DNA from: a virus | Lineage: Duplodnaviria > Heunggongvirae > Uroviricota > Caudoviricetes | Reading direction: 5' to 3' (one strand) | Length of the DNA: 64,000 nucleotides | Virus record (IMG/VR): IMGVR_UViG_3300029732_000280 | Shown here: positions 1 to 64,000 of the stretch, one piece after another | Layout of the letters: the number at the start of each line of letters is the position of its first letter | Position numbering within the stretch: position 1 is the stretch's first letter | Program-made: the position numbers and the translations under genes | The notes under the pieces: generated by a model | Told to the model about the DNA's origin: nothing | The model's input: the letters and a program-made list of their open reading frames with translations, nothing else | Database searches by the model: none

Positions 1-233
1 ACGCACTTGATCTCGCAGCTGTTGCTCACAGTCAGCTTCGGTGTCTTATGAGCTCCTGCATCCTCAGCCGTACAGTTCTGCACAGCTACCTGTTTTGCCT
101 CTCGGTTGTACAGAAAGCGATAGTGGGTTGGCCAGCCTAATGCTTCCAACGTGCTGCGGAAGATTGTGATCCTTCCATCCTCGACATTAAAAGTCAGACC
201 CAGCATCCGCTGGTTCCATATTCTTTCGTTCAC
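1..233 (-). CDS. Partial CDS (N-terminus in window, GTG start at 233). Third copy of a recombinase-associated domain, possibly DUF4368-like.
   Basis: RBS AAGGAGGGGAG precedes the GTG. The translation ...LTFNVEDGRITIFRSTLEALGWPTHYRFLYNREAKQVAVQ resembles the ITFNTAC/LRFNTAC region of ORF 290..982 and of the recombinase C-terminus at 975..2807. Confidence 0.4.
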   Translation of the reverse strand, partial: MNERIWNQRMLGLTFNVEDGRITIFRSTLEALGWPTHYRFLYNREAKQVAVQNCTAEDAGAHKTPKLTVSNSCEIKC

Positions 234-289
234 TACTCTCCCCTCCTTAAAAATGGGCGCACTTCCCCCTTGGAATCCTAGTGGCCGTT

Positions 290-982
290 TTAATCAAGCC
301 CGGTGTCGGGGACGGTCTTACCCGTCAGCATCCCCACTGATACATAGCCATCCATTTGCTTAACTTCAGATTCTTTCAGATGTTCTTCTACAGGTACGCC
401 AAAAGTACCCGCAATATCATCGGGGTAAAATCCCTTTCTGGTATTTGCAGGCTTTGTCTCTTGCGCATTTTTCTGGTCTGTTCCATTTTTTCGCTTCTGT
501 CCCTCATGGAAGATCTCCGGCACGAGCAGGTCAAAAACATACAGAGTTTCCCCTTCAAACGAAATTCTGTATCCAAGCATCTTATATCGGCAATCGGTAT
601 CCCAGCCCATTTCCTTATACACCAGTTCTGAAAACGGTTTGCAGGTCATCTTCCGGCTTTTACGTTTATCCGGCTTGGCGATGCACCAGCGCAGGGCATC
701 CTTGTCATTTTCATCACAGCCTCGCACAACAATGCGTTTCAACTCGCTGTTGAACATGACATGTACATAAACCACATCTTCCAGCCCGGTGATGCAGGCT
801 GTGTTAAATGTGATGCTGTCCTTGCGGATCACAATCGCGGGGTCACGAAGATGTGCAAACAGCTCCTTCCGCACGACCTGGTATCCATCATAGGAAAATG
901 TACTTTCTAATTCTTCCGCTCTTGCGTCTCTATCATTTTCTGCCTGCTCTTCCGGTGGCATGGCGTTCGTATTTTCATTCAT
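290..982 (-). CDS. Hypothetical protein sharing a domain with the C-terminus of the adjacent serine recombinase. Translationally coupled to it (ATGAATGA overlap).
   Basis: QVVRKELFAHLRDPAIVIRKDSITFNTACITGLEDVVYVHV aligns with EVVRAQYFATLQNPAMTISNGKLRFNTACLKKFEDVEYVEL of the 975..2807 product. Start verified as ATG. Confidence 0.6.
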   Translation of the reverse strand: MNENTNAMPPEEQAENDRDARAEELESTFSYDGYQVVRKELFAHLRDPAIVIRKDSITFNTACITGLEDVVYVHVMFNSELKRIVVRGCDENDKDALRWCIAKPDKRKSRKMTCKPFSELVYKEMGWDTDCRYKMLGYRISFEGETLYVFDLLVPEIFHEGQKRKNGTDQKNAQETKPANTRKGFYPDDIAGTFGVPVEEHLKESEVKQMDGYVSVGMLTGKTVPDTGLD

Positions 983-2807
983 CTGTGTCAGTCCATCCTT
1001 CCATTATTTTTTCCGCTTCATGGAGCAGAGCATTCAGGCCATCTGCGGTAAAAGTATTCATTTCTTCTATCTCTGCTGCCGGCCGGAGCACATCCCAGTT
1101 TCCTGCATAATGTTCCTGCTGCCAAATGCCAACCTGTGCAATACTTGTGATCGGTTTTCCAAAAGTACCTGCCCATTCTGGCGGGAAGATATAGATCGTC
1201 TGCTTGACGGTTTTTCCCTCTTCATCCTGTTCCTTGGATGGCAGGACAATTTCTTCCACCTTAACCATTTCCGGCTCATCCAGTTCAAACAGCATCAGCT
1301 TGTCATCGTTCTTTCCCACGAGCTGCCCACGGAAACGGTATTTCAAACCTTCTTCCCATTCCATCATGTCAAAAAGGGCTTTTGCCAGACCGCGGCATCC
1401 GAGTGTACTGGCGCACCAGCGTCCCTCTTTCAGTCTGCCCCAGCGGATTGCGTTCGGATTATCCTTTTCGCATGGGCGAATGGCAATGCAGCGGTCAACC
1501 GAATTCAGGAGCAGTTCTACATACTCCACATCTTCAAACTTTTTCAGGCAGGCTGTATTAAAACGCAACTTGCCATTGGAGATCGTCATAGCCGGATTCT
1601 GTAAAGTAGCAAAATACTGTGCCCGCACAACTTCATATCCGCTGAGGTCTAAACGGTTCATGACTTCTACCGTATCCTGCTGTTTTTCCCGCATGACGCT
1701 TTCAGATGCTTCCCGGTATTCTTCTGCCGAAAAGCCGGTCCAGTCCTTATCAAAAGGCACATATCCGCGTAAGATTCCATCATCCACCACACTCAGGACT
1801 GGAAGTGGGCGATTTTTCTTTGTATAACTCCGGGATGCCCGCAGATGATTTGCCGCATTATAGACTTCCCTGGACACGATTGCCTCATGATGATCTCTCT
1901 GCCGGTACTGCGTCCGGTCGTTATTGTTTTTCTTTGATTTATGCGTCAGGAAATTCGGTGTGAAGGTCTTCCTTGCCAACACATCCCCACAATGGCGTTC
2001 ATTAGCAATGACTCCTGCAAGAGTGCCGGGATTCCACTCCGTGTTCCCCAGTTTTGTCTTCCGGCCATAATCTGTCAGTAGCTCTGCAATCTCGGTGAAA
2101 GAAAATCCGTTCAGGTACAGATAGTAAATCACCTTCACCGTCTGTGCTTCGTTCTGATTCACCACAAGGCTGCCATCCTCGTCCTGGTCATATCCGAGCA
2201 GGGCCGGCGTAAGGAACAGTCCACGGCTGAACCTGCGGTCAATGGACCAGTTCATAATGATAGACTTGGAATGAGATTCTTCCTCTGCCACGGATGCCAA
2301 AATCGTCAGGATCATGCGGCCGTTACTGTCCAGTGTGTAGATGTTGTCCGCTTCAAATTTTACACCCACGGGCGGGTCAAGATTTTTCAGTGTTTCAATG
2401 ACGGAAAGACAGTCCACAATGTTTCTGGCGAAACGGGCGATGGACTTTGTGAGGATCAGGTCAATCTTTCCGGCCTTACAGTCCTCGATCAGCTGCTGCA
2501 TTCCTTTGCGATGCTCCAACGATGTACCGCTGATGCCTTCATCATCATAGATTCCAACGAATTCCCATCCCGGCTGTGCCTTGATATAATCCGTGTAATA
2601 ATTTTTCTGAAGTTCATACGAAGAAGTCTGTTCATCATTATCAGTGGAAACACGGACATATGCGGCAACACGACGGATAGAGGTGCTTTCTCCAAGCCCC
2701 TCCACAGTTTTTGCCGGGATAACTTCCAACTCAGAAGTATCCACGCCTTTATATCTGTCTCTGATTCTCTGCTTGCGGTCTGCCGCCTCTGCTCCACTGC
2801 TTATCAT
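975..2807 (-). CDS. Large serine recombinase/integrase (resolvase catalytic domain, recombinase domain, C-terminal accessory domain).
   Basis: AAYVRVSTDNDEQ catalytic-serine motif, SIARFARN and LILTKSI motifs, 610 aa, ATG with RBS. Confidence 0.9.
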   Translation of the reverse strand: MISSGAEAADRKQRIRDRYKGVDTSELEVIPAKTVEGLGESTSIRRVAAYVRVSTDNDEQTSSYELQKNYYTDYIKAQPGWEFVGIYDDEGISGTSLEHRKGMQQLIEDCKAGKIDLILTKSIARFARNIVDCLSVIETLKNLDPPVGVKFEADNIYTLDSNGRMILTILASVAEEESHSKSIIMNWSIDRRFSRGLFLTPALLGYDQDEDGSLVVNQNEAQTVKVIYYLYLNGFSFTEIAELLTDYGRKTKLGNTEWNPGTLAGVIANERHCGDVLARKTFTPNFLTHKSKKNNNDRTQYRQRDHHEAIVSREVYNAANHLRASRSYTKKNRPLPVLSVVDDGILRGYVPFDKDWTGFSAEEYREASESVMREKQQDTVEVMNRLDLSGYEVVRAQYFATLQNPAMTISNGKLRFNTACLKKFEDVEYVELLLNSVDRCIAIRPCEKDNPNAIRWGRLKEGRWCASTLGCRGLAKALFDMMEWEEGLKYRFRGQLVGKNDDKLMLFELDEPEMVKVEEIVLPSKEQDEEGKTVKQTIYIFPPEWAGTFGKPITSIAQVGIWQQEHYAGNWDVLRPAAEIEEMNTFTADGLNALLHEAEKIMEGWTDTDE

Positions 2808-2817
2808 TTGCTCCCTC

Positions 2818-3798
2818 TCATTCCTCCGGCTTCATGCTCCAGTACCACTGTCGCATCTTCCGATAACTCCGGATGCCGAGTTCTTTCTTTGTATTTTCTG
2901 CTGTCCTGCGGCTGATACCTTCATCGCTCATCCGCATATAGATTTCTCTGGATCTCATGTCACCCCCGGAAAGCAGCTTCTTGATCAGATACGCCGCCTT
3001 CTCAGATTTTGACTCAAAAACTGGTGTTTCCGGCTCCGCTGATGGATCTGGCTTAATTTCACACTCCAGCCATTTGAAGCCCTGCTCCGCTGTTATCGAG
3101 AATTTGATTTCACCATCTGACGGAGCCAGACTGTTTTTTATCTGCCGCACAATGCGGATATCTGACTTTTCCGCATCCCGTTCTACTTGTAGAACGCTCC
3201 GGGCAGCCGCAACAACATCGATGCTGCCAAGGCTCCGGTAAAGACCCTTTGTTCCCTCTTTTTTATTAAGGTGTCCGATCAGCACAATGGCACAGTCATA
3301 CATAGATGCCCACATGCCAAGACGCTGCATCAGCCTTCTGGCTCTTCCTGCAATCTGGAGGTCGGAATCACTTCCAAGATATGCCTGGATCGGATCGATA
3401 ACTACCAGCCGCGGCCGGAATTCTATAATAGCCTGCCGGATGCGCTCATCATCCAGTGTCAGGCCACTGTATGTTTCTTCATTTATGAAGGCCACATTCC
3501 TGCAATCTGCCCCACATTTTTCAAGCCGGGGCTTAATGGTATCTGAAATGTCATCTTCTGAGCACTGGTAAATAGCCCTTTGCGGCATTCCGATGGTTTT
3601 ACCATCTGGCAGGGTTCCTCCCTTAGACAGCTCGGCTATCAGGTGCATCATCATTGTGGATTTGCCATCACCGGGGTCACCTTGCAGCAATGTGATCTTT
3701 CCAACTGCTATGAATGGATACCACAGCCAACGAACAGAAGTCGCCTGTACATCACTGTATAATGTAAGAATCCCTTTTTCTCCTTTGTTCGTCATCAT
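2818..3798 (-). CDS. RecA-like AAA ATPase (AAA_25/DnaB-C-like), first gene of the operon divergent from the XRE repressor.
   Basis: Walker A GDPGDGKST, Walker B LVVIDPIQAY, typical of mobile-element RepA/primase-associated ATPases. Confidence 0.75.
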   Translation of the reverse strand: MMTNKGEKGILTLYSDVQATSVRWLWYPFIAVGKITLLQGDPGDGKSTMMMHLIAELSKGGTLPDGKTIGMPQRAIYQCSEDDISDTIKPRLEKCGADCRNVAFINEETYSGLTLDDERIRQAIIEFRPRLVVIDPIQAYLGSDSDLQIAGRARRLMQRLGMWASMYDCAIVLIGHLNKKEGTKGLYRSLGSIDVVAAARSVLQVERDAEKSDIRIVRQIKNSLAPSDGEIKFSITAEQGFKWLECEIKPDPSAEPETPVFESKSEKAAYLIKKLLSGGDMRSREIYMRMSDEGISRRTAENTKKELGIRSYRKMRQWYWSMKPEE

Positions 3799-3860
3799 CG
3801 TCCCTTTCTGTGTGCAGTCTTTTCTACATTTATATTATAAGGTTTGATCGATGATTTGAC

Positions 3861-3879
3861 TGCTACCTATCATGTAGCA
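3861..3879. promoter_or_regulatory. Operator palindrome O1 (TGCTAC-N7-GTAGCA) in the divergent promoter region. Overlaps a TTGACT -35 for the plus strand and AGTCAA-17-TATAAT for the minus strand.
   Basis: Perfect 6-bp inverted-repeat arms seen directly. Lies between the XRE gene and the divergent ATPase operon. Confidence 0.6.
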
Positions 3880-3890
3880 CGTTTCGCATT

Positions 3891-3911
3891 TTGCTACATA
3901 TCAGGTAGCAA
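3891..3911. promoter_or_regulatory. Operator palindrome O2 (TTGCTAC-N7-GTAGCAA).
   Basis: Perfect 7-bp arms, 12 bp from O1, same half-site. Confidence 0.6.
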
Positions 3912-3978
3912 AACAGCCTTAGACCACATAACAGATAGAGGTGTAGACCTTTGCGACCTTAGATTTCCTGTAATCAAG

Positions 3979-4047
3979 TTGCTATGTATTTTTCTCTGCG
4001 GGATAATCGTAACAGCCTTATGCGGGTACACATAAGGAGGAACATAC
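3979..4047 (+). promoter_or_regulatory. Promoter of the XRE gene: TTGCTAT-N17-GATAAT, then RBS AAGGAGG. A member of the repeated TTGCTAT...CTGCGG...ATTAT promoter family found in the accessory island.
   Basis: TTGCTATGTATTTTTCTCTGCGGGATAAT here, compared with TTGCTATATATGTGTTTCTGCGGCATTAT at 43805. Confidence 0.55.
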
Positions 4048-4389
4048 ATGGCTATTGATTATGAATCTTTAGGTAAACGTATCGCAAACGCACGTAAACA
4101 GACCGGAATCACACAGGAGGCTCTCGGTGAACAACTTAATATGACCCGAAAACACATCAGTGTTATCGAAACCGCCATTAATCGTCCCAGTCTTGATACA
4201 CTGGTTGATATTGCCAACGCACTAAATGTCTCAGCAGATGATCTTCTTGTAGACAGTTTGACGCACTCCGCATCCACTGCCGACTCCGAGATCCACCGTC
4301 TGCTTTTAGACTGTAATGCAATTGAGCAGGAGATTCTCACCCGGATGGTAAAGGAGATGAAAGCAATTTTATACGGCTTAGGAGTTTGA
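4048..4389 (+). CDS. XRE-family helix-turn-helix transcriptional repressor (CI-like, no peptidase domain).
   Basis: TQEALGEQLNMTRKHISVIETAINRPSLDTLVDIANALNVSADDLL is an HTH_3 signature. ATG with strong RBS, divergent from the ATPase operon with operators in between. Confidence 0.85.
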   Translation: MAIDYESLGKRIANARKQTGITQEALGEQLNMTRKHISVIETAINRPSLDTLVDIANALNVSADDLLVDSLTHSASTADSEIHRLLLDCNAIEQEILTRMVKEMKAILYGLGV

Positions 4390-4621
4390 TTTTATAACTT
4401 GTTGATCATATAACAAGAAGCCCGCATAAGCCACAACTGCACTTTGGAACACACCGAAGTGCTGTCTGTGGTTTATGCGGATAAGGACAAAAAAGAAGCC
4501 CACCAGCGTACCATGTAGGAATCTACACAATACGCCAGTGGGCCGATAAGTTTCAATTATGCACTTCTTTTCTCATCCAGTTCTTTTATCTCATCAACTG
4601 CAGACTTCTTAAATTCCTGTA

Positions 4622-5017
4622 TTATCTCTCTCCCCGCCTTAGACACCGATAAGCATCTTCGATAAAACTTATGAACTCCTCGCTGGCACACTCGATCAGG
4701 CATTTTCCATCCACGGCTTTCAACTTTTCAATAACCATTTCAGACAGTGCATTCCCATGCCCTCTCATCTTCTGAGTAGCAAACGCCACGGACTCATCGA
4801 TGAACGCAGCGTACTTTGCACCATCAATATTGCTTTGTACCGGCACGCCTTCGCCACTGTCAAGCCGGATCACTTTTGGCCCATACACAGCCCTCACCTT
4901 TCTCAGTGCCTCTGCCGGCTCCATGCTCTGGAGATATAATTTCATAGCACCGGCCGCCACAATCTCATCAGCTGTTGCACCATATTTTTCTGCCAGCATC
5001 CCAGCTACATCTTTCAT
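4622..5017 (-). CDS. Hypothetical protein (131 aa). True start is the ATG at 5017, not the GTG at 5026.
   Basis: RBS GAGGAG 8 nt upstream of ATG. Own promoter region containing a TATGTGTATTT x2 direct repeat. No recognisable domain. Confidence 0.45.
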   Translation of the reverse strand: MKDVAGMLAEKYGATADEIVAAGAMKLYLQSMEPAEALRKVRAVYGPKVIRLDSGEGVPVQSNIDGAKYAAFIDESVAFATQKMRGHGNALSEMVIEKLKAVDGKCLIECASEEFISFIEDAYRCLRRGER

Positions 5018-5162
5018 TCCAAACACTCCTCGCTATGTGTATTTTCTGTCGTATGTGTATTTCTCGCCACCCACAACATATAACAGGATTCTGCACATAG
5101 CAATCCTTACGGGTAAAAAAGACCAGACAAAAAACAGGCAAACTAGCAGCACAATAAAACCT

Positions 5163-5217
5163 TAAAAAACAAAAAAAGCCCTGCCAGATGCAGCCACAAA
5201 AGCCACACCCGGCAGGG
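5163..5217 (-). terminator. Rho-independent terminator after the second serine recombinase.
   Basis: Minus-strand hairpin GCCCTGCC...GGCAGGGC followed by TTTTTTTGTTTTTT. Confidence 0.75.
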
Positions 5218-5232
5218 TTCTGTCTCCTTTCA

Positions 5233-7533
5233 TCACACCGCTTCTTCCCTCTCGCGCTTCGCTGCAGTTGTCAGGTATCTGCGGTACTGAATGCTGAATC
5301 CGTACACCTTATAAGGAGCATCCACATAGACCACATTGCCGTCCATGTCACTCCGCTTATAACCCATGAAGCTGTCGAGCGTTCTGCGGTTGCCTTTTGA
5401 GGTCAGTGTCACACCGAAGTTTGTCTTATAGGTTGCCACATCCCCCTGCAGTACCCCGCTCTCAACAAAAGCACAGTAGATGCCTTTTTCAAAGTGGAGC
5501 ATATCTGGTGCTTCTGCGATCCGCTCAGGAGTCAGCTTGAGCTTTCCGCTGGTGATGGCACGTTTCCGGCCTTCGATGGCATTTCCGTCCACATCCCGAA
5601 GCAGGGTTCCCTGTACATCCAGACCGTTGACTCTCAGCGGCATTCCGCCTGCATTGGTATCCGGCAGTTCTTTCAGACAGGCAAGGAAGTATTCAAAGTT
5701 CTTTTTCATGATCGCCAGCACACCCTGTTCTTCCTCTATCGTCTGCCGTTCCTGTTGGAGTGTTTTCAGCCGTTCCTGCAGGTCGTTCACAAGTTCTGTA
5801 TAAATCTGGGCTTCCGAACCTTCCTCCGTTTCCGTTCCATAGAAGCTCACTCCGATGCTTCCCGGTGTCAGTCCGCTCCGGATGTCCAGGTCGATGTCAT
5901 CAATGGTCACCTCCCCGTTGGAAAGGGCTTCATTCAGTTCCACGTTCTGTTCCAGTGCAGCTTCCCGAAGCGCCGCCACCTGATGGCTGATGGCATCCTG
6001 CAGGCGTTCTTCCATCTCCTTGATCTGATTTTCTACCGTTGCCATCCTCTGCACCGAGATGCTGTTGTTATTCGCCAGCCGGACAGCCTGCTCATAGGCA
6101 TTGTCAAACATCGTCACGATCATGGAGGCATCACCGTGCTGTTCAAAGTCACGCTTCATGCTGTAGAGCAGTTCCATGAAACTCTGCTCCAGCGCACACT
6201 CATGGTAGCGTTCTGAGGGGCAGCGCTTGTTTGCCGCTTCCTTTTCCTCATCCGACATGCAGCCTTTCTTGCTCCGGCAATACGCTTTCTGGTCGGGAGA
6301 ACCGTTCTTCGGCGGCTCACCGTCCCGCTCCCCGACCTTACGCTTGCACCGCCAAACGGGATACGAATAGGTGTATTTTTCCAGATACTCTCCGGTATCC
6401 TCACCAGTCGCCTTAAGACTTCGCTCATCGCTGTAACCATTTGCCACACCCGTGTAGGTTGTACGGAAGAATCCCTCCCCGCAGGGCTTTCCGGCATCCG
6501 GCCCATTCTCCAGGATCGCACCGCAGCGCAGGTTTCCAAACGGAGAACCCTTAATGCTCTTTACCTTTTTCTTGCCGGGGCCTTTCGTCATATCTGCCCT
6601 CGGCTTCTCGAACAGCATGGTCTGTACCTTATCCCAAGTCACACGGTCGATGATGCCCACATGATGGTTCTTCACATAGTACCGGGGTGCTTCGCCCTTA
6701 TTGATGCTGGAACGGTGGGTAAGGAAGTCCTTCGTGATGGTCTTCTGCATCTCAATGTCGCCCACATACTTCTCATTCCGCAGGACGATCAGGATCGAGC
6801 TGGCACTCCACTTCTTCCCATTGACCGTGAACTTTTCCATCTGGTTCAGCTCCTGAGCGATCTTATTCGCCGTTTGGCCTTTCACGAAACGGTCAAAAAT
6901 GTAGCGGATGATCTCTGCCTGCTCCGGCACGATGACCCACTGCTTATTTTCCCCAAGCTCATATCCCAGCATCCGTTTCAGATTGATATGCGGGACACCA
7001 GACTGGAACTTCTTCTGGATGCTCCATCGGATGTTATCGGAAATGGAACGGCTCTCATCCTGTGCCAGTGCAGAAAGGATCGTCAGGATCAGCTCACCTT
7101 TGGCATCCAGCGTGTCGATATTTTCTTTCTCGAAATAGATACCCACTGGCGGCTTCAGCTGCCGAAGCTCACGGGTACATGTCAGGGAGTCAATGGTGTT
7201 TCGCGCGAATCGGGAAATGGACTTTGTAACGATGTAGTCCAGCTTTCCATCCATCGCATCTTTTATCATGCGGTTGAATTCTTCTCGATGTTCCCGGTTC
7301 GTACCAGATTTTGCTTCATCCGCGTAGATGCCGGCAAAGATCCAGCCGGGCTTCCGGGTGATGAGGTCTTTGTAGAATGCTTTCTGTGTCGTGTAGGAAG
7401 TCTGCTGGCTTTCATCTCCCGTGGAAACACGGCAGTAAGCCGCCACACGGATGTTGGTCTGGCTTTTCAGCTGCCCGCCGTTCTGTACCGAGCGCACACT
7501 GGCGGGGATCACATCCACTTTTTGTCTTGTCAT
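5233..7533 (-). CDS. Large serine recombinase (766 aa).
   Basis: AAYCRVSTGDESQ, SISRFARN, long coiled-coil C-terminal half. ATG with RBS GAAAGGAG. Confidence 0.9.
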   Translation of the reverse strand: MTRQKVDVIPASVRSVQNGGQLKSQTNIRVAAYCRVSTGDESQQTSYTTQKAFYKDLITRKPGWIFAGIYADEAKSGTNREHREEFNRMIKDAMDGKLDYIVTKSISRFARNTIDSLTCTRELRQLKPPVGIYFEKENIDTLDAKGELILTILSALAQDESRSISDNIRWSIQKKFQSGVPHINLKRMLGYELGENKQWVIVPEQAEIIRYIFDRFVKGQTANKIAQELNQMEKFTVNGKKWSASSILIVLRNEKYVGDIEMQKTITKDFLTHRSSINKGEAPRYYVKNHHVGIIDRVTWDKVQTMLFEKPRADMTKGPGKKKVKSIKGSPFGNLRCGAILENGPDAGKPCGEGFFRTTYTGVANGYSDERSLKATGEDTGEYLEKYTYSYPVWRCKRKVGERDGEPPKNGSPDQKAYCRSKKGCMSDEEKEAANKRCPSERYHECALEQSFMELLYSMKRDFEQHGDASMIVTMFDNAYEQAVRLANNNSISVQRMATVENQIKEMEERLQDAISHQVAALREAALEQNVELNEALSNGEVTIDDIDLDIRSGLTPGSIGVSFYGTETEEGSEAQIYTELVNDLQERLKTLQQERQTIEEEQGVLAIMKKNFEYFLACLKELPDTNAGGMPLRVNGLDVQGTLLRDVDGNAIEGRKRAITSGKLKLTPERIAEAPDMLHFEKGIYCAFVESGVLQGDVATYKTNFGVTLTSKGNRRTLDSFMGYKRSDMDGNVVYVDAPYKVYGFSIQYRRYLTTAAKREREEAV

Positions 7534-7567
7534 AATCTGCTCCTTTCTTCCAGCCTTGCAACTGGTC

Positions 7568-9928
7568 TTATCTTACATACCTCTTCCGCTGGCTGCCGTC
7601 GCGCATCGTATGCCCGTCATAATAGCTTGCGGTATTGCGGTAATCTTCGATATTGGAATCCATCTCTACCTCGGTCTTGGTGTCATCGAACCAGTGGACC
7701 GTAAACTTCAGCGGTGAATGGATCGTGATGGAGAGGAGGAATGCCTTGCAGTGTTCTTCGGTCACTTCATTCAGAAAGGCCACCGTACCATCCCGCCCCG
7801 CCGGGAGGTTCTTCATCCACTCGATTGCCTTTTCCCTTCGTTCATAGTCGCCCTCCAGTTCTTCCCAGTAGTCTTCCATATAGTCGAGCTGTTCGGTCAG
7901 TTTCTGCTCAGTGTCCGTGTCCTTCTGAATATCACACTCCAGTTTCTCAATGAGCTTTTTCTTCTCCTCAATAGAAGCAGGGTCGATCATCTCGTCACCG
8001 AGAAGTTCCAGACGGGTCTGCATCACATCCACCTGACTTTTCAGGATCCGGATCTTCTTACTGGTGCTTTCCACACTGGTGTGTGCGGCCGCTATCTGCT
8101 TTTTATAAAAAGCACGGTCGCGTTCCATAAAATCCAGCTTCTGAATGCTCTCCAGCCGTGCAAGCATCTGGCTTACAAAAGAATCTGCTTCCGTGGTGAA
8201 GTTGTCATACTGCTCTTTGAACCGGCCGCTCATGATGTCTGCCACAGCCACGTTGTCATGGATGGGCTTAAGCGTCAGCCGGAACCGCTCCAGAACTGCT
8301 TTACGGAAGGCTCGGACAACCTGTTCCTCGTATACTTTTTCTGCATGGCAGATACGTTTTCCTGTCGTCCGGCTGCTCGTCGGGCACCGCCAGATGGGAT
8401 AGTTCCCATTTCCGTTTGTCACATGGAAAAAGCGGCCGCACTCCCCGCAGATTAGTCTTTGGGAAAACGCTCTCGGCTTCTTGCTGGATCTTGTCCTGTT
8501 ATATAAATCGCTGTTTACTTTTACAACTTCCTGTGCCTTTTCAAACAGGTCCTCGTCAACGATTGCCGGATGATGGTTCCGGACAAAATACTGAGGAACT
8601 TCGCCTTTGTTGTCCCGGACTTCATGTGTCAGGTAATCCGATGTGAACTTCTTCTGGATAAGGACTGCACCCATGTACCGCTCGGCACGGACGATCCGCG
8701 TGATATTCCCGCCTGTCCATCCATCCAGCAGATCACTGTTTAACTGCCCTTTCTTGGATTTTTTCTTTCTTACTCTCACTGCGTCGGTGACAGGAGCCGG
8801 AATCTTGTCCATGTTCAGTCCCCTTGCAATCTCCGTATAGGCTTTCCCTTCCACAACTTCATGGAAAATGCGCCGGACGACCCTGGCTTCTTCCTCAACG
8901 ATCTCAATATCTTTATACTCATATCCGCTCTCGGAGGTAACCATCTTCCCATTGTAGCGGTATCCGTACATGATCTTGTTTGGAACATCCCCCTTCGGAA
9001 AGCGCATCTTCTGCCCCAGCCGGATGTTGCTGGAAATGCTGCGGCTTTCTTCCTGTGCAATGGCTGCCAGTGTCGTAAGGATGAAGTCGCTGGTCGGGTC
9101 TGCCGTATCCAGATTTTCTTTCTCGAACAGAATCGTTACCCCGCAGTCATGCAGGACATCCAGTGCACTCATAAAGTCAGCCGTGTTTCGGGCAAATCGT
9201 GATATGGACTTGCACACAATGCGGTCGATCTTCCCGTCCTTACAATGGCGCATCAGTCGGCGGAATCCGGTTCTCTTTTCCTTTGAAGTGCCGGAGATGC
9301 CGTAATCGGAGTACACACCGACTGCATTCCATGCCGGATTATTTTCAATCAGCTGGTTAAAGTATTTTTCCTGCGTTTCATAGGAGTTCTCTTGGTCGCT
9401 CATGTCCGTAGAAACGCGGATGTAAGCTGCCACATTAAGGGTTCCGGCTTTCTTTTTGGTAGCCCGGAAGGTCGCCGTCGAAACGAACTTGTTATCCTGC
9501 GGTTCTTCCGGTGTGAAGAGCTTCGTAAACTCACTCTCCATACTGCTCTGCAGCCGTTCTACAATGTCCGGCTCTGCCATGACCTTTTTGGCATCCAGAG
9601 CTTTCTGGATAAGAGCTGTGATACCGGCGTCCACGATGTCTTTTGATTTTTGGGGTGTCTGTTTTTTATCTGATGCGTTTTTGGGTTTTTGTTGAGTAGA
9701 CCTGCCCTGGTGCGTATCAGCCAGTGGTAAAAAAGAAGCTGTGGCAGCATCCGTACTTTGACGAACATCTGCCACAGCTTCCACAGGTTTCTTTTTCCCA
9801 AGAGCGGCTTCCAGTAAAGCCGAGACATCCACAGCAGATGCATTTACTCTCTTCTGCTGTTTCTGCTGTACTGTATTCTTCACAGTCTTTTTCTGCAGAT
9901 TTGCAAGGAAATCCGTACCAGTACTCAT
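7568..9928 (-). CDS. Large serine recombinase (786 aa) with a ~160-aa basic N-terminal extension.
   Basis: AAYIRVSTDMSDQ, SISRFARN, Cys-rich zinc-ribbon region CGECGRFFH...CPTSS. ATG with RBS GGAAAGGAG. Confidence 0.9.
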   Translation of the reverse strand: MSTGTDFLANLQKKTVKNTVQQKQQKRVNASAVDVSALLEAALGKKKPVEAVADVRQSTDAATASFLPLADTHQGRSTQQKPKNASDKKQTPQKSKDIVDAGITALIQKALDAKKVMAEPDIVERLQSSMESEFTKLFTPEEPQDNKFVSTATFRATKKKAGTLNVAAYIRVSTDMSDQENSYETQEKYFNQLIENNPAWNAVGVYSDYGISGTSKEKRTGFRRLMRHCKDGKIDRIVCKSISRFARNTADFMSALDVLHDCGVTILFEKENLDTADPTSDFILTTLAAIAQEESRSISSNIRLGQKMRFPKGDVPNKIMYGYRYNGKMVTSESGYEYKDIEIVEEEARVVRRIFHEVVEGKAYTEIARGLNMDKIPAPVTDAVRVRKKKSKKGQLNSDLLDGWTGGNITRIVRAERYMGAVLIQKKFTSDYLTHEVRDNKGEVPQYFVRNHHPAIVDEDLFEKAQEVVKVNSDLYNRTRSSKKPRAFSQRLICGECGRFFHVTNGNGNYPIWRCPTSSRTTGKRICHAEKVYEEQVVRAFRKAVLERFRLTLKPIHDNVAVADIMSGRFKEQYDNFTTEADSFVSQMLARLESIQKLDFMERDRAFYKKQIAAAHTSVESTSKKIRILKSQVDVMQTRLELLGDEMIDPASIEEKKKLIEKLECDIQKDTDTEQKLTEQLDYMEDYWEELEGDYERREKAIEWMKNLPAGRDGTVAFLNEVTEEHCKAFLLSITIHSPLKFTVHWFDDTKTEVEMDSNIEDYRNTASYYDGHTMRDGSQRKRYVR

Positions 9929-10028
9929 AGTTTTCGCTCCTTTCCTGCCCGTTTTCTTCTCTTTGGGCAGTCACATATTCCCTCTGTTTCGTGATATTAT
10001 CAAGTAATTTCGGCGCAGAAAGACGGAG

Positions 10029-10047
10029 AATAATCTGGGAGATTATT
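10029..10047. repeat. Perfect palindrome AATAATCT-GGG-AGATTATT about 100 bp upstream of the third recombinase gene. Candidate recombinase-binding or att-core-like site.
   Basis: 8-bp perfect inverted arms seen directly, in an AT-rich non-coding region. Confidence 0.3.
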
Positions 10048-10166
10048 GTCTTATCTGCACGATTTTTATTTTTATTTTGTTTCTTTTTCCAGTTGCGATT
10101 TTTCCGATTCCGCATATACTATTACTGAGCGTGATAGTTCACACGCCACAAATTATTCCAGAGTAC

Positions 10167-10194
10167 TTGTGTTCTGGTTATTTTGTGTTATAAT
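10167..10194 (+). promoter_or_regulatory. Strong sigma-A-type promoter: TTGTGT-N16-TGtTATAAT (extended -10).
   Basis: Seen directly. About 190 nt upstream of the 10392 CDS start. Confidence 0.6.
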
Positions 10195-10198
10195 GAAC

Positions 10199-10375
10199 TT
10201 AGAGGATAGCGGCATTGACCAGCTATCGTGGCGTTGAAGCAGTGGACTGGTTCGGTTTCAGCCGATTGTGGAGCCTGCCCGTGGGTTATGCGACAACCAC
10301 AAGCCGAATAGATTCTTTGAATCGAACAAAAACGCTTAATGAGAGCCTTGCTACGGCAGGGCTCTTATTTTTTGG
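10199..10375 (+). ncRNA. Candidate structured 5' leader or small RNA (about 175 nt) ending in an intrinsic terminator just before the CDS. Riboswitch/attenuator-like layout, class not recognised.
   Basis: Promoter, then a region with multiple stem possibilities (GATTGTGG...CCACAAG, GATTC..GAATC), then the terminator, then RBS AAAGGAG and ATG at 10392. Confidence 0.35.
10342..10375 (+). terminator. Intrinsic terminator/attenuator inside the leader.
   Basis: AGAGCCTTGC-TACG-GCAGGGCTCT stem (one G-U) followed by TATTTTTTGG. Confidence 0.7.
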
Positions 10376-10391
10376 CAAAGGAGATGATGGC

Positions 10392-10997
10392 ATGAGTACC
10401 GATATACTATATGAAGCGGCATTAACGTGGAAAGAACTAATGCAGTTCAATTACGTTTTTACATATGGCTACAAAAAGCAGCTTCATACCATCACTCTCG
10501 CTTTCCCACCTGAGCGATTTCCGCATCTTGCAGGTTTTCAATATTTGACTGATGTCAGTCTGCCACGATTCAACCGGTCAAAAACGCTTGACATGATCCT
10601 GCGTAAAAAAATCATGCTTTCTCAGATCGAAAAAGGCTCTCAATATCAGGAAAGTGTAAAGCCCCGCCTGGAAGCATTGGTTCGCTTAAAGCAAACAATT
10701 GAACAGGACTTTATCCTCCATTCCTACATGCCGCGTTTTTATTCCTTCAGCACCCAAATACAAGCTGATTACCTGATTTCTAAAGCTACACCGCCAATTG
10801 ATTTTATCTTTATCATCCGATCAACTTCATCAGGTGACATTTCCGTTTGTGATGTTGTTTGCTGCTCTGCTTTTACACAAACAGACCGAGATTACCGTGA
10901 GAACCAGCGCCCACGAACAATCCTGAAAAAAGAACGGATTTGCGTTTCAACATCTGAAACTGTTATCTTATATGATCGGCTAACCGGACAGGAATAG
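10392..10997 (+). CDS. Hypothetical 201-aa moron protein with its own promoter, leader and terminators, sitting between the lysis cassette and the recombinases. The ORF-track start at 10215 is a TTG reading through the leader; real start is the ATG at 10392.
   Basis: RBS AAAGGAG 8 nt upstream of the ATG. Plus strand, opposite to the phage genes. No confident family match. Confidence 0.55.
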   Translation: MSTDILYEAALTWKELMQFNYVFTYGYKKQLHTITLAFPPERFPHLAGFQYLTDVSLPRFNRSKTLDMILRKKIMLSQIEKGSQYQESVKPRLEALVRLKQTIEQDFILHSYMPRFYSFSTQIQADYLISKATPPIDFIFIIRSTSSGDISVCDVVCCSAFTQTDRDYRENQRPRTILKKERICVSTSETVILYDRLTGQE

Positions 10998-11009
10998 CCC
11001 ATTTTGAAA

Positions 11010-11042
11010 GGCACAGCCCACACCTGGTTCTGTGTCTTTTTT
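11010..11042 (+). terminator. Terminator after the moron gene. A second hairpin (CCCCGCC...GGACGGGG plus T5) lies at 11093..11122.
   Basis: GGCACAGCCCACACCTGGTTCTGTGTC hairpin followed by TTTTTT. Confidence 0.65.
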
Positions 11043-11120
11043 CATATTCTTTAACATTCAGCTAATTCACCTCGCAATAATGTTTATGTACGCCCCGCCC
11101 TGTAAGGACGGGGACTGTTT

Positions 11121-12584
11121 TTAGATACGGGATGCAAAGTCAAGTGCGATCCAGCCTGCACCGGATTTCAGCTTGCCCCAGCCCTTTGCAGAACCAGCAC
11201 CGGCAGCTTCTGCCACGATGGTAAACACGCCCTTTCCGGTGTAATAACCGGTCTTACCGTAATTCGTGCCCGGTCCCTTGCGGATGTTGAGGTCTTTAAT
11301 GGATACACGCACAGTGTACGGGACTGAAGACTTCGGTTCCGGGTAGACGGCCTTACCCGCCGGGTCAAAAACATAATAGCCCGGATTCTTATCCGCGCAC
11401 TGCTTTGCATAGGTGAGGTCGTGGAACGCACCTTTCTGGGAAGCGGCATTCTGCCAGCTCTTACGGACACGGTACCAGCCGGAAATGGTGGTGCTTCCAG
11501 CAGCCGCATTGTACTGCGTCAGGTTCCAACGCTCGATGATATTGCAGAGATCCTGCACATAGGTGTGACTGGTAGCATAGCCACCATCCTTGATGATCTG
11601 TGCCGCTTTCTTGTAATCAGTGCAGCCTGCCAGACCCTCGTAGCGTTTCCTGCTGCCGTTCATCGCACCGAGCAGATATGCCGCATGGTCGGCAATGGAG
11701 TCTTCCACACAGGCGTACTTACGGAAGTCAGCGGTGATCGTGACCATCGAACCGTCATCGTTCTGCTCCTGCGTTTTCTTGGTATAGACGGACTTGCCAT
11801 CCCAACTGCTGCCGCTCCAGCTGTTCCCGGAAAGCGAAGTCTTCATGCCGAAGCAGTTATTGGCATTCTGTGCCAGCTCAGATTTGCCGTAGCCGGATTC
11901 CAGAATGAACTGTGCCATCGACACGCAGGCAAGGATGCCCGTGGTTTTCTGGTTCGCAGTAAACAGCGGACCGATCTTTGCCACGGCTTCTGCTTCCGAG
12001 AGATTCTTGAGCGAAGAAGCCTGCATGCCGGATGAGGATGAACCGCCCAGTGCTACAGTTACCCTTGCGGCCAGATCACCCAGGCGGGCATACAGCCAGT
12101 TTCCAGGGCAGCTTTTGTTGGCAAACCAGCGGTGAACGGTCAGCACCATTTCATCTGCCGCCGGAACATAGTTGAGTGTCTTATTTTTATCACCCAGCCA
12201 CAGGAGCTTCTTCTTCCCGTTACGCTTGCAGATATCGATGCAGAGCTTGACGAGAGAGTCATATACGGCACTGTTCATGGCATACGGCTCATTCATGTCG
12301 CTGGCGCACTCGATGGTGACAGCCCTCTGGTCATTGGCATTGCTGGACGAACACCAGCTGCGGTTCTTTTCCTCGACACAAAGTGACACCCGCCCATCCG
12401 TACCGATGCCGTAGTTGCAGCTTGCCTGACGGCTCGTGCTGGTAAAGCAGCCGCAGATGCTCTCCGCAGAAAGCTGACCGACCACACAATGCGGTGTGAT
12501 GCGGTCGATACTGTGTGTCCTCTGCCCGGAATGGTTCGGGGAGAGCTTGGTGTAAACAACGAGTGGACTATTGGTATATCCCAT
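11121..12584 (-). CDS. Modular endolysin: N-acetylmuramoyl-L-alanine amidase (Amidase_2/PGRP-like), a glucosaminidase domain, a shared wall-binding domain, and a C-terminal SH3b domain.
   Basis: Amidase_2-like N-terminus. FILESGYGKSELAQNANNCFGMK is a glucosaminidase (LytD/FlgJ-type) motif. The C-terminal NIRKGPGTNYGK...GWGKL region is SH3b-like. Confidence 0.85.
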   Translation of the reverse strand: MGYTNSPLVVYTKLSPNHSGQRTHSIDRITPHCVVGQLSAESICGCFTSTSRQASCNYGIGTDGRVSLCVEEKNRSWCSSSNANDQRAVTIECASDMNEPYAMNSAVYDSLVKLCIDICKRNGKKKLLWLGDKNKTLNYVPAADEMVLTVHRWFANKSCPGNWLYARLGDLAARVTVALGGSSSSGMQASSLKNLSEAEAVAKIGPLFTANQKTTGILACVSMAQFILESGYGKSELAQNANNCFGMKTSLSGNSWSGSSWDGKSVYTKKTQEQNDDGSMVTITADFRKYACVEDSIADHAAYLLGAMNGSRKRYEGLAGCTDYKKAAQIIKDGGYATSHTYVQDLCNIIERWNLTQYNAAAGSTTISGWYRVRKSWQNAASQKGAFHDLTYAKQCADKNPGYYVFDPAGKAVYPEPKSSVPYTVRVSIKDLNIRKGPGTNYGKTGYYTGKGVFTIVAEAAGAGSAKGWGKLKSGAGWIALDFASRI

Positions 12585-12653
12585 AATGATTTCCTCCTGC
12601 TAAAAAGTCGAGGCCCAGATCACTCTGAACCTCGTGCTGTGGTTATTCTGTTG

Positions 12654-13382
12654 TTACGGGATCAGCAGTTTCATGCCGACCCGGATGGCGTTGGAAGTCA
12701 GCCCATTCAGCACACGGATATCTGCACAGCGGCTGCCGCTTCCCAGTTCCTTATCTGCGATCTTCCAGAGATTATCACCGGGAACAACGGTATAGATCCT
12801 GCCTGCTGTGAACGCATAGGTATCCGCACTGTTCAGGACATATGCCACACCGTCCTCTGCCTCGGCACACTTGATCTTCAGCCAGCCATCACAGAACTGC
12901 ACCACTTCCACAAGGGCATTCTTCTTATAGACCGCTACGACCTCCGCTTCCAGACTCGGCTTTTTGCGGATGTTCATGAGGGTCTTGAGCTTGCCGTAGG
13001 CAATGGTCGCCGGAAGCTCCTCCGCAGTCGGGAACTCATTCTCATCCACAGCGGACTCCTCATTCTTATCAACTTCATCCTCTGCTTCCTTTTCCGCCGG
13101 GGTATCTTCCACAGGGGTTGTGGTTTCCGGCTTATCTTCCGGGATATCGTCCACGACTGCTTTCTCCTCACTCTCATCTGCGCCGGTATCCGGGACAGCC
13201 TCTTCCGGATAGATCACGTTGCCGTCATTGTCGAACACTCGGCTGCCGGGGTTCTCATCGCACTTGGCTTTTGCATTCGCCAGCAGACGGTACGCGCCAA
13301 ACTGGGATGCCTCATCTTCCCAGACTTCACGCACACGGTAATAACCGGTCGTCAGTTTTGCGGGATACTCTTTCTTACTCAT
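12654..13382 (-). CDS. Cell-wall-binding protein: N-terminal domain shared with the endolysin, an acidic linker, SH3b and a C-terminal LysM.
   Basis: YTVVPGDNLWKIADKELGSGSRCADIRVLNGL is a LysM motif. GYYRVREVWEDEASQFGAY...ENPGSRVFDNDGNVIYPE is paralogous to GWYRVRKSWQNAASQKGAF...KNPGYYVFDPAGKAVYPE in the endolysin. Confidence 0.7.
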   Translation of the reverse strand: MSKKEYPAKLTTGYYRVREVWEDEASQFGAYRLLANAKAKCDENPGSRVFDNDGNVIYPEEAVPDTGADESEEKAVVDDIPEDKPETTTPVEDTPAEKEAEDEVDKNEESAVDENEFPTAEELPATIAYGKLKTLMNIRKKPSLEAEVVAVYKKNALVEVVQFCDGWLKIKCAEAEDGVAYVLNSADTYAFTAGRIYTVVPGDNLWKIADKELGSGSRCADIRVLNGLTSNAIRVGMKLLIP

Positions 13383-13396
13383 ATTGCTTTCCTCCT

Positions 13397-13430
13397 AAAA
13401 ATTGAGGGAGAGGCTGTTACACCTCTCCCC
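13397..13430 (-). terminator. Terminator plus RBS junction after the holin gene. A similar junction lies at 12601..12634.
   Basis: Minus-strand GGGAGAGG...CCTCTCCC hairpin followed by TCAATTTTTAGGAGG and ATG. Confidence 0.55.
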
Positions 13431-13435
13431 ATTGA

Positions 13436-13849
13436 TTACTCGTCCTTATTCTCCTTTTCTTCCTTCAACTGTGCCAGCATCTCCTTGAGCTTCTCCGGCA
13501 CCGGAAGACCGATAACGGCTGCGTTTTCGAGGCAGCTCAGGCCCTCATTCGCCAGATAGAAAAACACCACTGCTGTACGGATGGCCGCTCCATTCTGGAG
13601 GATCTGTGTGTCAATGATGTTGGCAATGCCGACCAGTACGAAGATGCACACCTTCTTGGCGATGCCCTTAAAGCCAACTTCAGAAGAAAGCTCATGCTTG
13701 ATCGCTGCCGCCAGCACTCCGGTGAAGTAGTCACAGACCACGAACACTACAAGTGCATACAGGAAGCCGTCAAACCCGCCAAAGAACCAGCCCAGGAAAC
13801 CACCCAGACCTGCGAACATCCATTCAATCTTGTCGATCACATTCTGCAT
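13436..13849 (-). CDS. Holin (toxin-secretion/phage-lysis holin family, TcdE-like), 137 aa from the MQNV start.
   Basis: Two to three TM helices, GFLGWFFGGFDGFLYALVVFVVCDYFTG, charged C-terminus. RBS GGAAAGGA precedes the second ATG; the upstream ATG has no RBS. Confidence 0.75.
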   Translation of the reverse strand: MQNVIDKIEWMFAGLGGFLGWFFGGFDGFLYALVVFVVCDYFTGVLAAAIKHELSSEVGFKGIAKKVCIFVLVGIANIIDTQILQNGAAIRTAVVFFYLANEGLSCLENAAVIGLPVPEKLKEMLAQLKEEKENKDE

Positions 13850-13978
13850 AATCTTGTCCTTTCCTGCCCATTTGGGCATAAAAATAGACGGTCAATGCCG
13901 CCTTGTGTATACTCCTTCTATAATGAACACCGTTTCACAGGCATTTGGGAGGTATGTCTGTCAGGGACGGTGGAAATT

Positions 13979-16432
13979 TTACAAACTTCTCATGAAGTTT
14001 TCGATAAATGTGGACTGATACTCATGCGCCCTCCAGTTCGGATGAGAGTTTGTATCAGACACCGTAAATGCCTTATTTCGGAGGTCTCCTGCTGTTTTAC
14101 ACAGACCAAGACTGTTTTCACGATACATCATAACAGGAACCTTATCATCTCCCATCATATCCAGATACGGAATGCCCCATTTAGCAGCCACCTCTCTGGT
14201 TGCCTGTCGATACTTCTCGCCACCGCGATCTGTAATGATAATACCGATTTTAGCAAACGGATAGTTTTTAATAAGATATTCCAGTACTACATTCCAAGCC
14301 CCATAAAAAGTGAGGTTCGTTGTATCTGCCAGTTCTCCCAGATTGGTATGTCCACTATCATTAATGCCAAACCACAGCGTAATATAGTCTGCATCTTTAG
14401 GAATCGCTTTGTACCGATTCAAGGAAAATGGATTTCTCGTAGTAATGGATACTTTGGTCGGGTCTGCTACATAACTCTTATCCAGAGCCATAATCGTTCC
14501 ACATTTTGCTTCATTGATGACGGTCATATTATTTCGCTTTCCAATAAAATACGGATAGACCTTTTTATTTCCATCGGCGTCTTTCCAATCAGAATCGGTT
14601 GCACCATTAAAGTCCCCTTCCGTAAAGCTGTCACCACAGGCAATCCATTTCTTACCCCACAATGGATTCGACGCTTTCAATGATTCTACCATCTTGTTCA
14701 TGCTTGCCAAATCAGACTCCAACGTATCAAGCTGTTCAACCATATTGGAATATTTAGTGCCCAATACATCTACAGTGTCTTTTAATTCCATACAGAGCCT
14801 ACTGTAAACAACATTTTCTGGGTCACCCCAAAAAACGCGATAATGGTTATACACCGTCTCCGCAAGTCCAGATAAGTTCCAAGAATCATTCCGATAAAAC
14901 ATGAGCCAGAAATCGTCCTCATATTCCCTCTTTACAAGGCCAGACTGAAGAAGCTGCTCATAAAGCTCATCAAATGCAGCCACAAACCACTTTTCCCTAA
15001 GAGGTTTGAAGAGCATCTGCACATCCACATAGGTTCCACCGCCCCAGGAGTGCCCGCCATTCAAGGCCATTCGTTTTAAGGGAAATGCTTCATCTCGACA
15101 AATAAGAACATCTTTGCCTTTTAGATAATCCAGTTTACCGAGATTCACGCTGAATCCAGCATCCCCAGCTCTCGGAGTGTCTTTATCAATGGCCATCAAA
15201 ACACTGCTCGTACTCAGAGTCACATTGACTGTTTTGATCCTGCTTGCATATCCCATTTTCTGAATGGCTTTTACTACGCCTGCATTATCTGAATATTCTG
15301 CTTTTCCTGCCTGTTCAGCCTGATTTGAATTTTCAGCATGCACAGACTCTAGCGAATGATATCCCTCATGGCTATATCCGGCAAAAGAACTCACAGGCAC
15401 AGCATCGTACCCCACAAGAGCTGCTCCCAGTGCGGTTGTATCATAAATAGAAAATCGAAATGCTGCTTCACCGGTGGGCGGCTGCATTTTACAGTCATCA
15501 TAGACACCAAACAGATAATGCAGGTAGAAATATTCGCAATCACTCTGGATTTTAAGTGCCTTGAAATCATCTGATCCACAGTCAATCCGAAGCTCATTGT
15601 ATCCTTTCTTCAAATGCATTACTTCCTGCAAGGTATAATTTCTTTTGTAACTGGTAAGGAATCCCCACCCCATCAGGACATCACACTCCACGGACGAGCA
15701 CACCTGAACGGTCATCAAATGACCGACATACATTTCCTGAAAGTCTGCCAATGGAATTGTGAAGAAGCCTCGAATAAAGTTCGACCCATTTTTATTGCAA
15801 TGCACATATGTCAATCTGACATCTGCTGCAACACATCTGCCTTCAGCGATAATTTGCTCTACCTGTCCTGTGCTCTCATTATCAGATTCTCCTTTGAGGG
15901 TTACCTTGCCGAGTCCAATTTCTACTTTCAACTCTGATCTTAAAGCACCATCAGTGCGGCGCAGTGCTGAACCAAGACTGGCATAGCCATGTCCATGAGC
16001 ATCTACCCGTGCATCCACAACCTCTGCTGCATAGTCCTTATCCTTGTCAGTCGAAGCAGACACATTAGCCTCCAGTCGCTTGTCCAACGTATCCATACGG
16101 CTGTTCAACTCTGCCTTGTTGCTATTAGTAAGGCTTTCAGCAGAATTCACCCGACTGTTCATGTTGGATTCTGCGGTATCCACATACTGGGTGAGACGTG
16201 CTTCTGTATCTTCCATTTCCTTGACAGCCTCTGCAATCTGTGCACTGTAAAGGCTGTATTGCATCCAGTAACTTTCATCTGAGATTGCAGTACCGACTGG
16301 CACAGGCTTTCTGCTGATATAGCTCTCACCGGACGCCTTATCCAGAACGATACTGAGTTCTTCGTATTCCTTATCGATTTCCCATACACCATCGTGTTTC
16401 GGAACAATTCTTCTTCCAATAAATTTAGACAT
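13979..16432 (-). CDS. Tail fibre/receptor-binding protein 2 with a C-terminal SGNH/GDSL hydrolase (carbohydrate esterase-like) domain.
   Basis: N-terminal MSKFIGRRIVPKHDGVWEIDKEYE is paralogous to fibre 1. The C-terminus has IACGDSFTEGDF (GDS block) and a DXXH-type end. Start is the ATG at 16432 with RBS AAGGGAG; the track start at 16456 is a TTG. Confidence 0.7.
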   Translation of the reverse strand: MSKFIGRRIVPKHDGVWEIDKEYEELSIVLDKASGESYISRKPVPVGTAISDESYWMQYSLYSAQIAEAVKEMEDTEARLTQYVDTAESNMNSRVNSAESLTNSNKAELNSRMDTLDKRLEANVSASTDKDKDYAAEVVDARVDAHGHGYASLGSALRRTDGALRSELKVEIGLGKVTLKGESDNESTGQVEQIIAEGRCVAADVRLTYVHCNKNGSNFIRGFFTIPLADFQEMYVGHLMTVQVCSSVECDVLMGWGFLTSYKRNYTLQEVMHLKKGYNELRIDCGSDDFKALKIQSDCEYFYLHYLFGVYDDCKMQPPTGEAAFRFSIYDTTALGAALVGYDAVPVSSFAGYSHEGYHSLESVHAENSNQAEQAGKAEYSDNAGVVKAIQKMGYASRIKTVNVTLSTSSVLMAIDKDTPRAGDAGFSVNLGKLDYLKGKDVLICRDEAFPLKRMALNGGHSWGGGTYVDVQMLFKPLREKWFVAAFDELYEQLLQSGLVKREYEDDFWLMFYRNDSWNLSGLAETVYNHYRVFWGDPENVVYSRLCMELKDTVDVLGTKYSNMVEQLDTLESDLASMNKMVESLKASNPLWGKKWIACGDSFTEGDFNGATDSDWKDADGNKKVYPYFIGKRNNMTVINEAKCGTIMALDKSYVADPTKVSITTRNPFSLNRYKAIPKDADYITLWFGINDSGHTNLGELADTTNLTFYGAWNVVLEYLIKNYPFAKIGIIITDRGGEKYRQATREVAAKWGIPYLDMMGDDKVPVMMYRENSLGLCKTAGDLRNKAFTVSDTNSHPNWRAHEYQSTFIENFMRSL

Positions 16433-16532
16433 AGGATTCTCCCTTCTGCCGGACAATTCCGGCTACAACTACTATCGGTTTATCCAGCAGATTGGGAGGC
16501 CCTGTCTTGGGGAAATCAAGGGTTACATAGTA

Positions 16533-16541
16533 CCCCCCCCC
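16533..16541. repeat. C9 homopolymer (G9 on the coding strand) in the intergenic region between the two fibre genes, 98 nt upstream of the fibre-2 start. Candidate slipped-strand phase-variation tract.
   Basis: Seen directly. On the coding strand it sits between the -35-like TCGTCA and TACTAT. Confidence 0.5.
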
Positions 16542-16592
16542 GAATTTTCTGACGATTCATCATATTGTTTCCTTTCCCGGCATAATGCCGTT

Positions 16593-19500
16593 TTATTTGC
16601 TGTCTTCCGTCAGCCATGCACGGATCTGGCAGTAATAGCCGTCTGCCCATGCCTGATAGCCTCTTCCGGAAGGATGGATACTGTTGGTCAGCGTCCGGCT
16701 GGTTTCCGTGAATCGGTTCGTCACCGGCTTATCCGAATACGGAAATGCCAGACGGCGGTCCGTGCGAAGACCGTGGGCAAAACAGGTCACGTTTTTGCGA
16801 TACTTGCCGGCATCAAATGCCTTGATCAGTGCAAGGTTCAGCGTGTTGATGCTCATATGGAAGATACCCATGCTGGAACCGCACTGATAAGAATAATCCG
16901 AGCCGGGACCACAAAGACCGATACCGATCTTGCAGTTCGGGAAGCCCGTTTCCTTATCCAGCAGCGCATCGATGAACTGCTTCGCCTGATCCACGAACTT
17001 CTGCACCTCTGCTTCCGTGCGGTACAGTGTAGTGCCCTGTGACACATCATTGGTGCCAAGTGCGATCAGGAAGTAATCGATGCCCTCATAGCCGTTGGTC
17101 TCGCAGTATTTCTGGAAATCCAGACGGCCTTTGATCTTGTCCCAGAACGCATTCGTTTTGCCGGCGTAATCCGTGTCTGCCAGATACCGGGCAAAGGTCC
17201 AGCTGCCGCGTCCTTCGTGCTTGCCGCCAGACGGTCCTCTCGTTCCCAGCTGGTGGATCACGCAGTCATTATCCTCTGCCAGCAGACGGTACACTTCTGT
17301 TGCCACAAAACCATTGTCCACGAGAGAGTCTCCACAGATGCAGATATTCTTCGTGAGCTTGTCCTTCAGCTTATGGTGGACCCTGACCTGGACAGGTTTG
17401 GACGATACCGTATGGCAGTCATCTTCATCCAGACGGCGGACGGTCAGTGCAAAATCCGTACTGTCCTTCGTCGGCGTGTAGTTCATGCAGTACTCGTTCC
17501 GGGTCAGGCTCGGTGCATTCGTGCCTCTGGCGAGCACATACAGATTTTCCTTGCCATCGTGGCGGGAAAGACAGTCAAAGAAGATGGAAAGCTGGCGTCC
17601 CTCCATGCAGTCCCAGTGGGACGGGGTCACGATGTCATCCTCTACAGCCGGAGTAATGGCTTTCTGCACATAATCCGTGATACGCTTCGGGATGAAAGAT
17701 GCCGCGTTATCTGCGAAGAGATCACCCGCTTTGTATTCCTTACCGCCCACAATGAACTTCACATCCGGGTGAATGTGCGGATTATACAGCTTGCTCTGAT
17801 ACCAGGATGCAATATAGAAACCATTCGTACCCAGCTTTCGGAACAGGCTGGTGTCGTACAGATTGATGGTTTTCGTACCGGCATCATAAGCGAGGATGCG
17901 CATCGGCATACCAAATGTCGAGCTGGGTGTGTTAAATGCCATCTCTACCGGATCGCCTGCCATGATCCACTCATAGTGGAACGTATCCGGAACACCCAGA
18001 CACTTGGTACTGACCTGGATCGTACCGGCATCCTGGTCAATGGTAATACCGCCGCTTGCCAGATACATATGGCGGGAATCCTTACCGGCAAGATCCGTGC
18101 GGAGCTGCTGAAAGCGGTCCTCATACTTCTTTTCGATATAGGAATCACGCCGTTCTTCATCGAAAAGCTCACCGGCCTTATAAGTCGTGCCATCCAGCAC
18201 AATGCTGAAAGAGGAACCCATGTGCGGATACCAGAAATGGTTTTCATACCATGCGGCGATATAGTAGCCATTTACTCCCAATGCCCGGAACTGCGCAGTA
18301 TTGTAAAGATTGATCTGATCTATGGACGAGTCATAGGCAAGGATCAGCATGTGATGCTTTTCTGCTTCCGTACTATCCAACATCGGTACCGGCTCCTCAC
18401 TAGCACTGATCCAGTAGTAAGCACCGTTATCGACAACCGCCAGGATACGTTTCGTGACCTGAATGGTGCGGTTGACCGTATCGATCGCAAACTGGCCTGT
18501 AGCGAGGAACATCTTTGCTGAACGGTACTTGTGCCAGGTCATCACAGTATTCGCAATCTTGGCTGGATTGCCATAATCGATCCCGTTGATGACTGTACCG
18601 CTGCTCGAAGGAGCTGCGTATACCACATTCCAGTCAAAAAAGACCGCAAACACAAAGCGGCCCTTTGTGAATAGATCGCCCCAGCTATCGCCGCTTGTAT
18701 TTTCCACCTTAATGACAGGGACTTCTGTCTTTTCTCCCGTCTCGTTTGCGGATGCTTCCGCACCATCATAGTAGATCGCCCACCATTTTCCCACTACTGC
18801 AAAGTCAAACGAGGTACTGTTTTCCGCCACCAGTTTCGTCTGCTCGTACTGTATACCATTTGTACGGCGGCAGACATATACACTCTTTCCCTCCGGGAAT
18901 GTGACTGTCACCTTGCTGCCCGTGAACCTGATATCCACGCTGCCGTTCATCCACTGCCAGCCTGTTGCGTAATTTGACAGCAATCTCATCGGGAGCATGT
19001 TGTCATAGAGGTACACCGAGAGCTTCGAAAACAGCTTTTCATTGGTGGTGACAGAGATGAAACGGGTATTCGGAAGTAGTGTGATCACATAGTTGTCATA
19101 GACCTTGCCGCTCTCTGCCCGGAAACACCCACCGAGGAACTTACGGTCCATGTCATAGCAGACCACGTTGTTATAGTCATCCCGGCCGCTCATATAGCCG
19201 AACTGACCGTCCACCAGAATCGCATCACCGCTGACCGGGACCATGTGCGCCACGCGCCAGCTTTCCGAAGCTACAAGGTTGCCGTTCTGGTTTGCGTAAC
19301 CATTTTTGATCACCCAGTTCTTCATGATATTCTGCATGGAACGCACCCTGCCGACCGCACGGATATTGTCACCGGCTGTGGGATAAGTCTTTCCCTCATC
19401 ATCCACACGGGCATCTACAAGCTCCTGTGCATAGTTGGCATTTTTATCTGTAGATGCCTTGACGTTGGCATTGATCTGGGCTTTCAGCGTTTCTGCAGTC

Positions 19501-19898
19501 TTATCCATCTCGGACTTACTGGCCGCAACCGCACTGTTTGCGGCATCGACCTTCTGGGTGATATCCGCTACATCCTGTGCGGTCATCTTGCGCAGGGCTG
19601 CCACATCTGATGCAGTATCTGCACGAAGCTGTTCTACATCTGCTGCAGTATCCTTGCGGAATTGCTCCACTTCTTCTGCCGTATTCTGGCGGTACAGAGC
19701 CATCTGCTCCGAGAACCGGGAACACATCGCCCAGTATTCCTCCTGTGACAGAAGTGTTCCGGCCGGCACAGGTTTCCGGCTCATATAGCTGTCGCCTGTG
19801 GATTCCTCATACACAATGGTAAGAGGCTCATATTCTTTTGCTTTGTCCCAGACACCATCATGGCGAGGGACGATTCGGTTGCCGATATATTCCGACAT
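16593..19898 (-). CDS. Tail fibre/receptor-binding protein 1 (1101 aa) with a C-terminal SGNH/GDSL hydrolase domain.
   Basis: N-terminal MSEYIGNRIVPRHDGVWDKAKEYE, paralogous to fibre 2. C-terminal ICICGDSLVDNG and LIALGTNDV are SGNH blocks I and III. ATG with RBS. Confidence 0.7.
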   Translation of the reverse strand: MSEYIGNRIVPRHDGVWDKAKEYEPLTIVYEESTGDSYMSRKPVPAGTLLSQEEYWAMCSRFSEQMALYRQNTAEEVEQFRKDTAADVEQLRADTASDVAALRKMTAQDVADITQKVDAANSAVAASKSEMDKTAETLKAQINANVKASTDKNANYAQELVDARVDDEGKTYPTAGDNIRAVGRVRSMQNIMKNWVIKNGYANQNGNLVASESWRVAHMVPVSGDAILVDGQFGYMSGRDDYNNVVCYDMDRKFLGGCFRAESGKVYDNYVITLLPNTRFISVTTNEKLFSKLSVYLYDNMLPMRLLSNYATGWQWMNGSVDIRFTGSKVTVTFPEGKSVYVCRRTNGIQYEQTKLVAENSTSFDFAVVGKWWAIYYDGAEASANETGEKTEVPVIKVENTSGDSWGDLFTKGRFVFAVFFDWNVVYAAPSSSGTVINGIDYGNPAKIANTVMTWHKYRSAKMFLATGQFAIDTVNRTIQVTKRILAVVDNGAYYWISASEEPVPMLDSTEAEKHHMLILAYDSSIDQINLYNTAQFRALGVNGYYIAAWYENHFWYPHMGSSFSIVLDGTTYKAGELFDEERRDSYIEKKYEDRFQQLRTDLAGKDSRHMYLASGGITIDQDAGTIQVSTKCLGVPDTFHYEWIMAGDPVEMAFNTPSSTFGMPMRILAYDAGTKTINLYDTSLFRKLGTNGFYIASWYQSKLYNPHIHPDVKFIVGGKEYKAGDLFADNAASFIPKRITDYVQKAITPAVEDDIVTPSHWDCMEGRQLSIFFDCLSRHDGKENLYVLARGTNAPSLTRNEYCMNYTPTKDSTDFALTVRRLDEDDCHTVSSKPVQVRVHHKLKDKLTKNICICGDSLVDNGFVATEVYRLLAEDNDCVIHQLGTRGPSGGKHEGRGSWTFARYLADTDYAGKTNAFWDKIKGRLDFQKYCETNGYEGIDYFLIALGTNDVSQGTTLYRTEAEVQKFVDQAKQFIDALLDKETGFPNCKIGIGLCGPGSDYSYQCGSSMGIFHMSINTLNLALIKAFDAGKYRKNVTCFAHGLRTDRRLAFPYSDKPVTNRFTETSRTLTNSIHPSGRGYQAWADGYYCQIRAWLTEDSK

Positions 19899-19920
19899 AT
19901 TTTCCCCTTTCCCGGCTCTA

Positions 19921-20589
19921 TCAGCCGTTTGCAAATTCTACGATCAATCGTCCATCACCATCCATCGAGAAGATGAGCTTCAGACCATCCTCGGTGGTGA
20001 AAGCAAGATAACCGTCATCCGTAACCGTACAGTTCAAAAGATTTTCGATGAATTTCTGGATTGTGCTGGATTCCGACTTGTCACTGAAGCCGAGTCCGTC
20101 CTCCGACACAATGGCAAAATAGCCATCGTCCGTGATATACACTTCCAGCAGTCCCTGGCGGATGGCTTCCACAACACCGGCGTAGGTATAAGTGGCGATC
20201 TTGCCGTTGTTGATGGCTGCCCGCTCCACCTTCAATGTGAGGGAGAACGAACCAAGGACATCACCCGCTGTGCTGAGCATAACAACATCCAGCGGAAACC
20301 GCCCGGCCTGTGCGGTCATGAAGGTCGTGATCGTAAAGACGACCGCCCCATTTTCAACAAACACAAGGTCGGATGCTGTTTCGCTGGTGTAGTGAAAGAT
20401 CGTACCGTCCGGTCTGGTACCGGAACAGGCAACGATGCAGTCCTGTGGCACGAAATACTGCACCGAGTTGTTATACAAAACACAGCGAACTTTCCGTGCT
20501 TTGTTGTCATACTGCTTAACCGGAACTGTCACCGGGATCAGGTTCTCCGTCAGCGACAGCTCCACTTCCTGATAAATGCTTGTGACCAT
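19921..20589 (-). CDS. Baseplate protein, BppU-N-like (upper baseplate / fibre attachment).
   Basis: Position between Tal and the fibres. N-terminal beta-rich region VELSLTENLIPVTVPVKQYDNKARKV resembles the BppU_N fold. Low sequence certainty. Confidence 0.35.
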   Translation of the reverse strand: MVTSIYQEVELSLTENLIPVTVPVKQYDNKARKVRCVLYNNSVQYFVPQDCIVACSGTRPDGTIFHYTSETASDLVFVENGAVVFTITTFMTAQAGRFPLDVVMLSTAGDVLGSFSLTLKVERAAINNGKIATYTYAGVVEAIRQGLLEVYITDDGYFAIVSEDGLGFSDKSESSTIQKFIENLLNCTVTDDGYLAFTTEDGLKLIFSMDGDGRLIVEFANG

Positions 20590-22538
20590 TACGCGCCCCC
20601 TCCTTCCTGATTGGTCTTCTTATCATCTGTTTCTTCTTTGCTCCCATTATCTTTTCCTTCGGTGTCCGGGTTCTCCGGTTCCGTCGGTGTGGTCGGTTCC
20701 GTTGGCTGTTCCGGCTCATAGCCGATGGTCTGCCACTGTTCTCCATCCCAGAGCTTTAACTGCAGGTTCTTCTTATCGACCCAGAGCGTATCTGCTGCCG
20801 GGACTTCCGGTGCGGTTTCCGATACCGGGACACTCGGCTGGTACTTTTCATCCAGTTCTTTTTCGACCTCTTCCGACAGCTTCTTCGCCGCACTGTATCT
20901 CTCGTCCAACTCCTTTTGCAGATCTTCTGAGATTTCCGTAAGGGTGCCATACCGCTTATCCAGTTTCTCATACAGCTCTTTGGACAGCTTTTTGGCAGTT
21001 TCGTACCGCTGATCGAGTGTTTTCTGAAGCTCGGCAGAGATAGCGGTCGCTGTTTTGTACCGCTCATCCAGTTCCTTCAGCAGCTCCTCGGAAAGCTCCG
21101 TGGCTTTCTTGTAGCGGTCATCCAGTTCCTTGAGGGTTTGTTCCAGCAGGATCGCCGTCCTGACTGCCGTGTCATCCGACTCCCAGCCATAGCCCCACGT
21201 TTTACCGCCATCCGTGGATACAAACAGCCCGGCAGAGCTGTTCTTCCATGCGACCGTGGACTGTTTCAAAGTTGCCGCATTGAATGCATAACGGGTCGTG
21301 TTTCCCTTGCTGTCCGTCTCATTTTTATAATGTAGTCCAAACAGCGCAGCAAAAAGCGTACCGTCATAAATGATGGATGCCGTGATTCCACCGACCTGCT
21401 CTCCCACTGCTGTCTCCGCACGGACTGCCGTATCGTAGGCAATCGTTGCTGTATTCCGGATGCTGTTGAGCGAACCAGTCAGAGAAGAATTCCGGCTGCT
21501 GACCGTGGAGTTCGACAGCGTAATGCTGTTATAGCGTTCCAGCAGCGCATCATACTCGGTTTCGGTGACTTTGGAACTGACCTCAATGCCCAGCTTTGAG
21601 ATATACACATGGACCGTATCGCAAAGGGAGACACGCTCTGCTTCCACGATGTCCTCATACCCCGGCGTATTCCAGAGCTGTAAAAAGTCGATCTTGATGT
21701 CGATCTCCGGCTCCGTTAAGTCCGTGGTGTCGATATAGTTCTGTGCGTATTCCCGGAGTGCCGCTTCACTCGGCTTTTCCTGAAAATTGCTGGTACAGTC
21801 CAGCACGGTAACCTTCTGGTAAGGAATTGACCGTTTGCTTTGCAGCACCACCTTCTCCGGCAGTTCCATAACCGCCTGGGTTTCATTGTCCACCCAGTAC
21901 GGATGCACACCAGTGATCGTATTCTCGATGGATTTCTCCATCTTGAAGTCTGTCAGGTTCTTCCCGTAGATGATGTGGACATTGTGATCCGCACCTCTGG
22001 TTTTATGAAACTTGACCGTGTAGCGATCCCACTCAAATTCACCGCCGAAGGTATCCAGCACGGAAGCATCCATGCCACCCAGACAGTTACGGAAGGACGA
22101 TGGAACGCCCAGCGTAAAAGTTGCACTGGAGTCCACATCCGTCCAGACATCGAAAGGGCAGTCAGAAGCAGCGTGGCTTTTCAGCCCCTGCATTGCTCCC
22201 GCACACCCAGTCACTGAGAACGGGGAAACTGTGATGAAGTTCAGCTGGTAGGAAATGTGCCGAGCCTGAACTTCCAGCTTTCCATCTATCGGGGTCGTGA
22301 TCTTGTAGATGCGGAACGGCTGAGACTGCATGGTATCGGATGGCTTGGCAAGGATGATATTCCCCTCCTCCAGCATCTCTGCATGGATGCCATCTGCCGG
22401 ACAGACCAGCTTCAGTTCATAGCTTCCGTTTCTCTTTTCCGTTACGGTACAAGACTGTGCATCTGCCAGCTTTCCAATACCGTTATGATTGAACTTCATC
22501 TCTGTTGATGCATATAAACATGGGATCACTGGCTGCAC
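20589..22538 (-). CDS. Tail-associated lysin/endopeptidase (Tal, prophage tail endopeptidase family) with C-terminal tandem coiled-coil repeats. Start is uncertain: GTG at 22538 or 22529, or ATG at 22499.
   Basis: Position after Dit. About 6 tandem ~17-aa repeats (LKELDERYKTATAISAE...), then a Pro/Thr/Glu-rich tail. Confidence 0.6.
   Translation of the reverse strand: MQPVIPCLYASTEMKFNHNGIGKLADAQSCTVTEKRNGSYELKLVCPADGIHAEMLEEGNIILAKPSDTMQSQPFRIYKITTPIDGKLEVQARHISYQLNFITVSPFSVTGCAGAMQGLKSHAASDCPFDVWTDVDSSATFTLGVPSSFRNCLGGMDASVLDTFGGEFEWDRYTVKFHKTRGADHNVHIIYGKNLTDFKMEKSIENTITGVHPYWVDNETQAVMELPEKVVLQSKRSIPYQKVTVLDCTSNFQEKPSEAALREYAQNYIDTTDLTEPEIDIKIDFLQLWNTPGYEDIVEAERVSLCDTVHVYISKLGIEVSSKVTETEYDALLERYNSITLSNSTVSSRNSSLTGSLNSIRNTATIAYDTAVRAETAVGEQVGGITASIIYDGTLFAALFGLHYKNETDSKGNTTRYAFNAATLKQSTVAWKNSSAGLFVSTDGGKTWGYGWESDDTAVRTAILLEQTLKELDDRYKKATELSEELLKELDERYKTATAISAELQKTLDQRYETAKKLSKELYEKLDKRYGTLTEISEDLQKELDERYSAAKKLSEEVEKELDEKYQPSVPVSETAPEVPAADTLWVDKKNLQLKLWDGEQWQTIGYEPEQPTEPTTPTEPENPDTEGKDNGSKEETDDKKTNQEGGGA
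20810..21150 (-). repeat. Tandem ~51-bp coding repeats (KELDERY units) inside the Tal gene.
   Basis: Protein-level repeats ELDDRYKKATELSEELLK / ELDERYKTATAISAELQK / TLDQRYETAKKLSKELYEK / LDKRYGTLTEISEDLQK / ELDERYSAAKKLSEEVEK. Approximate coordinates. Confidence 0.5.
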
Positions 22539-22545
22539 CTCCCTC

Positions 22546-23328
22546 TTACAGCGTCCACCAGCGTGGAGTCACCTCCACCGCCGTGATGCCGCCTGTCCAT
22601 GCGATTTGTGTCTTTCCCTCCGGCAGTTCCGGGAAATCATCCGAAAGGATGGTCTCATTGCAGAAGCCGGAAGCGTTGTAAGCGTTGTGCGTTTCACAGT
22701 TGAGCAGCACGTAGTCCTTGATGCTGTGGATGGTGATCTTCTCCTCACCCACATACAGTTCGCCGCCAGAATCCCCGTAGATCTTGAAGATAGGCTGTGC
22801 CGGAAAAGCGAAGGGGTTCTTTAAGGTCGACCTGCCATCCAGCCGGATCACCCTCTGCCCATCCACGCTCCAACGCTGGGGCTTACAGTTGAATGTCAGC
22901 TCCATCTCAGCGGCTTTCTGGGCTGTCACATCAAATTCCAGGGCGTCCTTGCAGACTGCCATCCGGAAGAAATCCGGGTCGTAGGTGTCCTGCAATTTCT
23001 GATACCCGATCGGAGATAACAGCCATGCCTTGACCGCTGCGGTCTTGGCAGGCAGACCGTTGAAGAAAAATGCCTTATACTTGATATCCACGTTCTGATA
23101 CCTACGCCTGCCTGTCCTTGCATTCTCGGTGATGATGTCCCCGTTCCTGCCGGGTACGGAGGTGCTCTCCACATCCGCAGCCGGGGAATCATACACACCG
23201 GGACCAGACAAATATAAAAGGAAGTCCTTGCTGGACTTCCCGGCAAAGGACAGATACTGTCTGGCATATCTGCCTTTGAGCTGAAACTGTGATACTGTCT
23301 GCTTTGGGGTGTTATAGCCCATACGCAT
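22546..23328 (-). CDS. Distal tail protein (Dit, siphovirus tail component family).
   Basis: Position immediately after the tape measure. 260 aa beta-rich. ATG with RBS AAAGGAGGAG. Confidence 0.65.
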   Translation of the reverse strand: MRMGYNTPKQTVSQFQLKGRYARQYLSFAGKSSKDFLLYLSGPGVYDSPAADVESTSVPGRNGDIITENARTGRRRYQNVDIKYKAFFFNGLPAKTAAVKAWLLSPIGYQKLQDTYDPDFFRMAVCKDALEFDVTAQKAAEMELTFNCKPQRWSVDGQRVIRLDGRSTLKNPFAFPAQPIFKIYGDSGGELYVGEEKITIHSIKDYVLLNCETHNAYNASGFCNETILSDDFPELPEGKTQIAWTGGITAVEVTPRWWTL

Positions 23329-23336
23329 CTCCTCCT

Positions 23337-26300
23337 TTACTTGAAGACCGAATCATCCTCGTGGATCATGCCGTTGATCTTATCGGCAACGGTCTGTGCG
23401 AGTTCATCATCGTTCCGGGCATTATAGCCGTTGACCGTGATATATACGCCACCAAGGTTGGTCGTCCGGGTGGTACCGCCTCCGGCCAGAGCCGCCTGCG
23501 GGAAATTCCAGCCAGAGCCATCGAAGTGCGGCAGGGTCAGTTCCGGCAGACTGAAGGAACTGATGCCCTCCATACCCTGCTGCACCTTTGCTGCCATCGA
23601 CCTGATCTGGCTGATTAGTCCGCCCTCGCCTTTCTTGATGCCGCCGGAAAGCAGCTTCATAAAGTCTGGCATATAGGTGTCCGCATCTGCCAGAGGTCCT
23701 TCATCCGGCACAGAGAAGTGCAGGAACGAACGGATACCGCTTGCCACACTCTTGACCGCACTGCCGACCCAGCTCACACCCTTCTTGATGCCTCCTGCAA
23801 TACCGCCAACGATATCCTTGCCCCAGCTGACTGCCGAGGAAGCCACGTTCTTGATACCGCCCCAGATGGACGATGCCACGTTGCCGATGGCAGAAGCCGC
23901 ATTGGAGATACCGTTCTTGATGGCATTTACTCCATTCGAGAATACCGAAGTGACCTTGTTCCAGATATTCGTGACTCCTTCCCGGAAGCCATCGCAGTTT
24001 TTCCAGAGAGCGGTCAGTCCAAGACCGATGCCGCCAACGGCCGCCACTGCGATACCTGCAGGACCCGCCAGACCAGCAAGTGCTGTGCCTGCGGATGCGA
24101 GGAAACCACCTGCGGAGCTTGCTACGCCTGCAAGAGCCGTACCCGCACCTGCCGCCAGACCAGATACGGCCGTGCCAACCGAGCCGAACAGTCCTGCGAT
24201 TGCGGAGCCGGCAGAACCAGCAATTCCGCCCAATGTGGAACCCACACCAGACAGAAGCCCAGAAAGACTGCCGCCTAAGCCACCGATCTTCGTCACTACA
24301 CCGGAAAGCAGCCCGCCCAGATTCGACAGGATTCCCCCACCGCTGGAGCCAAGGCTTCCCAGCTTCGAGATGATACCGGAGATTCCCTCTCCCAGACCAC
24401 CCATTTTGGAGGTCAGCCCGGAGATCAGGTTGCCAAAGTTCGACACGATCTGACCGCCGTCTGCACTGCCGATCTTCGACAGGAAACTGCCGAGGTTAGA
24501 CAGCAGACCGCCTCCGTTTTCGGAGCCAAGGACATTGCCGAGGTTCTGCAACGTACTTCCGAGGTTTCCGATGGTGTTCTTCATGGAGCCGAGCTTGTCC
24601 ACAAGACCAGTAACTGTATTGACCGTGTCACCGACTTTGTTGATGCCGCTTCCCAGGTTCTTTAGGAAGTCCGAATTGAAGGTATCGCCAAGGCTGCGGA
24701 TCGCATTCCCAAGGGAACTGGTCTGAGAACTCAGTTCTCCAATGGAATCCTTCATATCCGTAAAGCCCTGCTTCACTTCATCGCTCATACTGCCGACTGC
24801 AGTTTTGGTGATGCCCTGCAGGTCAGTCCAGAGCTGCTGGAACTGTGTTTTCAGCCCGGAAAGCCCGGTCATCAGCTGAGACTGGATACCGCTTCCCACA
24901 TCCCTTGCAGCACTGCCGACACCGCTCTGGCTTCTCTTGATCGTGGTAGCAAAACTGCCGACCACAGAATCCATCCAGTCGCCCAGAGAATCCACCGGAG
25001 TCGTGAGGTTACTGCTCATAGACCCGGCAAGCCCCTGCACAGCCTTCACCACCGACTTGACATTTTTCTTAATGCCGGTCGCCAGCAGCTTCATGAAGTC
25101 AGGCATATAGGTGTCTGCATCGGACAGAGGTCCTTCGTCCGGCACAGAGAAATGCAACAGACTTCTGACCCTGCTTGCAACATTTTCTGCCGCCGCGATC
25201 ACGGAACCAGCCGCTGCCCGGACACCTGCCGCCATCTGGGAACAGATATCTGCACCCCAGCGGTATGCCGAAGAAGCAATCGAACCGAGCGAGTTAAAGC
25301 TGCTCCTGATACTTGCAACACCAGAAGAAACCGTGCTGCGCAGGCTGGACATTGCCGAAGACACCGTGGACTTGATGCTGTTGAAAGCAGAGGTCGTAGT
25401 GGATTTCAGTGTGTTCCAGCCGCTTGTGACCGTACTACGGACAGCTGTGACAGAAGAAGTCGTAAGGGACTTGATACTATTCCATGCAGTCGTAATGACT
25501 GTTTTGATACCATTCCAGCTAGTGTTTGTCAGAGTTTTCACTGCGTTCCATGCGCTGGTCATGGACGATTTTACAGAAGCAGTCGCCGAAGTAGTCAGAG
25601 ACTTAATTCCGTTCCATGCTGTGGTGATAACGCTCTTGATTCCGTTCCAGCTGGTCGTTGTCAGCGACTTCACTGCATTCCATGCACTGGTCATGGACGT
25701 TTTCACTGCTACTGTTGCGGAAATCACATTAGATTTCACCGCCGCAAAGCTGGTTTGGATGGTGGTCTTGATGCTGTTCCATGTGCTGGTGGTACTGGTC
25801 GTAATGGAACTCCATGCGGATCTCATCGCGGCACTTACACCTGCCGTTCCGGTTCTTGCCGTCTGGCTGATGGCTGTCCAGCTCTTACTGTATGCCTGCT
25901 CCACTCCCCTCATGGAGTTGGTGATGGAGGTAGACAGCGTGGTGGACAGGTTCTCCGCCGCCGCAGTCACAAGGCTGGTGTTGGTCGTGATACCGTTTGC
26001 CAGACCCTGCATGAAGTCCGGCATCCAGCTTTCCATATCAGCCAGAGGTCCCTCATCCGGCACAGAGAAATGCAGGAAGGAACGGATACGGTCCGCCACT
26101 CCCGATACGGCACTTGCCACATCCTGAATCCTCGACTGGATACCCGACACAATGTTGCCAATCATGTCAGAGCCCCACGAGAATGCCTGTCCAGCCAGCC
26201 CCTTGATAAAGGAGACTGCACTGTTAAAGCCGTTCGTGATGGTGGTCTTGATACCGGAAATCGTAGAGGAAATCCCGGATTTCATCGAGTTAAAGGCTGT

Positions 26301-29246
26301 GGTCGCTGCGCTCTTGATGCTGTTACTGAGGGACGATACCGTGGATTTCATGGCATTCCAGCCGGAAGAAACCACCGATTTGATTCCATTTACCACACCA
26401 GAGATCTTGCTGCTGATGGCTCTCCAGATGGAAGAAACCGTGGACTGGATCGCAGAAAGGACTGTCGAAATGACCGTCTTGATCGCATTCCATGCCGTGC
26501 TCATCCTAGTCTGGATGCCAGTCAGCAGCGGAGACAGGAAGGATACAATGGCGTTCCATACAGTTGTCACTGCGGTCTGGATTGCAGTCAGCACCGTGGA
26601 GATGGCTGTCTGGATTGCCGACCAAACCGTAGAGAAAGTCGTCTGCAGTCCAGTCAGGAGCGGAGTCACAAAGGCGACGATAGCGTTCCAGATGGAAGTG
26701 ATCTTCGTCTGAATTGCGGTCAGTGCCACGCCGATCAGAATCTGGATCGCCTGCCAGATGGTCTCAAACAGATATTTGAACGCATCCAGCAAAGGCTTGA
26801 TGGTGTTGTAGATGCCGTTCCACACCGAAGTGATCGTCGTACTGATGGTGTTCATGACCGTAGAGATCGCGGTCGAGATCGCCGTCCACACAGTTGTCAC
26901 CGTGGTATGGATCGTATTCAGCACAGACGAAACTGCTGTGGAAATGGCCGTCCAGATGGTGCTGAAGGTCGTCTGGATACTCGTAAGGACAGTCGTAAAA
27001 AAGCTCGAAACCGCAGTGAACACAGTCGTCGCCACACTCTGGATAGCAGAAACTGTGTTTGAGAAGAAGCTGCTGATTCCGTTCCACACGGTCTCGAAGA
27101 AGTTCTTGATACTGCCCCAGACAGTCTGCCAGTCCGTACCGAACAGACCAAGGAACACATCCAGCGCACTCTTCAGAGCAGTAAGGGTCGTGGAGAAAAT
27201 GGACTTCACGCCATCCCAGATACTGGAGAAGATGCCCTTTGCCGCTTCCCATGCGCCGCTCCAGTTGCCGGAGAACACATTGGAAAAGACATCAAATAGA
27301 CCGAGCAGTGTATCCAGAACCGTACTCAATACCGTAGCCACAATCTGGAACGCTCCCTCAAACAGCGGTGCAAGCACCTGACAGAAGCCATCCCATACTG
27401 CCTTCAGTACCTCAGTGACATCCTTAAAATCAAAGCCCAGCCCATTGATCCGCTGTGTCAGCTGGTCGCAGAAGCCTTTCACCTTGGAAACGATGTCGTT
27501 CCAGATGCCGGTAATGGCAGTACGGAACTCCTCGTTGGTGTTCCAGAGATTCATGAACGACGCCACCAGTGTACCGACGACCGCCACCACTGCTACGACC
27601 GGGCCGGACAGACCACCCAGAACCACACCCAGCTTGCTGAACACACCGCTGGCACTGCCCACATGGGTGATAAGAAGCCGGACACCCTTTGCAAGAGAAC
27701 TGAATCCCCGCATCGCTGTGCCGACGGTCGATATGGTCTTGCCAAGCACAATGAGCAGCGGACCAATGGAGGCTGCCAGGAGTCCGATCTTGATGATCGT
27801 TTCCCTGGTACTTTCATCCATGCTGTTGAGCTTGTCCACGAACTGCTGCACGGCAGATACGATCTTGCGGATGGTGGGCATCAGAATGTCGCCAAAAGAA
27901 ATAGCCAGCTCCTCCAGCTGAGATTTCAGGATGGTGAGCTGACCATTTAAATTGTCCTGCATGGTCTCTGCCATGCTCTCGGATGCGCCATCGCAGTTTT
28001 CAATGGCTCCACGCAGTTTGTTGATGTCTGTCTCGCTGGAATTCATCAGGGCAAGGAAGCCGGACATGGCATTCTTGCCAACCAGTGCCTCTGCATTGGA
28101 TGCTTTTTCAGATTCAGTCAAGCCAGAAAATGCTACACGGCAGTCTGCAAGGATATCGTTCAGGCTCCTCATACTGCCATCTGCATTGCTGGTGGCAATC
28201 GTAACTTCACCGATGTTCTTGCCCGCAAAGGTCACTTCACCGGAAAGGTTGTTCATGATGGTACGAAGGGACGTACCAGCCTGCGAAGCCTTGATACCAC
28301 TGTTTGCCATCAGACCGATGGCTTCTGCGGTATCCTCTGCCGAGAACCCCAGCGCACCGGCGATAGGCGCGCAGTACTTGAACGTTTCGCCCATCAAGCT
28401 GACATTGGTGTTCGCATTGGAAGAAGCGGCTGCAAGGATATCTGCAAAATGCCCAGAATCCGCAGCGGATAAGCCGAACGCGGTAAGGGCATCGGTAACA
28501 ATATCTGAAGTCGTAGCGAGGTCTTCACCCGAAGCGGCCGCGAGGTTCATGATGCCCTCGATGCCGTTCAGCATGTCAGAAGTCTTCCATCCGGCCATGG
28601 CCATGTATTCCATCGCTGAAGCTGCCTCGGATGCAGAGAACTTGGTCTTTGCACCCATCTCACGGGCTTTCGCACGGAGCTGATCAAAGTCATCCCCGGT
28701 CGCACCGGAAATGGCAGAGACCTTACTCATCTCGGAATCGAAATCGGCTGCGGTCTTCACTGCTGCCGTACCAAGACCCGTTACAGTGGCAGTCACCGGC
28801 AGGAACTTCTTACCGACATTCTCCACAGAAGATCCGATGTTCTGGAGCTTTTCTCCGGCTTCATCGATTTTGGCAAGAGTCGCATTGGTAGTAGCCGCCT
28901 GATCCTGTAAGGATCGCAGATTCTGTTCGGTCTCCACGATCTCACGCTGAAGAGCATCGTACTGCTGCTGGGTGATCTCACCGTTGGCAAGCTGCTCATT
29001 GGCCTGCTGTGCGGCAGTTTTCAAAGTTGCCAGCTTTTCCTTAGTGGCTTCAATGGCATCCTTCAGCATCTTCTGCTTCTGGACAACCAGTTCTGTATTG
29101 GAGGGGTCCAGTTTCAGGAGTTTGTTGACATCCTTCAGTCCTGACTGCGTCCCCTTAATTGACTTGTTTACACTTTCCAGTGCTTTGGAGAGCTTTGTGG
29201 TATCGCCGCCGATCTCAACGGTGATGCCCTGGATTCTGGATGCCAT
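23337..29246 (-). CDS. Tail tape measure protein (1969 aa) with three internal copies of a ~35-aa motif and very long Thr/Ser/Ala-rich repeat stretches.
   Basis: AMEYMAMAGWKTSDMLNGIEGIMNLAAASGEDLATTSD is a TP901-type TMP core. The motif RSFLHFSVPDEGPLAD..YMPDFM occurs three times. Start is ATG 29246 with RBS AAGGAGGTG; the track start at 29291 has no RBS. Confidence 0.9.
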   Translation of the reverse strand: MASRIQGITVEIGGDTTKLSKALESVNKSIKGTQSGLKDVNKLLKLDPSNTELVVQKQKMLKDAIEATKEKLATLKTAAQQANEQLANGEITQQQYDALQREIVETEQNLRSLQDQAATTNATLAKIDEAGEKLQNIGSSVENVGKKFLPVTATVTGLGTAAVKTAADFDSEMSKVSAISGATGDDFDQLRAKAREMGAKTKFSASEAASAMEYMAMAGWKTSDMLNGIEGIMNLAAASGEDLATTSDIVTDALTAFGLSAADSGHFADILAAASSNANTNVSLMGETFKYCAPIAGALGFSAEDTAEAIGLMANSGIKASQAGTSLRTIMNNLSGEVTFAGKNIGEVTIATSNADGSMRSLNDILADCRVAFSGLTESEKASNAEALVGKNAMSGFLALMNSSETDINKLRGAIENCDGASESMAETMQDNLNGQLTILKSQLEELAISFGDILMPTIRKIVSAVQQFVDKLNSMDESTRETIIKIGLLAASIGPLLIVLGKTISTVGTAMRGFSSLAKGVRLLITHVGSASGVFSKLGVVLGGLSGPVVAVVAVVGTLVASFMNLWNTNEEFRTAITGIWNDIVSKVKGFCDQLTQRINGLGFDFKDVTEVLKAVWDGFCQVLAPLFEGAFQIVATVLSTVLDTLLGLFDVFSNVFSGNWSGAWEAAKGIFSSIWDGVKSIFSTTLTALKSALDVFLGLFGTDWQTVWGSIKNFFETVWNGISSFFSNTVSAIQSVATTVFTAVSSFFTTVLTSIQTTFSTIWTAISTAVSSVLNTIHTTVTTVWTAISTAISTVMNTISTTITSVWNGIYNTIKPLLDAFKYLFETIWQAIQILIGVALTAIQTKITSIWNAIVAFVTPLLTGLQTTFSTVWSAIQTAISTVLTAIQTAVTTVWNAIVSFLSPLLTGIQTRMSTAWNAIKTVISTVLSAIQSTVSSIWRAISSKISGVVNGIKSVVSSGWNAMKSTVSSLSNSIKSAATTAFNSMKSGISSTISGIKTTITNGFNSAVSFIKGLAGQAFSWGSDMIGNIVSGIQSRIQDVASAVSGVADRIRSFLHFSVPDEGPLADMESWMPDFMQGLANGITTNTSLVTAAAENLSTTLSTSITNSMRGVEQAYSKSWTAISQTARTGTAGVSAAMRSAWSSITTSTTSTWNSIKTTIQTSFAAVKSNVISATVAVKTSMTSAWNAVKSLTTTSWNGIKSVITTAWNGIKSLTTSATASVKSSMTSAWNAVKTLTNTSWNGIKTVITTAWNSIKSLTTSSVTAVRSTVTSGWNTLKSTTTSAFNSIKSTVSSAMSSLRSTVSSGVASIRSSFNSLGSIASSAYRWGADICSQMAAGVRAAAGSVIAAAENVASRVRSLLHFSVPDEGPLSDADTYMPDFMKLLATGIKKNVKSVVKAVQGLAGSMSSNLTTPVDSLGDWMDSVVGSFATTIKRSQSGVGSAARDVGSGIQSQLMTGLSGLKTQFQQLWTDLQGITKTAVGSMSDEVKQGFTDMKDSIGELSSQTSSLGNAIRSLGDTFNSDFLKNLGSGINKVGDTVNTVTGLVDKLGSMKNTIGNLGSTLQNLGNVLGSENGGGLLSNLGSFLSKIGSADGGQIVSNFGNLISGLTSKMGGLGEGISGIISKLGSLGSSGGGILSNLGGLLSGVVTKIGGLGGSLSGLLSGVGSTLGGIAGSAGSAIAGLFGSVGTAVSGLAAGAGTALAGVASSAGGFLASAGTALAGLAGPAGIAVAAVGGIGLGLTALWKNCDGFREGVTNIWNKVTSVFSNGVNAIKNGISNAASAIGNVASSIWGGIKNVASSAVSWGKDIVGGIAGGIKKGVSWVGSAVKSVASGIRSFLHFSVPDEGPLADADTYMPDFMKLLSGGIKKGEGGLISQIRSMAAKVQQGMEGISSFSLPELTLPHFDGSGWNFPQAALAGGGTTRTTNLGGVYITVNGYNARNDDELAQTVADKINGMIHEDDSVFK

Positions 29247-29304
29247 TTGCGTAACCACCTCCTTGCAGGCATGAAAAAAGCCCATCTGCACGGGACAGAC
29301 AGGC

Positions 29305-29360
29305 TAAAAATGGGTATAAAAATGGGTATAAAAATACCCCGTCAGATTTCTCCAACGGGG
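29305..29360 (-). terminator. Intrinsic terminator closing the AbiE cassette. Contains a duplicated 12-mer (TGGGTATAAAAA x2 on the plus strand).
   Basis: Minus-strand CCCCGTTGGAGAAATCTGACGGGG hairpin followed by TATTTTTATACCCATTTTTATACCCATTTTT. Confidence 0.75.
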
Positions 29361-29370
29361 TTGCTACCGA

Positions 29371-30210
29371 TTATTGAATTATACTCCATAAGAGCATTGT
29401 GCTCTCCATAATATCCTCATAGCTGATATCAGTAGCATACGGATATTTCTTCTGGTAGGACTTCCAAAGTGTATGTAACTGTGCGTCATCACTGACGGCA
29501 GCCATAATTTTGGGTGCTTCCTCTTTCAGATTTTCGGTGCTTCTTTTCTTACAGGTTGCCTCAAATGCCTTTTTCAGCACATCAGCATCGATGTCCTGCT
29601 CGTAAATAGAAAGCAGGGTCTTGATATCATAGAAGTCTCTCATTCGGGTATTCAAAAGACCTCTTGCAAGGACCGTCTGAAGTTTTTCTGCCAGAATTGT
29701 TTCCAAATTATACGACCAAAGGCTGATGGAACGGTCATCCAAGAGCAATTTATAGTTGTACTCGATTGCTCTTGGCGTGATAACATCTCCTGTAGAAATA
29801 TCAATCTTCATCGGTGTAACGAGTTTTCCCATCACGGCATTCATAGTAAACCGAATACCCGGATATTCCATTTCATCCATGATATTGGAAACTTCCTTAA
29901 CCTCAAAGGTCACTCCATCGCCAAGGTCGATGTCCTTGATTTCATCCACAATCCGTCTGGCATCTTCTGCCGACAGATTCTGATTTTTAATACTCGTATC
30001 GATATCCATCGTGGACCGCAATGCTACGCCAACCATTGCTGTCACCAGCATTCCGCCTTTGATGATAAAATTATCTTTATACTGCGAATTGGCAACTCTC
30101 TCAAGGAAACGCTCCATCATATAAATTCGCATGAGCGTTCTGGCATCTGCCTTGTTTTCCTTTGCCACATTCTTAATTCTTCCCTTAACCTGTTCAGGTG
30201 TCAGCTGCAT
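29371..30210 (-). CDS. abiEii: AbiEii-type nucleotidyltransferase toxin (type IV TA / abortive infection, DUF1814).
   Basis: FIIKGGMLVTAMVGVALRSTMDIDTS matches the GG..L....R.T.DID nucleotidyltransferase motif of AbiEii/AbiGii. Start is 1-2 nt after the AbiEi stop. Confidence 0.8.
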   Translation of the reverse strand: MQLTPEQVKGRIKNVAKENKADARTLMRIYMMERFLERVANSQYKDNFIIKGGMLVTAMVGVALRSTMDIDTSIKNQNLSAEDARRIVDEIKDIDLGDGVTFEVKEVSNIMDEMEYPGIRFTMNAVMGKLVTPMKIDISTGDVITPRAIEYNYKLLLDDRSISLWSYNLETILAEKLQTVLARGLLNTRMRDFYDIKTLLSIYEQDIDADVLKKAFEATCKKRSTENLKEEAPKIMAAVSDDAQLHTLWKSYQKKYPYATDISYEDIMESTMLLWSIIQ

Positions 30211-30211
30211 T

Positions 30212-30796
30212 TTACAATAATACCCCCATATATCTGCGGATCACATTATCAACCCGAAACAGCTTTGCATATTCCATGAGTCGATTTAGGTCCTTGTTTC
30301 TTCTGGAAACATATGTCTTCAGAACGGAATTGAAATCCTGTGCTTCAATACTGCTCCGGCTTCTCATCAGATCACAAATCGTTCGTTCCAAGTCATACAT
30401 TGGAATCATGTTCCCATCGTTGTCTTTCACAATGATCTTTCCGACATCCAGTAATTCCCGTTTTACCGTATATACTTTACAACTTCCATCCGCTATAAGT
30501 CGATGTGCATTGTAACCGCTGTATATGGTAAGTGTGTGGACAAACGGTTCTCTGTCTGTCAGACCATGATAATAAAAGGCCTCATCATGTGAAAAAACAG
30601 CATTCGGGCATCTCTTATGAAGCACATATAACTCATCGACCCAATCCGATCCCGTAGAATACACACCACGGCTGACCGGCTCCAATCCGTTTTCTCGAAC
30701 ATATTTGTAAAATTTAAATTTTGAAATTCCAGATTTTCCCGCGATTCTCGGCGTAAGGTAATCATGATTTTGAACTAATCTTGTCATCTCATTCAT
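30212..30796 (-). CDS. abiEi: AbiEi-type antitoxin/transcriptional autoregulator (N-terminal AbiEi_4 wHTH plus C-terminal AbiEi domain).
   Basis: GISKFKFYKYVRENGLEPVSRGVY is AbiEi_4-like. Gene order AbiEi then AbiEii. Operator palindromes lie in its promoter. Confidence 0.75.
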   Translation of the reverse strand: MNEMTRLVQNHDYLTPRIAGKSGISKFKFYKYVRENGLEPVSRGVYSTGSDWVDELYVLHKRCPNAVFSHDEAFYYHGLTDREPFVHTLTIYSGYNAHRLIADGSCKVYTVKRELLDVGKIIVKDNDGNMIPMYDLERTICDLMRSRSSIEAQDFNSVLKTYVSRRNKDLNRLMEYAKLFRVDNVIRRYMGVLL

Positions 30797-30813
30797 AGAA
30801 TCACCATCCTTCC

Positions 30814-30841
30814 GTGCTTATATTGTAATCGAAATAAGCAC
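30814..30841 (-). promoter_or_regulatory. AbiE promoter (TTGACT-17-TACAAT on the minus strand, about 30822..30852) overlapping inverted repeat IR1 (GTGCTTAT-N12-ATAAGCAC), a putative AbiEi operator.
   Basis: Perfect 8-bp arms. Near-consensus promoter hexamers seen directly. Confidence 0.6.
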
Positions 30842-30860
30842 GATAGTCAAGTAAAATCAA

Positions 30861-30900
30861 ACGAGCGTGCTTATTTCACATTTAATATATGCACGCTCGT
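30861..30900. promoter_or_regulatory. Inverted repeat IR2 (ACGAGCGTGC-N20-GCACGCTCGT), second putative AbiEi operator. GTGCTTAT half-site recurs inside.
   Basis: Perfect 10-bp arms seen directly upstream of the AbiE promoter. Confidence 0.5.
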
Positions 30901-30914
30901 CGAGTTTTATTCTG

Positions 30915-31456
30915 TCAAAATTTGTCAAAATCAGCTTGCGAGGCCAGCTCTTTGTACGGATAGTCGTCGTTCTGCCGTTCCGTGAACATATCATTGACCA
31001 ACCCGATGGTCAGCAGGTCGAGGTCGGCGATGCTGATACCGAGCTGTACACAGCGCAGCAGAAAGAGCGGGGTGGTCATTTCCCGCTCACTTTTGCGAGG
31101 TTTTTTCTGGATTCCACCTCGGTCTGCACATTCAGACCCCACAGTTCGATCAGCTGGGGCAGGATCTGATAAATGGAGAAGGTGTTGAACTGGTCCAGGA
31201 ACTCCTCCGGGCTGTCCGGCACCTTTGCCGGGTCTGCATGACGGGCCATCAGCCATGCCAGGTCCTCGAACATTTCCAGACTGAACAGGTCGAGGTTGGA
31301 ATTGTCCTCATCGTTCTCTCCCACGCTCTTTTCCAGCTGGCGCAGGTCTTTGTAAATGTCACGGCCAAACTTGATGCGGTACAGGCGGGGTACAGCGGCA
31401 CTTGCCTTAAAGGTGACTTCCTTGCCATCGATCTCGATTTTCTTCGTAACTGCCAT
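30915..31456 (-). CDS. Tail assembly chaperone GT fusion made by a -1 programmed frameshift at 31100..31106.
   Basis: The -1 frame after A_AAA_AAC continues as KKPRKSEREMTTPLFLLRCVQLGISIADLDLLTIGLVNDMF... to the stop at 30915. Confidence 0.6.
31076..31456 (-). CDS. Tail assembly chaperone G (gpG-like).
   Basis: Position between major tail protein and tape measure. KFGRDIYKDLRQLE motif. Slippery site near its 3' end. Confidence 0.7.
   Translation of the reverse strand: MAVTKKIEIDGKEVTFKASAAVPRLYRIKFGRDIYKDLRQLEKSVGENDEDNSNLDLFSLEMFEDLAWLMARHADPAKVPDSPEEFLDQFNTFSIYQILPQLIELWGLNVQTEVESRKNLAKVSGK
31100..31106 (-). other. -1 programmed ribosomal frameshift heptamer A_AAA_AAC (zero frame R-K-N).
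   Basis: Codon phasing verified against the gpG reading frame. Canonical X_XXY_YYZ slippery sequence. Confidence 0.65.
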
Positions 31457-31515
31457 AATCGTAATCCTCCATAAATTTCATGTAAAATTGGCAGAGCCGA
31501 AGCCCTGCCATATAT
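31457..31515 (-). repeat. Downstream copy of a ~50-bp direct repeat flanking the SPFH gene (hairpin GCAGGGCTTCGGCTCTGC, then TTACAT, then GGAGGATTACGATTATG).
   Basis: Compare with 32352..32405. Contains a terminator-like hairpin plus the RBS/start context of gpG. Confidence 0.55.
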
Positions 31516-31523
31516 CGTGTTTC

Positions 31524-32351
31524 TTACTCTGCCGAGTCAATGCTGACCAGTGCATTACCGCCGCTCACAGTGGGCAGCTTGCCATCCCACTTCTGAACCT
31601 TCTGGTAATCGATCAGCGTATCGGACAGGCTTTCTGCCAGTTTGCGGTTTGCCTCTGCCTGTGCGTCTGCGGCAATGGAAGTTTTCTGTGCTTCCGCCTC
31701 TGCATTGGTGATCGCCACCTGCTTATCCGCTTCTGCCTTGGCAATGGCAGCTTCATTCTCAATCTTCTGCTTATCTGCGTTCTGCTGTGCAATGGACTTC
31801 TGCTGGATGGCTTCGTTATAGGCATCCTCGAAATTCATGTCGTTGATGACGACCTTGTTTACGAACACAACGTCCTCACCATATTTCTGCACAATGGACT
31901 CTGCCAGCTTCTGCTGTGCCAGAGGCTCGATCTTGGTGCGGTTTGTCACCTCATTGGGGGCAAGTTCAGCCATCGCAGACTTAATGGCCGATGCCACCAG
32001 CTCGTCACCGACCAGACTCTTGATGTCGGACACATTCGCATACAGCCATGCACTCTTCTCAGGAAGCACCTGATAGGTCACGATCACATCAGCGGCATAC
32101 ACCGGAGTCTTGTCGGAGGCTTCGCCCCAGACCTGCGCTTCGATGTGCTTATCCTGCTGCTTGTTGTTGACCTTGTGGATGCTCTGCACAAAGGGAATGC
32201 AGAAGTTGAGCTTGCCGCTCTGGATGGTGGTTTCCTGGATCTGACCGAAGCTGGTCTTCACGCCCGTGTAACCGGTGGGGATGATGTGGAACGAGCAGAC
32301 AGCCAGCACCAGAACGATGATCACTGCGAACAAAGGAAAAATCTTCTTCAT
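31524..32351 (-). CDS. SPFH/band-7 (prohibitin/HflC-like) membrane protein, a moron inserted between the major tail protein and gpG.
   Basis: N-terminal TM helix. PTGYTGVKTSFGQIQETTIQSGKLNFCIPFVQSIHKV is an SPFH signature. Ala/Glu/Gln-rich coiled-coil C-terminus. Confidence 0.8.
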   Translation of the reverse strand: MKKIFPLFAVIIVLVLAVCSFHIIPTGYTGVKTSFGQIQETTIQSGKLNFCIPFVQSIHKVNNKQQDKHIEAQVWGEASDKTPVYAADVIVTYQVLPEKSAWLYANVSDIKSLVGDELVASAIKSAMAELAPNEVTNRTKIEPLAQQKLAESIVQKYGEDVVFVNKVVINDMNFEDAYNEAIQQKSIAQQNADKQKIENEAAIAKAEADKQVAITNAEAEAQKTSIAADAQAEANRKLAESLSDTLIDYQKVQKWDGKLPTVSGGNALVSIDSAE

Positions 32352-32405
32352 AATCGTATACCTCTTTATAATAATGTAAGCAGAGCCAAAGCCCTGCGGT
32401 GTGTG
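32352..32405 (-). repeat. Upstream copy of the SPFH-flanking direct repeat (hairpin GCAGGGCTTTGGCTCTGC, then TTACAT, then AGAGGTATACGATTATG).
   Basis: Seen directly. 18 of 19 hairpin identity and a shared GAGGwwTACGATTATG start context. Confidence 0.55.
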
Positions 32406-32413
32406 CCGGTCAC

Positions 32414-33028
32414 TTAGCCCTGCGGCTCCTCGGTATGACCGGTATCTTCGGTGTCCACAGCTTCTGCCTGCGGCTCATAGACCGCATCGTACCACTTGTT
32501 ATAGACATCATCGGTGGTGTTGGTACCGGTCTTGGCCTTGACATAACCGTTTGCCAGAGGGGTTGACTGCAGGTTCAGGGTGTCCGTCTTGACTTCCTTG
32601 CTGTCCTCGTTGGTCTCACCCTCGATGGACGGACGGCTTGCCACACAGTTGTACAGCACATGACGGATGTGGCGCTGGTCGCCATCGAACTCGAACAGGA
32701 AGGCGAAATGCTCCAGTTCCACATTGGCGTTCTCAGCAAGCACGCCGTTGCCATCCAGTTCCTCGTGCATGATGTCCGTGAGGAAACTCTCCGGGATCAG
32801 CGCGATCTCCAGATCACCCTCGTAGCCGGAGTTGTTATTCACGACATAATAGGCGATATTGTCCGCATAGAACGGCTCGATCTCACCGTTAGCATCCATA
32901 GAAAGACTGACTGCACCGGGGATGCGGACCGGCTTTGCATAGGTGACACTGCCATCTTCGTCAAAGGTTGCCTTAGCATAATGGCAGTTTTTCAGGCCAA
33001 ATTTGACCTTATTGCTTTTCTTCGACAT
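32414..33028 (-). CDS. Major tail protein (TP901-1/phi13-like).
   Basis: KFGLKNCHYAKATFDEDGS N-terminus typical of siphovirus major tail proteins. Position before gpG and tape measure. Confidence 0.8.
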   Translation of the reverse strand: MSKKSNKVKFGLKNCHYAKATFDEDGSVTYAKPVRIPGAVSLSMDANGEIEPFYADNIAYYVVNNNSGYEGDLEIALIPESFLTDIMHEELDGNGVLAENANVELEHFAFLFEFDGDQRHIRHVLYNCVASRPSIEGETNEDSKEVKTDTLNLQSTPLANGYVKAKTGTNTTDDVYNKWYDAVYEPQAEAVDTEDTGHTEEPQG

Positions 33029-33062
33029 AGTGTTCCTCCCATAAAAATATCCTGCATGAGCA

Positions 33063-33380
33063 TCACACGGTCAGCTCATACAGGACTTCATACATCTTTT
33101 CGGTTTCGATCCAGACTTCACTTTTCTCGTAGTAGAGTTCATGTGCAGTCAGGACTTCTTCAATATTTGCTTCCATATCCGGGTCTTTGTAATCGGTGTA
33201 CACCTCAATGTCCAGCCGGTTGAAATGATGGTACACAAGGTTATCCGCACCAAAGTTCTCGGCTTTCGGATACAGGAAGCAGATAAACGGTGGATCAGGA
33301 CTCTCCCCTTCTGCGAAATGGTCATACGCATAGGGAAGCCCCATCTCCTCCACCAGAGCTTTTACTTCTTCGTGGGTCAT
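33063..33380 (-). CDS. Tail terminator-like protein (position-based).
   Basis: 105 aa, located between the tail-completion protein and the major tail protein. Confidence 0.35.
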   Translation of the reverse strand: MTHEEVKALVEEMGLPYAYDHFAEGESPDPPFICFLYPKAENFGADNLVYHHFNRLDIEVYTDYKDPDMEANIEEVLTAHELYYEKSEVWIETEKMYEVLYELTV

Positions 33381-33389
33381 AGACTCCTC

Positions 33390-33767
33390 CTATTTCAGTG
33401 CCTTTTCGATAAGGGATTGGAGCTGCTCAATACCAGCCTGTTCTGCCGGAGCGATATGCGGTCTTCCTGCCACCCGGCCACCGCCGCGCTTGGCATGGCC
33501 TTTTTCCAGCAGATGTGCCAACTGGTAGCGGTTCTTGGAATGCACCACCATCTGAAAGCTCTGGCTGGATTCCGACTGTTTGGTCGCCACCCAGCTTCCT
33601 TTGTATGCTCCCGTTCTGGACGGTGCGCCGGACTGAATCTGCTCCTTGACGGTCTTGGCTGATTTTCTCACAGCCTTCTTGACCTCGGTGGAGGCAAGGG
33701 TCGCATACTCTTTCAGGCCTTCATTGATGGCATCTGCCATCTCATCGATGCTGACGGTTCTGCTCAT
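33390..33767 (-). CDS. HK97 gp10-family tail-completion / head-tail joining protein.
   Basis: Size, position and basic C-terminus. Overlaps the next gene. Confidence 0.45.
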   Translation of the reverse strand: MSRTVSIDEMADAINEGLKEYATLASTEVKKAVRKSAKTVKEQIQSGAPSRTGAYKGSWVATKQSESSQSFQMVVHSKNRYQLAHLLEKGHAKRGGGRVAGRPHIAPAEQAGIEQLQSLIEKALK

Positions 33768-34098
33768 CCGGCTGCCTCCTTTCCAAACGGCAATGAATCT
33801 TCAGGATCTTCTTCTGATAGTTCATCGGGTCAACGGATTCGATATTGTAGAGCTGCTCCCGGAAGCGGATACGGTAACCAGTGGAAGTCAATCCTCTCGT
33901 CTCACTGCACCAGCGAACCGTAAACACCACGCTCTTCTGTTCGGCTGTGACCTCACCCTCGTCTTCCTGCGCCTGATAGGTCGAAGCGTAGGCAAAGCAG
34001 GTGAAATATTCCTCCCATGTGTTCCGATGGTTTCCGACCTTATCGGTCACGACCGTGCTTTTCTCGATCGTGATCCGCTCATTCAGTTTCTCGATCAT
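33742..34098 (-). CDS. Head closure / head-tail adaptor protein.
   Basis: Position after the gp6-like connector. ATGA coupling at 34098. Confidence 0.5.
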   Translation of the reverse strand: MIEKLNERITIEKSTVVTDKVGNHRNTWEEYFTCFAYASTYQAQEDEGEVTAEQKSVVFTVRWCSETRGLTSTGYRIRFREQLYNIESVDPMNYQKKILKIHCRLERRQPDEQNRQHR

Positions 34099-34436
34099 CA
34101 GAACACCCCCTCCCTCACAGCAAACAGAATGGAACGAAGCGTCAGCATCAGCTGGTGATGGTCAGCTTCGTCCCGGTGCTCATAGAGATACCCCAGCGCA
34201 TACAGAATCGCCACAACGCAGGTGCTGCGCAGGGCTTCCAGTTCCCTTGTAGGCTGTACTCCGTTCTCCGCATCCCGGTCAGCGGCATTAACTGCCTCCC
34301 ACTGGTCTTCCGAAAGACGGCCCACGTCCTTGCACATCTGCTCCGCAGAAGATAAAAGGATGCCGATCAGGGCATCCTCATCACTGCTGTCTACGCGGAG
34401 ATAGGTCTTCGCTTCGTAAAGCGGGATCAGTGCCAT
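34098..34436 (-). CDS. gp6-like head-tail connector protein.
   Basis: AKTYLRVDSSDEDALIGILLSSAEQMC motif typical of the Phage_connect_1 family. Confidence 0.6.
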   Translation of the reverse strand: MALIPLYEAKTYLRVDSSDEDALIGILLSSAEQMCKDVGRLSEDQWEAVNAADRDAENGVQPTRELEALRSTCVVAILYALGYLYEHRDEADHHQLMLTLRSILFAVREGVF

Positions 34437-34462
34437 AACCGGCTCCTCCTTTCCTGGCTTTC

Positions 34463-35668
34463 TTAGCCCTGCGGTGCCATCTGCAGAAGCTGTACGGCTT
34501 CCGGCAGGATCAGCTTGCCATCCACACGCTGGGTGGTCAGGAAGCCGACCTGATCAGTACGGGCATACAGCTCGTTCAGACGGCGGAAGGTGCGGTTCTG
34601 GCGATCAGCCACCCAGTAGTAGCTGTAATCGCCAAAGGCCATGACCTTGCTGCCGCCCTTGATCTCCGGCATGAAGGCGGAAGTCTTCAGAGGACGGTTC
34701 AGCAGGGTATCAGGCTTGCCGATCTCCAGACCCGGCTTCCAGATATAGTTGCCGTTGTTGTCCTTGATGGTCATCAGCTGCAGCACCAGGGCTTCGTTGC
34801 AGAGGAACTGTGCCTTCTTGCGATACGGAGCCTTCAGTGCATAGTAGAGCTTGAAGATCTCATCGAAGGTAACGGCATCCTTCTGGGCAGCGGTCACACC
34901 GACCTTGGCACCGCCAGTCTCTGCCAGCAGACCCAGAGGCTTGCCCACACCATCGCCGGTGATAAAGGCGCGCTCCTCTGCGTTGCCCATACGCACACCG
35001 AAACGGCGGGCAATATAGGTGGCAAGGTCGAATGCGGAGTCGTTCAGAAGCTCGTTAGAAATCTTGATCATAGTGCCCAGCTTGTACGCAGACAGCATGG
35101 TCTGACCGAAGGTGGTATCGCTCTCCGGGATCTCCTCACCCTCATCGATCCAGCTTGCCTCACCGGTATCCTCTGCGATGGGGATCTTACGGGTGCCGGA
35201 GCTGGTGCGGATGACGGTCGCCAGACCACGGAAGATGTTGTTCTCCTCCAGTGCCTCCACCAGTTTCTTCTCGAACTCGTCGGGAACGGTAAAGCCGCCC
35301 TCGGTATCCTCACCCACAGACAGGGCATTGCGGACCTCGCCGTAATGGCCGCGGTTGCGGATCATGTTCCAGAAGTTATCGGCATACTCGGCAGTGGCGG
35401 TCGGCTTGACATCCTTCTTGGCACCGTTCTTCGGGTCAGTGTGGACAGGACTGGAAGTCGGTGCGGACAGCTGTGCCTCGATCTGTGCCTGCTGCTCCAG
35501 ACGCTCGATCTCTGCACCCAGGTCCTTGACCTCCTGTGCCATCTTGTTGTACTGCTCCACGGCTTCAGCCTTAACCAGACCGTTCTCGCCGCGGTTCTTC
35601 TCCAGAAAGTCCTTGGTCTGCTCCCAGAGAGTGTTGCGCTTGGTGCGCAGTTCCAGAATCTTACTCAT
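34463..35668 (-). CDS. Major capsid protein, HK97 fold.
   Basis: 401 aa. N-terminal coiled-coil delta-like region then capsid core. Follows the ClpP-like prohead protease. Confidence 0.9.
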   Translation of the reverse strand: MSKILELRTKRNTLWEQTKDFLEKNRGENGLVKAEAVEQYNKMAQEVKDLGAEIERLEQQAQIEAQLSAPTSSPVHTDPKNGAKKDVKPTATAEYADNFWNMIRNRGHYGEVRNALSVGEDTEGGFTVPDEFEKKLVEALEENNIFRGLATVIRTSSGTRKIPIAEDTGEASWIDEGEEIPESDTTFGQTMLSAYKLGTMIKISNELLNDSAFDLATYIARRFGVRMGNAEERAFITGDGVGKPLGLLAETGGAKVGVTAAQKDAVTFDEIFKLYYALKAPYRKKAQFLCNEALVLQLMTIKDNNGNYIWKPGLEIGKPDTLLNRPLKTSAFMPEIKGGSKVMAFGDYSYYWVADRQNRTFRRLNELYARTDQVGFLTTQRVDGKLILPEAVQLLQMAPQG

Positions 35669-35725
35669 AGTGTTTTTCCTCCATAGATTGATTTGTGGTG
35701 ATATGAAAAACAGCCCGAATGCACA

Positions 35726-36592
35726 TCACTTCATGCACTCAAGCTGCTTCATCAGGATATTGTAGGGGATACTGCCATCCTCGGTCTTGCCGTCCATGTC
35801 AAGGACAGGCCCCGGATTGGCAGGCGGTTCTGCCGGAGGGGTTTTCTCCGGCTCTTTGGCTTTTGGCTCGGTCTGTTCCGGCTTCACACCCAGACGGTTC
35901 AGGACGATTAGATCCATCTGACGGCTGGAGAAAAGATGCCCTGCCGTATCCTTTTGGAACGGCTTCTTTTCTCCGCCCCCGCCCGGTTCACTGTCGGGGT
36001 CTTCTTCCGGATCCTCCGGGTCTGCCGGGTCACTGTCCGGCTCCTCCTCTTTCTTTGCAAAGAGGATCTCGTCTGCAAAGCCCAGCTCCACCGCCTTCTT
36101 CGCATTCATCCAGGTCTCATTGCTCATGAGGTTGGCGATACGGGCATGGCTGAGGCCGCTCTTCGCTGCGTAGGCATTGATGATGCTCTCCTTGACTTCG
36201 TTCAGCACCTCGATGGCTTTCTCCATGTCCTTGGTGTTGCCCATCGCAACGGTGCTGGGGTCATGGATCATCAGCATGGCAACGGGACTCATCTGAACAG
36301 TATCACCGGCCATCGCCACAACGGATGCCGCCGAAGCTGCAATCGCATCGACCTTGACCGTAATGCTACCCTTGTAGTCCTTAAGCATGGTATAGATCTC
36401 GGCAGCGGCGAACACATTGCCGCCCGGAGAGTTGATCCAGACGGTCACATCCCCCTCGCCGGATTCCAGCTCATCCCGGAACATCTGCGGCGTGATCTCA
36501 TCACCCCAGAACGATTCCTCATCAATGGGGCCTTCCAGCCGGAGGATTCTGGTATCGTCACTGTTTTTGATCCAGTTCCAGAATTTCTTCAT
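35726..36592 (-). CDS. Prohead maturation protease, ClpP/S14 family.
   Basis: INSPGGNVFAAAEIY...SAASVVAMAGD ClpP-like catalytic region. Acidic Pro-rich C-terminal scaffold-like tail. Confidence 0.85.
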   Translation of the reverse strand: MKKFWNWIKNSDDTRILRLEGPIDEESFWGDEITPQMFRDELESGEGDVTVWINSPGGNVFAAAEIYTMLKDYKGSITVKVDAIAASAASVVAMAGDTVQMSPVAMLMIHDPSTVAMGNTKDMEKAIEVLNEVKESIINAYAAKSGLSHARIANLMSNETWMNAKKAVELGFADEILFAKKEEEPDSDPADPEDPEEDPDSEPGGGGEKKPFQKDTAGHLFSSRQMDLIVLNRLGVKPEQTEPKAKEPEKTPPAEPPANPGPVLDMDGKTEDGSIPYNILMKQLECMK

Positions 36593-37995
36593 CGGGTTCT
36601 CCTTCCATTTTTCCGTGGCTTATTCTCACTCAGCCGGTTATCGCTGTCAGGTTCTTCTTCCGGGTCTTGTTCCTCTGGCTGTGTCTGCTTGGGCTGATTC
36701 TGCTGGACGGCGGCCGCTTTGTTCTGCTGCGCCGCCCCTGCATCCTTCAGCTTCACATAGCCGCCGTTCAGGTAGTAGTCGTCACCGCCCTCCTCTGCCG
36801 GGATGAGATCCATGTTCTCCAGACGATGCACATCATTCGGAGAGAGGAAACCGTTGCTGATTCCGGTCGCATAACCGTTCATCCGGCTCTGGTAATCGCC
36901 ACGGAGCAGACCATCCACATTGAATTTCGGGAAGTAGGTATCCTGCTCCTCCTCCAGCAGCAGATCCTTGATGATGCCCTGCTCGATGCGGACAAGCCAC
37001 GGGGTCAGGGAGTGCATTACGAAGTTCAGCGACTGGTATTCAATGTTGGAGAAGGTCGCCCTGGACAGATCGGCTACCAGATGCGGCGGCACACGGAAGA
37101 TGCGGCAGATTTCCGTCACGGAAAACTGCTTTGTCTCCAAAAACTGGCTGTCCTCCGGTGGCAGGGAGATCGGTTTGTAGGCCATACCCTCTTCCAGCAC
37201 TGCCACACGATGGGCATTGGCTGCACCGCCATATGCTGCCTCCCAGCTATCCCGGATACGGTTCGGGTCTTTCACAACGCCGGGATGTTCCAGCACACCG
37301 CTTGGCTGTGCGCCGTTCTTGAAGAAGGACGAGCCATACTTGTCCACCGCAATGGATGTGCCGAGGCTGTTCTTCATCATGGCGATCGGTGAAAAACCGA
37401 TCAGACCATTGAAGCCCAGTCCCGGCACATGGAAGATCTCGTCCCGGCGGAAGTAGAGATCTTTATTCTGCTCTCCCGGAACTTCATCCGTGTATGCGTG
37501 GTAGATATAGTAGAGCTCGCCGCTCTCATCCCGGTCCACTTCGACATTTTCCGGTAAAAGCGGATACAGACCCAGTACCGTATTCTTGCCATCCCGGACG
37601 ATCTGTGCGTAGGCGTTGCCCCAGAGGAGCAGATGGGTCATCAGCGTTTCCCAGAAGACAAAGGATGTCATCTCCGGGTTGGGCTGGCGATACAGAATCT
37701 TGTACAGCGGATGATCCCGCGCCTTTTCCTTGTTTCCATTATCGTCTGTCACCCGGTAGAGATGCAGCGGCAGTGCCGCAATGGACTCCGCCAGCAGACG
37801 AACACAGGCATACACAGTCGGGATCTGCATGGCGGCTTTCTCATCCACCTGCTCCCCGGCATTGGAACGCCCAAACACAAAGGTCTGCCCGGAATCGCGG
37901 ACGTTATCCGTGACCTTCGGCAGACCTTCTTTTGGCTGTTCTGTTTTGGGAGAATCCCTTGGATTCTCAAACCCCATCCATTCCCAGAATCCCAT
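36589..37995 (-). CDS. Portal protein, HK97 family.
   Basis: 468 aa. FVFWETLMTHLLLWGNAYAQIVRD portal core. Between TerL and the protease. Confidence 0.9.
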   Translation of the reverse strand: MGFWEWMGFENPRDSPKTEQPKEGLPKVTDNVRDSGQTFVFGRSNAGEQVDEKAAMQIPTVYACVRLLAESIAALPLHLYRVTDDNGNKEKARDHPLYKILYRQPNPEMTSFVFWETLMTHLLLWGNAYAQIVRDGKNTVLGLYPLLPENVEVDRDESGELYYIYHAYTDEVPGEQNKDLYFRRDEIFHVPGLGFNGLIGFSPIAMMKNSLGTSIAVDKYGSSFFKNGAQPSGVLEHPGVVKDPNRIRDSWEAAYGGAANAHRVAVLEEGMAYKPISLPPEDSQFLETKQFSVTEICRIFRVPPHLVADLSRATFSNIEYQSLNFVMHSLTPWLVRIEQGIIKDLLLEEEQDTYFPKFNVDGLLRGDYQSRMNGYATGISNGFLSPNDVHRLENMDLIPAEEGGDDYYLNGGYVKLKDAGAAQQNKAAAVQQNQPKQTQPEEQDPEEEPDSDNRLSENKPRKNGRRTR

Positions 37996-38210
37996 TAAGC
38001 CTTATCTCCTTTCTCCAGTTCCGGCAGGCCGGCAAGGCTGGTACCAAGGGACGTAACACCTGCCACAATAGCCGCGCTGCCAACTGCAACCCAGTCCACA
38101 GTGCCGCCGGGCATCTGTGTCACGACCAGAGCCGCACCAGTCTGGAACATCGTCTTTGCAGCACGGATGCCGGCTGCCTTCCACCATTCTGCACTCATCA
38201 GATACTTCAT
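37995..38210 (-). CDS. Small membrane protein (71 aa) between TerL and portal. Holin-like in shape, function unknown.
   Basis: Start ATG 38210 with RBS GGAGGA (the track start at 38225 is a TTG). Two hydrophobic segments. Confidence 0.4.
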   Translation of the reverse strand: MKYLMSAEWWKAAGIRAAKTMFQTGAALVVTQMPGGTVDWVAVGSAAIVAGVTSLGTSLAGLPELEKGDKA

Positions 38211-38234
38211 TGTGTTTTCCTCCAAATCTTCATA

Positions 38235-39860
38235 TCAAAAAACGATCATGTCACGTTCGTCGTAGACGCTTCCCTGCTGCTGACCTTCATTTCGGATGCA
38301 GCGGTCCAGTGCCATGATCGCAGCGACGATACCATCGATCTTCTCCGGCGACTTCGCCTTGGTCGGCTTGATGTTGCCAGCCGGGTCGGTATCCACGACC
38401 ACATTCCCCGCCATCCATGCCATAACCGGATTGCCGCCGTGGATGATCCTGCCTTCCATCAGGAGCTTGTAGAACTCCTTGGTAGGCGGGCTCATATCTT
38501 TAAAGCCCTGACCGAAAGGAACGACTGTGAATCCCATCCCCTCAAGATTCTGGGTCATCTGCACGGCTCCCCATCGGTCAAAGGCAATCTCTAAAATATG
38601 GTAGGTCTTGCCTAGTTCCTCGATGACCTTTTCAATAAATCCGTAGTGGATGACATTGCCTTCTGTCGCCATCAGGTAGCCCTGCTGATACCAGACATCA
38701 TACGGAACGGATGCCCTGCGCACCCGCTGGGGGATCGTATCCTCCGGTATCCAGAAAAACGGAAGCATGATGTACTTCTCCTCTGGAACTCTGGGCGGGA
38801 ACATCAGCACAAAAGCCGTGATATCTCCGGTGCTGGACAAGTCCAGTCCTCCATAACAGTCACGGCCTTTGAGGGCTTCCATATCGATTGGCTGATTGCC
38901 GAGGTTGTAGATGTGTTCCGGTATAAACCGGGTCAGCGAGGACACCCACATATTCAGACGAAGCTGCTTGAATACATTCTCCTCCGCCGGGTTGTCCAGT
39001 GCTTCCTGATACGCATCCCGGACACGCTGGATCTGAATGGTCTGCCCCAATGAGGGATTTGCCTTATACCAGTTGGCTTCATCATGCCAGTCATCCTCAT
39101 CTGTCAGTCCATAGACCACAGGATAAAAGGTGTGGTCGATCTTACGTCCAGCCAGCAGGTCAAGGGCTTTCATGTGGAGCTCGTAGCAGATGCTCTCCTT
39201 GTCCGTGCCGGCCGTGGTGATCAGGAAGAACAACGGCTGCTCACGGGCATCACCGGAACCTTTGGTAAGGACATCGTAGAGTTTTCGGTTTGGCTGAGCA
39301 TGAACCTCATCCAGAACAAGACCTGACACGTTCAGACCGTGCTTCGTACCAACTTCGGCAGACAGAACCTGATAAAATCCTGCGTTCCCGTAGTTCACGA
39401 TGCGCTTGGTGGCTGCCATGATCTTGCACCGTTTCAAAAGTGCCGGGGTCATCTGCACCATCTGGTGGGCAACATCAAAAACAATGGATGCCTGCTGGCG
39501 GTCAGCCGCCGCACCATAGACTTCGGCAGATGGCTCATTATCGGCAAAAAGCAGATACAAGGCCACCGCAGCGGCAAGTTCGGACTTGCCGTTCTTCTTA
39601 CCTATTTCGACATAAGCCGTGCGAAACTGACGGTTTCCCTTTTCATCCACGATGCCGAACACATCCCGGATGATCTGCTCCTGCCAAGGAAGCAGCCAGA
39701 ACCGCTTGCCCGCCCACTTGCCTTTGGTATGACGCAGGTTTTCGATAAAAGTCACTGCCCGGTCTGCTTTTGCGGCATCGTAATGGCAGCTGGGAAGCAT
39801 GAACCGGCTGGGTTTGTAGTCCTTCAGTTTCGGATAGTTTTGGGGTCTGCACTCTGCCAT
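38235..39860 (-). CDS. Terminase large subunit (Terminase_1 family).
   Basis: 541 aa. ATPase region VEIGKKNGKSELAAAVALYLL and a C-terminal nuclease region. Confidence 0.9.
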   Translation of the reverse strand: MAECRPQNYPKLKDYKPSRFMLPSCHYDAAKADRAVTFIENLRHTKGKWAGKRFWLLPWQEQIIRDVFGIVDEKGNRQFRTAYVEIGKKNGKSELAAAVALYLLFADNEPSAEVYGAAADRQQASIVFDVAHQMVQMTPALLKRCKIMAATKRIVNYGNAGFYQVLSAEVGTKHGLNVSGLVLDEVHAQPNRKLYDVLTKGSGDAREQPLFFLITTAGTDKESICYELHMKALDLLAGRKIDHTFYPVVYGLTDEDDWHDEANWYKANPSLGQTIQIQRVRDAYQEALDNPAEENVFKQLRLNMWVSSLTRFIPEHIYNLGNQPIDMEALKGRDCYGGLDLSSTGDITAFVLMFPPRVPEEKYIMLPFFWIPEDTIPQRVRRASVPYDVWYQQGYLMATEGNVIHYGFIEKVIEELGKTYHILEIAFDRWGAVQMTQNLEGMGFTVVPFGQGFKDMSPPTKEFYKLLMEGRIIHGGNPVMAWMAGNVVVDTDPAGNIKPTKAKSPEKIDGIVAAIMALDRCIRNEGQQQGSVYDERDMIVF

Positions 39861-40339
39861 CAGCTTCCACCTCCTCCCAGCAGATTCTCCATCTCATCAG
39901 CTGCATCCGCAGGACCGCCGTCCGAAGCAATGATCCGGCTTCGGGAGGACGGGGTCAGACCGAATTGCTCTGCAAACTTGTTCATGATCTTCAGATAGGT
40001 CTGGGCGATGGACACCTGCGGCACCTGCTGCCAGTACCCGGACGGGGTCTTGACGATAGTGCCGTGCTGGGTGATGAACTCCTCTGCCTCCTTCCATCGG
40101 GCATACGCCTGACAGTAACCGGCAAAGGCCGCCATGTCCACTTCGGTCAGGATGCCGATGGCTTCCATCTGTTTGGCAAGTCTACGCCACTCTTTCTTTG
40201 CTTCCGGCTCCAGCCACTTCGGACAGGCCGGTGCTTTCTTATTGGGCTTCGGTTCGCTGGTGTTCAGCGGATGCTTGCTCGGATTACCTTCCAGTTCCTT
40301 CATGGCGGTCGGCTTTGGTTTTCTGCCTCTGGTAGCCAT
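39860..40339 (-). CDS. Terminase small subunit, P27 family.
   Basis: MATRGRKPKPTAMKELEGNP N-terminus. Start ATG 40339 with RBS AAAGGAGGAG; the longer track ORF lacks an RBS. Confidence 0.8.
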   Translation of the reverse strand: MATRGRKPKPTAMKELEGNPSKHPLNTSEPKPNKKAPACPKWLEPEAKKEWRRLAKQMEAIGILTEVDMAAFAGYCQAYARWKEAEEFITQHGTIVKTPSGYWQQVPQVSIAQTYLKIMNKFAEQFGLTPSSRSRIIASDGGPADAADEMENLLGGGGS

Positions 40340-40530
40340 TGGCATCTCCTCCTTTCTGCAAAAATGGGTAAGGAAAAAGGACCTCCAAAGAAGTCCTCGA
40401 AATATCATTTTCCTAAACAAGAAACTTTTCTGTATAACTAACAAATAGTTTCCCATTTCGGCAACTTTATATAAAACACATCGGATACGAGGCACAGCCC
40501 CTTTTCGGGGCGTGTACCTTTTGGGTGCTG

Positions 40531-40908
40531 TTAGGCGTTGGGGTTGGCTTCCTTCCAAGCCTCGTATTCATCGACCAGCTCCGCTTCCTCGATGACCTGC
40601 CAGACGCTGCAGAAGCGGCTTCTCTGCTGCTCGATCTCCGCTTCCGTCCAGTCTTCCGGCTTGCGGCTCATGTCGTGGTAGGCGTCCATCTCCGCTTTCG
40701 TCCGGAAGAAAAGGATCTGCTTCAGCTTCAGCGTTTCCTCATTGTTACGCAGGCTGTACCGCCTGTCTTCTGCCGCCCTGCAAAGGCTTCCGAGGTCGCT
40801 GCAGCTGAGGGTCATGTCCTGCTTGAAGGCGATCTCGATGCCAATCAGCTTCTTCTCGGTGTCGGCTCCCTGAATGTTCTTAAGGTAGGTTTTTGCTTTG
40901 TTCGTCAT
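40531..40908 (-). CDS. Hypothetical protein (125 aa), accessory-island cassette 1.
   Basis: Start MTNKAKTYLK with RBS ACGGAGGA. Preceded by promoter-leader copy A. Confidence 0.5.
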   Translation of the reverse strand: MTNKAKTYLKNIQGADTEKKLIGIEIAFKQDMTLSCSDLGSLCRAAEDRRYSLRNNEETLKLKQILFFRTKAEMDAYHDMSRKPEDWTEAEIEQQRSRFCSVWQVIEEAELVDEYEAWKEANPNA

Positions 40909-40995
40909 GGTCTGTATCCTCCGTGTGTTTTGTTTTCCGTAGGGCTTTCCCCTTCGTTGTGACTGTATATTACCGTCACTGCCCGGACATAGCAA
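40909..40995 (-). promoter_or_regulatory. Promoter-leader module copy A: TTGCTA-N17-TAATAT then a conserved ~60-nt 5'UTR (ACAGTCAC..CGAAGGGGAAAGCCC..GGAAAACAAAACACACGGAGGA).
   Basis: Seen directly. Family consensus described in findings. Confidence 0.6.
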
Positions 40996-41107
40996 GCGGC
41001 TATGCTGCACGATCATACACACCTCTTTTTGTCGGATTTATGTGTATTTCCACACTGGAAGAATCCACCACTACGAGCAAAAGCCCCCGAAGGAGCTCTG
41101 CCCTTTT

Positions 41108-41392
41108 TCAGTGTGCGTTCCTGATGCACCACTCGATTGCGTGACCGGCATCCGTGTAGGTCTCATCGGAAATCTTCAGAAGTTCCAGCCGGCATTCAAT
41201 CGGTGACCAGCCTTCCTCCGGGTCTTCCACAAAGCCGTATACCGCTCCCTCCAGCATGCCATTCCAGTTCATCTGGGCAACCAGAACCCGGTCACTGAAC
41301 TGCATGATGCTATCGTAGCAAGGTCTGAGCCGGTCGTAGAAGCTCTCGATGCTGATGTTGTTTTCCGGGAAGTCGATCAAATGCTTTTTCAT
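41108..41392 (-). CDS. Hypothetical acidic protein (94 aa), cassette 2.
   Basis: ATG with RBS GGAGGA. Preceded by module copy B and followed by a hairpin plus TTTTGC terminator. Confidence 0.5.
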   Translation of the reverse strand: MKKHLIDFPENNISIESFYDRLRPCYDSIMQFSDRVLVAQMNWNGMLEGAVYGFVEDPEEGWSPIECRLELLKISDETYTDAGHAIEWCIRNAH

Positions 41393-41478
41393 AGTGAATT
41401 CCTCCGTGTTTTCGTTTTTTCCTTGGGGCTTTCCCCTTTCGGTATGTGCATATTACCGTCAGGTGCAGCAGATAGCAA
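41393..41478 (-). promoter_or_regulatory. Promoter-leader module copy B: TTGCTA-N17-TAATAT then the TGCACATACCGAAAGGGGAAAGCCCC leader.
   Basis: Seen directly. Confidence 0.6.
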
Positions 41479-41527
41479 GCGGCTAAAGTACACGATCTTC
41501 TGCCCGGAATACCAAGCAGAATGTACA

Positions 41528-41734
41528 TCACTCTGCATCCTGTTCCATGAGTTCCACAATGGTATCGTAGAAGAACTGCGGGTCATATGCCAGCGGTTCC
41601 CGTCCGGCTTCCTTATCCATCCTGATCTGGTCTTCCACCATATCCTCGGCATCCTCCAGCGTAAAGGCATCCTTATCGCTGTCATCCATGTGGTTGTAGA
41701 TTTCCACGATGACATCCATCATCCGCTCTTCCAT
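41528..41734 (-). CDS. Hypothetical very acidic protein (68 aa, MEERMMDVIVEIYNHMDDSDKD...).
   Basis: ATG 41734 with RBS AAAGGAGAAG. No module copy upstream; instead a TGCCACCCGTGGCA palindrome and a GCCCCTGTGT direct repeat lie upstream. Confidence 0.45.
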   Translation of the reverse strand: MEERMMDVIVEIYNHMDDSDKDAFTLEDAEDMVEDQIRMDKEAGREPLAYDPQFFYDTIVELMEQDAE

Positions 41735-41864
41735 GTGCTTCTCCTTTCTGGCGCATCCACGCCGCCACATCTGCCCCTGTGTTGGACGTTGTCGGTTCAT
41801 TCGGATCGTTTTTTGCCACCCGTGGCACAAGCCCCTGTGTGGGGCTGTGTCGGGGGCTGTCGGT

Positions 41865-42056
41865 TTATCTGGTCATCCGTCCCAGCAGGTAGGCTTCTTC
41901 CATTGCTTTCTGGATGCCCCAGACCGGAACCTCAATGAAGTCCTCGCTGTCATTATCGCGGGCTTCGAGGTCGCCCCGGCTGTCTACCGCTGCCATCAGG
42001 CGCTTGGCGATCTCCAGCAGGGCTTTTTCCTCTTCCTTGGTGATGTTCTTCTTCAT
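41865..42056 (-). CDS. Hypothetical protein (63 aa), cassette 3.
   Basis: ATG with RBS. Preceded by module copy C. Confidence 0.45.
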   Translation of the reverse strand: MKKNITKEEEKALLEIAKRLMAAVDSRGDLEARDNDSEDFIEVPVWGIQKAMEEAYLLGRMTR

Positions 42057-42129
42057 GGTGGTTTCCTCCGTTTTTCTTGGTTTTCCGTTTCGGTATGTGC
42101 ATATTACCGTCTATGTCACACACTATCAA
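42057..42129 (-). promoter_or_regulatory. Promoter-leader module copy C: TTGATA-N17-TAATAT then the TGCACATACCGAAACGGAAAACC leader.
   Basis: Seen directly. Confidence 0.6.
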
Positions 42130-42226
42130 GCGGCTATACTACACAAATATGTTCCCCCGGAACTGTGCGTATTACGGCAGAAGAAAAGGGCCGCCGTTTC
42201 CGGCAAGCCCCATGTGTTTCTCTGGC

Positions 42227-42676
42227 TTAGTAGTCTTCATCGTCCTCGTAATCTTCCTCTTCGTCCCAGTCATCTTCCTCTTCATCCCAGCTGTCATCCT
42301 GGTCTTCTTCCTCATCTTCGAAGTCCCACATATCTTCAGTCGGCTGGTTTCTAAGGTCTGGGTTCTGCTCGACATAGTCGGCAACCGCTCCGCAAAGGAT
42401 GTCCAGAACCTTTTCGTAGGCTTCCTCGCTGTAGACTGCCCAGGCATCTGCAGTCAGCTTTGCGATTTTGTCGTTGCCCTTGACTCCAAGGAACCGCCCT
42501 GCAGGGTTGCAGGTTTCCTTGCCGTAGCCGATGCCCAGCTGGTCGCCATCGTTGTAAAAGCGGTATCCGATGCGGCTCATTGCCCTTACCAGCTCCCCTG
42601 CGAGGCTGTCTGCCTTGCCCGTCTCCGGTACCAGTTCCTTGAAAAGTTTATTGATGCGTTCTTCGTTCTTCGTCAT
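42227..42676 (-). CDS. Hypothetical protein (149 aa) with an extreme poly-acidic C-terminal tail (DEEEDQDDSWDEEEDDWDEEEDYEDDEDY), cassette 4.
   Basis: Start MTKNEERINK with RBS ACGGAGGA. The longer track ORF simply translates the leader (..SDGNIQ..). Confidence 0.5.
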   Translation of the reverse strand: MTKNEERINKLFKELVPETGKADSLAGELVRAMSRIGYRFYNDGDQLGIGYGKETCNPAGRFLGVKGNDKIAKLTADAWAVYSEEAYEKVLDILCGAVADYVEQNPDLRNQPTEDMWDFEDEEEDQDDSWDEEEDDWDEEEDYEDDEDY

Positions 42677-42749
42677 TGTCGTATCCTCCGTTTTTGTTGT
42701 TTTCCCCTTTCGGTGACTGTATATTACCGTCACCTCGGAGCACTATCAA
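42677..42749 (-). promoter_or_regulatory. Promoter-leader module copy D: TTGATA-N17-TAATAT then the ACAGTCACCGAAAGGGGAAAAC leader.
   Basis: Seen directly. Confidence 0.6.
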
Positions 42750-42878
42750 GCGGCTAAACTACACGATCATTCAATCCTGTAATTGTCATATTTATGTGCT
42801 TCTCATGCCAGCTTTCGGAAGACAGACACGAGCAAAAGGCTGGTCATTTCCAGCCCCTTGCGCCTGTCGGTCTTGCCT

Positions 42879-43139
42879 TTAGCGGATGATTTCAAGGTAG
42901 CTTACGTTGCCCCAGCAGTCCGTTCCCTTGAAGCGGATGCGCTTGTCGTTCTCCCTGTCGAGGGTGAATTTCCGCAGGAGCTTCATCTTCTGGATGCGGT
43001 TCAGAAGGTCCTTGCCGTTCTTCGCATCCTCAACGGCATCCCTGATCTCGACCACCGCGCTGTCGCTTCCGTACCAGAGGTTGCTGAGTGCCTCTGGAAT
43101 TCCGTTTGCAATGTAAAGGCTGATTTTTGTGTAGGTCAT
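42879..43139 (-). CDS. Hypothetical protein (86 aa), second gene of cassette 5.
   Basis: ATG with RBS GAGGAG, 11 nt after the upstream gene. Confidence 0.45.
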   Translation of the reverse strand: MTYTKISLYIANGIPEALSNLWYGSDSAVVEIRDAVEDAKNGKDLLNRIQKMKLLRKFTLDRENDKRIRFKGTDCWGNVSYLEIIR

Positions 43140-43150
43140 GTTTTTTCTCC

Positions 43151-43357
43151 TCAGAATGTCATCGTTTCCAGAATCTCATCCATGCCTGTCTCCCAGTCAT
43201 GGCAGCTAAGTTCGATTTTGCTGTACATCTCTGCGCTGTCCGGCTCATCGAAAAGCCGGAAGCATTCTCTTGCCAGCTCCTCGCTGGTGTGCTGCTGGAT
43301 TTCATCCGGCTGTCCATCCAGCCGTGTAAAGATAATCTCGTAAGTGTAGCGTTCCAT
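43151..43357 (-). CDS. Hypothetical acidic protein (68 aa), first gene of cassette 5.
   Basis: ATG with RBS AAAGGGG. Preceded by module copy E. Confidence 0.45.
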   Translation of the reverse strand: MERYTYEIIFTRLDGQPDEIQQHTSEELARECFRLFDEPDSAEMYSKIELSCHDWETGMDEILETMTF

Positions 43358-43416
43358 GTTCTTTGCCCCTTTCGTTTTGGTAGCTGTATATTACCGTCAC
43401 TGCCGGACACTATCAA
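43358..43416 (-). promoter_or_regulatory. Promoter-leader module copy E: TTGATA-N17-TAATAT with a shortened leader.
   Basis: Seen directly. Confidence 0.55.
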
Positions 43417-43497
43417 GCGGCTAAAGTACACGATCATCTGCGCCCTGAACTGGTGGATTTATGCGTTTATCCGGGGAAGTTTCCCTCCCCGTTTTTC

Positions 43498-43674
43498 TTA
43501 GCTGAACATCTCTGCCGTGTCATCGTCGATCCAGAGGTGCATGCCGTCTGCTTCCATGATTGCGTGGTCTTCATGAACCTCGGTGATGATTCCTTCCCGG
43601 CTTCCGCTACCATCGAATTCGTCCCAGTGCCATGTTGTCTTTCTTCCTTTTTTCCATGTTCTCCAATCAGCCAT
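43498..43674 (-). CDS. Hypothetical acidic protein (58 aa), cassette 6.
   Basis: Start MADWRTWKKG with RBS AAAGGAGGA. Preceded by module copy F. Confidence 0.45.
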   Translation of the reverse strand: MADWRTWKKGRKTTWHWDEFDGSGSREGIITEVHEDHAIMEADGMHLWIDDDTAEMFS

Positions 43675-43734
43675 TCTGCTGTCCTCCTTTGCTTTTTGTA
43701 GCTGTATATTACCGTCACTGCCCTGTGATAGCAA
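43675..43734 (-). promoter_or_regulatory. Promoter-leader module copy F: TTGCTA-N17(ending GACGG)-TAATAT with a short leader.
   Basis: Seen directly. Confidence 0.55.
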
Positions 43735-43804
43735 GGCCATAAAACCTCATATTATCAACGATCTTCGTCCCTCATGTTTGGTACATATATGACCCCTGAT
43801 TGAC

Positions 43805-43883
43805 TTGCTATATATGTGTTTCTGCGGCATTATACACACAACGAAAGCAAAGAAAACCAAACCAAAAACGGAGGACAAAAACC
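43805..43883 (+). promoter_or_regulatory. Promoter-leader module copy G on the plus strand (TTGCTATATATGTGTTTCTGCGG-CATTAT ... CAACGAAAGCAAAG...ACGGAGGA).
   Basis: Same architecture in inverted orientation. Drives the plus-strand gene at 43884. Confidence 0.55.
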
Positions 43884-44135
43884 ATGAAAAAGACCATTAC
43901 AGAAGTTGAAAACGCAATCGAAAACCGCATCGCAGAGCTTGAAGAAGAATACGAGCTGGACATTTACGACCGCAACGACATCCGAGAAGAAGAATACCAG
44001 AAAGCCGGATGGCGGCACGACCCTTTCCCAGAGGAACTTGAGGAAGAAGCCGAAGAAGAGGAAGAGGATTGGCACTACCACAGCATGGAGGAACGACTGA
44101 ACGAGGTCGGCATGAGCATGAGGGATTTCTTCTAA
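43884..44135 (+). CDS. Hypothetical very acidic protein (83 aa, EELEEEAEEEEEDWHYH).
   Basis: ATG with RBS ACGGAGGA. Followed by two plus-strand hairpin plus T-tract terminators (about 44148..44200 and 44224..44255). Confidence 0.5.
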   Translation: MKKTITEVENAIENRIAELEEEYELDIYDRNDIREEEYQKAGWRHDPFPEELEEEAEEEEEDWHYHSMEERLNEVGMSMRDFF

Positions 44136-44254
44136 GGAATCCCCAGAGGCTCCCCAGCAGAGGCTGGGGCTCTGCCTCGTATCCCCCGTTTTGGTTTGGT
44201 ATGATACACAAAACCGCTGCCAGATGTTTGTGTACATTATGGCGGCGGTTTTCC

Positions 44255-44330
44255 TTGCTATCGTTGCTTTCCAGAGGTAATATACAGTAAACTGGAAGGG
44301 GGTTCTCATTCTTTTGAGGCCCCCATTTTC
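44255..44330 (+). promoter_or_regulatory. Promoter module copy H on the plus strand (TTGCTA-N17-TAATAT) followed after ~15 nt by a GGGGG-N17-CCCCC hairpin plus ATTTTCC. No downstream ORF with an RBS. Possible short RNA or decaying copy.
   Basis: Seen directly. The downstream plus-strand ORF 44361..44861 lacks an RBS and is antisense to real minus-strand genes. Confidence 0.35.
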
Positions 44331-44333
44331 CGT

Positions 44334-44525
44334 CTAATCGGCTTCGCCCTGTATTGCCTGATGCATCACCCTGCGGTTATGCGCTCTGGCTTTCTTTTTC
44401 AGATTTCTTTTCCATCTGCGGATGGTCATCGCCTTGCAGTGATTTCTCGACCATTCGTATTCATCCAGAATGTATCTGCCGCCGTGTTCCCTCTCGCCAT
44501 AAGCAGGCATCTTCCTGTGTCCCAT
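44334..44525 (-). CDS. Hypothetical small basic protein (63 aa).
   Basis: ATG with RBS AGGAGGAG. Last gene of the GGCT-1 operon. Confidence 0.45.
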   Translation of the reverse strand: MGHRKMPAYGEREHGGRYILDEYEWSRNHCKAMTIRRWKRNLKKKARAHNRRVMHQAIQGEAD

Positions 44526-44596
44526 AGGCTCCTCCTGTTAAACCAAGCCCTCCCGGTCTTTTCTGGCCGAGAGGGTATTTTTCTGATTGTGCTATC

Positions 44597-44968
44597 TTAT
44601 TCCGGCTTCGTTCCGTCATCCATCTGGATGACTGCCATCTGCCCGAACATGCTGACGAATGCCTCCGGCACCCAGAAGCGTTCCCTGAATTTCTGGATGA
44701 GATCCTGGGGCAGCTCTGCGAAATCTTCCTCGCCCAATCCGCAGATGAAGAAGTTCCCCTTGATGGGCTGCTCCAGTTCCGGGATGTATCTGCTGAATGA
44801 CTTCTCAGTGAACAGCCCGTTGTCATCGGTGACCAGGGCGGCGCGTTCTTCCCACGGGTAGGTGGCTGTGATACAGTCGCAGTCGAGGATGCGGTAGAAC
44901 TCTTTCAGGGAGTTTTCAATGTCCACCACCTGCGGATGCTCCATCGGTTTGATCAGAAGAACCTTCAT
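44597..44968 (-). CDS. Hypothetical protein (123 aa), DUF3846-like N-terminus (MKVLLIKPMEHPQVVDIENSL...).
   Basis: RBS GAAAGGAGG. ATGA overlap with the upstream gene. Confidence 0.45.
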   Translation of the reverse strand: MKVLLIKPMEHPQVVDIENSLKEFYRILDCDCITATYPWEERAALVTDDNGLFTEKSFSRYIPELEQPIKGNFFICGLGEEDFAELPQDLIQKFRERFWVPEAFVSMFGQMAVIQMDDGTKPE

Positions 44969-45432
44969 TCGACCCAGCCTCCTTTCACGATTGCCCAGTC
45001 TGCAAGATGCATCTTCTGCTGTCCGCCCCATGCAATGTCCTCTAATGCTTCCTCCGTTCCGCAGCGGTTGCAGATCTGAATGGCCGCCCTTCGGCTGAGC
45101 GCCTGCTGCTGATGGTCGTAGCAGTCAGGCTTTGCTCCGCACCTGGGGCAACGTGGGCCGGTCTGTCGCGTTTTACCAAGGCGGTCGAGCGACACCTTGA
45201 CCTCGGCATCCGTTGCCACACGGTGGCAACTGTCCGCACCGTAGGCAACGTTCAGATGGCTTCCGGTATCCCAACTCACCAAGATGTTTCCGGCATCATC
45301 GACCCCGTTGCAGGTTCCCTGCGTTCCGATGGGCGGTGCCTGCCTGTCATCCATCTCATCGAGAACGATCCGGCATCCGACCGGGAACTCTTTTCTCAAC
45401 TTCTTGACCATTTTCTGATCTGCGAAATTCAT
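44965..45432 (-). CDS. Hypothetical Cys-rich (zinc-ribbon-like) protein (155 aa).
   Basis: CPRCGAKPDCYDH...ICNRCG motifs. RBS GAGGAGGTG. 4-nt overlap with GGCT-1. Confidence 0.45.
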   Translation of the reverse strand: MNFADQKMVKKLRKEFPVGCRIVLDEMDDRQAPPIGTQGTCNGVDDAGNILVSWDTGSHLNVAYGADSCHRVATDAEVKVSLDRLGKTRQTGPRCPRCGAKPDCYDHQQQALSRRAAIQICNRCGTEEALEDIAWGGQQKMHLADWAIVKGGWVE

Positions 45433-45908
45433 GCCTGCACCTCCTCGATCATCTGCTGGGCGGCATCCTTATCCATGCATTCCTTCAGCGCACCTTCGAG
45501 GATGTGCATCGGGAAGTGGAATGCCTTGTAGCCGTCATGCAAAACTTTGTAGTAATACCGGCTCGGTGCGCGGTGTCCGAAGTCATTCTCCATGATATAT
45601 ACCATTGCGGTCACCATCTCCGGTTCTGCCCCTTCCCGGAGCAGTTCGATGTTCAGGTCTTCCTTGCGGTAGTAGTTCGGGTAGCCCTCATAGAGGTCGA
45701 GGTTTCCTTCGTCTCTTTCCGAGATCTCCCACACCAGAACCGGCGTGTTCTTCTTCGGGTTCGGTGCGATGGTGGCGCAGCCGCGGAACAAAAGCTCCCA
45801 GCCGGCCAGCACCGCCTGCCCTGCAATTTTTGCATCCGGGCATCGGTCTGCCATCTGCTCCACCGACAGGTTGCTGCCGTAGGCGATGTAATATTTCTTG
45901 TTCTTCAT
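45429..45908 (-). CDS. GGCT/AIG2-like (gamma-glutamyl cyclotransferase fold) protein, paralog 1.
   Basis: N-terminal YYIAYGSNLSVEQMADRCP matches the YxAYGSNL motif of GGCT-like enzymes. Preceded by module copy I. Confidence 0.6.
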   Translation of the reverse strand: MKNKKYYIAYGSNLSVEQMADRCPDAKIAGQAVLAGWELLFRGCATIAPNPKKNTPVLVWEISERDEGNLDLYEGYPNYYRKEDLNIELLREGAEPEMVTAMVYIMENDFGHRAPSRYYYKVLHDGYKAFHFPMHILEGALKECMDKDAAQQMIEEVQA

Positions 45909-45985
45909 TTGAATCTCTCCCTTCGGTTTTCTCCGCTCTTGTCTGGCGGTATGGTATATATCACTCTTCTGCCCTGATTTATCAA
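45909..45985 (-). promoter_or_regulatory. Promoter-leader module copy I, diverged: TTGATA-N17-GATATAT then ACCATACCG..GGAGAAAACCGAAGGGAG.
   Basis: Seen directly. Confidence 0.5.
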
Positions 45986-46038
45986 GGCCGATGAGCATCA
46001 TATACTGCACAATGTTTTTTGCTTTTGATCGTGTACTC

Positions 46039-46560
46039 TTACATCATCTGCCGCTTCTTCAGATACCGGATGGCTTCCGCCCTTCCGATACTGGCTGCCA
46101 GTCCACGCTTCAGTGTGTCCAGCGGAAACTCCCAGTCGCTGTATCCGCCCTGCAGCAGTTCAAAATACTCGGCATCCGGGCAGCCAAGCCGCCGGTCCTC
46201 GTGCATCACATAAGCGATGCAGGGCTTTGCCTTTTTCATGCGGTTCCCGTTCAGGTTCCAGACCGGAAGCTGGAACTGCTTCTTGTAGTAGTATCGTGGG
46301 CAGCCCTCGTACCGGTCCAGCAGGAGTTCATCGTATTCCGAGAGTTTCCAGACCACCGCAGGTACGCTTTCATTGGCATCCTGCTCGATGGTGGCATAGC
46401 AGCCGGTCTTGCTCTTTTTGAACAGAAGCCGGTAGCCCTTGATCTCGGTCGTGCCGACCACCACAGCGTAGGGGCATCTCTTTCCCATCCGCTCCATGTC
46501 GAGGTTGCTTCCGTAGGCAAGATAATATCTGGATGGGACTCGGCTGATCAACTCAAACAT
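46039..46560 (-). CDS. GGCT/AIG2-like protein, paralog 2.
   Basis: RYYLAYGSNLDMERMGKRCP motif. Start overlaps the stop of the upstream 78-aa gene by 8 nt. Confidence 0.6.
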   Translation of the reverse strand: MFELISRVPSRYYLAYGSNLDMERMGKRCPYAVVVGTTEIKGYRLLFKKSKTGCYATIEQDANESVPAVVWKLSEYDELLLDRYEGCPRYYYKKQFQLPVWNLNGNRMKKAKPCIAYVMHEDRRLGCPDAEYFELLQGGYSDWEFPLDTLKRGLAASIGRAEAIRYLKKRQMM

Positions 46561-46789
46561 CTGCCTCACCGTCCTCCCTGCCAGTGAATTCCACGCCCTG
46601 GAAATCCTCTGTCCCAAGCTCGATCTGGCTGTCCTGCCACCAGTCCTCTGCCACACGCTGTGCTTCCTCCACGGTCGGCTCTTTCATCTCGGATTCATAA
46701 ATGGTCACCGTTCTCTGGTAGGTCTCGGTGATGGTCACCTTAAAGGTTCTGCCACCCGGTGTGTTTTCATTTTTTAACGTGCTTTTCAT
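46553..46789 (-). CDS. Hypothetical small protein (78 aa) between the amidoligase and GGCT-2.
   Basis: ATG with RBS GAAGGAGGTG. Translationally coupled to GGCT-2. Confidence 0.45.
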   Translation of the reverse strand: MKSTLKNENTPGGRTFKVTITETYQRTVTIYESEMKEPTVEEAQRVAEDWWQDSQIELGTEDFQGVEFTGREDGEADV

Positions 46790-46856
46790 AGACCTGCACC
46801 TCCTTCTACCACCTCAAGGGCGGTTGCCCGCCCAAAAGGTGCCCGTGCATCCCGGC

Positions 46857-47795
46857 TTATTTGTTCCGCCAGGATGCGTTGCCCTCCATGTTCCGCAGAA
46901 GGATTTCCCTTGCCGTTGCAAATTCATCCCCGATGAATCCCAGCCTCAGCATCCAGCACCGCATCGCATACTTTTCATTGTCGGTCTGCTGGGGCTTTGG
47001 GCTTGCCGTCCTGACCATCTTGGCAAGCTGGCTCATTGCGAGGCAAAGCTGGATATAGGCTTTCATCTCACCGGCGTGCAGTCCGTTGCGCTTTCCGTCC
47101 GCTGGGTCTGCGAATTGGAAAAGGCGGAATTCAATGGTCCCTTTTGTAAAGGTGGCATGGAGGTTCAGCATATGGTACCGGCTTGAATTGTAGTGGGCAT
47201 TCCGGTTTTCCCAGCTGGAACCGTTGCCTTCGTACCAAATGTCTTCCAGCTTGCGCATGGTGGTCGGCTTCTCGCGGTTCAGCCGGTCGAGGAAGCGATG
47301 GTTGACCACCTGGCAATATTGTCCGGTGCGCCCTGCATCGATTCGGATGGCTCTGCCGATCTGCTGTTCGTGCGCCGCCATGATATTCACAAGGTTGCGG
47401 ATGGTCTTTGCGGTGTGGTCGCCTTTGCCGATGTGGATGTGAACCCCGCATCCGCGGCTTGGGCCGCTCTTTGCGCCTGCCTTTCGGAGCAGTCGGATAA
47501 TCTCCTGCAGGGTTTCGATGTCGTCGTAGGTGAGGATCGGGGTGACCAGTTCGCATTTTTCTGCGTCCGGTCCGTAGATGCTCACATCCCTCTGGAATTT
47601 CCAAACCCTGCCCTGTCCATCCTTGCAAGCCCAGCTGTAATATCCGTACTCGCTGGCCGCGTTCCATGCTCTGGTTCCGAAGTACTCGGCGACCTTTCTT
47701 GCCGCTTTTTCTCTGGTGATGTTGTTCATCTCGATCTCAACCCCGATGGTCTGGTTCTTCATGGCTTCAATCTGCTCTCTTGTTTTATCGTTCAT
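46857..47795 (-). CDS. Amidoligase (glutamine-synthetase-like carboxylate-amine ligase fold, Amidoligase_2-like), 312 aa.
   Basis: IGVEIEM (E-x-E strand) and GCGVHIHIGKGD (H-x-H) motifs typical of GS-like/GCS2-like amidoligases. Firmicute-type neighbourhood with AIG2/GGCT-like genes. Start ATG 47795. Confidence 0.55.
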   Translation of the reverse strand: MNDKTREQIEAMKNQTIGVEIEMNNITREKAARKVAEYFGTRAWNAASEYGYYSWACKDGQGRVWKFQRDVSIYGPDAEKCELVTPILTYDDIETLQEIIRLLRKAGAKSGPSRGCGVHIHIGKGDHTAKTIRNLVNIMAAHEQQIGRAIRIDAGRTGQYCQVVNHRFLDRLNREKPTTMRKLEDIWYEGNGSSWENRNAHYNSSRYHMLNLHATFTKGTIEFRLFQFADPADGKRNGLHAGEMKAYIQLCLAMSQLAKMVRTASPKPQQTDNEKYAMRCWMLRLGFIGDEFATAREILLRNMEGNASWRNK

Positions 47796-47880
47796 GGTAT
47801 GTTCTCCTTTGTTTTTTCCTTGTTTTCCCTTTCGGTATGTGCATATTACCGTCATTACCGTCAGGTGCGGATAATAGCAA
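47796..47880 (-). promoter_or_regulatory. Promoter-leader module copy J: TTGCTA...GACGGTAAT GACGGTAATAT (9-bp internal duplication) then the TGCACATACCGAAAGGGAAAAC leader.
   Basis: Seen directly. Confidence 0.55.
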
Positions 47881-48036
47881 GGATATAAAAGAACATATAT
47901 TCGACAAATATAAGGCAGAATGATCGTGTACATTTCTGCAGTTTTTCCGCTTGATAATATACATTTTCAGAGCTAATATCGGTACAATGGAAGAGGGTCT
48001 CGCATATTTTCCGGCCCCCATTGGGGGATTGGGAGC

Positions 48037-49221
48037 TTACGCTCCCGCCTCCAGCATCTGCGCCGTGTCTGCCCCACAATCGGGCTGTGTCGGCTGGTTT
48101 TCTTCCTGTTCGACCGTTTCCCCTGTGGCAGGATCGCCGTTCTGTGCCGCCAGTTTCGCGGCTTTCAGGGCATCCCGTTTTGCCTTTTCCCTTGCAAGGA
48201 ACTTCTGTGCTTCCTCATCCGTGCGGAAAGCCGCATGGCCGGAAAGGTTCTCCATGAGGATCTTGCGTGTCTCTTTGAAATCCGGACCGTTCATCCCCAG
48301 CCGCAGGAGCCATGTGCGGAGTGCGTATTTCTCATTCTCATCGTTGACATCCTTTGCCTGGATGCGCTTCTGGCTGATAGCCTGCTGGTTCATCAGCACC
48401 GCCAGCTGTGCAAAAGCCGTCAGATGTTCGTGGTCCGGTGCAGTCGGGAAGCCGGTAAAGGTGACCTTCTCGGTGGTGATCTTCAGGCCTTCCAGTGCAG
48501 CACCATGTTCAGTCTCATAGTCGCTGACCGCATTGATGAAGTTCATGATGGCAAAGGTGCAGCTATCGTCCTTCAGCTTCTCGACCAGCCCCTCTTCCAC
48601 ATGGAAGTGTCCTCCAGTCGCCTTGCCGATGAGCTTGCCGCGGCTGTAAAGAAGGTTGACCAGGTTGCGGAGTGTCACACCGTTGTGCTGGCTGACCGGG
48701 AATGCAAGTTCCAAGTCCAGCGGCACCTCTTCCGGCTGATCTTCTGTCTCCTGCGATTCTGCATCCGGCTCATCCTCTATGGTATCATCCTCAGCCGTAT
48801 TGTCCGGCTCCAATGCATCCTCGGCTCCTGCTTCCGCAGGTTCATCTTCTGCGGTATCTGCATCTTCGGATTCCTGCTCGTCCAGAACCTCCAGCTCTGC
48901 TTCGGGCATCTGCTCAGTTTCCGCTTCGGTCACAGGCTCCTCATCCATATCCGCTGTCAGCTCTGTGTCCTCCGGCTGGTCATCCGTGCTCTCAATACTC
49001 TCGCCGCCGCGGATCAGTCCCTCATTCAGCAGGGTCGTCAGCAGCTCGGCATCTGCATTCTCCGGCTCGACCAGAAGGTTGCCATTCCGGTCGATGGTGT
49101 AGCTCCCGATGTCGTAAGAATACAGAGGTGCTTTGGTATAGTAAGGGTGGATGCCGGTCAGCTCCTCCATGCGTTTTGCGAGGGTCTTTCTCTCGGCTAC
49201 GTTCAGTTTAAATTTCAACAT
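48037..49221 (-). CDS. Hypothetical 394-aa protein: unknown N-terminal domain, a ~100-aa poly-acidic linker, and a C-terminal region homologous to the amidoligase C-terminus.
   Basis: NDENEKYALRTWLLRLGMNGPDFKETRKILMENL here, compared with TDNEKYAMRCWMLRLGFIGDEFATAREILLRNM in the amidoligase. Preceded by module copy K. Confidence 0.5.
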   Translation of the reverse strand: MLKFKLNVAERKTLAKRMEELTGIHPYYTKAPLYSYDIGSYTIDRNGNLLVEPENADAELLTTLLNEGLIRGGESIESTDDQPEDTELTADMDEEPVTEAETEQMPEAELEVLDEQESEDADTAEDEPAEAGAEDALEPDNTAEDDTIEDEPDAESQETEDQPEEVPLDLELAFPVSQHNGVTLRNLVNLLYSRGKLIGKATGGHFHVEEGLVEKLKDDSCTFAIMNFINAVSDYETEHGAALEGLKITTEKVTFTGFPTAPDHEHLTAFAQLAVLMNQQAISQKRIQAKDVNDENEKYALRTWLLRLGMNGPDFKETRKILMENLSGHAAFRTDEEAQKFLAREKAKRDALKAAKLAAQNGDPATGETVEQEENQPTQPDCGADTAQMLEAGA

Positions 49222-49312
49222 AATTCATCGCTCCTTTTCGTTCATTTGTTTTTGTGCATCCCGATGTTCTTTTCGGTAGCACATATATCACTCTAAAACG
49301 GATGAATAGCAA
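49222..49312 (-). promoter_or_regulatory. Promoter-leader module copy K, diverged: TTGCTA-N17-GATATAT then TGTGCTACCGAAAAGAACA...AAAGGAG.
   Basis: Seen directly. Confidence 0.5.
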
Positions 49313-49444
49313 GGCCATTTCCCGATATTCTTCATGTTCGACCATTTACACAAGGGACCGCAAAATCTGTTGTGTAAATAGGACCAATATGTAAGCCCAC
49401 CATATCAACAGGTCGCTTTCTACCTAGTAATATAGCGGGCCAGT

Positions 49445-51694
49445 TTATTCTTCCAGACCTGCACACCACGCGATGCCGGCCAGAACAAAGAATGCGTTGG
49501 CTAAGCAAATGCCGTTGCCCCAGATACGGTACTCTGCCGAATCCGTATATGGGTCAGCCAGCCATTTCCGGATCTGCTTCTCCGTCTTCGGCTTCTTGGC
49601 ATGGGTCACGATCTTACGGTGTGTTTCAAACACATCCGCCCAGAACGCCAGATCTTCCTCGGTTGGGTTTTCCGTTCCGAGATCTCTGCACCACCAGTCA
49701 GGGAATCCCTGCAGTCTGGCACACTCGGTCGGTGTCAAACGGCGGACGGTATAGGTCACAGGTGCGGGCTGTGCTTCCGGATTGTCGATGACCAGACGGT
49801 CATTGAAGGCATCCTGCCCGTTGAAGCCGCTGGGATGTGCCCCGGTTACCACGGTTCCCATGACACCCTCGTTCAGATGCGGCACCGGTGCGATAGTGGT
49901 TGGGTCTTTGTAGTCCCGTGCCATCAGGGTCGGTGCGACTTCTTTTGCCACCTGCATATAGGAGCCGGTGGTCATGGCATACACATCCTCCGGTGCGCAG
50001 ACTGCATGGCGGTCAGTGGCATCCAGTGTAAAGCAGACATCCTCATTGACGCCATCCCCCTGCGGACCGTTCTCATCCTTGCGGCCGATCATGTTGCCCT
50101 GCAGGACGAAGGTCTGCATCTGGTCACTCCGGGTCGCCATCAAAGCGCCGGATTTGCCATGCAGATCGATCAGCTCATTGCGCTGGTTCACATGGAACGC
50201 AGTCATCTCTTCCGGCTGTGCCACAAAGGTCTGCTGCTTCATCCCCGGCTCTGCTGCCAGTGCCGCTGACTTCTCTCCCAGATCCCTGACTTCATCCCTC
50301 TGATTCTGGGTAAAGGCGACCGGCTCTACCACACAGATGCCGCCCTGATTGCAGGTCGGGTCACCACCGCTGCGGTCCAGTGTCCGGGAGGTCTCCGCTT
50401 CATAGAAACCGCTATGCGGATTGTCGGACATCATGGAGTGGCTGGCTTTGGAGCAGACACCATAGCATTTCGGAACGAACAGTGTCTGGTCGTTATTGCA
50501 GCCGAGTGTGGCAGATTTTTCTTCCTGCCAAATGGCTCCCTTGCCGCCACCCTCGCAACCGGAACGGATCTTCAGCGTGACTGCCGGGGAGTTTTCAACT
50601 TCTTTCACCGGACTTTCCACTGAATTTTCAACAGCGTCTATGACCATCGGGACATTACCGCCACCTGTACCGCACCGGCTTGTCAGTGTCTGCACCTTAC
50701 CATCCTCGGAAATCTTCACCCGGCTGTCAGCAGGATGATTTTCCAGTGCGATGGCGGCAGGCACAACACCAGCCCGGAGGGTCGGTGAGCGTTCCTCCTC
50801 GTATCCGATGCTTCTGGCATCTGCCGAATGCTCGGTACAGAAACCGGCAGCTTCTAGAACACACGGCTGATGTCCATGCTCCTCTGCCCGGAGGGTACCG
50901 GTCACATCCTGGGAAACATCCATCTGCTTACCGCCCTGGTCGTTCAGACAGATCCGCCCTCCTGCTCCGCTGAAGCCTGCCTCTCCAGTGCCGCTTTCAG
51001 CACCGGCGGCAGCTCTTTGCCACGCATGGAAGCCCTCCGCAGAATACCGAGACACGCCTTCGGACTCAAATAGTACCTTTGGGGCACTCTGGTCTGCAAA
51101 ATCTGCGACAAGGTAGATACGTTTTCTTCTTTGGGGAACGCCCCACCATTGTGCATCAAGAACTCGATACGCGACGCTCCATCCGTCTCCCACGTAGTAG
51201 TCAGCGTCGGGCCATCCTTTCTTCTCAGGCGCAGGCACCGAGGCGGACGGTTCTTTAACACCGATGACTGCTTCGAGGACTGCTTTGAAGTCCTGCCCTT
51301 TGTTTGAGGAGAAGGCCCCTGGCACATTCTCCCACACGATAAATCTTGGTTTTTCTCCATTGGTCTTACACCTCATTTCTTTCACGATTCGGATTGCTTC
51401 GTAAAACAGACTGGACCGTGAACCATCCAGACCGTCCCGCTTACCGGCGATGGACATATCCTGACAGGGACTGCCAAAGGTGATGATGTCCACAGGCGGC
51501 AGGTCTGCGCCGCTGATGGCGGATACATCTCCGTAGTGCCTCACCTGTGGCAGACGTTTGGTCGTGACCCGGATGGCAAAGGGCTCGATCTCGCTGCTCC
51601 ACAGCGGAGTGATCTGCCCGGTCAACAGACCGCCCAATGGAAAACCCCCGGAGCCATCAAAGAGGCTGCCGAGGGTCAACTGTTTATTCTCCAT
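49445..51694 (-). CDS. DNA (cytosine-5)-methyltransferase, 749 aa, with an unusually long variable region (multispecific-like).
   Basis: Motif I LFDGSGGF, motif IV GSPCQDMS, motif VI FIVWENVPG, motif VIII QRRKRIYLV, C-terminal RLQGFPDWW. About 450 aa lie between motifs VIII and IX. Confidence 0.9.
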   Translation of the reverse strand: MENKQLTLGSLFDGSGGFPLGGLLTGQITPLWSSEIEPFAIRVTTKRLPQVRHYGDVSAISGADLPPVDIITFGSPCQDMSIAGKRDGLDGSRSSLFYEAIRIVKEMRCKTNGEKPRFIVWENVPGAFSSNKGQDFKAVLEAVIGVKEPSASVPAPEKKGWPDADYYVGDGWSVAYRVLDAQWWGVPQRRKRIYLVADFADQSAPKVLFESEGVSRYSAEGFHAWQRAAAGAESGTGEAGFSGAGGRICLNDQGGKQMDVSQDVTGTLRAEEHGHQPCVLEAAGFCTEHSADARSIGYEEERSPTLRAGVVPAAIALENHPADSRVKISEDGKVQTLTSRCGTGGGNVPMVIDAVENSVESPVKEVENSPAVTLKIRSGCEGGGKGAIWQEEKSATLGCNNDQTLFVPKCYGVCSKASHSMMSDNPHSGFYEAETSRTLDRSGGDPTCNQGGICVVEPVAFTQNQRDEVRDLGEKSAALAAEPGMKQQTFVAQPEEMTAFHVNQRNELIDLHGKSGALMATRSDQMQTFVLQGNMIGRKDENGPQGDGVNEDVCFTLDATDRHAVCAPEDVYAMTTGSYMQVAKEVAPTLMARDYKDPTTIAPVPHLNEGVMGTVVTGAHPSGFNGQDAFNDRLVIDNPEAQPAPVTYTVRRLTPTECARLQGFPDWWCRDLGTENPTEEDLAFWADVFETHRKIVTHAKKPKTEKQIRKWLADPYTDSAEYRIWGNGICLANAFFVLAGIAWCAGLEE

Positions 51695-52955
51695 CAGCGA
51701 CCTCCCTTTCCGGCTCGAAGGTTGCCACTTCCTCGAACTTCAGCTTCTGGCCGTCACGGACAACAAACACATCATCGTAGTGACCATCGCTGTGTTCGAT
51801 GTACCGCTTCACAATCACATCCACGAACTTCGGGTCCAGCTCGATACCCCGGCACACACGGTCGGTCTCTTCACAGGCGATCAGGGTCGAGCCGCTGCCG
51901 AGGAACGGATCGAGGACGATGCCGTTGGTCATAGTGGAATTGCGGATCGGATAGCTCATCAGGCCAATGGGCTTCATGGTCGGGTGGTCCTTGTTGGACT
52001 TCGGCCGGTCATACTCCCATATGGTCGTCTGCTTCCGGTCGGAATACCACTGGTGCTTCCCCTTTTGCTTCCAGCCGTAAAGACACGGTTCGTGCTGCCA
52101 CTGGTAAGGACTGCGGCCCAGCACCAGCGCATTCTTCTTCCAGATACAGCACCCGGACAGGTAGAACCCTGCATCCTTGAATGCCTTTCTAAAGTTCAGC
52201 CCTTCCGTATCTGCATGGAAGATGTAGATGGAGCCGTCGTCTGCAAGATGGCCGTACATCTGCTGGAAAGCTGCCAGAAGGAACTGGTAGAATTCCGAAT
52301 CGCCCATGTTGTCATTCATGATCTTACCGGCAGTCTCTTCCACATCCACGTTATAAGGGGGATCGGAAAGGACCAGATTTGCCTTGGTTCCGTCCATCAG
52401 GGTGTCGTAGCATTCTGCTTTGGTGGAATCCCCGCACAGAACGATGTGCTTTCCCAGATGCCAGAGGTCACCATCTTTGGAGAAGCATGGCTGCTTCAGC
52501 TCGGATTCCACATCGAAGTCATCTTCCTTGACCTCTTTGCTGTGGACTTTGTTGAACAGCGTCTCAATCTCCGGCGGCTCAAAGCCGGTCTTACCAAGGT
52601 CGAAGTTGGAATCCTCGATGTCCTTCAAAAGATCAGCCAGCAGAGAATCATCCCATGCACCCGTAATCTTATTGAGCGCAATGTTCAGGGCTTTCTCCCT
52701 GGTCTTGTCGATGTCCACCACCGCACAAGGCACTTCGGTGTAGCCCAGCTCCATCGCTACGGTCAGTCTCTGGTGGCCGCCGATGATCGTCATATCGGCA
52801 TTGACCACCAAAGGATCTGCGAACCCGAACTCCGTGATGGAGTTCTTGATCTTCTCGTACTCTTTATCCCCCGGCTTCAGCTTTTTCCGGGGATTGTATG
52901 CGGCCGGCTTGAGTACGGACACCGGCAGCATCTTCAGTTCAGCAGTCGCTTTCAT
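51684..52955 (-). CDS. ParB-like N-terminal nuclease domain fused to a DPPY-class (N6-adenine/N4-cytosine) DNA methyltransferase.
   Basis: IIGGHQRLTVAMELG is a ParB/Srx motif. VLSDPPYNV is MTase motif IV. FLGSGSTLIA is the AdoMet-binding motif. Confidence 0.85.
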   Translation of the reverse strand: MKATAELKMLPVSVLKPAAYNPRKKLKPGDKEYEKIKNSITEFGFADPLVVNADMTIIGGHQRLTVAMELGYTEVPCAVVDIDKTREKALNIALNKITGAWDDSLLADLLKDIEDSNFDLGKTGFEPPEIETLFNKVHSKEVKEDDFDVESELKQPCFSKDGDLWHLGKHIVLCGDSTKAECYDTLMDGTKANLVLSDPPYNVDVEETAGKIMNDNMGDSEFYQFLLAAFQQMYGHLADDGSIYIFHADTEGLNFRKAFKDAGFYLSGCCIWKKNALVLGRSPYQWQHEPCLYGWKQKGKHQWYSDRKQTTIWEYDRPKSNKDHPTMKPIGLMSYPIRNSTMTNGIVLDPFLGSGSTLIACEETDRVCRGIELDPKFVDVIVKRYIEHSDGHYDDVFVVRDGQKLKFEEVATFEPEREVADGE

Positions 52956-52976
52956 GTAAGCCCTCCTAATTCAGAT

Positions 52977-53201
52977 TCACATGCGCATGACCCCGGAGAA
53001 CGGCACGAAAAAGGAGCCGAACAAAAAGCCCGACTCCATCTCATCTCCATCTTCCTGCGGCTGTTCAGCCATCTCGCACCATTCCGGGTTTTCCCCGTTC
53101 ACGGATGCCAGGACCTTATCTTCCGCATCGTCAATCGCATGTACACAGATACCCCCGGTGTTGAACATCGGAAACACACCGATAATCTTACTCACCCTCA
53201 T
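52977..53201 (-). CDS. Hypothetical small acidic protein (74 aa).
   Basis: ORF only. Compact operon context. Confidence 0.3.
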   Translation of the reverse strand: MRVSKIIGVFPMFNTGGICVHAIDDAEDKVLASVNGENPEWCEMAEQPQEDGDEMESGFLFGSFFVPFSGVMRM

Positions 53202-53688
53202 CCACTCCCTTCATCCCGTATCGATAATCCCAGTAACAATTCAGACTGCAGAACTTCCGCTGCCGTTTTCCTTCATCTACGGCATGGAACTCCCTTCCAC
53301 AGTTTTTACAGACCGCGATCCGAAAAGGCTTATGCTGCCTGTAATATTCCTCCCGGCAATCAGGAGAACAGAACCGTCTCCGACCACTGTTCCCTCTCTG
53401 TACGAGAATGCGTCCGCAAACCGGACAGCGCCGTTCCCCCGACCCATCCGGTGGCTGTAACTGGCAGCTCCCCGTTTCCGGCAGACCCAGTTCCCGGCAG
53501 TAATCTGTGACCTGTTCCAAAGAAAGCCCTGTGTTTTCTGCGATCTCCACACATTCAAACCCTGCAAGCCGCTGGCTTCGGACTTCTTCTCTCTCCGGGC
53601 GGTACTCATAGCCCTCAAACACACAGTCCAGCCGGACACCGTTCTTTACCACATCACGTTCTATGTTCAGCGGTTCTTCCATTTGCAT
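53188..53688 (-). CDS. Hypothetical Cys-rich protein with repeated RRFCSxxC / RKFCSxxC zinc-ribbon-like motifs.
   Basis: Start ATG 53688 with RBS GGAAGGAGGG. Paralogous motifs shared with 53654..53974. Confidence 0.45.
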   Translation of the reverse strand: MQMEEPLNIERDVVKNGVRLDCVFEGYEYRPEREEVRSQRLAGFECVEIAENTGLSLEQVTDYCRELGLPETGSCQLQPPDGSGERRCPVCGRILVQRGNSGRRRFCSPDCREEYYRQHKPFRIAVCKNCGREFHAVDEGKRQRKFCSLNCYWDYRYGMKGVDEGE

Positions 53689-53974
53689 CGCCCTCCTTCC
53701 AGCGTCCTTTGTTTGCACAGGCACGGCTGCAATATTTCCGTTCCAGACCATACTGGTGCCGGTAGGAAAACTCCCTGCCGCACACCGGGCAGATCTTCGA
53801 CCGCACGGTCTTCCAGTTCTCCGGCTTTGGATGGGTGTTGTTCCACCGTGACCGGCATTCCGGTGAGCAGAACTTCCGTGGTCTGCCTTTATGGTTTGGT
53901 ACGATTGCCGTACCGCACTGAGGGCAGAAGGAAAAAGCCATGTCCCTGATCATCTCAGCCGTGTAATCTTCCAT
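53654..53974 (-). CDS. Hypothetical Cys-rich protein (106 aa), paralog of the preceding gene (RKFCSPEC, RKYCSRAC).
   Basis: ATG with RBS GAGGTGAGGG. Confidence 0.45.
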   Translation of the reverse strand: MEDYTAEMIRDMAFSFCPQCGTAIVPNHKGRPRKFCSPECRSRWNNTHPKPENWKTVRSKICPVCGREFSYRHQYGLERKYCSRACANKGRWKEGDANGRTAEHRT

Positions 53975-54375
53975 CTGCCCTCACCTCACTCTCATTTTTC
54001 GCCGTTTCTTCGGCGGTTTCTTAGAAAAATTTCAAAATACATACGAAAAGCAGCGAAGTTGAAATCGGCACTGCCCCGCCAGGTTGGATCGTTGTTGCGA
54101 CGGCCGATTCCCGCTCGCCCCTGCTCCTCCCGGAACAAGCTAAAATGTGCGAAAGCTCCCTGTTTACGAGAGGTTTCACACACATTGGTTCATTTCGGGG
54201 AAAAAGAATGGCACCGGAACCGAAGCTCCGATGCCTGTACATTTTCCTGTTTCATTTTGCGCCGTTAATCCTCTGACCCCCGGCCTATCAATTTTGCGGT
54301 TTTTCACAGAAAAGGGCGCACCGGTCTCCGTGTGACTTCACTGTAGAGAAGTGACCCCGGCCCCGGTGGGGGGTG

Positions 54376-54735
54376 TCAGTAGGTGTAGGTCGGGTTGATG
54401 TCCTCGGTCAGCGTCTTCTTATCGTGGCAGTTCTTGCAGAGAGCCTGCCAGTTGTTCTGGTCCCAGAAAAGTTTCTGGTCACCACGGTGCGGAATGATGT
54501 GATCCACCACCGTTGCCCGGACGTACTTACCCTGCTTGGCGCACTGCACACAGAGCGGATGAGCTTCGAGATATGACTTTCGGGCTTTCTGCCACCGCCT
54601 GTTGTATCCACGCTTCGCCGCCGGGCGGGTTACTTCCGGGTGGAGAAGCAGGTGCTTCTCACAGTAGAGCCGGCCGGCTTCCACCAGCTCCGGGCAGCCG
54701 GGATGATGGCACGGTGTCTTTGGTCTGTACGGCAT
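54376..54735 (-). CDS. HNH endonuclease.
   Basis: CxxC...H-N-H arrangement (CEKHLL...VDHIIPHRGD...CKNCHDKKT). Confidence 0.8.
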   Translation of the reverse strand: MPYRPKTPCHHPGCPELVEAGRLYCEKHLLLHPEVTRPAAKRGYNRRWQKARKSYLEAHPLCVQCAKQGKYVRATVVDHIIPHRGDQKLFWDQNNWQALCKNCHDKKTLTEDINPTYTY

Positions 54736-54738
54736 GGG

Positions 54739-55806
54739 TCAGTCCTCCCACGGAAGACCAGCCTTGCCGAAGTGACCGTAAGCACTGACCTTGTTGTAAT
54801 CTACATCCAGCAGTCCCAGCCGCTTGATGATACCCTGCGGGGTCAGGTCGTAGCTGTCATGGACGTAGGCTTCGATGAAGTCAAGGGACTGGTGCTCCGT
54901 ACCGAAGCACTCCACCGACACACCCACCGGCTGTACCACACCAATGGCGTAGGCCAGCTGGACTTCGCACTTGTCAGCGTAGCCCGCCTGCACGATGTCC
55001 TTGGCAATCTTCCTCGCCATGTATGCTGCGGAACGGTCCACCTTGGTGGGATCTTTACCGCTCAGAGCGCCACCACCCATGCGACCGATGCCACCGTAGG
55101 TATCGCACGCCAGCTTCCGGCCAGTCACACCACAGTCGGCGTAGCTGCCGCCCAGCACGAAACGACCGGTCGGATTGACGAGCTTCGTGAAGTCACCGTC
55201 CAGACCGTATTCGCAGGCGGCCAGTACCATCATGGATTCGATGATGTGCCGGAAGTCGCTGACCTCCACATCCGGGCTGTGCTGTACGGAGCAGAGGAAG
55301 GTAGTGATGCGTCCGGTGTCGTAGTCGTAGCTGACCTGTGCCTTGGCATCTGCACGGAACATCTTGGACGGATGATTCTTCAACAGCTGCAGGAACTTGG
55401 TGGCGACCATGTACGGAATCGGCATCTGCTCTGCCGTTTCATTGGTGGCATAGCCATACATGATGCCCTGGTCACCTGCACCGCCCTTGTCCACACCGAG
55501 CGCAATATCCGAGGACTGCTTGTCCACCAGAATGCCGACGCGAAGAAGCTCGGTCAGGTTCCACCCCAGCTTTTCGGCACCGACGAGGTTGAACACATTG
55601 TGGACGATCTGGTTGTAGTTTGGCCGGTAGTCGGTGGTGACCTCACCGGCAATAAAAAGCTGGCTCTTTTTCAGCAGACACTCGATTGCCACACGGGCGT
55701 TCCTGTCATGCTGAAGGATGTCGGTCACGATGGCATCTGCGATCTGGTCACAGATCTTATCGGGATGGCCATTGCTGACCTGTTCACAAGTGATGATCTT
55801 ACTCAT
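54739..55806 (-). CDS. metK: S-adenosylmethionine synthetase (MetK), phage-encoded, compact (355 aa).
   Basis: GHPDKICDQIADAI, GAGDQGIMYGYA, GGGALSGKDPTKVDRSAAY signature motifs. Confidence 0.9.
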   Translation of the reverse strand: MSKIITCEQVSNGHPDKICDQIADAIVTDILQHDRNARVAIECLLKKSQLFIAGEVTTDYRPNYNQIVHNVFNLVGAEKLGWNLTELLRVGILVDKQSSDIALGVDKGGAGDQGIMYGYATNETAEQMPIPYMVATKFLQLLKNHPSKMFRADAKAQVSYDYDTGRITTFLCSVQHSPDVEVSDFRHIIESMMVLAACEYGLDGDFTKLVNPTGRFVLGGSYADCGVTGRKLACDTYGGIGRMGGGALSGKDPTKVDRSAAYMARKIAKDIVQAGYADKCEVQLAYAIGVVQPVGVSVECFGTEHQSLDFIEAYVHDSYDLTPQGIIKRLGLLDVDYNKVSAYGHFGKAGLPWED

Positions 55807-55944
55807 GTTCTATCCTCTCTTTCCTATATCACAAAGCAGGCCGTTTTTGTCCTTGCCCACAAATAGGCTCCCACAAAGACTGCCTGCCCTGTCTCAGTTC
55901 ATGGTTTCCGTTCATTCTCTTATTTTGCTTTCTTCTTCTCAACT

Positions 55945-55972
55945 CATGTAGCATGTAGCAACCATGTAGCTG
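55945..55972. promoter_or_regulatory. Triple direct repeat CATGTAGC(A) (CATGTAGCATGTAGCAACCATGTAGCTG) sharing the GTAGCA half-site of the XRE operators. Candidate repressor-controlled early promoter or origin iterons.
   Basis: Seen directly between the primase stop and the MetK start. Followed by a ~60-bp AT-rich tract. Confidence 0.45.
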
Positions 55973-56030
55973 AATTTTATATAAGAAAGCTATAAAAGAA
56001 AGTAATAATAAAAAAGGTTATGAAATCTCG

Positions 56031-56054
56031 GCTACAAATCAGCTACATGCTACA
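56031..56054. promoter_or_regulatory. Inverted partner of the repeat at 55945 (GCTACAAATCAGCTACATGCTACA, the reverse complement TGTAGCATGTAGCT), flanking the AT-rich tract.
   Basis: Seen directly. Confidence 0.45.
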
Positions 56055-56078
56055 AAGCACCCAAAATCAGAAAAAAGA

Positions 56079-58508
56079 TCACAAAAGGCTGTCCTTTGGC
56101 TTATATGCATCCTGTACCGTCAGGTCTTCTGCTCCATCTTCTACTTCCTTGAACTTGCAGTCCATGATCAACGTAGTCTGTCCGCCACCACCTTTGGGGC
56201 GCTTTCGGACCACTTTGAAATGCACGCCGATAGCATTTTTAAAGTTCTTCTGGTTCTCCGAGGAATACCCGTTCTCCTCACACCACTTTGTGTACAGCTG
56301 GTATGCTGCTGCCGTCCGAAGTTCCGATCCTTCCTCTTTTTCAAGCCACGCCTCAATGAACTGTCCGATCCGATCAGAATCATCCTTGTAATCTTCCGTG
56401 GCTTTCGTGACAGCCTGCGGAAGTTCCAAACCCCGCTGGCAGAACTTTTTGTACCCTTCCAGACACCAGTTGAAAATACCTGACAGGTTCTCCGGCTTCG
56501 CAAACTGCCCCTTCAGCCCCTGATCCTGTTCTCCCTCTTCAAAGTGACGGTTAAACGGGATGATCTTCAGTCGGCCGGATTGGAACAAGGTCATATCATT
56601 GACATTGGGCAGGTAGTTCGTATTGATAAAAATCTTGAAAACCGGCACAAAATCAAAGCTGTTCTCATTCAGGAATCGAGCATTGATGGTGTCGTTGCCA
56701 GTCATTCTTTTTACGAGAGCCGCATTAAATGTGATCTTCTTCTCCGGCTCAGAGATATTTACAAATCTGGAGCCAACCAGACGAGCTACTTCTTCCGAAG
56801 GTCCGCCTGTGTTCCCACCACGGAATTTAGCTGCCAGCATATCCGGATTCGATGTCTTTCCATAGTCGCCCATGATCTTCAGAAATGTTTCCATTGCAGT
56901 GCCTTTGCCGTTTCGGGAAGTGGCACCGTAAAGGATAAACATACACTCCTGCGAGGTATCTCCTGTCAGAGCGTATCCCAAAGAACGCTGAAGGAAGTCT
57001 GCCAGATCCGCATCCCCGCACATGACCTCCTTGATAAACGAGTGCCAGCGTGGACAGTCTGCTTCCGGGTCGTAGGTAATACCGGATTCCATTGTGAGAT
57101 AATCCTCCGGCCGATGCTCCCTGAATTCCAGTGTCCGCATATCCAGCGTTCCATTTTTGCAGTTGAAGAAATACTTATTCCTGTCGAATGCCTGCATGGA
57201 GATCGGGTACACGGACATGGCATCTCTTAACATCGTTTCCCGATTCTTACGCAGCTGCAGTTTTCGGACACGGTCGATGAACCGCTTCCTGGCATCCTCT
57301 TCGGTGATCGTCAGGGCAAACACATACAGCTTGTCAGCCAGCAGCTTTGCCAGTTCCGACACCTTGAGATTGCCTTTGTCCGGCCGCCAGACAGATCCGT
57401 CATAGACATACCAGCCTTTACGTTCACTGTTGTACCGGGCAATCTGCTTGAAATAATCCGCAAACATATTGCCCATGCCGATCTCATTTCTGCCATACCG
57501 GGCATTTGTGTGCGGTGCCATTTCTTCCAGCGTGATCGTAATTTTGGTAAGATCCGGCTGGAACTCGATATAGTCATCCTCATCCAGCTTGGAAAACTCT
57601 TCATCCACGATATCCTGTGCGTTGACCGGCATATAGACGGCCGCACAGGTATTGACCGTGTTACGGATAGAGATTGCACCGTAGGTCGAACCAGCCTGTT
57701 TTCGGTCCCACTTGGGGCGCATCAGACCAGATGTGCGGAAGATACGGTCCATCTGCTCCTCATCACAGCCGCACCAGAATGCCAGGATAGACAAGAGTGC
57801 CATGTCTGCATCCGACTGGCTGCCGTAGAGGTCTTCCCACTCACCGGCAAAGAGCTTTTTGAACTTTTCAGAGTTACTGGCCTCGTTAGCGTGTGTGATA
57901 ACAGCCTCATCATCCAGATACGAATGGTGCTGAAAATGAGTCTGCTGTACCTGTTTGTTCCGCTTCATGAGCGTATCGAGCAGTGTGGTCATCGCCGTTT
58001 CATCGTTGGGAATTTCACCTGTGCGGTAAACATCTCCCGTTACGGTGACGAAGCGGTTTGTCGCACCGGGCATATACACTTCCAGACCTTTGCTGCGGTT
58101 GTTGATGTAGTAGACCGTCTTGTCGTAGACGTAGTCTTCTGGCACATGGAAGAATCCACGCAGACCTTTGCCGGACGGTGACTTCTCTACATACGCTGTA
58201 GAAAAGATTGAAAGTACGGTGTCCGCTGTGTCATTCAGCGTCCCGTCCTCACGGATACAGTGGTCGATGTCAAAAGCTCCGATACCACTGCCCACAGCAA
58301 TGCCGATGCCGTCATAGCCGCCCATTGCATAAGTGACAAGCGTGGTCTTGAAATCTGCAAAGGTGCGGAGATCATTGATCCTGGCTCTATCACCATTCGC
58401 CGGGTTATACGGCATCTTGGTCTTCTGACCGTTTCGCTTTTCAAATTTCCAGACACAAAACCGGCAGGAGGTCTTCAGCTCCGCCGGGATATTTTTGATA
58501 TCCACCAT
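56079..58508 (-). CDS. Bifunctional primase-polymerase (PrimPol N-terminus) fused to a D5/P4-type SF3 helicase (phage/plasmid primase).
   Basis: GIGIAVGSGIGAFDIDHC is the PrimPol DxD motif. FILYGATSRNGKGTAMETF is Walker A. 809 aa. Confidence 0.85.
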   Translation of the reverse strand: MVDIKNIPAELKTSCRFCVWKFEKRNGQKTKMPYNPANGDRARINDLRTFADFKTTLVTYAMGGYDGIGIAVGSGIGAFDIDHCIREDGTLNDTADTVLSIFSTAYVEKSPSGKGLRGFFHVPEDYVYDKTVYYINNRSKGLEVYMPGATNRFVTVTGDVYRTGEIPNDETAMTTLLDTLMKRNKQVQQTHFQHHSYLDDEAVITHANEASNSEKFKKLFAGEWEDLYGSQSDADMALLSILAFWCGCDEEQMDRIFRTSGLMRPKWDRKQAGSTYGAISIRNTVNTCAAVYMPVNAQDIVDEEFSKLDEDDYIEFQPDLTKITITLEEMAPHTNARYGRNEIGMGNMFADYFKQIARYNSERKGWYVYDGSVWRPDKGNLKVSELAKLLADKLYVFALTITEEDARKRFIDRVRKLQLRKNRETMLRDAMSVYPISMQAFDRNKYFFNCKNGTLDMRTLEFREHRPEDYLTMESGITYDPEADCPRWHSFIKEVMCGDADLADFLQRSLGYALTGDTSQECMFILYGATSRNGKGTAMETFLKIMGDYGKTSNPDMLAAKFRGGNTGGPSEEVARLVGSRFVNISEPEKKITFNAALVKRMTGNDTINARFLNENSFDFVPVFKIFINTNYLPNVNDMTLFQSGRLKIIPFNRHFEEGEQDQGLKGQFAKPENLSGIFNWCLEGYKKFCQRGLELPQAVTKATEDYKDDSDRIGQFIEAWLEKEEGSELRTAAAYQLYTKWCEENGYSSENQKNFKNAIGVHFKVVRKRPKGGGGQTTLIMDCKFKEVEDGAEDLTVQDAYKPKDSLL

Positions 58509-58513
58509 AGCGG

Positions 58514-59164
58514 TTAGACCTCCTTCCTGCTGTATACAGTGTTGCTGCCGTAATTGGCATTGCTGCCGCGCACAGCATTTTCGTCTGTATTTTGTTTGTT
58601 TTTCTTAGTACTGTGCATATCAAACTGTCTTGCCACAGCCTGTTCAATCTCCTGCTTTTTCTCAGCAGAGATCACCCTGCAAAGGCGTCCAAACAGTGCC
58701 GACTGGTCGATCGTTGTGATCTGCTCGACCAGCAAAATGGAATCCTCCAGTCGTTCCGCTCTGAGCATCTCACAATGTGCTTCTGTCAGCACGATATGTG
58801 TTGGCAGGTCGAGCTTTTTCATCTTGCTCGTAAGCGGAATAACTGTGAAGGTCTGCGAATAACGGTTCGCAATATCGTTTGTCAGGATCAGCACCGGACG
58901 GTTCCCACTCTGCACACAGGTGCCATAATGGTTACCAAGCTCTGCAAACCAGATCTCATACTGCTTCGGGATTCTGGTCGTCGGCCAGTTGTAAGCGGGG
59001 AAGCTGTCATAAGTTGTGTGGCTGCTTTCCTGCTGCTTTTCGGTGCTGTGGTTATGCGTGGCGGCGCTTTTATGCTTGGTGCAGCCACGCTTGTTGATGT
59101 ACTTGTTCACATGGATCTTCCTGCCACGCGGCAGAATCCGTGCGTTGCTTTTCTTTCTCCCCAT
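58514..59164 (-). CDS. MazF/PemK-fold protein with a ~100-aa basic N-terminal extension.
   Basis: YEIWFAELGNHYGTCVQSGNRPVLILTNDIANRYSQTFTVIPLTS fits the MazF/PemK G..RP.LV.S.D....V.P.T pattern. Start ATG 59164 with RBS GAGGTG. Confidence 0.55.
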   Translation of the reverse strand: MGRKKSNARILPRGRKIHVNKYINKRGCTKHKSAATHNHSTEKQQESSHTTYDSFPAYNWPTTRIPKQYEIWFAELGNHYGTCVQSGNRPVLILTNDIANRYSQTFTVIPLTSKMKKLDLPTHIVLTEAHCEMLRAERLEDSILLVEQITTIDQSALFGRLCRVISAEKKQEIEQAVARQFDMHSTKKNKQNTDENAVRGSNANYGSNTVYSRKEV

Positions 59165-59364
59165 TCTGGATTTCACCTCTTCTCTCCTGATACAAAAACA
59201 GCCGTTCGGAATCCGAATCCGTGACGGCATAACATGTAAAAAGCGGATAAAAATACCGGGCAGCTTTCGCTCCCAGCACTCTTATCCGCTCCCGGTTTTA
59301 TCTTATTTTCCTAGTATAAAGTATAGCAAAAAGCCGATGTACGCATAAGAAGCAGTTTTCCTAA

Positions 59365-59835
59365 TTAACTGCTGTTTTTCCTGAAAAAGCCCTCTTTTTC
59401 CAAATTTACTACAAATTCTTTGAAGCCTTTTCCCTTGTAATAATCTGCCCTGCTTTTTCCAAAAGAACAGCCGTTGGAATCCTTCATCGACTTCAACGGA
59501 ATACGCTCAAAATAGAACTGTCTGACTGCTACCCTCGCATCAGAATCAGACACCCGGCTCAGAGCCAGTTCCATAATACGAAGCCGTGTGCTCTGCTTAT
59601 CGTATTCCCTTTTGCACTCCGTATACATCTCTTCCTTGATGCCGCGCTCCAAATCGGAGATAGCCGCTGCCTGTTCCTGTTTGATCTCGGCCAGCATTTT
59701 CTCCTTTTCTGCAATGTCTGCCTTGAGTTTTTCATAACCGCCGCAGGCATCTTTTGCTATGGCTTCATGCCGTTTATCCGGCTGAAAACTCCACTTAATC
59801 GGTCTTCCCACATTCTCCCCTCCTGTGTCTGTCAT
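59365..59835 (-). CDS. Hypothetical protein (156 aa), 41-nt overlap with the upstream gene.
   Basis: ORF with coiled-coil region. No recognised domain. Confidence 0.4.
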   Translation of the reverse strand: MTDTGGENVGRPIKWSFQPDKRHEAIAKDACGGYEKLKADIAEKEKMLAEIKQEQAAAISDLERGIKEEMYTECKREYDKQSTRLRIMELALSRVSDSDARVAVRQFYFERIPLKSMKDSNGCSFGKSRADYYKGKGFKEFVVNLEKEGFFRKNSS

Positions 59836-60337
59836 GCAAACGGATCACATCCGCAATCCCCTGCAATGCAGTTTCTTTCTCTCGCTCCACCACCCGGCGG
59901 CTTAAAGTTCTCCCATCCAAACCAGTGATCTCCGACTGCTTTCTGCCGTCCACAAAGAGCTGCTCTGCCACGATCCGCGTACACCCCCGAAGACTGCGCA
60001 GTCCAACCTCGAACAGCTCAATATCTTCACAGACCTTGTAATAGGGTTCCAGAAACTGCTCGGTGCGCTGGGTCTGCACTTCCCGGTTCATGGATGCCAG
60101 CACCTTGTCACAGTTCAGCACGGTGCGCTCCACCGGATTTGATGTACCGCTGGTCTGGACACGCTCGGATTCCTCATGTGCGCCCTGCGACAACTTGTAG
60201 ATGATCTCGTCCTTAGTGTAAAACCAGGACCGGGAATCCTCGTACTGCTGCCGGAGCATATCCCGCCTGTGTACCAGCAGCCTATAGGAATCAGCCAGTT
60301 CCTTTGCCTGTTCCATATAATCCATCTCGTCTGCCAT
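59795..60337 (-). CDS. Putative transcriptional regulator with a sigma-70 region-4-like HTH (candidate late-gene activator).
   Basis: C-terminal RIVAEQLFVDGRKQSEITGLDGRTLSRRV HTH-like segment. Weak assignment. Confidence 0.35.
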   Translation of the reverse strand: MADEMDYMEQAKELADSYRLLVHRRDMLRQQYEDSRSWFYTKDEIIYKLSQGAHEESERVQTSGTSNPVERTVLNCDKVLASMNREVQTQRTEQFLEPYYKVCEDIELFEVGLRSLRGCTRIVAEQLFVDGRKQSEITGLDGRTLSRRVVEREKETALQGIADVIRLHDRHRRGECGKTD

Positions 60338-60370
60338 ACTGCACCTCCTGTTCTGGTCTATTTATTTTTA

Positions 60371-60751
60371 TCACGCAATATCACCTAATGCCCGGATGTT
60401 CTCTGGAGTCAGAGCAGCACCGGCTTCCGTGAGCAGCTTCACGAGCTTTTTCATCTCTCGCTCCGCTTTCCGGCGCAGGTTTTCTGCCCTCCTCCTTCTA
60501 CGCTCCACAGCTTCAACCTTCACTCTTGCCTGCACGCCTGATATGAGTGTGCAGGCATCCAGATCCGTCAGCGTATTGTACCAGTTGGAGTGAAAGAAAC
60601 CTTCCAGCCTCTTTTTCTCAAATTGCGCATCCCGATTGTTTGGATGATCCTCCAAACGGAACAGTACGGTTTTGTAATCCTTAACAGCCTGCAGGATGAT
60701 TGCATTCGCCAGATTCTCGTAGCATTCCAGATTGTCCGCTGCCATTCCCAT
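60371..60751 (-). CDS. Hypothetical protein (126 aa).
   Basis: ATG with ATGA coupling to the upstream gene. Arg-rich coiled coil. Confidence 0.4.
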   Translation of the reverse strand: MGMAADNLECYENLANAIILQAVKDYKTVLFRLEDHPNNRDAQFEKKRLEGFFHSNWYNTLTDLDACTLISGVQARVKVEAVERRRRRAENLRRKAEREMKKLVKLLTEAGAALTPENIRALGDIA

Positions 60752-61518
60752 CAGTCGTTCACCCTGCCCTTTCCTGAATCATTCTCTTTTGTGTCGTACC
60801 ACGGTGCCGGCACCTTCTGTTCATCCAATCCATACTTGAACATATAGATGGAATACCATGCCGCCTCATACATGCAGTCGATCAGTTTGCGGTTCGGCTC
60901 CGGCATCAGGGCTGCATTCCGCACAAACAGGTCAACAAAGTTTTCTTTTTCTTCCCTGTCTGTCACCAGACGGTGCTCCTTCGCGTCGATCAGGATCTCA
61001 GCAAAGCGATAGCACTTCCTCTTGTTCTGCTGAATCCAATCGAAACGCCAGGTAACCGCATCCAGAATCGTCTGTCTGGTATCCTCCGCCGTCAGCTTCG
61101 GTGCATCCGGGTGTTTGCCTGCCGCCACTGCTTTCGCATAGCATTCCTCCGCACGGTCTTCCGCACAGAAACGCTTGTGAAACTGAAGCTCGTAGGCTTT
61201 TGCCTGACACATGAGCAGTTCGATCTCATGCTCATAGGCTTCCTTCGCCAGCATATCCTGTGTAACTCGCAGGTCAGAGGTCTTACGTGCGGGTGTTTCC
61301 CCGAAGATCGCACAGAGCAGGCCGGTGCCACTGTACGGACGGAACATCGCATACGGTGTGAAAAATCCGTCACTGTCGCGCTTCCGCTTGCCGGTCTGCA
61401 CATGCGTTGCAGTCTTGTAGTGATATCGGTCCGTGTCCATAACACTGGAGCTGCGCTTTCTCTCTGCGGCGCGGTCCTTTGCATTCAGAAATTTGTAATT
61501 GCTCGTATTCTTTTCCAT
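60751..61518 (-). CDS. Hypothetical replication-module protein (255 aa).
   Basis: ORF in an operon with the helicase. No recognised domain. Confidence 0.4.
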   Translation of the reverse strand: MEKNTSNYKFLNAKDRAAERKRSSSVMDTDRYHYKTATHVQTGKRKRDSDGFFTPYAMFRPYSGTGLLCAIFGETPARKTSDLRVTQDMLAKEAYEHEIELLMCQAKAYELQFHKRFCAEDRAEECYAKAVAAGKHPDAPKLTAEDTRQTILDAVTWRFDWIQQNKRKCYRFAEILIDAKEHRLVTDREEKENFVDLFVRNAALMPEPNRKLIDCMYEAAWYSIYMFKYGLDEQKVPAPWYDTKENDSGKGRVND

Positions 61519-61527
61519 AATCTTCTC

Positions 61528-62910
61528 CTACTCCTCCAGCCGTGCTCTGACGGCAGATATCAGCTTTTCCTGTGTCATGTCCTTCTGCTCCAGCGCAGCC
61601 ATGACATCCTCGTCTACTGTGTTTTTCGTGATGATGTGGTGAATGGTCACCACATGGGTCTGTCCCTGCCGCCAAAGCCGGGCATTGGTCTGCTGATACA
61701 ACTCCAAAGACCAGGTCAGCCCAAACCAGATCAGGATGTGTCCGCCCTGCTGGATGTTCAGACCATGTCCGGCCGATGCAGGGTGGATCAGTGCGACCGG
61801 GATGTTCCCGGCATTCCAGTCCTTGATGTCAGTGCTGCTCTTGATGTCCCGAACTTTGATTTTCAGCTTCGACAGATGGCTGATGATACGCTCCCTGTCA
61901 TGCTTAAACCAATAAGCTACCAGCACCGGCTGTCCGTTGGCGGCTTCGATCAGGTCTTCGAGAGCTTCCAGCTTGTGATCGTGAATGACTCTCGCCTTGC
62001 CATTCTCGTCATATACCGCGCCATTGCTCATCTGCAACAGCTTCCCTGTCAGTGATGCAGCATTGGCAGCGTCTATGTCACCGTCTTTCAGCGGAATCAA
62101 AAGATCCTGCCGGAGCATATCGTAGAGTTCCCTTTCCTGCGTGTTCATCTCAACTTCATACCTTGTAGGTACACAATCCGGCATATTGAGATAATCCAGA
62201 GCCTTCATAGAAATCGTGATGTCAGAGATCCGCTGGTAGATCATCTCCTCTGCTCCCTGTCTGGGCACATACTGGAACACGATTCCTGTTGCCGGGTTCA
62301 TCGACCCAGCCTTAAAGTAGGCTTCCCGGTAGCGGCCGATAAACTTTCCAAGGCGCTCCCCGCCATCCAGAATCCCAATCTCTGCCCACAAATCCATAAG
62401 GCCGTTGGAAGAAGGTGTGCCGGTCAGACCAACCCACCGCTTCACAAACGGGCGGACTTTTCGCAGGAACTTAAAACGCTGGGACTGATAGTTTTTGAAC
62501 GATGACAGCTCATCGATCACAACCATGCCAAAATCCCAGCGCATGCCATTTTTCTCGTAATACTCCACCAACCACTTGATGTTCTCCCGATTGACAATGT
62601 AGATCATCGCCGGGTGGTGGACTGCCGCAATCCGGGTCTTAACATCTCCAACAATAACGGAAATGTCCAGACCTTTCAGATGGTCCCATTTCTCGATTTC
62701 TGCCGGCCATGTGTCACGGGCAACTCGCAGCGGTGCGATGATGAGGACCTTGTTGACCTCAAAAGTCTCAAGCATAAGGTCTTTGATGGCAGAAAGTGTA
62801 ATAACGGTCTTTCCTTAACCCAAGCCCATATCCAAGAAAAGTGCTGCAATCGGGTGCGTTTTAATATACTCGGTGCAGTAACTCTGATAATCGTGTGGAA
62901 TGAACTTCAT
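61528..62910 (-). pseudogene. SNF2-family (SF2) helicase interrupted by an in-frame TAA inside the Walker A motif (DMGLG*GKT). The N-terminal 31 codons run 62818..62910 and the rest is ORF 61528..62775.
   Basis: MKFIPHDYQ...LFLDMGLG then TAA (minus-strand codon, 62815..62817) then GKTVITLSAIKDLMLETF..., all in the same frame. Deleting 6 nt (TTAAGG) would restore DMGLGKT. DEAH-like VIDELSS and the helicase C-domain are present downstream. Confidence 0.6.
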
Positions 62911-62917
62911 AGCGGCA

Positions 62918-63325
62918 TCACCTCCTCCCGGCATCCTGTGCCCGTGTTTCCGGCTCATCGCTTTGTGTATCTCCCTGCGGCAGCGTAACTTCCGGCATCT
63001 CCGGGATCTTTGCTCCGATTCCCTGTGGGAGAGGTTCACCCGGCGTCCAGTGCAGGAGTGCGTCCACCGCAGGCTGAATCTGCTCCAAACGGTCAACGCA
63101 GAACACTGGAAAGCCCAGTGCCTCCAGCTGCTGTCTGCGCTTCCGCTGAAGGATTCGCATCTGCTTGCCCGGAGCTTTCAGCTCCACAAACGCACACTTG
63201 CCACCGATCAGTAGAACCAACCGATCCGGCACGCCGTTCATAGTCTGACTGGTAAATTTAAGGGCCTGTCCTCCGACGGCCCTTACTGCTTCCACAAACC
63301 GCTTTTCGACTTCATTCTCCCTCAT
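62918..63325 (-). CDS. VRR-NUC domain nuclease (PD-(D/E)xK).
   Basis: MNGVPDRLVLLIGGKCAFVELKAPGK motif. Start ATG 63325 with RBS GAGGAGG. Classic partner of phage SNF2 helicases. Confidence 0.75.
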   Translation of the reverse strand: MRENEVEKRFVEAVRAVGGQALKFTSQTMNGVPDRLVLLIGGKCAFVELKAPGKQMRILQRKRRQQLEALGFPVFCVDRLEQIQPAVDALLHWTPGEPLPQGIGAKIPEMPEVTLPQGDTQSDEPETRAQDAGRR

Positions 63326-63518
63326 CCGACTTCGCCTCCTCTGCCCGCCATACACCGATGCGTGGGCGTTTTCTTTTCTTGTGTTTTTTCTTGCCTTCTT
63401 CCCGGATCACATTACTGATGGCTTCATCTGCAGTCGGGTCCGGGTGGCTGTGGCTGACTTTCCTGTTCGGAGGGTTCTCCTCTTTGTGTTCTGTAACCCA
63501 GTGAATGACATCTTCCAT
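63312..63518 (-). CDS. Hypothetical small basic protein (68 aa).
   Basis: ORF. KKKHKKRKRPR tract. Confidence 0.3.
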   Translation of the reverse strand: MEDVIHWVTEHKEENPPNRKVSHSHPDPTADEAISNVIREEGKKKHKKRKRPRIGVWRAEEAKSDEGE

Positions 63519-63527
63519 ACCGTCACC

Positions 63528-63983
63528 TCACTGATTGATCTGCTTCCACTGCTGCAGCTCCATCGTGGCGACCTGCCAGCCGATGCCTTCCAGTGTGGTG
63601 GCACGGTCATAGGAAACCACGTCCTGCGATGCGCGGGTCACCGCATTGGAAAGGCCGTACAGAGAAAGGTCGCCGCCTTCGATGAGGTACTTGAGGATGC
63701 CTTCCTGCTCCTCGGCATTGATGCCGTAGCTCTGGGCAGTCAGCTGCACCACGTCCTGCACCTTGCCGGTGATCGGTACTGCCATAGATTCCTGCAGGCG
63801 ACCGACCACCTGAGAGAAGCGGCTCTCATCAATAGCTGCCATCGTAGTGTCACGCAGCTTCAAGAGGAAAGCCTTGTCCTCCGCTTCCATTGTCTCATCG
63901 GAATACAGTGCAAAACTGTCCTCCACTGCCTTTGCCTGACGGCCCACATGATGACGGCGTTCGCCCATGTCATTGACCACCAT
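63528..63983 (-). CDS. Hypothetical phage protein (151 aa, possibly longer; start near the window edge).
   Basis: ORF in replication-module orientation. Confidence 0.4.
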   Translation of the reverse strand: MVVNDMGERRHHVGRQAKAVEDSFALYSDETMEAEDKAFLLKLRDTTMAAIDESRFSQVVGRLQESMAVPITGKVQDVVQLTAQSYGINAEEQEGILKYLIEGGDLSLYGLSNAVTRASQDVVSYDRATTLEGIGWQVATMELQQWKQINQ

Positions 63984-64000
63984 GCCGTTGGTGCAGACCA

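Follow-up and report, generated by a model that had tools for sequence, protein, structure and literature searches.

Phage-encoded S-adenosylmethionine (SAM) synthetases (MetK) have been described in several settings. Kieft et al. reported viral metK as a widespread organosulfur auxiliary metabolic gene that is transcribed in the environment, with conserved motifs, a dN/dS below 1 and clustering apart from the bacterial homologues, and found that metK and dcm co-occur in S. suis phages (bioRxiv 10.1101/2021.01.05.425418). In Ca. Heliusvirales, SAM synthetase (K00789) is encoded by 58.9% and a C5 methyltransferase by 67% of 1,032 curated genomes, and both genes were proposed to aid against restriction-modification (de Jonge et al. 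2024, PMC11283538). The sole genetic study concerns the homologous gene of the S. agalactiae prophage 12/111phiA, the deletion and plasmid complementation of which altered flocculation, chain length, aggregation, glycocalyx and biofilm, although complementation was only partial and secondary mutations confounded it (PMC8223999). Phage T3 likewise manipulates the SAM pool in the conflict with restriction-modification and BREX systems, using a SAMase that depletes SAM and inhibits MetK (bioRxiv 10.1101/2023.02.27.530186). This SAMase is a protein unrelated to MetK and follows the opposite strategy, destroying SAM where the phage described here would add SAM synthesis. Because the phage metK gene and the anti-restriction hypothesis are both already published, the present observation is real but ordinary and its discovery value is small. 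The modest additions are that the phage gene has shed its riboswitch, that the phage enzymes group in a distinct clade of compact MetKs, and that MetK and DNA methyltransferases are adjacent in three more lineages. In the searchable literature we found no experiment tying phage MetK to phage DNA methylation or defence.

The window analysed here, the whole 64,000-nucleotide stretch of IMG/VR record IMGVR_UViG_3300029732_000280, is by gene content a temperate siphovirus-type prophage. It encodes three large serine recombinases, an endolysin, a holin, tail proteins, a 1,984-aa tape-measure protein and an AbiEii toxin, together with the head and packaging genes (HK97-type capsid, ClpP-type protease, portal, TerL and P27-type TerS), which are followed by DNA-metabolism genes. 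Over 527 aa, the TerL shares 75% identity with that of Evtepia phage NatCom_42594, which carries the GenBank label Ca. Heliusvirales, and the portals of the two phages are 53% identical; the best TerL matches are Streptococcus Javan phages and S. suis prophages, with ~76% identity. These TerL and portal identities would place the phage in Ca. Heliusvirales, an order defined by TerL phylogeny. Clostridium fessum SNUG30386 (L147) carries a prophage in which a MetK of 97% identity has the same neighbours. Together with this prophage and IMG/VR contigs of 97-100% identity, the present phage belongs to a human-gut subgroup; the MetKs of IMG/VR contigs reach 99% identity. On the best explanation, the host is Lachnospiraceae-like, namely Clostridium fessum or one of its relatives, and the carrier is a temperate siphovirus of Heliusvirales type.

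On the minus strand, the genes run in the order SNF2 helicase, MazF-like protein, D5/NrS-1 primase-helicase, MetK, HNH, two Zn-ribbon ORFs, ParB-N6/N4 methyltransferase, C5 methyltransferase, two amidoligases, two GGACT, DUF4314, Nmad4 and TerS. The primase-helicase lies directly upstream of metK, and metK thus belongs to the replication/DNA-metabolism module. The central part of this region comprises the following genes:

56079..58508, minus strand: D5/NrS-1-type primase-helicase (PF08706, PF22763, PF03288)
54739..55806, minus strand: metK, compact SAM synthetase of 355 aa (TIGR01034, three Pfam MetK domains, phrog_1569)
54376..54735, minus strand: HNH endonuclease of 119 aa (PF01844, E=4.5e-10; phrog_144, 128 bits)
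53654..53974 and 53188..53751, minus strand: two overlapping small Zn-ribbon (CxxC/FCS-like) ORFs (phrog_2308, 66/81 bits; weak zf-FCS)
51684..52955, minus strand: ParB_N + N6_N4_Mtase methyltransferase with an SDPPY motif (PF01555, E=3e-28; PF02195, E=1.3e-8; phrog_498, 625 bits)
49445..51694, minus strand: C5 cytosine methyltransferase of 749 aa (PF00145, E=9.3e-41)

The first-pass annotation placed metK directly upstream of the HNH gene and the two methyltransferases. This holds for the HNH gene, which starts 3 nt past the metK stop codon, and fails for the methyltransferases, which are not contiguous with this pair and follow 1.4 kb further on, beyond the two Zn-ribbon ORFs and two terminator-like hairpins. 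We consider it fairly probable that the MetK is active and free of feedback, so that more SAM is synthesised as the phage replicates its DNA, and that it thereby feeds orphan methyltransferases that protect the progeny DNA.

The metK start codon is an ATG, preceded a few bases 5' by a GAGAGG ribosome-binding site. The protein matches the NCBIfam metK equivalog TIGR01034 (EC 2.5.1.6) over residues 5-354 with 390 bits, above the equivalog cut-off of 309.4 bits, and its three Pfam MetK domains all exceed the gathering score: the N domain PF00438 (residues 4-98, E=1.8e-24), the central domain PF02772 (residues 108-216, E=1.6e-24) and the C domain PF02773 (residues 218-354, E=1.5e-55). The solved E. 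coli MetK structures match residues 4-354 with an E-value of 2e-91, and pairwise alignment against E. coli MetK gives an identity of 45.8%. The intact phage MetK that had been proposed from its motifs is borne out by these matches. The AlphaFold2 model was poor (mean pLDDT 58, pTM 0.42, from a shallow alignment of 26 sequences) and was set aside; the fold is settled by sequence homology to the solved MetKs.

Alignment to E. coli MetK, of which residues 5-369 of the sequence used are consistent with the structure-match alignment, showed that H14, D16, K17, E42, E55, Q98, D118, D163, K165, F230, D238, R244, K245, K265, K269 and D271 (E. coli numbering) are all conserved in the phage protein, as are the motifs GHPDK, GAGDQG and GGGAxSGKD. 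Loss of essential catalytic residues was the finding that the first-pass annotation had named as fatal to its reading; since all mapped catalytic residues are kept, the alignment shows no such loss. The mapped catalytic and ligand residues are invariant or near-invariant in 26 relatives at 75-92% identity, and seven pairwise comparisons with relatives gave dN/dS values of 0.03-0.13, which point to strong purifying selection on the phage metK. Residue conservation and dN/dS together rule out an inactive homologue, and we infer that the gene product is a catalytically competent SAM synthetase. Compared to cellular bacterial MetKs (E. coli, PDB 1RG9/7LL3; Firmicutes), with which it shares the three domains, the mapped residues and 43-49% identity, the phage copy lacks the C-terminal “TDKA...” tail and the S-box/SAM-I control found in Firmicutes.

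The phage MetK is 29 residues shorter than that of E. coli. It lacks 14 C-terminal residues and five residues (DPLEQ) directly past the gating loop; the other losses are four helix residues, three residues of a hairpin turn and some scattered single positions. For cellular Firmicute MetKs the median length is 397 aa, which makes the phage form ~42 residues shorter; this wider gap arises because the Firmicute enzymes have an extra ~18-aa loop insertion. Set against cellular MetKs in general, the helix and the hairpin are each 3 aa shorter, and the loop past the gating loop has no insertion. The ~40 missing residues remarked on earlier are explained by the gap to Firmicute MetK, with the losses lying in the C-terminal tail and in trimmed surface loops. 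The phage protein matches phrog_1569 with 449 bits, its residues 4-354 covering profile positions 2-345 of 346, and this family carries the PHROGs label “unknown function”. Against genome loci, MetK identity falls abruptly from 53-97% for proteins of 343-356 aa to 43-49% for those of ~380-400 aa. In a neighbor-joining (NJ) tree of 25 sequences, 12 compact MetKs form a clade in 100/100 bootstraps, marked by shared indels (the C-terminal tail gone, the loops trimmed), and the present MetK belongs to it. The compact phage MetKs are one monophyletic clade, which is an addition of the present work. The MetKs of the Heliusvirales, Streptococcus Javan, phiNJ3-type and 12/111phiA phages are of the same family and compact length (345-356 aa) and fall in the same single clade, with 56-62% identity between the present protein and those of the named phages.

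Two copies rule out an exclusively viral compact clade. The compact metK of Oribacterium parvum lies among TrkH, TrkA and PGK genes under a SAM-I riboswitch, and this chromosomal copy nests within the phage clade of the NJ tree; another compact metK (L154) resides in a glycosyltransferase/O-antigen ligase locus. The Oribacterium case suggests that a compact MetK can serve as the chromosomal metK with normal SAM control, and its position in the 25-sequence NJ tree hints at exchange of MetK between phage and host, in either direction. The distinctive trims of the clade in the C-terminal tail, loop, helix and hairpin might also be read as signs of counter-defence, namely a MetK altered so as to withstand factors that deplete SAM or inhibit MetK, or a subunit whose catalysis is irrelevant and which mixes with the host MetK and perturbs it, and the T3 SAMase shows that phage and host contend over SAM (bioRxiv 10.1101/2023.02.27.530186). 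We hold this to be highly improbable: strong purifying selection acts on the full catalytic set, the riboswitch-controlled chromosomal gene of O. parvum argues for an ordinary enzyme, and no known host SAM-depleting defence is implicated.

The two methyltransferases are much as first described. The ParB-DPPY methyltransferase near MetK is confirmed by its SDPPY motif and by PF02195 at residues 6-89 and PF01555 at residues 193-382. The large C5 methyltransferase has motif I at residue 12, motif IV (PCQ) at 76, motif VI (ENV) at 122 and motif VIII (QRRKR) at 188, with motif IX (RLQGFP) only at 660 and motif X (GNG) at 726, and these positions confirm a variable region of ~450 aa between motifs VIII and IX. 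This region contains about nine TL-dipeptide units and a tandem duplication (451-495/496-540) that scores 74 against a shuffle maximum of 39. The multispecific C5 methyltransferases of Bacillus phages (SPR, phi3T, rho11s) have a single catalytic core and a long variable region with several TL-containing target-recognition units. The present enzyme has a comparable layout with candidate units of this kind, in a variable region roughly twice as long as those of the Bacillus phage enzymes. The region fits several target-recognition domains, and the C5 methyltransferase is probably multispecific.

The arrangement of these genes is conserved among relatives. Among 62 IMG/VR loci anchored on MetK and extending at least 6 kb beyond it downstream, the HNH gene follows MetK in 62/62, the ParB-methyltransferase is present in 62/62 and the C5 methyltransferase in 60/62. 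Much of this synteny within the lineage is due to shared descent and hence is not independent evidence. A 2x2 test of MetK against methyltransferase presence in primase-anchored relatives was uninformative, since 51 of the 56 loci carry all three genes (MetK and the methyltransferases) and are close relatives of one another. MetK and methyltransferases are also adjacent in Streptococcus phage Javan3 and Evtepia phage NatCom_42594. More telling than this within-lineage linkage is the recurrence in three other MetK lineages, all with the longer form of 389-400 aa: in NatCom_35866, MetK (41% identity) overlaps a ParB_N + N6_N4 methyltransferase; in Faecalibacterium phage FP_Brigit, MetK (43% identity) is followed 1.8 kb downstream by a Dam-like/GNAT protein; and in the 190-kb Microcystis cyanophage Mel-JY01, MetK (33%) has an unannotated C5 methyltransferase 0.5 kb downstream. 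The adjacency in these three further lineages, one of them in a cyanophage, is added by the present work. The coupling is not strict, as MetK is missing from two relatives (L142 and L144) that do have a C5-methyltransferase-like gene, and the C5 methyltransferase is found in 67% of Heliusvirales genomes vs 58.9% for SAM synthetase. In one further relative (L097), MetK is reduced to a remnant of 95 aa and the block is missing altogether. In another (L145), MetK and the C5 methyltransferase are both absent and the HNH and ParB-methyltransferase genes are kept, and we count this natural variant in favor of SAM supply.

From these associations, feeding the phage methyltransferases appears to be the best-supported role of the phage MetK. 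The gene has much in common with the viral metK of Kieft et al., including the motifs, the dN/dS below 1, the separate clustering and the co-occurrence with dcm. That work framed viral metK in terms of organosulfur metabolism, whereas the context here points to DNA methylation (bioRxiv 10.1101/2021.01.05.425418). Following that catalogue, the present metK could be a general auxiliary metabolic gene, boosting methionine/organosulfur flux or cell-wide methylation capacity without a tie to any specific methyltransferase. We find this improbable, as it gives no reason to expect MetK next to DNA methyltransferases time and again, in four MetK lineages, and the scanned ORFs of the window contain no other methionine-cycle gene.

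The position of MetK between the replication genes and the HNH, adenine and C5 methyltransferase genes, ahead of TerS, is shared with the Heliusvirales relatives, and the differences from these are at the lineage level only. In the present subgroup, the C5 methyltransferase is far larger than in Javan3, and there is an amidoligase/GGACT cassette that Javan3 lacks. The SAM might be destined for a complex DNA or protein modification that involves the two amidoligases, the two gamma-glutamyl cyclotransferase paralogs, DUF4314 and Nmad4. The block of C5 methyltransferase, divergent amidoligase, Amidoligase_2 and GGACT is kept in ~60 IMG/VR relatives, and the Nmad4 (“nucleotide modification associated”) domain is encoded directly upstream of TerS; a literature search for Nmad4 with amidoligase returned nothing relevant. 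However, Javan3 has MetK and both methyltransferases with no annotated amidoligase/GGACT before TerS, so MetK is independent of the cassette. Conversely, the relative L145 keeps its amidoligase and GGACT genes without MetK, and the two methyltransferases are the only SAM-using enzymes detected among the window ORFs scanned. A role in such a modification is therefore very doubtful.

The leader of metK and the signals around the gene include the following:

55807..56078, minus strand: intergenic region of 272 nt upstream of metK, with no Rfam family at gathering score
54210..54235, minus strand: strong terminator-like GC-rich hairpin and T-run after the HNH gene (11-pair stem, 7 GC pairs)

The leader contains a 32-nt imperfect inverted repeat of GCTACATG units (55947-55978 / 56023-56054). 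The SAM-I riboswitch (RF00162) is absent from the window at gathering score and from 55700-56200 at E<=10, and a permissive Rfam scan of the leader (E<=10) gave chance-level hits only, including two sub-threshold ssNA-helicase RNA hits (E=0.15 and 2.4). As positive controls, five cellular metK loci (Acetivibrio, Acutalibacteraceae, Lachnospiraceae, Bacillus and Oribacterium) all have a SAM-I riboswitch directly upstream of metK, with 71-85 bits. By contrast, it was found upstream of none of nine phage-borne copies, namely those of this window, the C. fessum prophage, the Evtepia phage, Javan3, three IMG/VR contigs and two prophage-like loci. The riboswitch loss in phage metK is likewise an addition of the present work, and it implies that the phage gene escapes SAM feedback repression at the RNA level.

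A mechanism can be proposed from these features. Lacking the SAM-I riboswitch, the phage metK would be expressed free of the SAM feedback that governs Firmicute metK, and extra SAM would be made while the phage genome replicates. If SAM is limiting during infection and metK is expressed at that time, the orphan ParB-fused N6/N4 and large C5 methyltransferases could then modify the progeny DNA fast enough, and the methylated progeny DNA would be shielded from restriction systems, an anti-restriction benefit suggested by the gene association. Against this SAM supply count the 1.4-kb gap and the two terminator-like hairpins, which bear on co-transcription, and the fact that the sole genetic study, on a homologous prophage metK, found phenotypes of lysogens and not of infection (PMC8223999).

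The second terminator-like hairpin (53037-53013) lies ahead of the ParB-methyltransferase gene, and terminator-like sites are enriched overall, at 18 vs 9.2 +/- 3.0 in shuffles. A weak promoter-like site upstream of metK (55942..55914) carries no weight, because the region has five such sites, below the shuffle mean of 7.1. MetK-HNH may form a separate transcription unit that ends at the hairpin after the HNH gene. Such a unit, preceded by an intergenic region and followed by a terminator-like hairpin, would also suit lysogenic conversion, in which MetK expressed from the prophage alters host physiology (aggregation, glycocalyx, biofilm, activated methyl cycle, AI-2/polyamine pools) and the lysogen benefits, as the deletion and complementation phenotypes of the 12/111phiA metK in S. 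agalactiae would suggest (PMC8223999). In that study, however, the complementation was incomplete and secondary mutations were a confounder, and lysogenic conversion leaves the methyltransferase adjacency in unrelated phages, including Mel-JY01, unexplained. The present metK, moreover, lies in the replication module and not at a prophage end. Morons are usually located at prophage ends. We therefore regard lysogenic conversion as a possible but rather unlikely role. The alternatives to SAM supply are not all mutually exclusive.

A stronger form of the SAM-supply reading can also be put forward, to which we would assign only a low probability. Here, the compact MetK without a riboswitch would be a dedicated, feedback-escaping source of SAM, and would have evolved jointly with an unusually large multispecific C5 enzyme of about nine recognition units, so that many cytosine motifs of the progeny genomes are methylated within one burst, which could contribute to the wide spread of Heliusvirales in gut Firmicutes. 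As a corollary, the phage-type MetK would have displaced the housekeeping gene in some hosts, such as Oribacterium parvum. If SAM supply to the methyltransferases, with or without such co-evolution, proves true, these prophages, which are very common in the human gut, bring along a complete kit for epigenetic protection, consisting of a methyl-donor synthase and broad-specificity methyltransferases. This would help to explain how restriction barriers among Firmicutes are crossed, and would be relevant to phage engineering and to the interpretation of gut methylomes.

The gene is widely distributed. A tblastn search matched MetK in ~140 deposited phage records, 90 of which are Streptococcus phages; most of the Streptococcus phage matches listed are already annotated as S-adenosylmethionine synthetase, and the gut NatCom records annotate it as “peptidase”. 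Two kinds of record were rejected as phage metK: the Helicobacter records are prophages that integrate beside the host metK (PMC11321410), and the Salmonella record is a 691-kb bacterial contig. In a large protein collection, at least 8,000 proteins match MetK at E<=1e-30. The first-pass description of an uncommon auxiliary gene is therefore wrong for this lineage, given its presence in 58.9% of the 1,032 Heliusvirales genomes and in ~140 phage records, and a single 97%-identical MetK cluster that comprises 5,635 metagenomic sequences.

Compact MetK proteins also occur outside the typical phage context. In the Oribacterium parvum ACB1 locus (L151, 9787-11056), a 352-aa MetK of the phage clade is encoded on the chromosome among the TrkH, TrkA and PGK genes, is accompanied by a SAM-I riboswitch, and is nested inside the phage-dominated clade in the neighbor-joining tree. 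This copy may have come from a phage and displaced the housekeeping gene, or it may be the cellular source of the phage clade. Another compact MetK, sharing 52% identity, lies inside a glycosyltransferase/O-antigen-ligase locus of an uncultured Clostridia MAG (L154, 10001-11071), where the metK gene has no riboswitch; this context is neither phage nor standard housekeeping.

The family is poorly labeled in public records. At least six GenBank records of NatCom phages, including L001 (7998-9044, PV036445.1), call the MetK gene “peptidase”, and NatCom_35866 has it as “hypothetical protein”; the corresponding PHROGs entry (phrog_1569) reads “unknown function”. In the Microcystis cyanophage Mel-JY01 (PP395634.1), a gene listed as “hypothetical protein” (L229, 7690-8568) follows metK 0.5 kb downstream and encodes a C5 cytosine DNA methyltransferase (PF00145, E=1.6e-37).

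In the present phage, the C5 methyltransferase (49445-51694, -) is a candidate for a highly multispecific enzyme. Its variable region, some 450 aa long, contains nine TL-dipeptide units, and residues 451-495 and 496-540 form a tandem duplication. Between the HNH and ParB-methyltransferase genes lies a pair of zinc-ribbon ORFs, and the space from the C5 methyltransferase to TerS is spanned by an amidoligase/GGACT/Nmad4 cassette (44965-49221 and 41108-41392, -).

Features of the window around and beyond metK
55945-56054, imperfect 32-nt inverted repeat of GCTACATG/CATGTAGC units, between primase-helicase and metK
53188-53974 (-), two small overlapping ORFs in which CxxC...FCS-type zinc-ribbon motifs recur (phrog_2308, a family of unknown function)
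48037-49221 (-), divergent amidoligase (phrog_2443)
46857-47933 (-), Amidoligase_2
46039-46656 and 45429-46010 (-), two GGACT paralogs
44965-45432 (-), DUF4314
41108-41392 (-), Nmad4 “nucleotide modification associated” protein
58514-59230 (-), MazF/PemK-domain protein extended at its N terminus by about 88 aa, its gene directly upstream of primase-helicase
29371-30210 (-), AbiEii nucleotidyltransferase toxin, adjoining the tape-measure gene
975-9928 (-), three large serine recombinases (610, 766 and 786 aa), clustered at one element end

About 60 IMG/VR relatives keep the amidoligase and GGACT genes; the annotation of Streptococcus phage Javan3 contains neither. The cassette may constitute a system that modifies peptides or nucleotides.

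In the inverted repeat upstream of metK, the GCTACATG/CATGTAGC units flank an AT-rich core, an arrangement that could serve as an operator or origin-like element. This region also contains two sub-threshold matches to the ssNA-helicase RNA (E=0.15 and 2.4).

The phage also carries two toxin-type genes, the MazF/PemK-domain gene and the AbiEii gene, and a MazF-like gene is likewise present in the Evtepia phage. An AAA_25/KaiC-like ATPase is grouped with the serine recombinase cluster. Between the recombinases and the endolysin, a full-length drum RNA (RF02958; 10229-10340, +; 91.9 bits against a gathering score of 43) overlaps the 5' portion of an ORF (10215-10997, +) for a PBECR4 nuclease-like protein. 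Two more distant IMG/VR relatives, L069 and L071 (11650-11767 and 11657-11774, respectively; -), carry the Fusobacteriales-1 RNA motif (RF02920, 91-93 bits) on the opposite strand, within a roughly 1-kb insertion that parts MetK from HNH.

Follow-up and report, generated by a model that had tools for sequence, protein, structure and literature searches.

The SNF2-type helicase gene of this phage is interrupted within its Walker A motif by an in-frame TAA, which is probably part of a conserved, selected coding gap: a stalled peptidyl-tRNA-Gly would re-pair a few nucleotides downstream, in a natural short bypass. Most likely, ribosomes would skip the extra bases, which hundreds of related phages share, and produce a normal helicase. 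We infer the removal of the gap at the level of translation, as well as its efficiency, from sequence comparisons. The window analyzed here is the entire 64,000-nt stretch of Caudoviricetes DNA represented by IMG/VR record IMGVR_UViG_3300029732_000280.

The helicase gene is located on the minus strand (as are all features described below), where the interrupted site reads GGC TTG GGT TAA GGA AAG ACC (DMGLG*GKT). Its ATG start codon (62908..62910) is preceded by a Shine-Dalgarno-like sequence, GGAGGAGGTGATGCC, and overlaps with the end of the upstream endonuclease gene. ORF1 (62818..62910; 31 codons, MKFIPHDYQSYCTEYIKTHPIAALFLDMGLG) covers the N-terminal strand plus Walker A (motif I) up to its midpoint, and its last codon, GGT for Gly31 (62818..62820), is the proposed take-off codon. 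The in-frame TAA lies directly 3′ of it (62815..62817) and is followed by the proposed landing codon GGA (62812..62814), TAA and GGA together forming a 6-nt coding gap. ORF2 (61528..62811) is in the same frame as ORF1; it begins with AAG, encoding the Lys of GKT (62811-62809), is open from ACC onward, and passes through the DExx and Helicase_C regions to a TAG at 61530-61528. Gene callers annotate instead a 415-aa ORF from the next ATG at 62775 (61528..62775), which lacks GKT. A contiguous Walker A motif (GxGKT) was not found in one reading frame and is restored only when 6 nt are skipped: removal of TTAAGG, GTTAAG, GGTTAA or TAAGGA (the position is ambiguous) yields GGC TTG GGN AAG ACC, i.e. 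GLGKT, and the uninterrupted site is GATATGGGCTTRGGNAARAC. The first-pass annotation had described the in-frame TAA within Walker A as a clean 6-nt insertion. The minus-strand sequence of the window bears this out, but the in-frame character of the insertion is incidental, since about half of the distinct gap alleles found in relatives are out of frame.

The repaired protein matched the Pfam families SNF2-rel_dom (69.1 bits; cut-off 24.9) and Helicase_C (25.8 bits; cut-off 23.5), as well as phrog_62 of the PHROG collection, annotated as 'DNA helicase' (5e-170). Its best PDB match was 1Z63, a solved SNF2 core from Sulfolobus solfataricus (E = 5e-15). The repaired protein aligns with 1Z63, which represents the SNF2/Rad54-like SF2 ATPases, over motifs I-VI, and its DMGLGKT aligns without a gap to the DMGLGKT of that structure; it differs from these ATPases in being a minimal predicted enzyme of 458 aa, devoid of accessory domains. 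The upstream gene (62918..63355) encodes a VRR-NUC-like protein. It is a clear endonuclease by PHROG (phrog_93, 1e-23), whereas the Pfam match to VRR-NUC is weak (E = 0.024, below the cut-off). In the VRR-NUC and SNF2 pair proposed earlier, the SNF2 assignment stands, with both domains above their cut-offs, while the VRR-NUC assignment of the partner is less secure.

The interrupted sequence is fixed in its lineage. Identical GGTTAAGG was present in ten independent metagenome assemblies and in one isolate genome, that of Faecalibacterium intestinale CLA-AA-H281. A search of ~15 billion proteins revealed the exact truncated 415-aa product on 799 contigs, and the exact 31-aa ORF1 peptide was called on at least 1000 contigs. 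These shared sequences exclude the assembly error that had been considered at the outset. An exact repaired version of the protein of this lineage was not found among the ~15 billion proteins, and no megablast match to a near-identical phage was obtained in a cultured-phage collection.

When GTDB species genomes were sampled by protein, the same codon was interrupted in 50 of the 76 loci that could be resolved (57-100% identity), and at least 120 IMG/VR contigs match the interrupted site. The gaps at the Walker A codon of these relatives are 1, 4, 5, 6, 7, 9 or 10 nt long. There are more than 25 natural gap variants and ~205 distinct gap alleles, and the gap begins with a stop codon in all but a few of them. 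In the final tally, which parsed 215 distinct alleles, the gap was out of frame in 117 (73% in an earlier, anchor-based sample). In every allele, skipping the gap gives GLGKT, the motif present in every uninterrupted homolog, together with an otherwise intact ORF. None of the uninterrupted homologs (~110 full-length proteins, ~80 intact loci) carried extra P-loop residues.

The carriers, phages and prophages of Firmicutes, form a large group, and their marker gene set is that of Ca. Heliusvirales and related siphoviruses. In the Heliusvirales paper the helicase figures among the marker genes, with no mention of a stop or frameshift, and no description of an interruption in this SNF2-type phage helicase was found in the literature. 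The gap is also present in the phage genome records of Bacillus phage Carmen17, Fusobacterium phage phiPaco, Paenibacillus Pd_22F and Erysipelothrix phi1605; according to the records, Carmen17 is a soil isolate with an ICTV classification and phiPaco originates from a rumen-fluid enrichment. The initial interpretation was that of an inactivating lesion, leaving a possibly defective prophage, and related functional phages with the same split had been named as evidence that would speak against it. At the level of these genome records, phages with that split exist, and the comparison with diverged homologs, revealing codon-level conservation and purifying selection on both flanks, does not sustain the idea of a lesion.

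In two loci, L013 and L027, a rearrangement breakpoint coincides exactly with the site. At the L013 junction there is a 34-nt hairpin followed by a T-run, resembling a terminator; an Rfam E-value scan for a group II intron or other known RNA was empty. A mobile element ending at the site was also considered and rejected: the junction pattern had no matches in IMG/VR and only three chance matches in JGI metagenomes, from which it follows that this rearrangement is rare.

Selection was examined in 17 independent pairs sharing the same gap type. The pN/pS ratio was 0.095 for the N-terminal 31 codons and 0.093 for the rest of the gene, and in the same pairs it was 0.067 for the stretch of 13 codons that separates the stop from the window's next ATG. 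No further stop codons were present in 97 repaired coding sequences. The hallmarks of a pseudogene (relaxed selection, further disruptions, sporadic distribution) are therefore missing, with pN/pS at 0.07-0.10 and the position conserved; a conserved gap flanked by two ORFs under purifying selection is the pattern anticipated for translational bypassing.

The composition of the gap is constrained. In an unbiased NNN scan of 6-nt gaps, a stop codon was found in 69 of 69 cases (TAA 36, TGA 33) and a sense codon in none. Among the parsed gaps of all lengths, 207 begin with a stop, namely TGA in 92, TAG in 74 and TAA in 41. A strict rule that 6-nt gaps never contain TAG was abandoned because of one exception, L379. 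The triplet preceding the Lys codon is GGN in 179 of the ~205 distinct alleles, including all 9- and 10-nt gaps; the remaining triplets are AGC (20), GAC (9), AGT (3), GAT (1) and AGA (1). The third position of near-cognate landing triplets is a pyrimidine in 30 of 31 (Fisher 4e-11), which makes at least two pairs with the GCC Gly anticodon possible in nearly every allele, AGA being the exception. In the 1-nt allele (L429), GGG_UAA_G forms a +1 shifty stop of the classical type (GGG to GGU). In the window, the proposed take-off and landing codons (GGT and GGA) can be read by the same tRNA, and a slow A-site codon, TAA, comes right after the take-off codon on the 3′ side.

The constraint extends 5′ of the stop. 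Over the preceding 15 nt (GAT ATG GGC TTG GGT; 62818..62832 in the window), synonymous sites are strongly biased in interrupted alleles. In the genome sample, GAT ATG GGC was present in 51 of 51 interrupted alleles versus mixed codons in 23 intact ones (Fisher tests), and a relaxed IMG/VR scan yielded GGC in 88 of 95 and a GGY take-off codon in 93 of 95. The notion of a strictly invariant 15-nt anchor was discarded, as 43 of 109 contigs with a 6-nt gap deviated from it somewhere in the relaxed scan; the 5′ motif is a strong codon bias specific to interrupted alleles. Its predicted pairing with the anti-Shine-Dalgarno sequence (~-5 kcal/mol) did not exceed that of intact-allele control variants, and no conserved RNA structure was detected upstream or downstream of the site (RNAalifold 0.0; local MFE z = +0.4, not below shuffles).

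According to the proposed mechanism, the ribosome would read Gly31 (GGU) and stall while its A site is occupied by the stop codon. The peptidyl-tRNA-Gly would then unpair and re-pair with a Gly or near-Gly triplet a few nucleotides downstream, which in the window would be GGA, at +6, and decoding would restart at AAG ACC (Lys-Thr). The predicted product is a single polypeptide with a canonical DMGLGKT Walker A, probably made at reduced yield, in addition to the terminated 31-aa peptide. The bypass junction of the window product would read ...IAALFLDMGLGK, giving the tryptic peptide THPIAALFLDMGLGK. The event in the window would thus be a +6 'stop-hop' with a single-polypeptide product. Translational recoding, listed only as an alternative in the first-pass annotation, is now favored by the conserved gap, the obligatory stop and the selection on both flanks.

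Several observations do not fit this mechanism easily. Approximately 15% of the alleles would have to land on AGC, GAC, AGT, GAT or AGA with only two of three pairs, and landing on AGA would be possible only with a UCC anticodon. The TGAGGGC/T and TAACCGGGC gaps have a GGG one nucleotide 5′ of the in-frame landing codon. Unstimulated stop-hops in Escherichia coli are ~1% efficient, and at the helicase site no stimulatory RNA structure was found and the 5′ motif lacks anti-Shine-Dalgarno pairing. Moreover, other routes have no stop blocking them: 4-, 7- and 10-nt gaps could use a plain +1 shift, 5-nt gaps a -1 shift, and 6- and 9-nt gaps readthrough.

Such smallest-shift recoding, comprising readthrough (6 and 9 nt, and thus the window), +1 (1, 4, 7 and 10 nt) and -1/+2 (5 nt), is an unlikely explanation. 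It would leave zero to three extra residues just before GKT, the window motif becoming GLG-x-GKT. All of the routes are free of stop codons, the 1-nt allele is a classical +1 site, and by sequence logic the product would keep the GxGKT end for 5-nt TAGGN, 6-nt and most 7-nt gaps. However, the products of individual alleles would differ (GDKT, GSKT, GLSKT, GRKT, G-x-GKT, G-xx-GKT), several of them lacking the invariant Gly before Lys, whereas the ~110 full-length proteins and ~80 intact loci of uninterrupted homologs have no insertion here at all. If GLGxGKT were functional, variants in which one base change converts the stop into a sense codon should be common, and their absence (0 of 69) counts against readthrough. 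Readthrough would also call for an in-frame continuation conserved across homologs; the window is in frame, but the 117 out-of-frame alleles are not. Finally, smallest-shift recoding does not account for the pyrimidine rule of the near-cognate triplets.

Removal of the gap before translation, either from DNA (reversible slippage or phase variation, excision on induction) or from RNA (polymerase realignment, editing), was judged improbable. Some gaps do resemble tandem duplications (TTAGG TTAGG and GGCTTA GGTTAA GGC), intact alleles that retain the 5′ motif look like precise deletions, and the L013 and L027 breakpoints lie exactly at the site. On the other hand, the repaired lineage protein was absent from the ~15 billion proteins, compared to 799 contigs with the interrupted form, and most gaps are non-repeat sequences without a homopolymer run of the kind associated with transcriptional slippage. 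Nor would removal at this stage explain the obligatory stop and the landing-triplet rule.

A split gene is very improbable, whether the 31-aa peptide works as one of two chains alongside a C-terminal protein initiated on its own, or that C-terminal protein (e.g. the 415-aa ORF) acts alone. Both ORFs are predicted by gene callers, the gaps are purine-rich and Shine-Dalgarno-like, and in TGAGC-type gaps a TTG overlaps the stop. In 125 of 153 alleles, however, the downstream frame has no ATG, GTG or TTG 5′ of the Lys codon, and the first downstream start is found 2 to 29 codons later or is absent. The 13 codons from the stop to the next ATG of the window are under strong purifying selection, and in P-loop NTPases the reassembly of a loop severed between Gly and Lys is unlikely.

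There is very little probability that the interruption is a loss-of-function lesion, with a dead helicase and a prophage that is defective or dependent on a D5-type primase-helicase. By standard rules Walker A is absent from any single ORF, and a second replicative helicase-primase of 809 aa (D5_N/Pox_D5) is indeed encoded nearby. Against this, the same codon is interrupted in ~205 alleles of diverged relatives, in all of which other disruptions are absent, the stop is always kept, pN/pS is ~0.1 on either side of it, as in the rest of the gene, and complete phage genome records, including the soil isolate Carmen17 and phiPaco from a rumen-fluid enrichment, carry the gap. An error of sequencing or assembly, or a non-standard genetic code, can practically be dismissed, given the identical sequence in independent assemblies and an isolate genome, the gap in GenBank phage records, the use of all three stop codons at a site where the gap breaks the frame in about half of the cases, and the lack of any detected tRNA gene, suppressor or special tRNAs included, in the 64,000-nt window.

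The proposed stop-hop has counterparts among known recoding systems. In T4 gene 60, a Gly take-off codon with an adjacent stop is paired with a Gly landing codon (PMC5009743), and the bypass insert guards against MobA and outlasts it. The gene 60 cassette is characterized by a gap of roughly 50 nt, a take-off stem-loop, a nascent-peptide signal and a Shine-Dalgarno sequence within the gap. The helicase site resembles gene 60/mobA in (i) its Gly take-off, stop immediately 3′ and Gly landing, (ii) the position of the insert within a conserved catalytic motif of a replication protein, and (iii) the HNH-family gene that adjoins the interrupted gene in part of the helicase family and is lost elsewhere while the gap stays. 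It differs in that the gap is 1-10 nt (6 nt in the window) rather than 50 nt, a take-off stem-loop or other conserved structure was not found, there is no anti-Shine-Dalgarno pairing above intact-allele controls, and the take-off and landing codons are synonymous and usually non-identical. In addition, the candidate HNH_3 endonuclease gene is located between two genes, ~90 nt upstream, and does not split the helicase gene; in the window it is missing.

Synthetic stop-hops in E. coli, in which matched codons surround a stop and 9 nt are decoded as one amino acid (Weiss, Atkins, Gesteland 1987; reviewed in PMC5009743), have exactly the arrangement of GGU UAA GGA in the window. They were engineered and of low efficiency, whereas that of the helicases occurs naturally, is conserved, and varies in both length and frame; according to the 2016 review, in-frame stop-hops were not known from nature (PMC5009743). 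In the terminase of Streptomyces phage Hau3, a candidate bypassing case, gaps of 7-10 nt have mass-spectrometry support, which places a Gly at take-off (GWG|NDP) (PMC10732093). Hau3 and the helicases share short coding gaps with a highly conserved junction in an essential phage gene, but the Hau3 trigger is a rare UUA codon, where in the helicases it would be a stop, and the Hau3 case is seen in 3 of 100 terminases, against most of the gene family for the helicases. The prfB (RF2) +1 frameshift is similar to the proposed hop in that a stop occupying the A site makes the P-site tRNA re-pair in the forward direction. Formally, the 1-nt L429 allele belongs to this type, and the weak UGA-C context recurs in TGAC gaps. 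Unlike prfB, the helicase site has no strong Shine-Dalgarno sequence 3 nt upstream, and most alleles require shifts of 4-10 nt, that of the window being +6 and in frame.

The distribution of the HNH gene may bear on the origin of the gap. An HNH_3 gene between the nuclease and helicase genes was found in 39 of 264 interrupted loci versus none of 73 intact loci (the sets were retrieved independently of HNH), and in L052 and L059 it is variably present or absent between close relatives. Examples of the HNH_3 protein are Carmen17 gp4 and the product of the L052 ORF. The stricter statement that HNH occurs only with interrupted helicases did not hold: HNH-based retrieval yielded ~20 intact helicases (about half of the adjacent ones), all with diverged P-loop codons. 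The association is limited to alleles carrying the 5′ motif. None of the 51 alleles with the motif but no gap had an HNH gene, and HNH-bearing alleles with the motif were always interrupted. An HNH_3 homolog was not found in the window (best E = 0.059), which therefore lacks the adjacent endonuclease of a homing-type immunity insert. By analogy with T4, and as a weaker inference, the origin or persistence of the gap may reflect protection of the Walker-A-coding DNA from the upstream-encoded HNH_3 homing-type endonuclease of some relatives. The window would then carry an 'orphan' gap whose endonuclease has been lost. The combined proposal, a first natural family-wide short bypass over a stop in the hallmark helicase of a gut and environmental phage lineage of very high abundance, with a peptidyl-tRNA-Gly hop of 1-10 nt in Walker A and a gap seeded and partly kept as immunity to a neighboring HNH homing endonuclease directed at the DNA that encodes Walker A, is put forward tentatively, with slightly less than an even chance of being correct.

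For thousands of phage and prophage helicase genes, current gene calls give truncated ORFs or pseudogenes (the annotated helicases of phi1605, Pd_22F and Carmen17 begin at an internal start), and prophages may consequently be wrongly scored as defective. If the proposed stop-hop is true, this helicase family would supply the natural example that was said in the 2016 review to be unknown (PMC5009743). It would offer a built-in allelic series, in which gap length (1-10 nt), stop codon (all three) and landing triplet (many) vary, and through which the rules of take-off and landing become directly testable. T4 mobA/gene 60 may also gain in it a second case in which a homing endonuclease is coupled to an immunity insert that translation bypasses. 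With regard to phage biology, such a bypass would suggest that a replication helicase is tightly limited or conditionally controlled.

The helicase gene of the window lies on the minus strand. It starts with ATG at 62910-62908 and opens with a 31-codon reading frame (ORF1, from 62910) ending in GAT ATG GGC TTG GGT, followed by an in-frame TAA at 62817-62815 and then by GGA, AAG and ACC; the same frame runs on to the TAG at 61530-61528. This sequence confirmed the first-pass annotation in placing an in-frame TAA inside the Walker A motif of an SNF2 helicase. As encoded, the motif reads DMGLG*GKT, and removal of 6 nt gives DMGLGKT, the form present in all uninterrupted homologs listed and in the solved SNF2 core 1Z63, with which the repaired helicase aligns gap-free across the motif. 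The repaired protein (458 aa) carries SNF2-rel_dom and Helicase_C above Pfam's cut-offs and matches PHROG phrog_62 'DNA helicase' (5e-170). The gene is part of a replication module (~40000-64000, gene order as in the retrieved contig L001) that encodes PDDEXK/DUF2800, an Enc34-type ssDNA-binding protein, DNA pol A, DUF932, a VRR-NUC-like nuclease, the helicase, a PemK toxin, a D5-type primase-helicase, SAM synthetase, HNH (PF01844), a ParB-N6/N4 methyltransferase and a C5 methyltransferase, and matches the marker set of Ca. Heliusvirales (PMC11283538).

The assembly collection contained the exact caller-predicted 415-aa ORF in 1665 blocks. The sequence GGTTAAGG was identical in ten independent human-gut assemblies, and the genome of a cultured isolate, Faecalibacterium intestinale CLA-AA-H281, was 100% identical, TAA included; the assembly error considered earlier is therefore excluded. 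In exact look-ups, 799 contigs contained the 415-aa protein and at least 1000 the 31-aa peptide, while the precisely repaired 458-aa protein was absent among ~15 billion proteins. Given the identical assemblies, the isolate and the absence of the repaired protein, the interrupted state is fixed in the lineage of the window and does not represent a reversible DNA switch caught in one of its phases.

In diverged metagenomic alleles the break follows the same Gly codon but has a different sequence, e.g., GGC TGA GGC AAA (in frame, TGA) or GGT TGA GC AAG (out of frame, with 5 additional nt). Protein-based retrieval with one genome per GTDB species yielded 80 loci (57-100% identity) from Clostridia, Bacilli, Negativicutes and others, of which 50 were interrupted and 26 intact; L026 (a truncated contig) and L027 (a rearranged locus) carry the gap and were left unscored, and the DCGLGKT variants L036 and L039 are intact but lie outside the 26. 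Allele numbers from the IMG/VR pattern scans are those of the matches listed, hence lower bounds. Among the loci and matches listed, about 205 distinct interrupted contexts remained after duplicate removal, with gaps of 1 nt (1 allele), 4 nt (20), 5 nt (78), 6 nt (about 91), 7 nt (11), 9 nt (4) and 10 nt (about 5), and with more than 25 distinct gap sequences. From the Lys codon all alleles stay open as far as the normal end, over about 415-436 codons, and no further stop was found in the repaired coding sequence of any allele checked. The in-frame 6-nt gap of the window is thus one member of a series containing many out-of-frame gaps.

Selection was estimated from 17 phylogenetically independent pairs sharing the same gap type, and therefore diverged later than the gap. 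pN/pS was 0.095 in codons 2-31, 0.067 in the 13 codons from the stop to the next ATG of the window and 0.093 in the rest; the corresponding values were 0.22, 0.16 and 0.20 for 31 pairs, and 0.23, 0.20 and 0.24 for intact alleles. Judged by these substitution patterns, both flanks of the gap appear to be translated and constrained. The values are incompatible with a pseudogene and with a 415-aa internal-start protein as the sole product.

In an IMG/VR scan of 6-nt gaps with NNN at the inserted codon, a stop was found in 69 of 69 contigs (TAA 36, TGA 33), and none of the 61 sense codons occurred there. No P-loop insertion was seen in uninterrupted homologs, either among those listed or in the final allele tally. 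If GLGxGKT, with two extra residues, were functional, single-base changes from stop to sense should be common; they are absent, and the stop is therefore part of the signal. Over all lengths, gaps among the matches listed start with TGA (92), TAG (74) or TAA (41), the sole clearly parsed non-stop gap being TGGC (2 alleles). In the latter (L134 and L150, the same as L405 and L406) UGG would occupy the A site and a +4 shift to GGC AAA would still be needed; an HNH gene is present. The main reading of the first-pass annotation, an inactivating lesion, finds no support in a conserved interruption with purifying selection on both flanks and an obligatory stop.

A rule governs the triplet that precedes the Lys codon (the landing codon). 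Among the matches listed it was GGN in 179 alleles, AGC in 20, GAC in 9, AGT in 3, and GAT and AGA in one each; the third base was a pyrimidine in 30 of the 31 non-GGN triplets compared with 34% of the GGN class (Fisher 4e-11). Nearly all alleles, AGA being the exception, could therefore form at least two pairs with the tRNA-Gly(GCC) anticodon. Gaps of 9 and 10 nt invariably end in GGN, and in the 1-nt allele GGG_UAA_G, GGG can re-pair as GGU, as at a classical +1 shifty stop. In a relaxed scan the take-off codon, just 5′ of the stop, was GGY in 98% and never GGA, with GGA, GGC or GGT as landing codons. This pattern fits departure of peptidyl-tRNA-Gly from the take-off codon and re-pairing downstream, rather than decoding of the triplet as a new amino acid. 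Upstream, 51 interrupted alleles differing from one another by more than 5% were compared with 23 intact ones. Codons 27-29 were GAT ATG GGC in 51/51 interrupted alleles, Leu30 was TTR in 48/51 and Gly31 GGY in 50/51, whereas intact alleles used GGA, GGC, GGG and GGT, and mostly CTT for Leu; codons before 27 and after 31 varied freely in both groups. Since the relaxed scan gave GGC in 88/95 and GAT in 76/95, this 5′ motif is a strong codon bias and not an absolute rule. Neither anti-SD pairing of the motif nor conserved RNA structure around the gap was found. Intact alleles in which the motif is retained resemble precise deletions of the gap.

Conservation of the gap, selection, the obligatory stop and the landing rule all rest on tool results and support recoding, which had been listed earlier as an alternative. 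With moderate confidence, we regard a +6 hop as the most likely mechanism: peptidyl-tRNA-Gly at the GGU take-off codon, with UAA as the next codon, would leave GGU, pass over UAA and re-pair on GGA, giving a normal GLGKT helicase. That the skip is translational we infer, as we do its efficiency and the role of the 5′ motif. A minimal frameshift or readthrough would not be blocked by stop codons on its route, but the resulting P-loops would differ by allele (GDKT, GSKT, GLSKT, GxGKT, GxxGKT). A split gene, in which the downstream part has its own start, is opposed by the absence, in 125 of 153 alleles, of any ATG, GTG or TTG that precedes the Lys codon in the downstream frame, and by the variable position of the first later start. 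An alternative genetic code or suppressor tRNA disagrees with the use of all three stops at the site, with about half of the gaps being out of frame and with the lack of a tRNA gene within the window. According to the review by Atkins et al. (2016), natural in-frame stop-hopping was not known; the nearest precedent for the short gaps is the terminase of Streptomyces phage Hau3. A full-text literature search of incomplete coverage, so that a prior report may exist elsewhere, found no description of the helicase interruption.

The helicase protein of L021, a Lawsonibacter MAG contig, is 98% identical to that of the window, yet the gap site reads GGC TGA GGC instead of GGT TAA GGA and several synonymous changes lie nearby; the N-terminal region is therefore mosaic, pointing to recombination around the gap site. 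In two independent assemblies, L013 and L027, the first 30 helicase codons are swapped for unrelated DNA (L013:1-600, L027:770-3000) that directly abuts the take-off Gly codon on its 5′ side (junctions at L013 ~592 and L027 ~3000). This DNA encodes an AAA_21 ATPase (399 aa) and a 172-aa ORF, and contains a non-coding stretch of about 400 nt, roughly 95% conserved, which may be a small-RNA gene because it carries a promoter-like TTGCAA-17-TATAAT, three hairpins and a terminator; it had no Rfam match. The junction is rare and was not found elsewhere in junction searches; it is suggestive of breakage or recombination of DNA at the gap site but proves nothing. The 576-aa protein P0023, a DUF932 N-terminus fused to the helicase from ...VRKVLIIAPLR, is a deletion variant that has lost the nuclease gene together with the ~55 N-terminal codons of the helicase. 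Clustering at 90% identity groups the 415-aa protein with P0123 from Mitsuokella jalaludinii, annotated as a 457-aa 'MATE family efflux transporter', which reflects either a misnamed source entry or an oddity of the clustering.

The gap is also present in genome records of named phages: Bacillus phage Carmen17 (per its record a soil isolate, ICTV Carmenvirus; 10 nt, HNH gene gp4 directly upstream), Paenibacillus phage Pd_22F (5 nt, HNH upstream), Fusobacterium phage phiPaco (per its record from a rumen-fluid enrichment; 5 nt), Ruminococcus phage NatCom_38182 (Ca. Heliusvirales; 9 nt), Erysipelothrix phage phi1605 (5 nt) and Streptococcus prophage Javan422 (7 nt). In several of these records the helicase is annotated from an internal start. 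The site is intact in Staphylococcus phage phiSa2wa_st30.

Some relatives have an HNH_3 (PF13392) endonuclease gene of 100-165 aa situated some 90 nt 5′ of the gap, between the VRR-NUC-like gene and the start of the helicase. In locus sets whose retrieval made no use of HNH, it was present in 39/264 interrupted and 0/73 intact loci (Fisher 5e-5), and in the genome sample alone in 8/50 and 0/25 (p = 0.046). It is free-standing in 39 loci (e.g., L052:2510-3004, L269:1234-1542, L484:1328-1741), its 3′ end reusing the same ...GGDAE* overlap with the helicase start, and its presence is the sole difference between the close relatives L052 and L059. In the weaker converse test, about half of the helicases adjacent to HNH-retrieved genes were intact with diverged P-loop codons, and the association therefore holds only for alleles with the 5′ motif. 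The T4 HNH endonuclease MobA is combined with the gene 60 bypass insert in a single mobile cassette, in which the insert guards against self-nicking and often outlives the endonuclease. No HNH_3 homolog was found in the window; if the T4 analogy holds, its gap would be an orphan. Endonuclease immunity is a possible origin of the gap.
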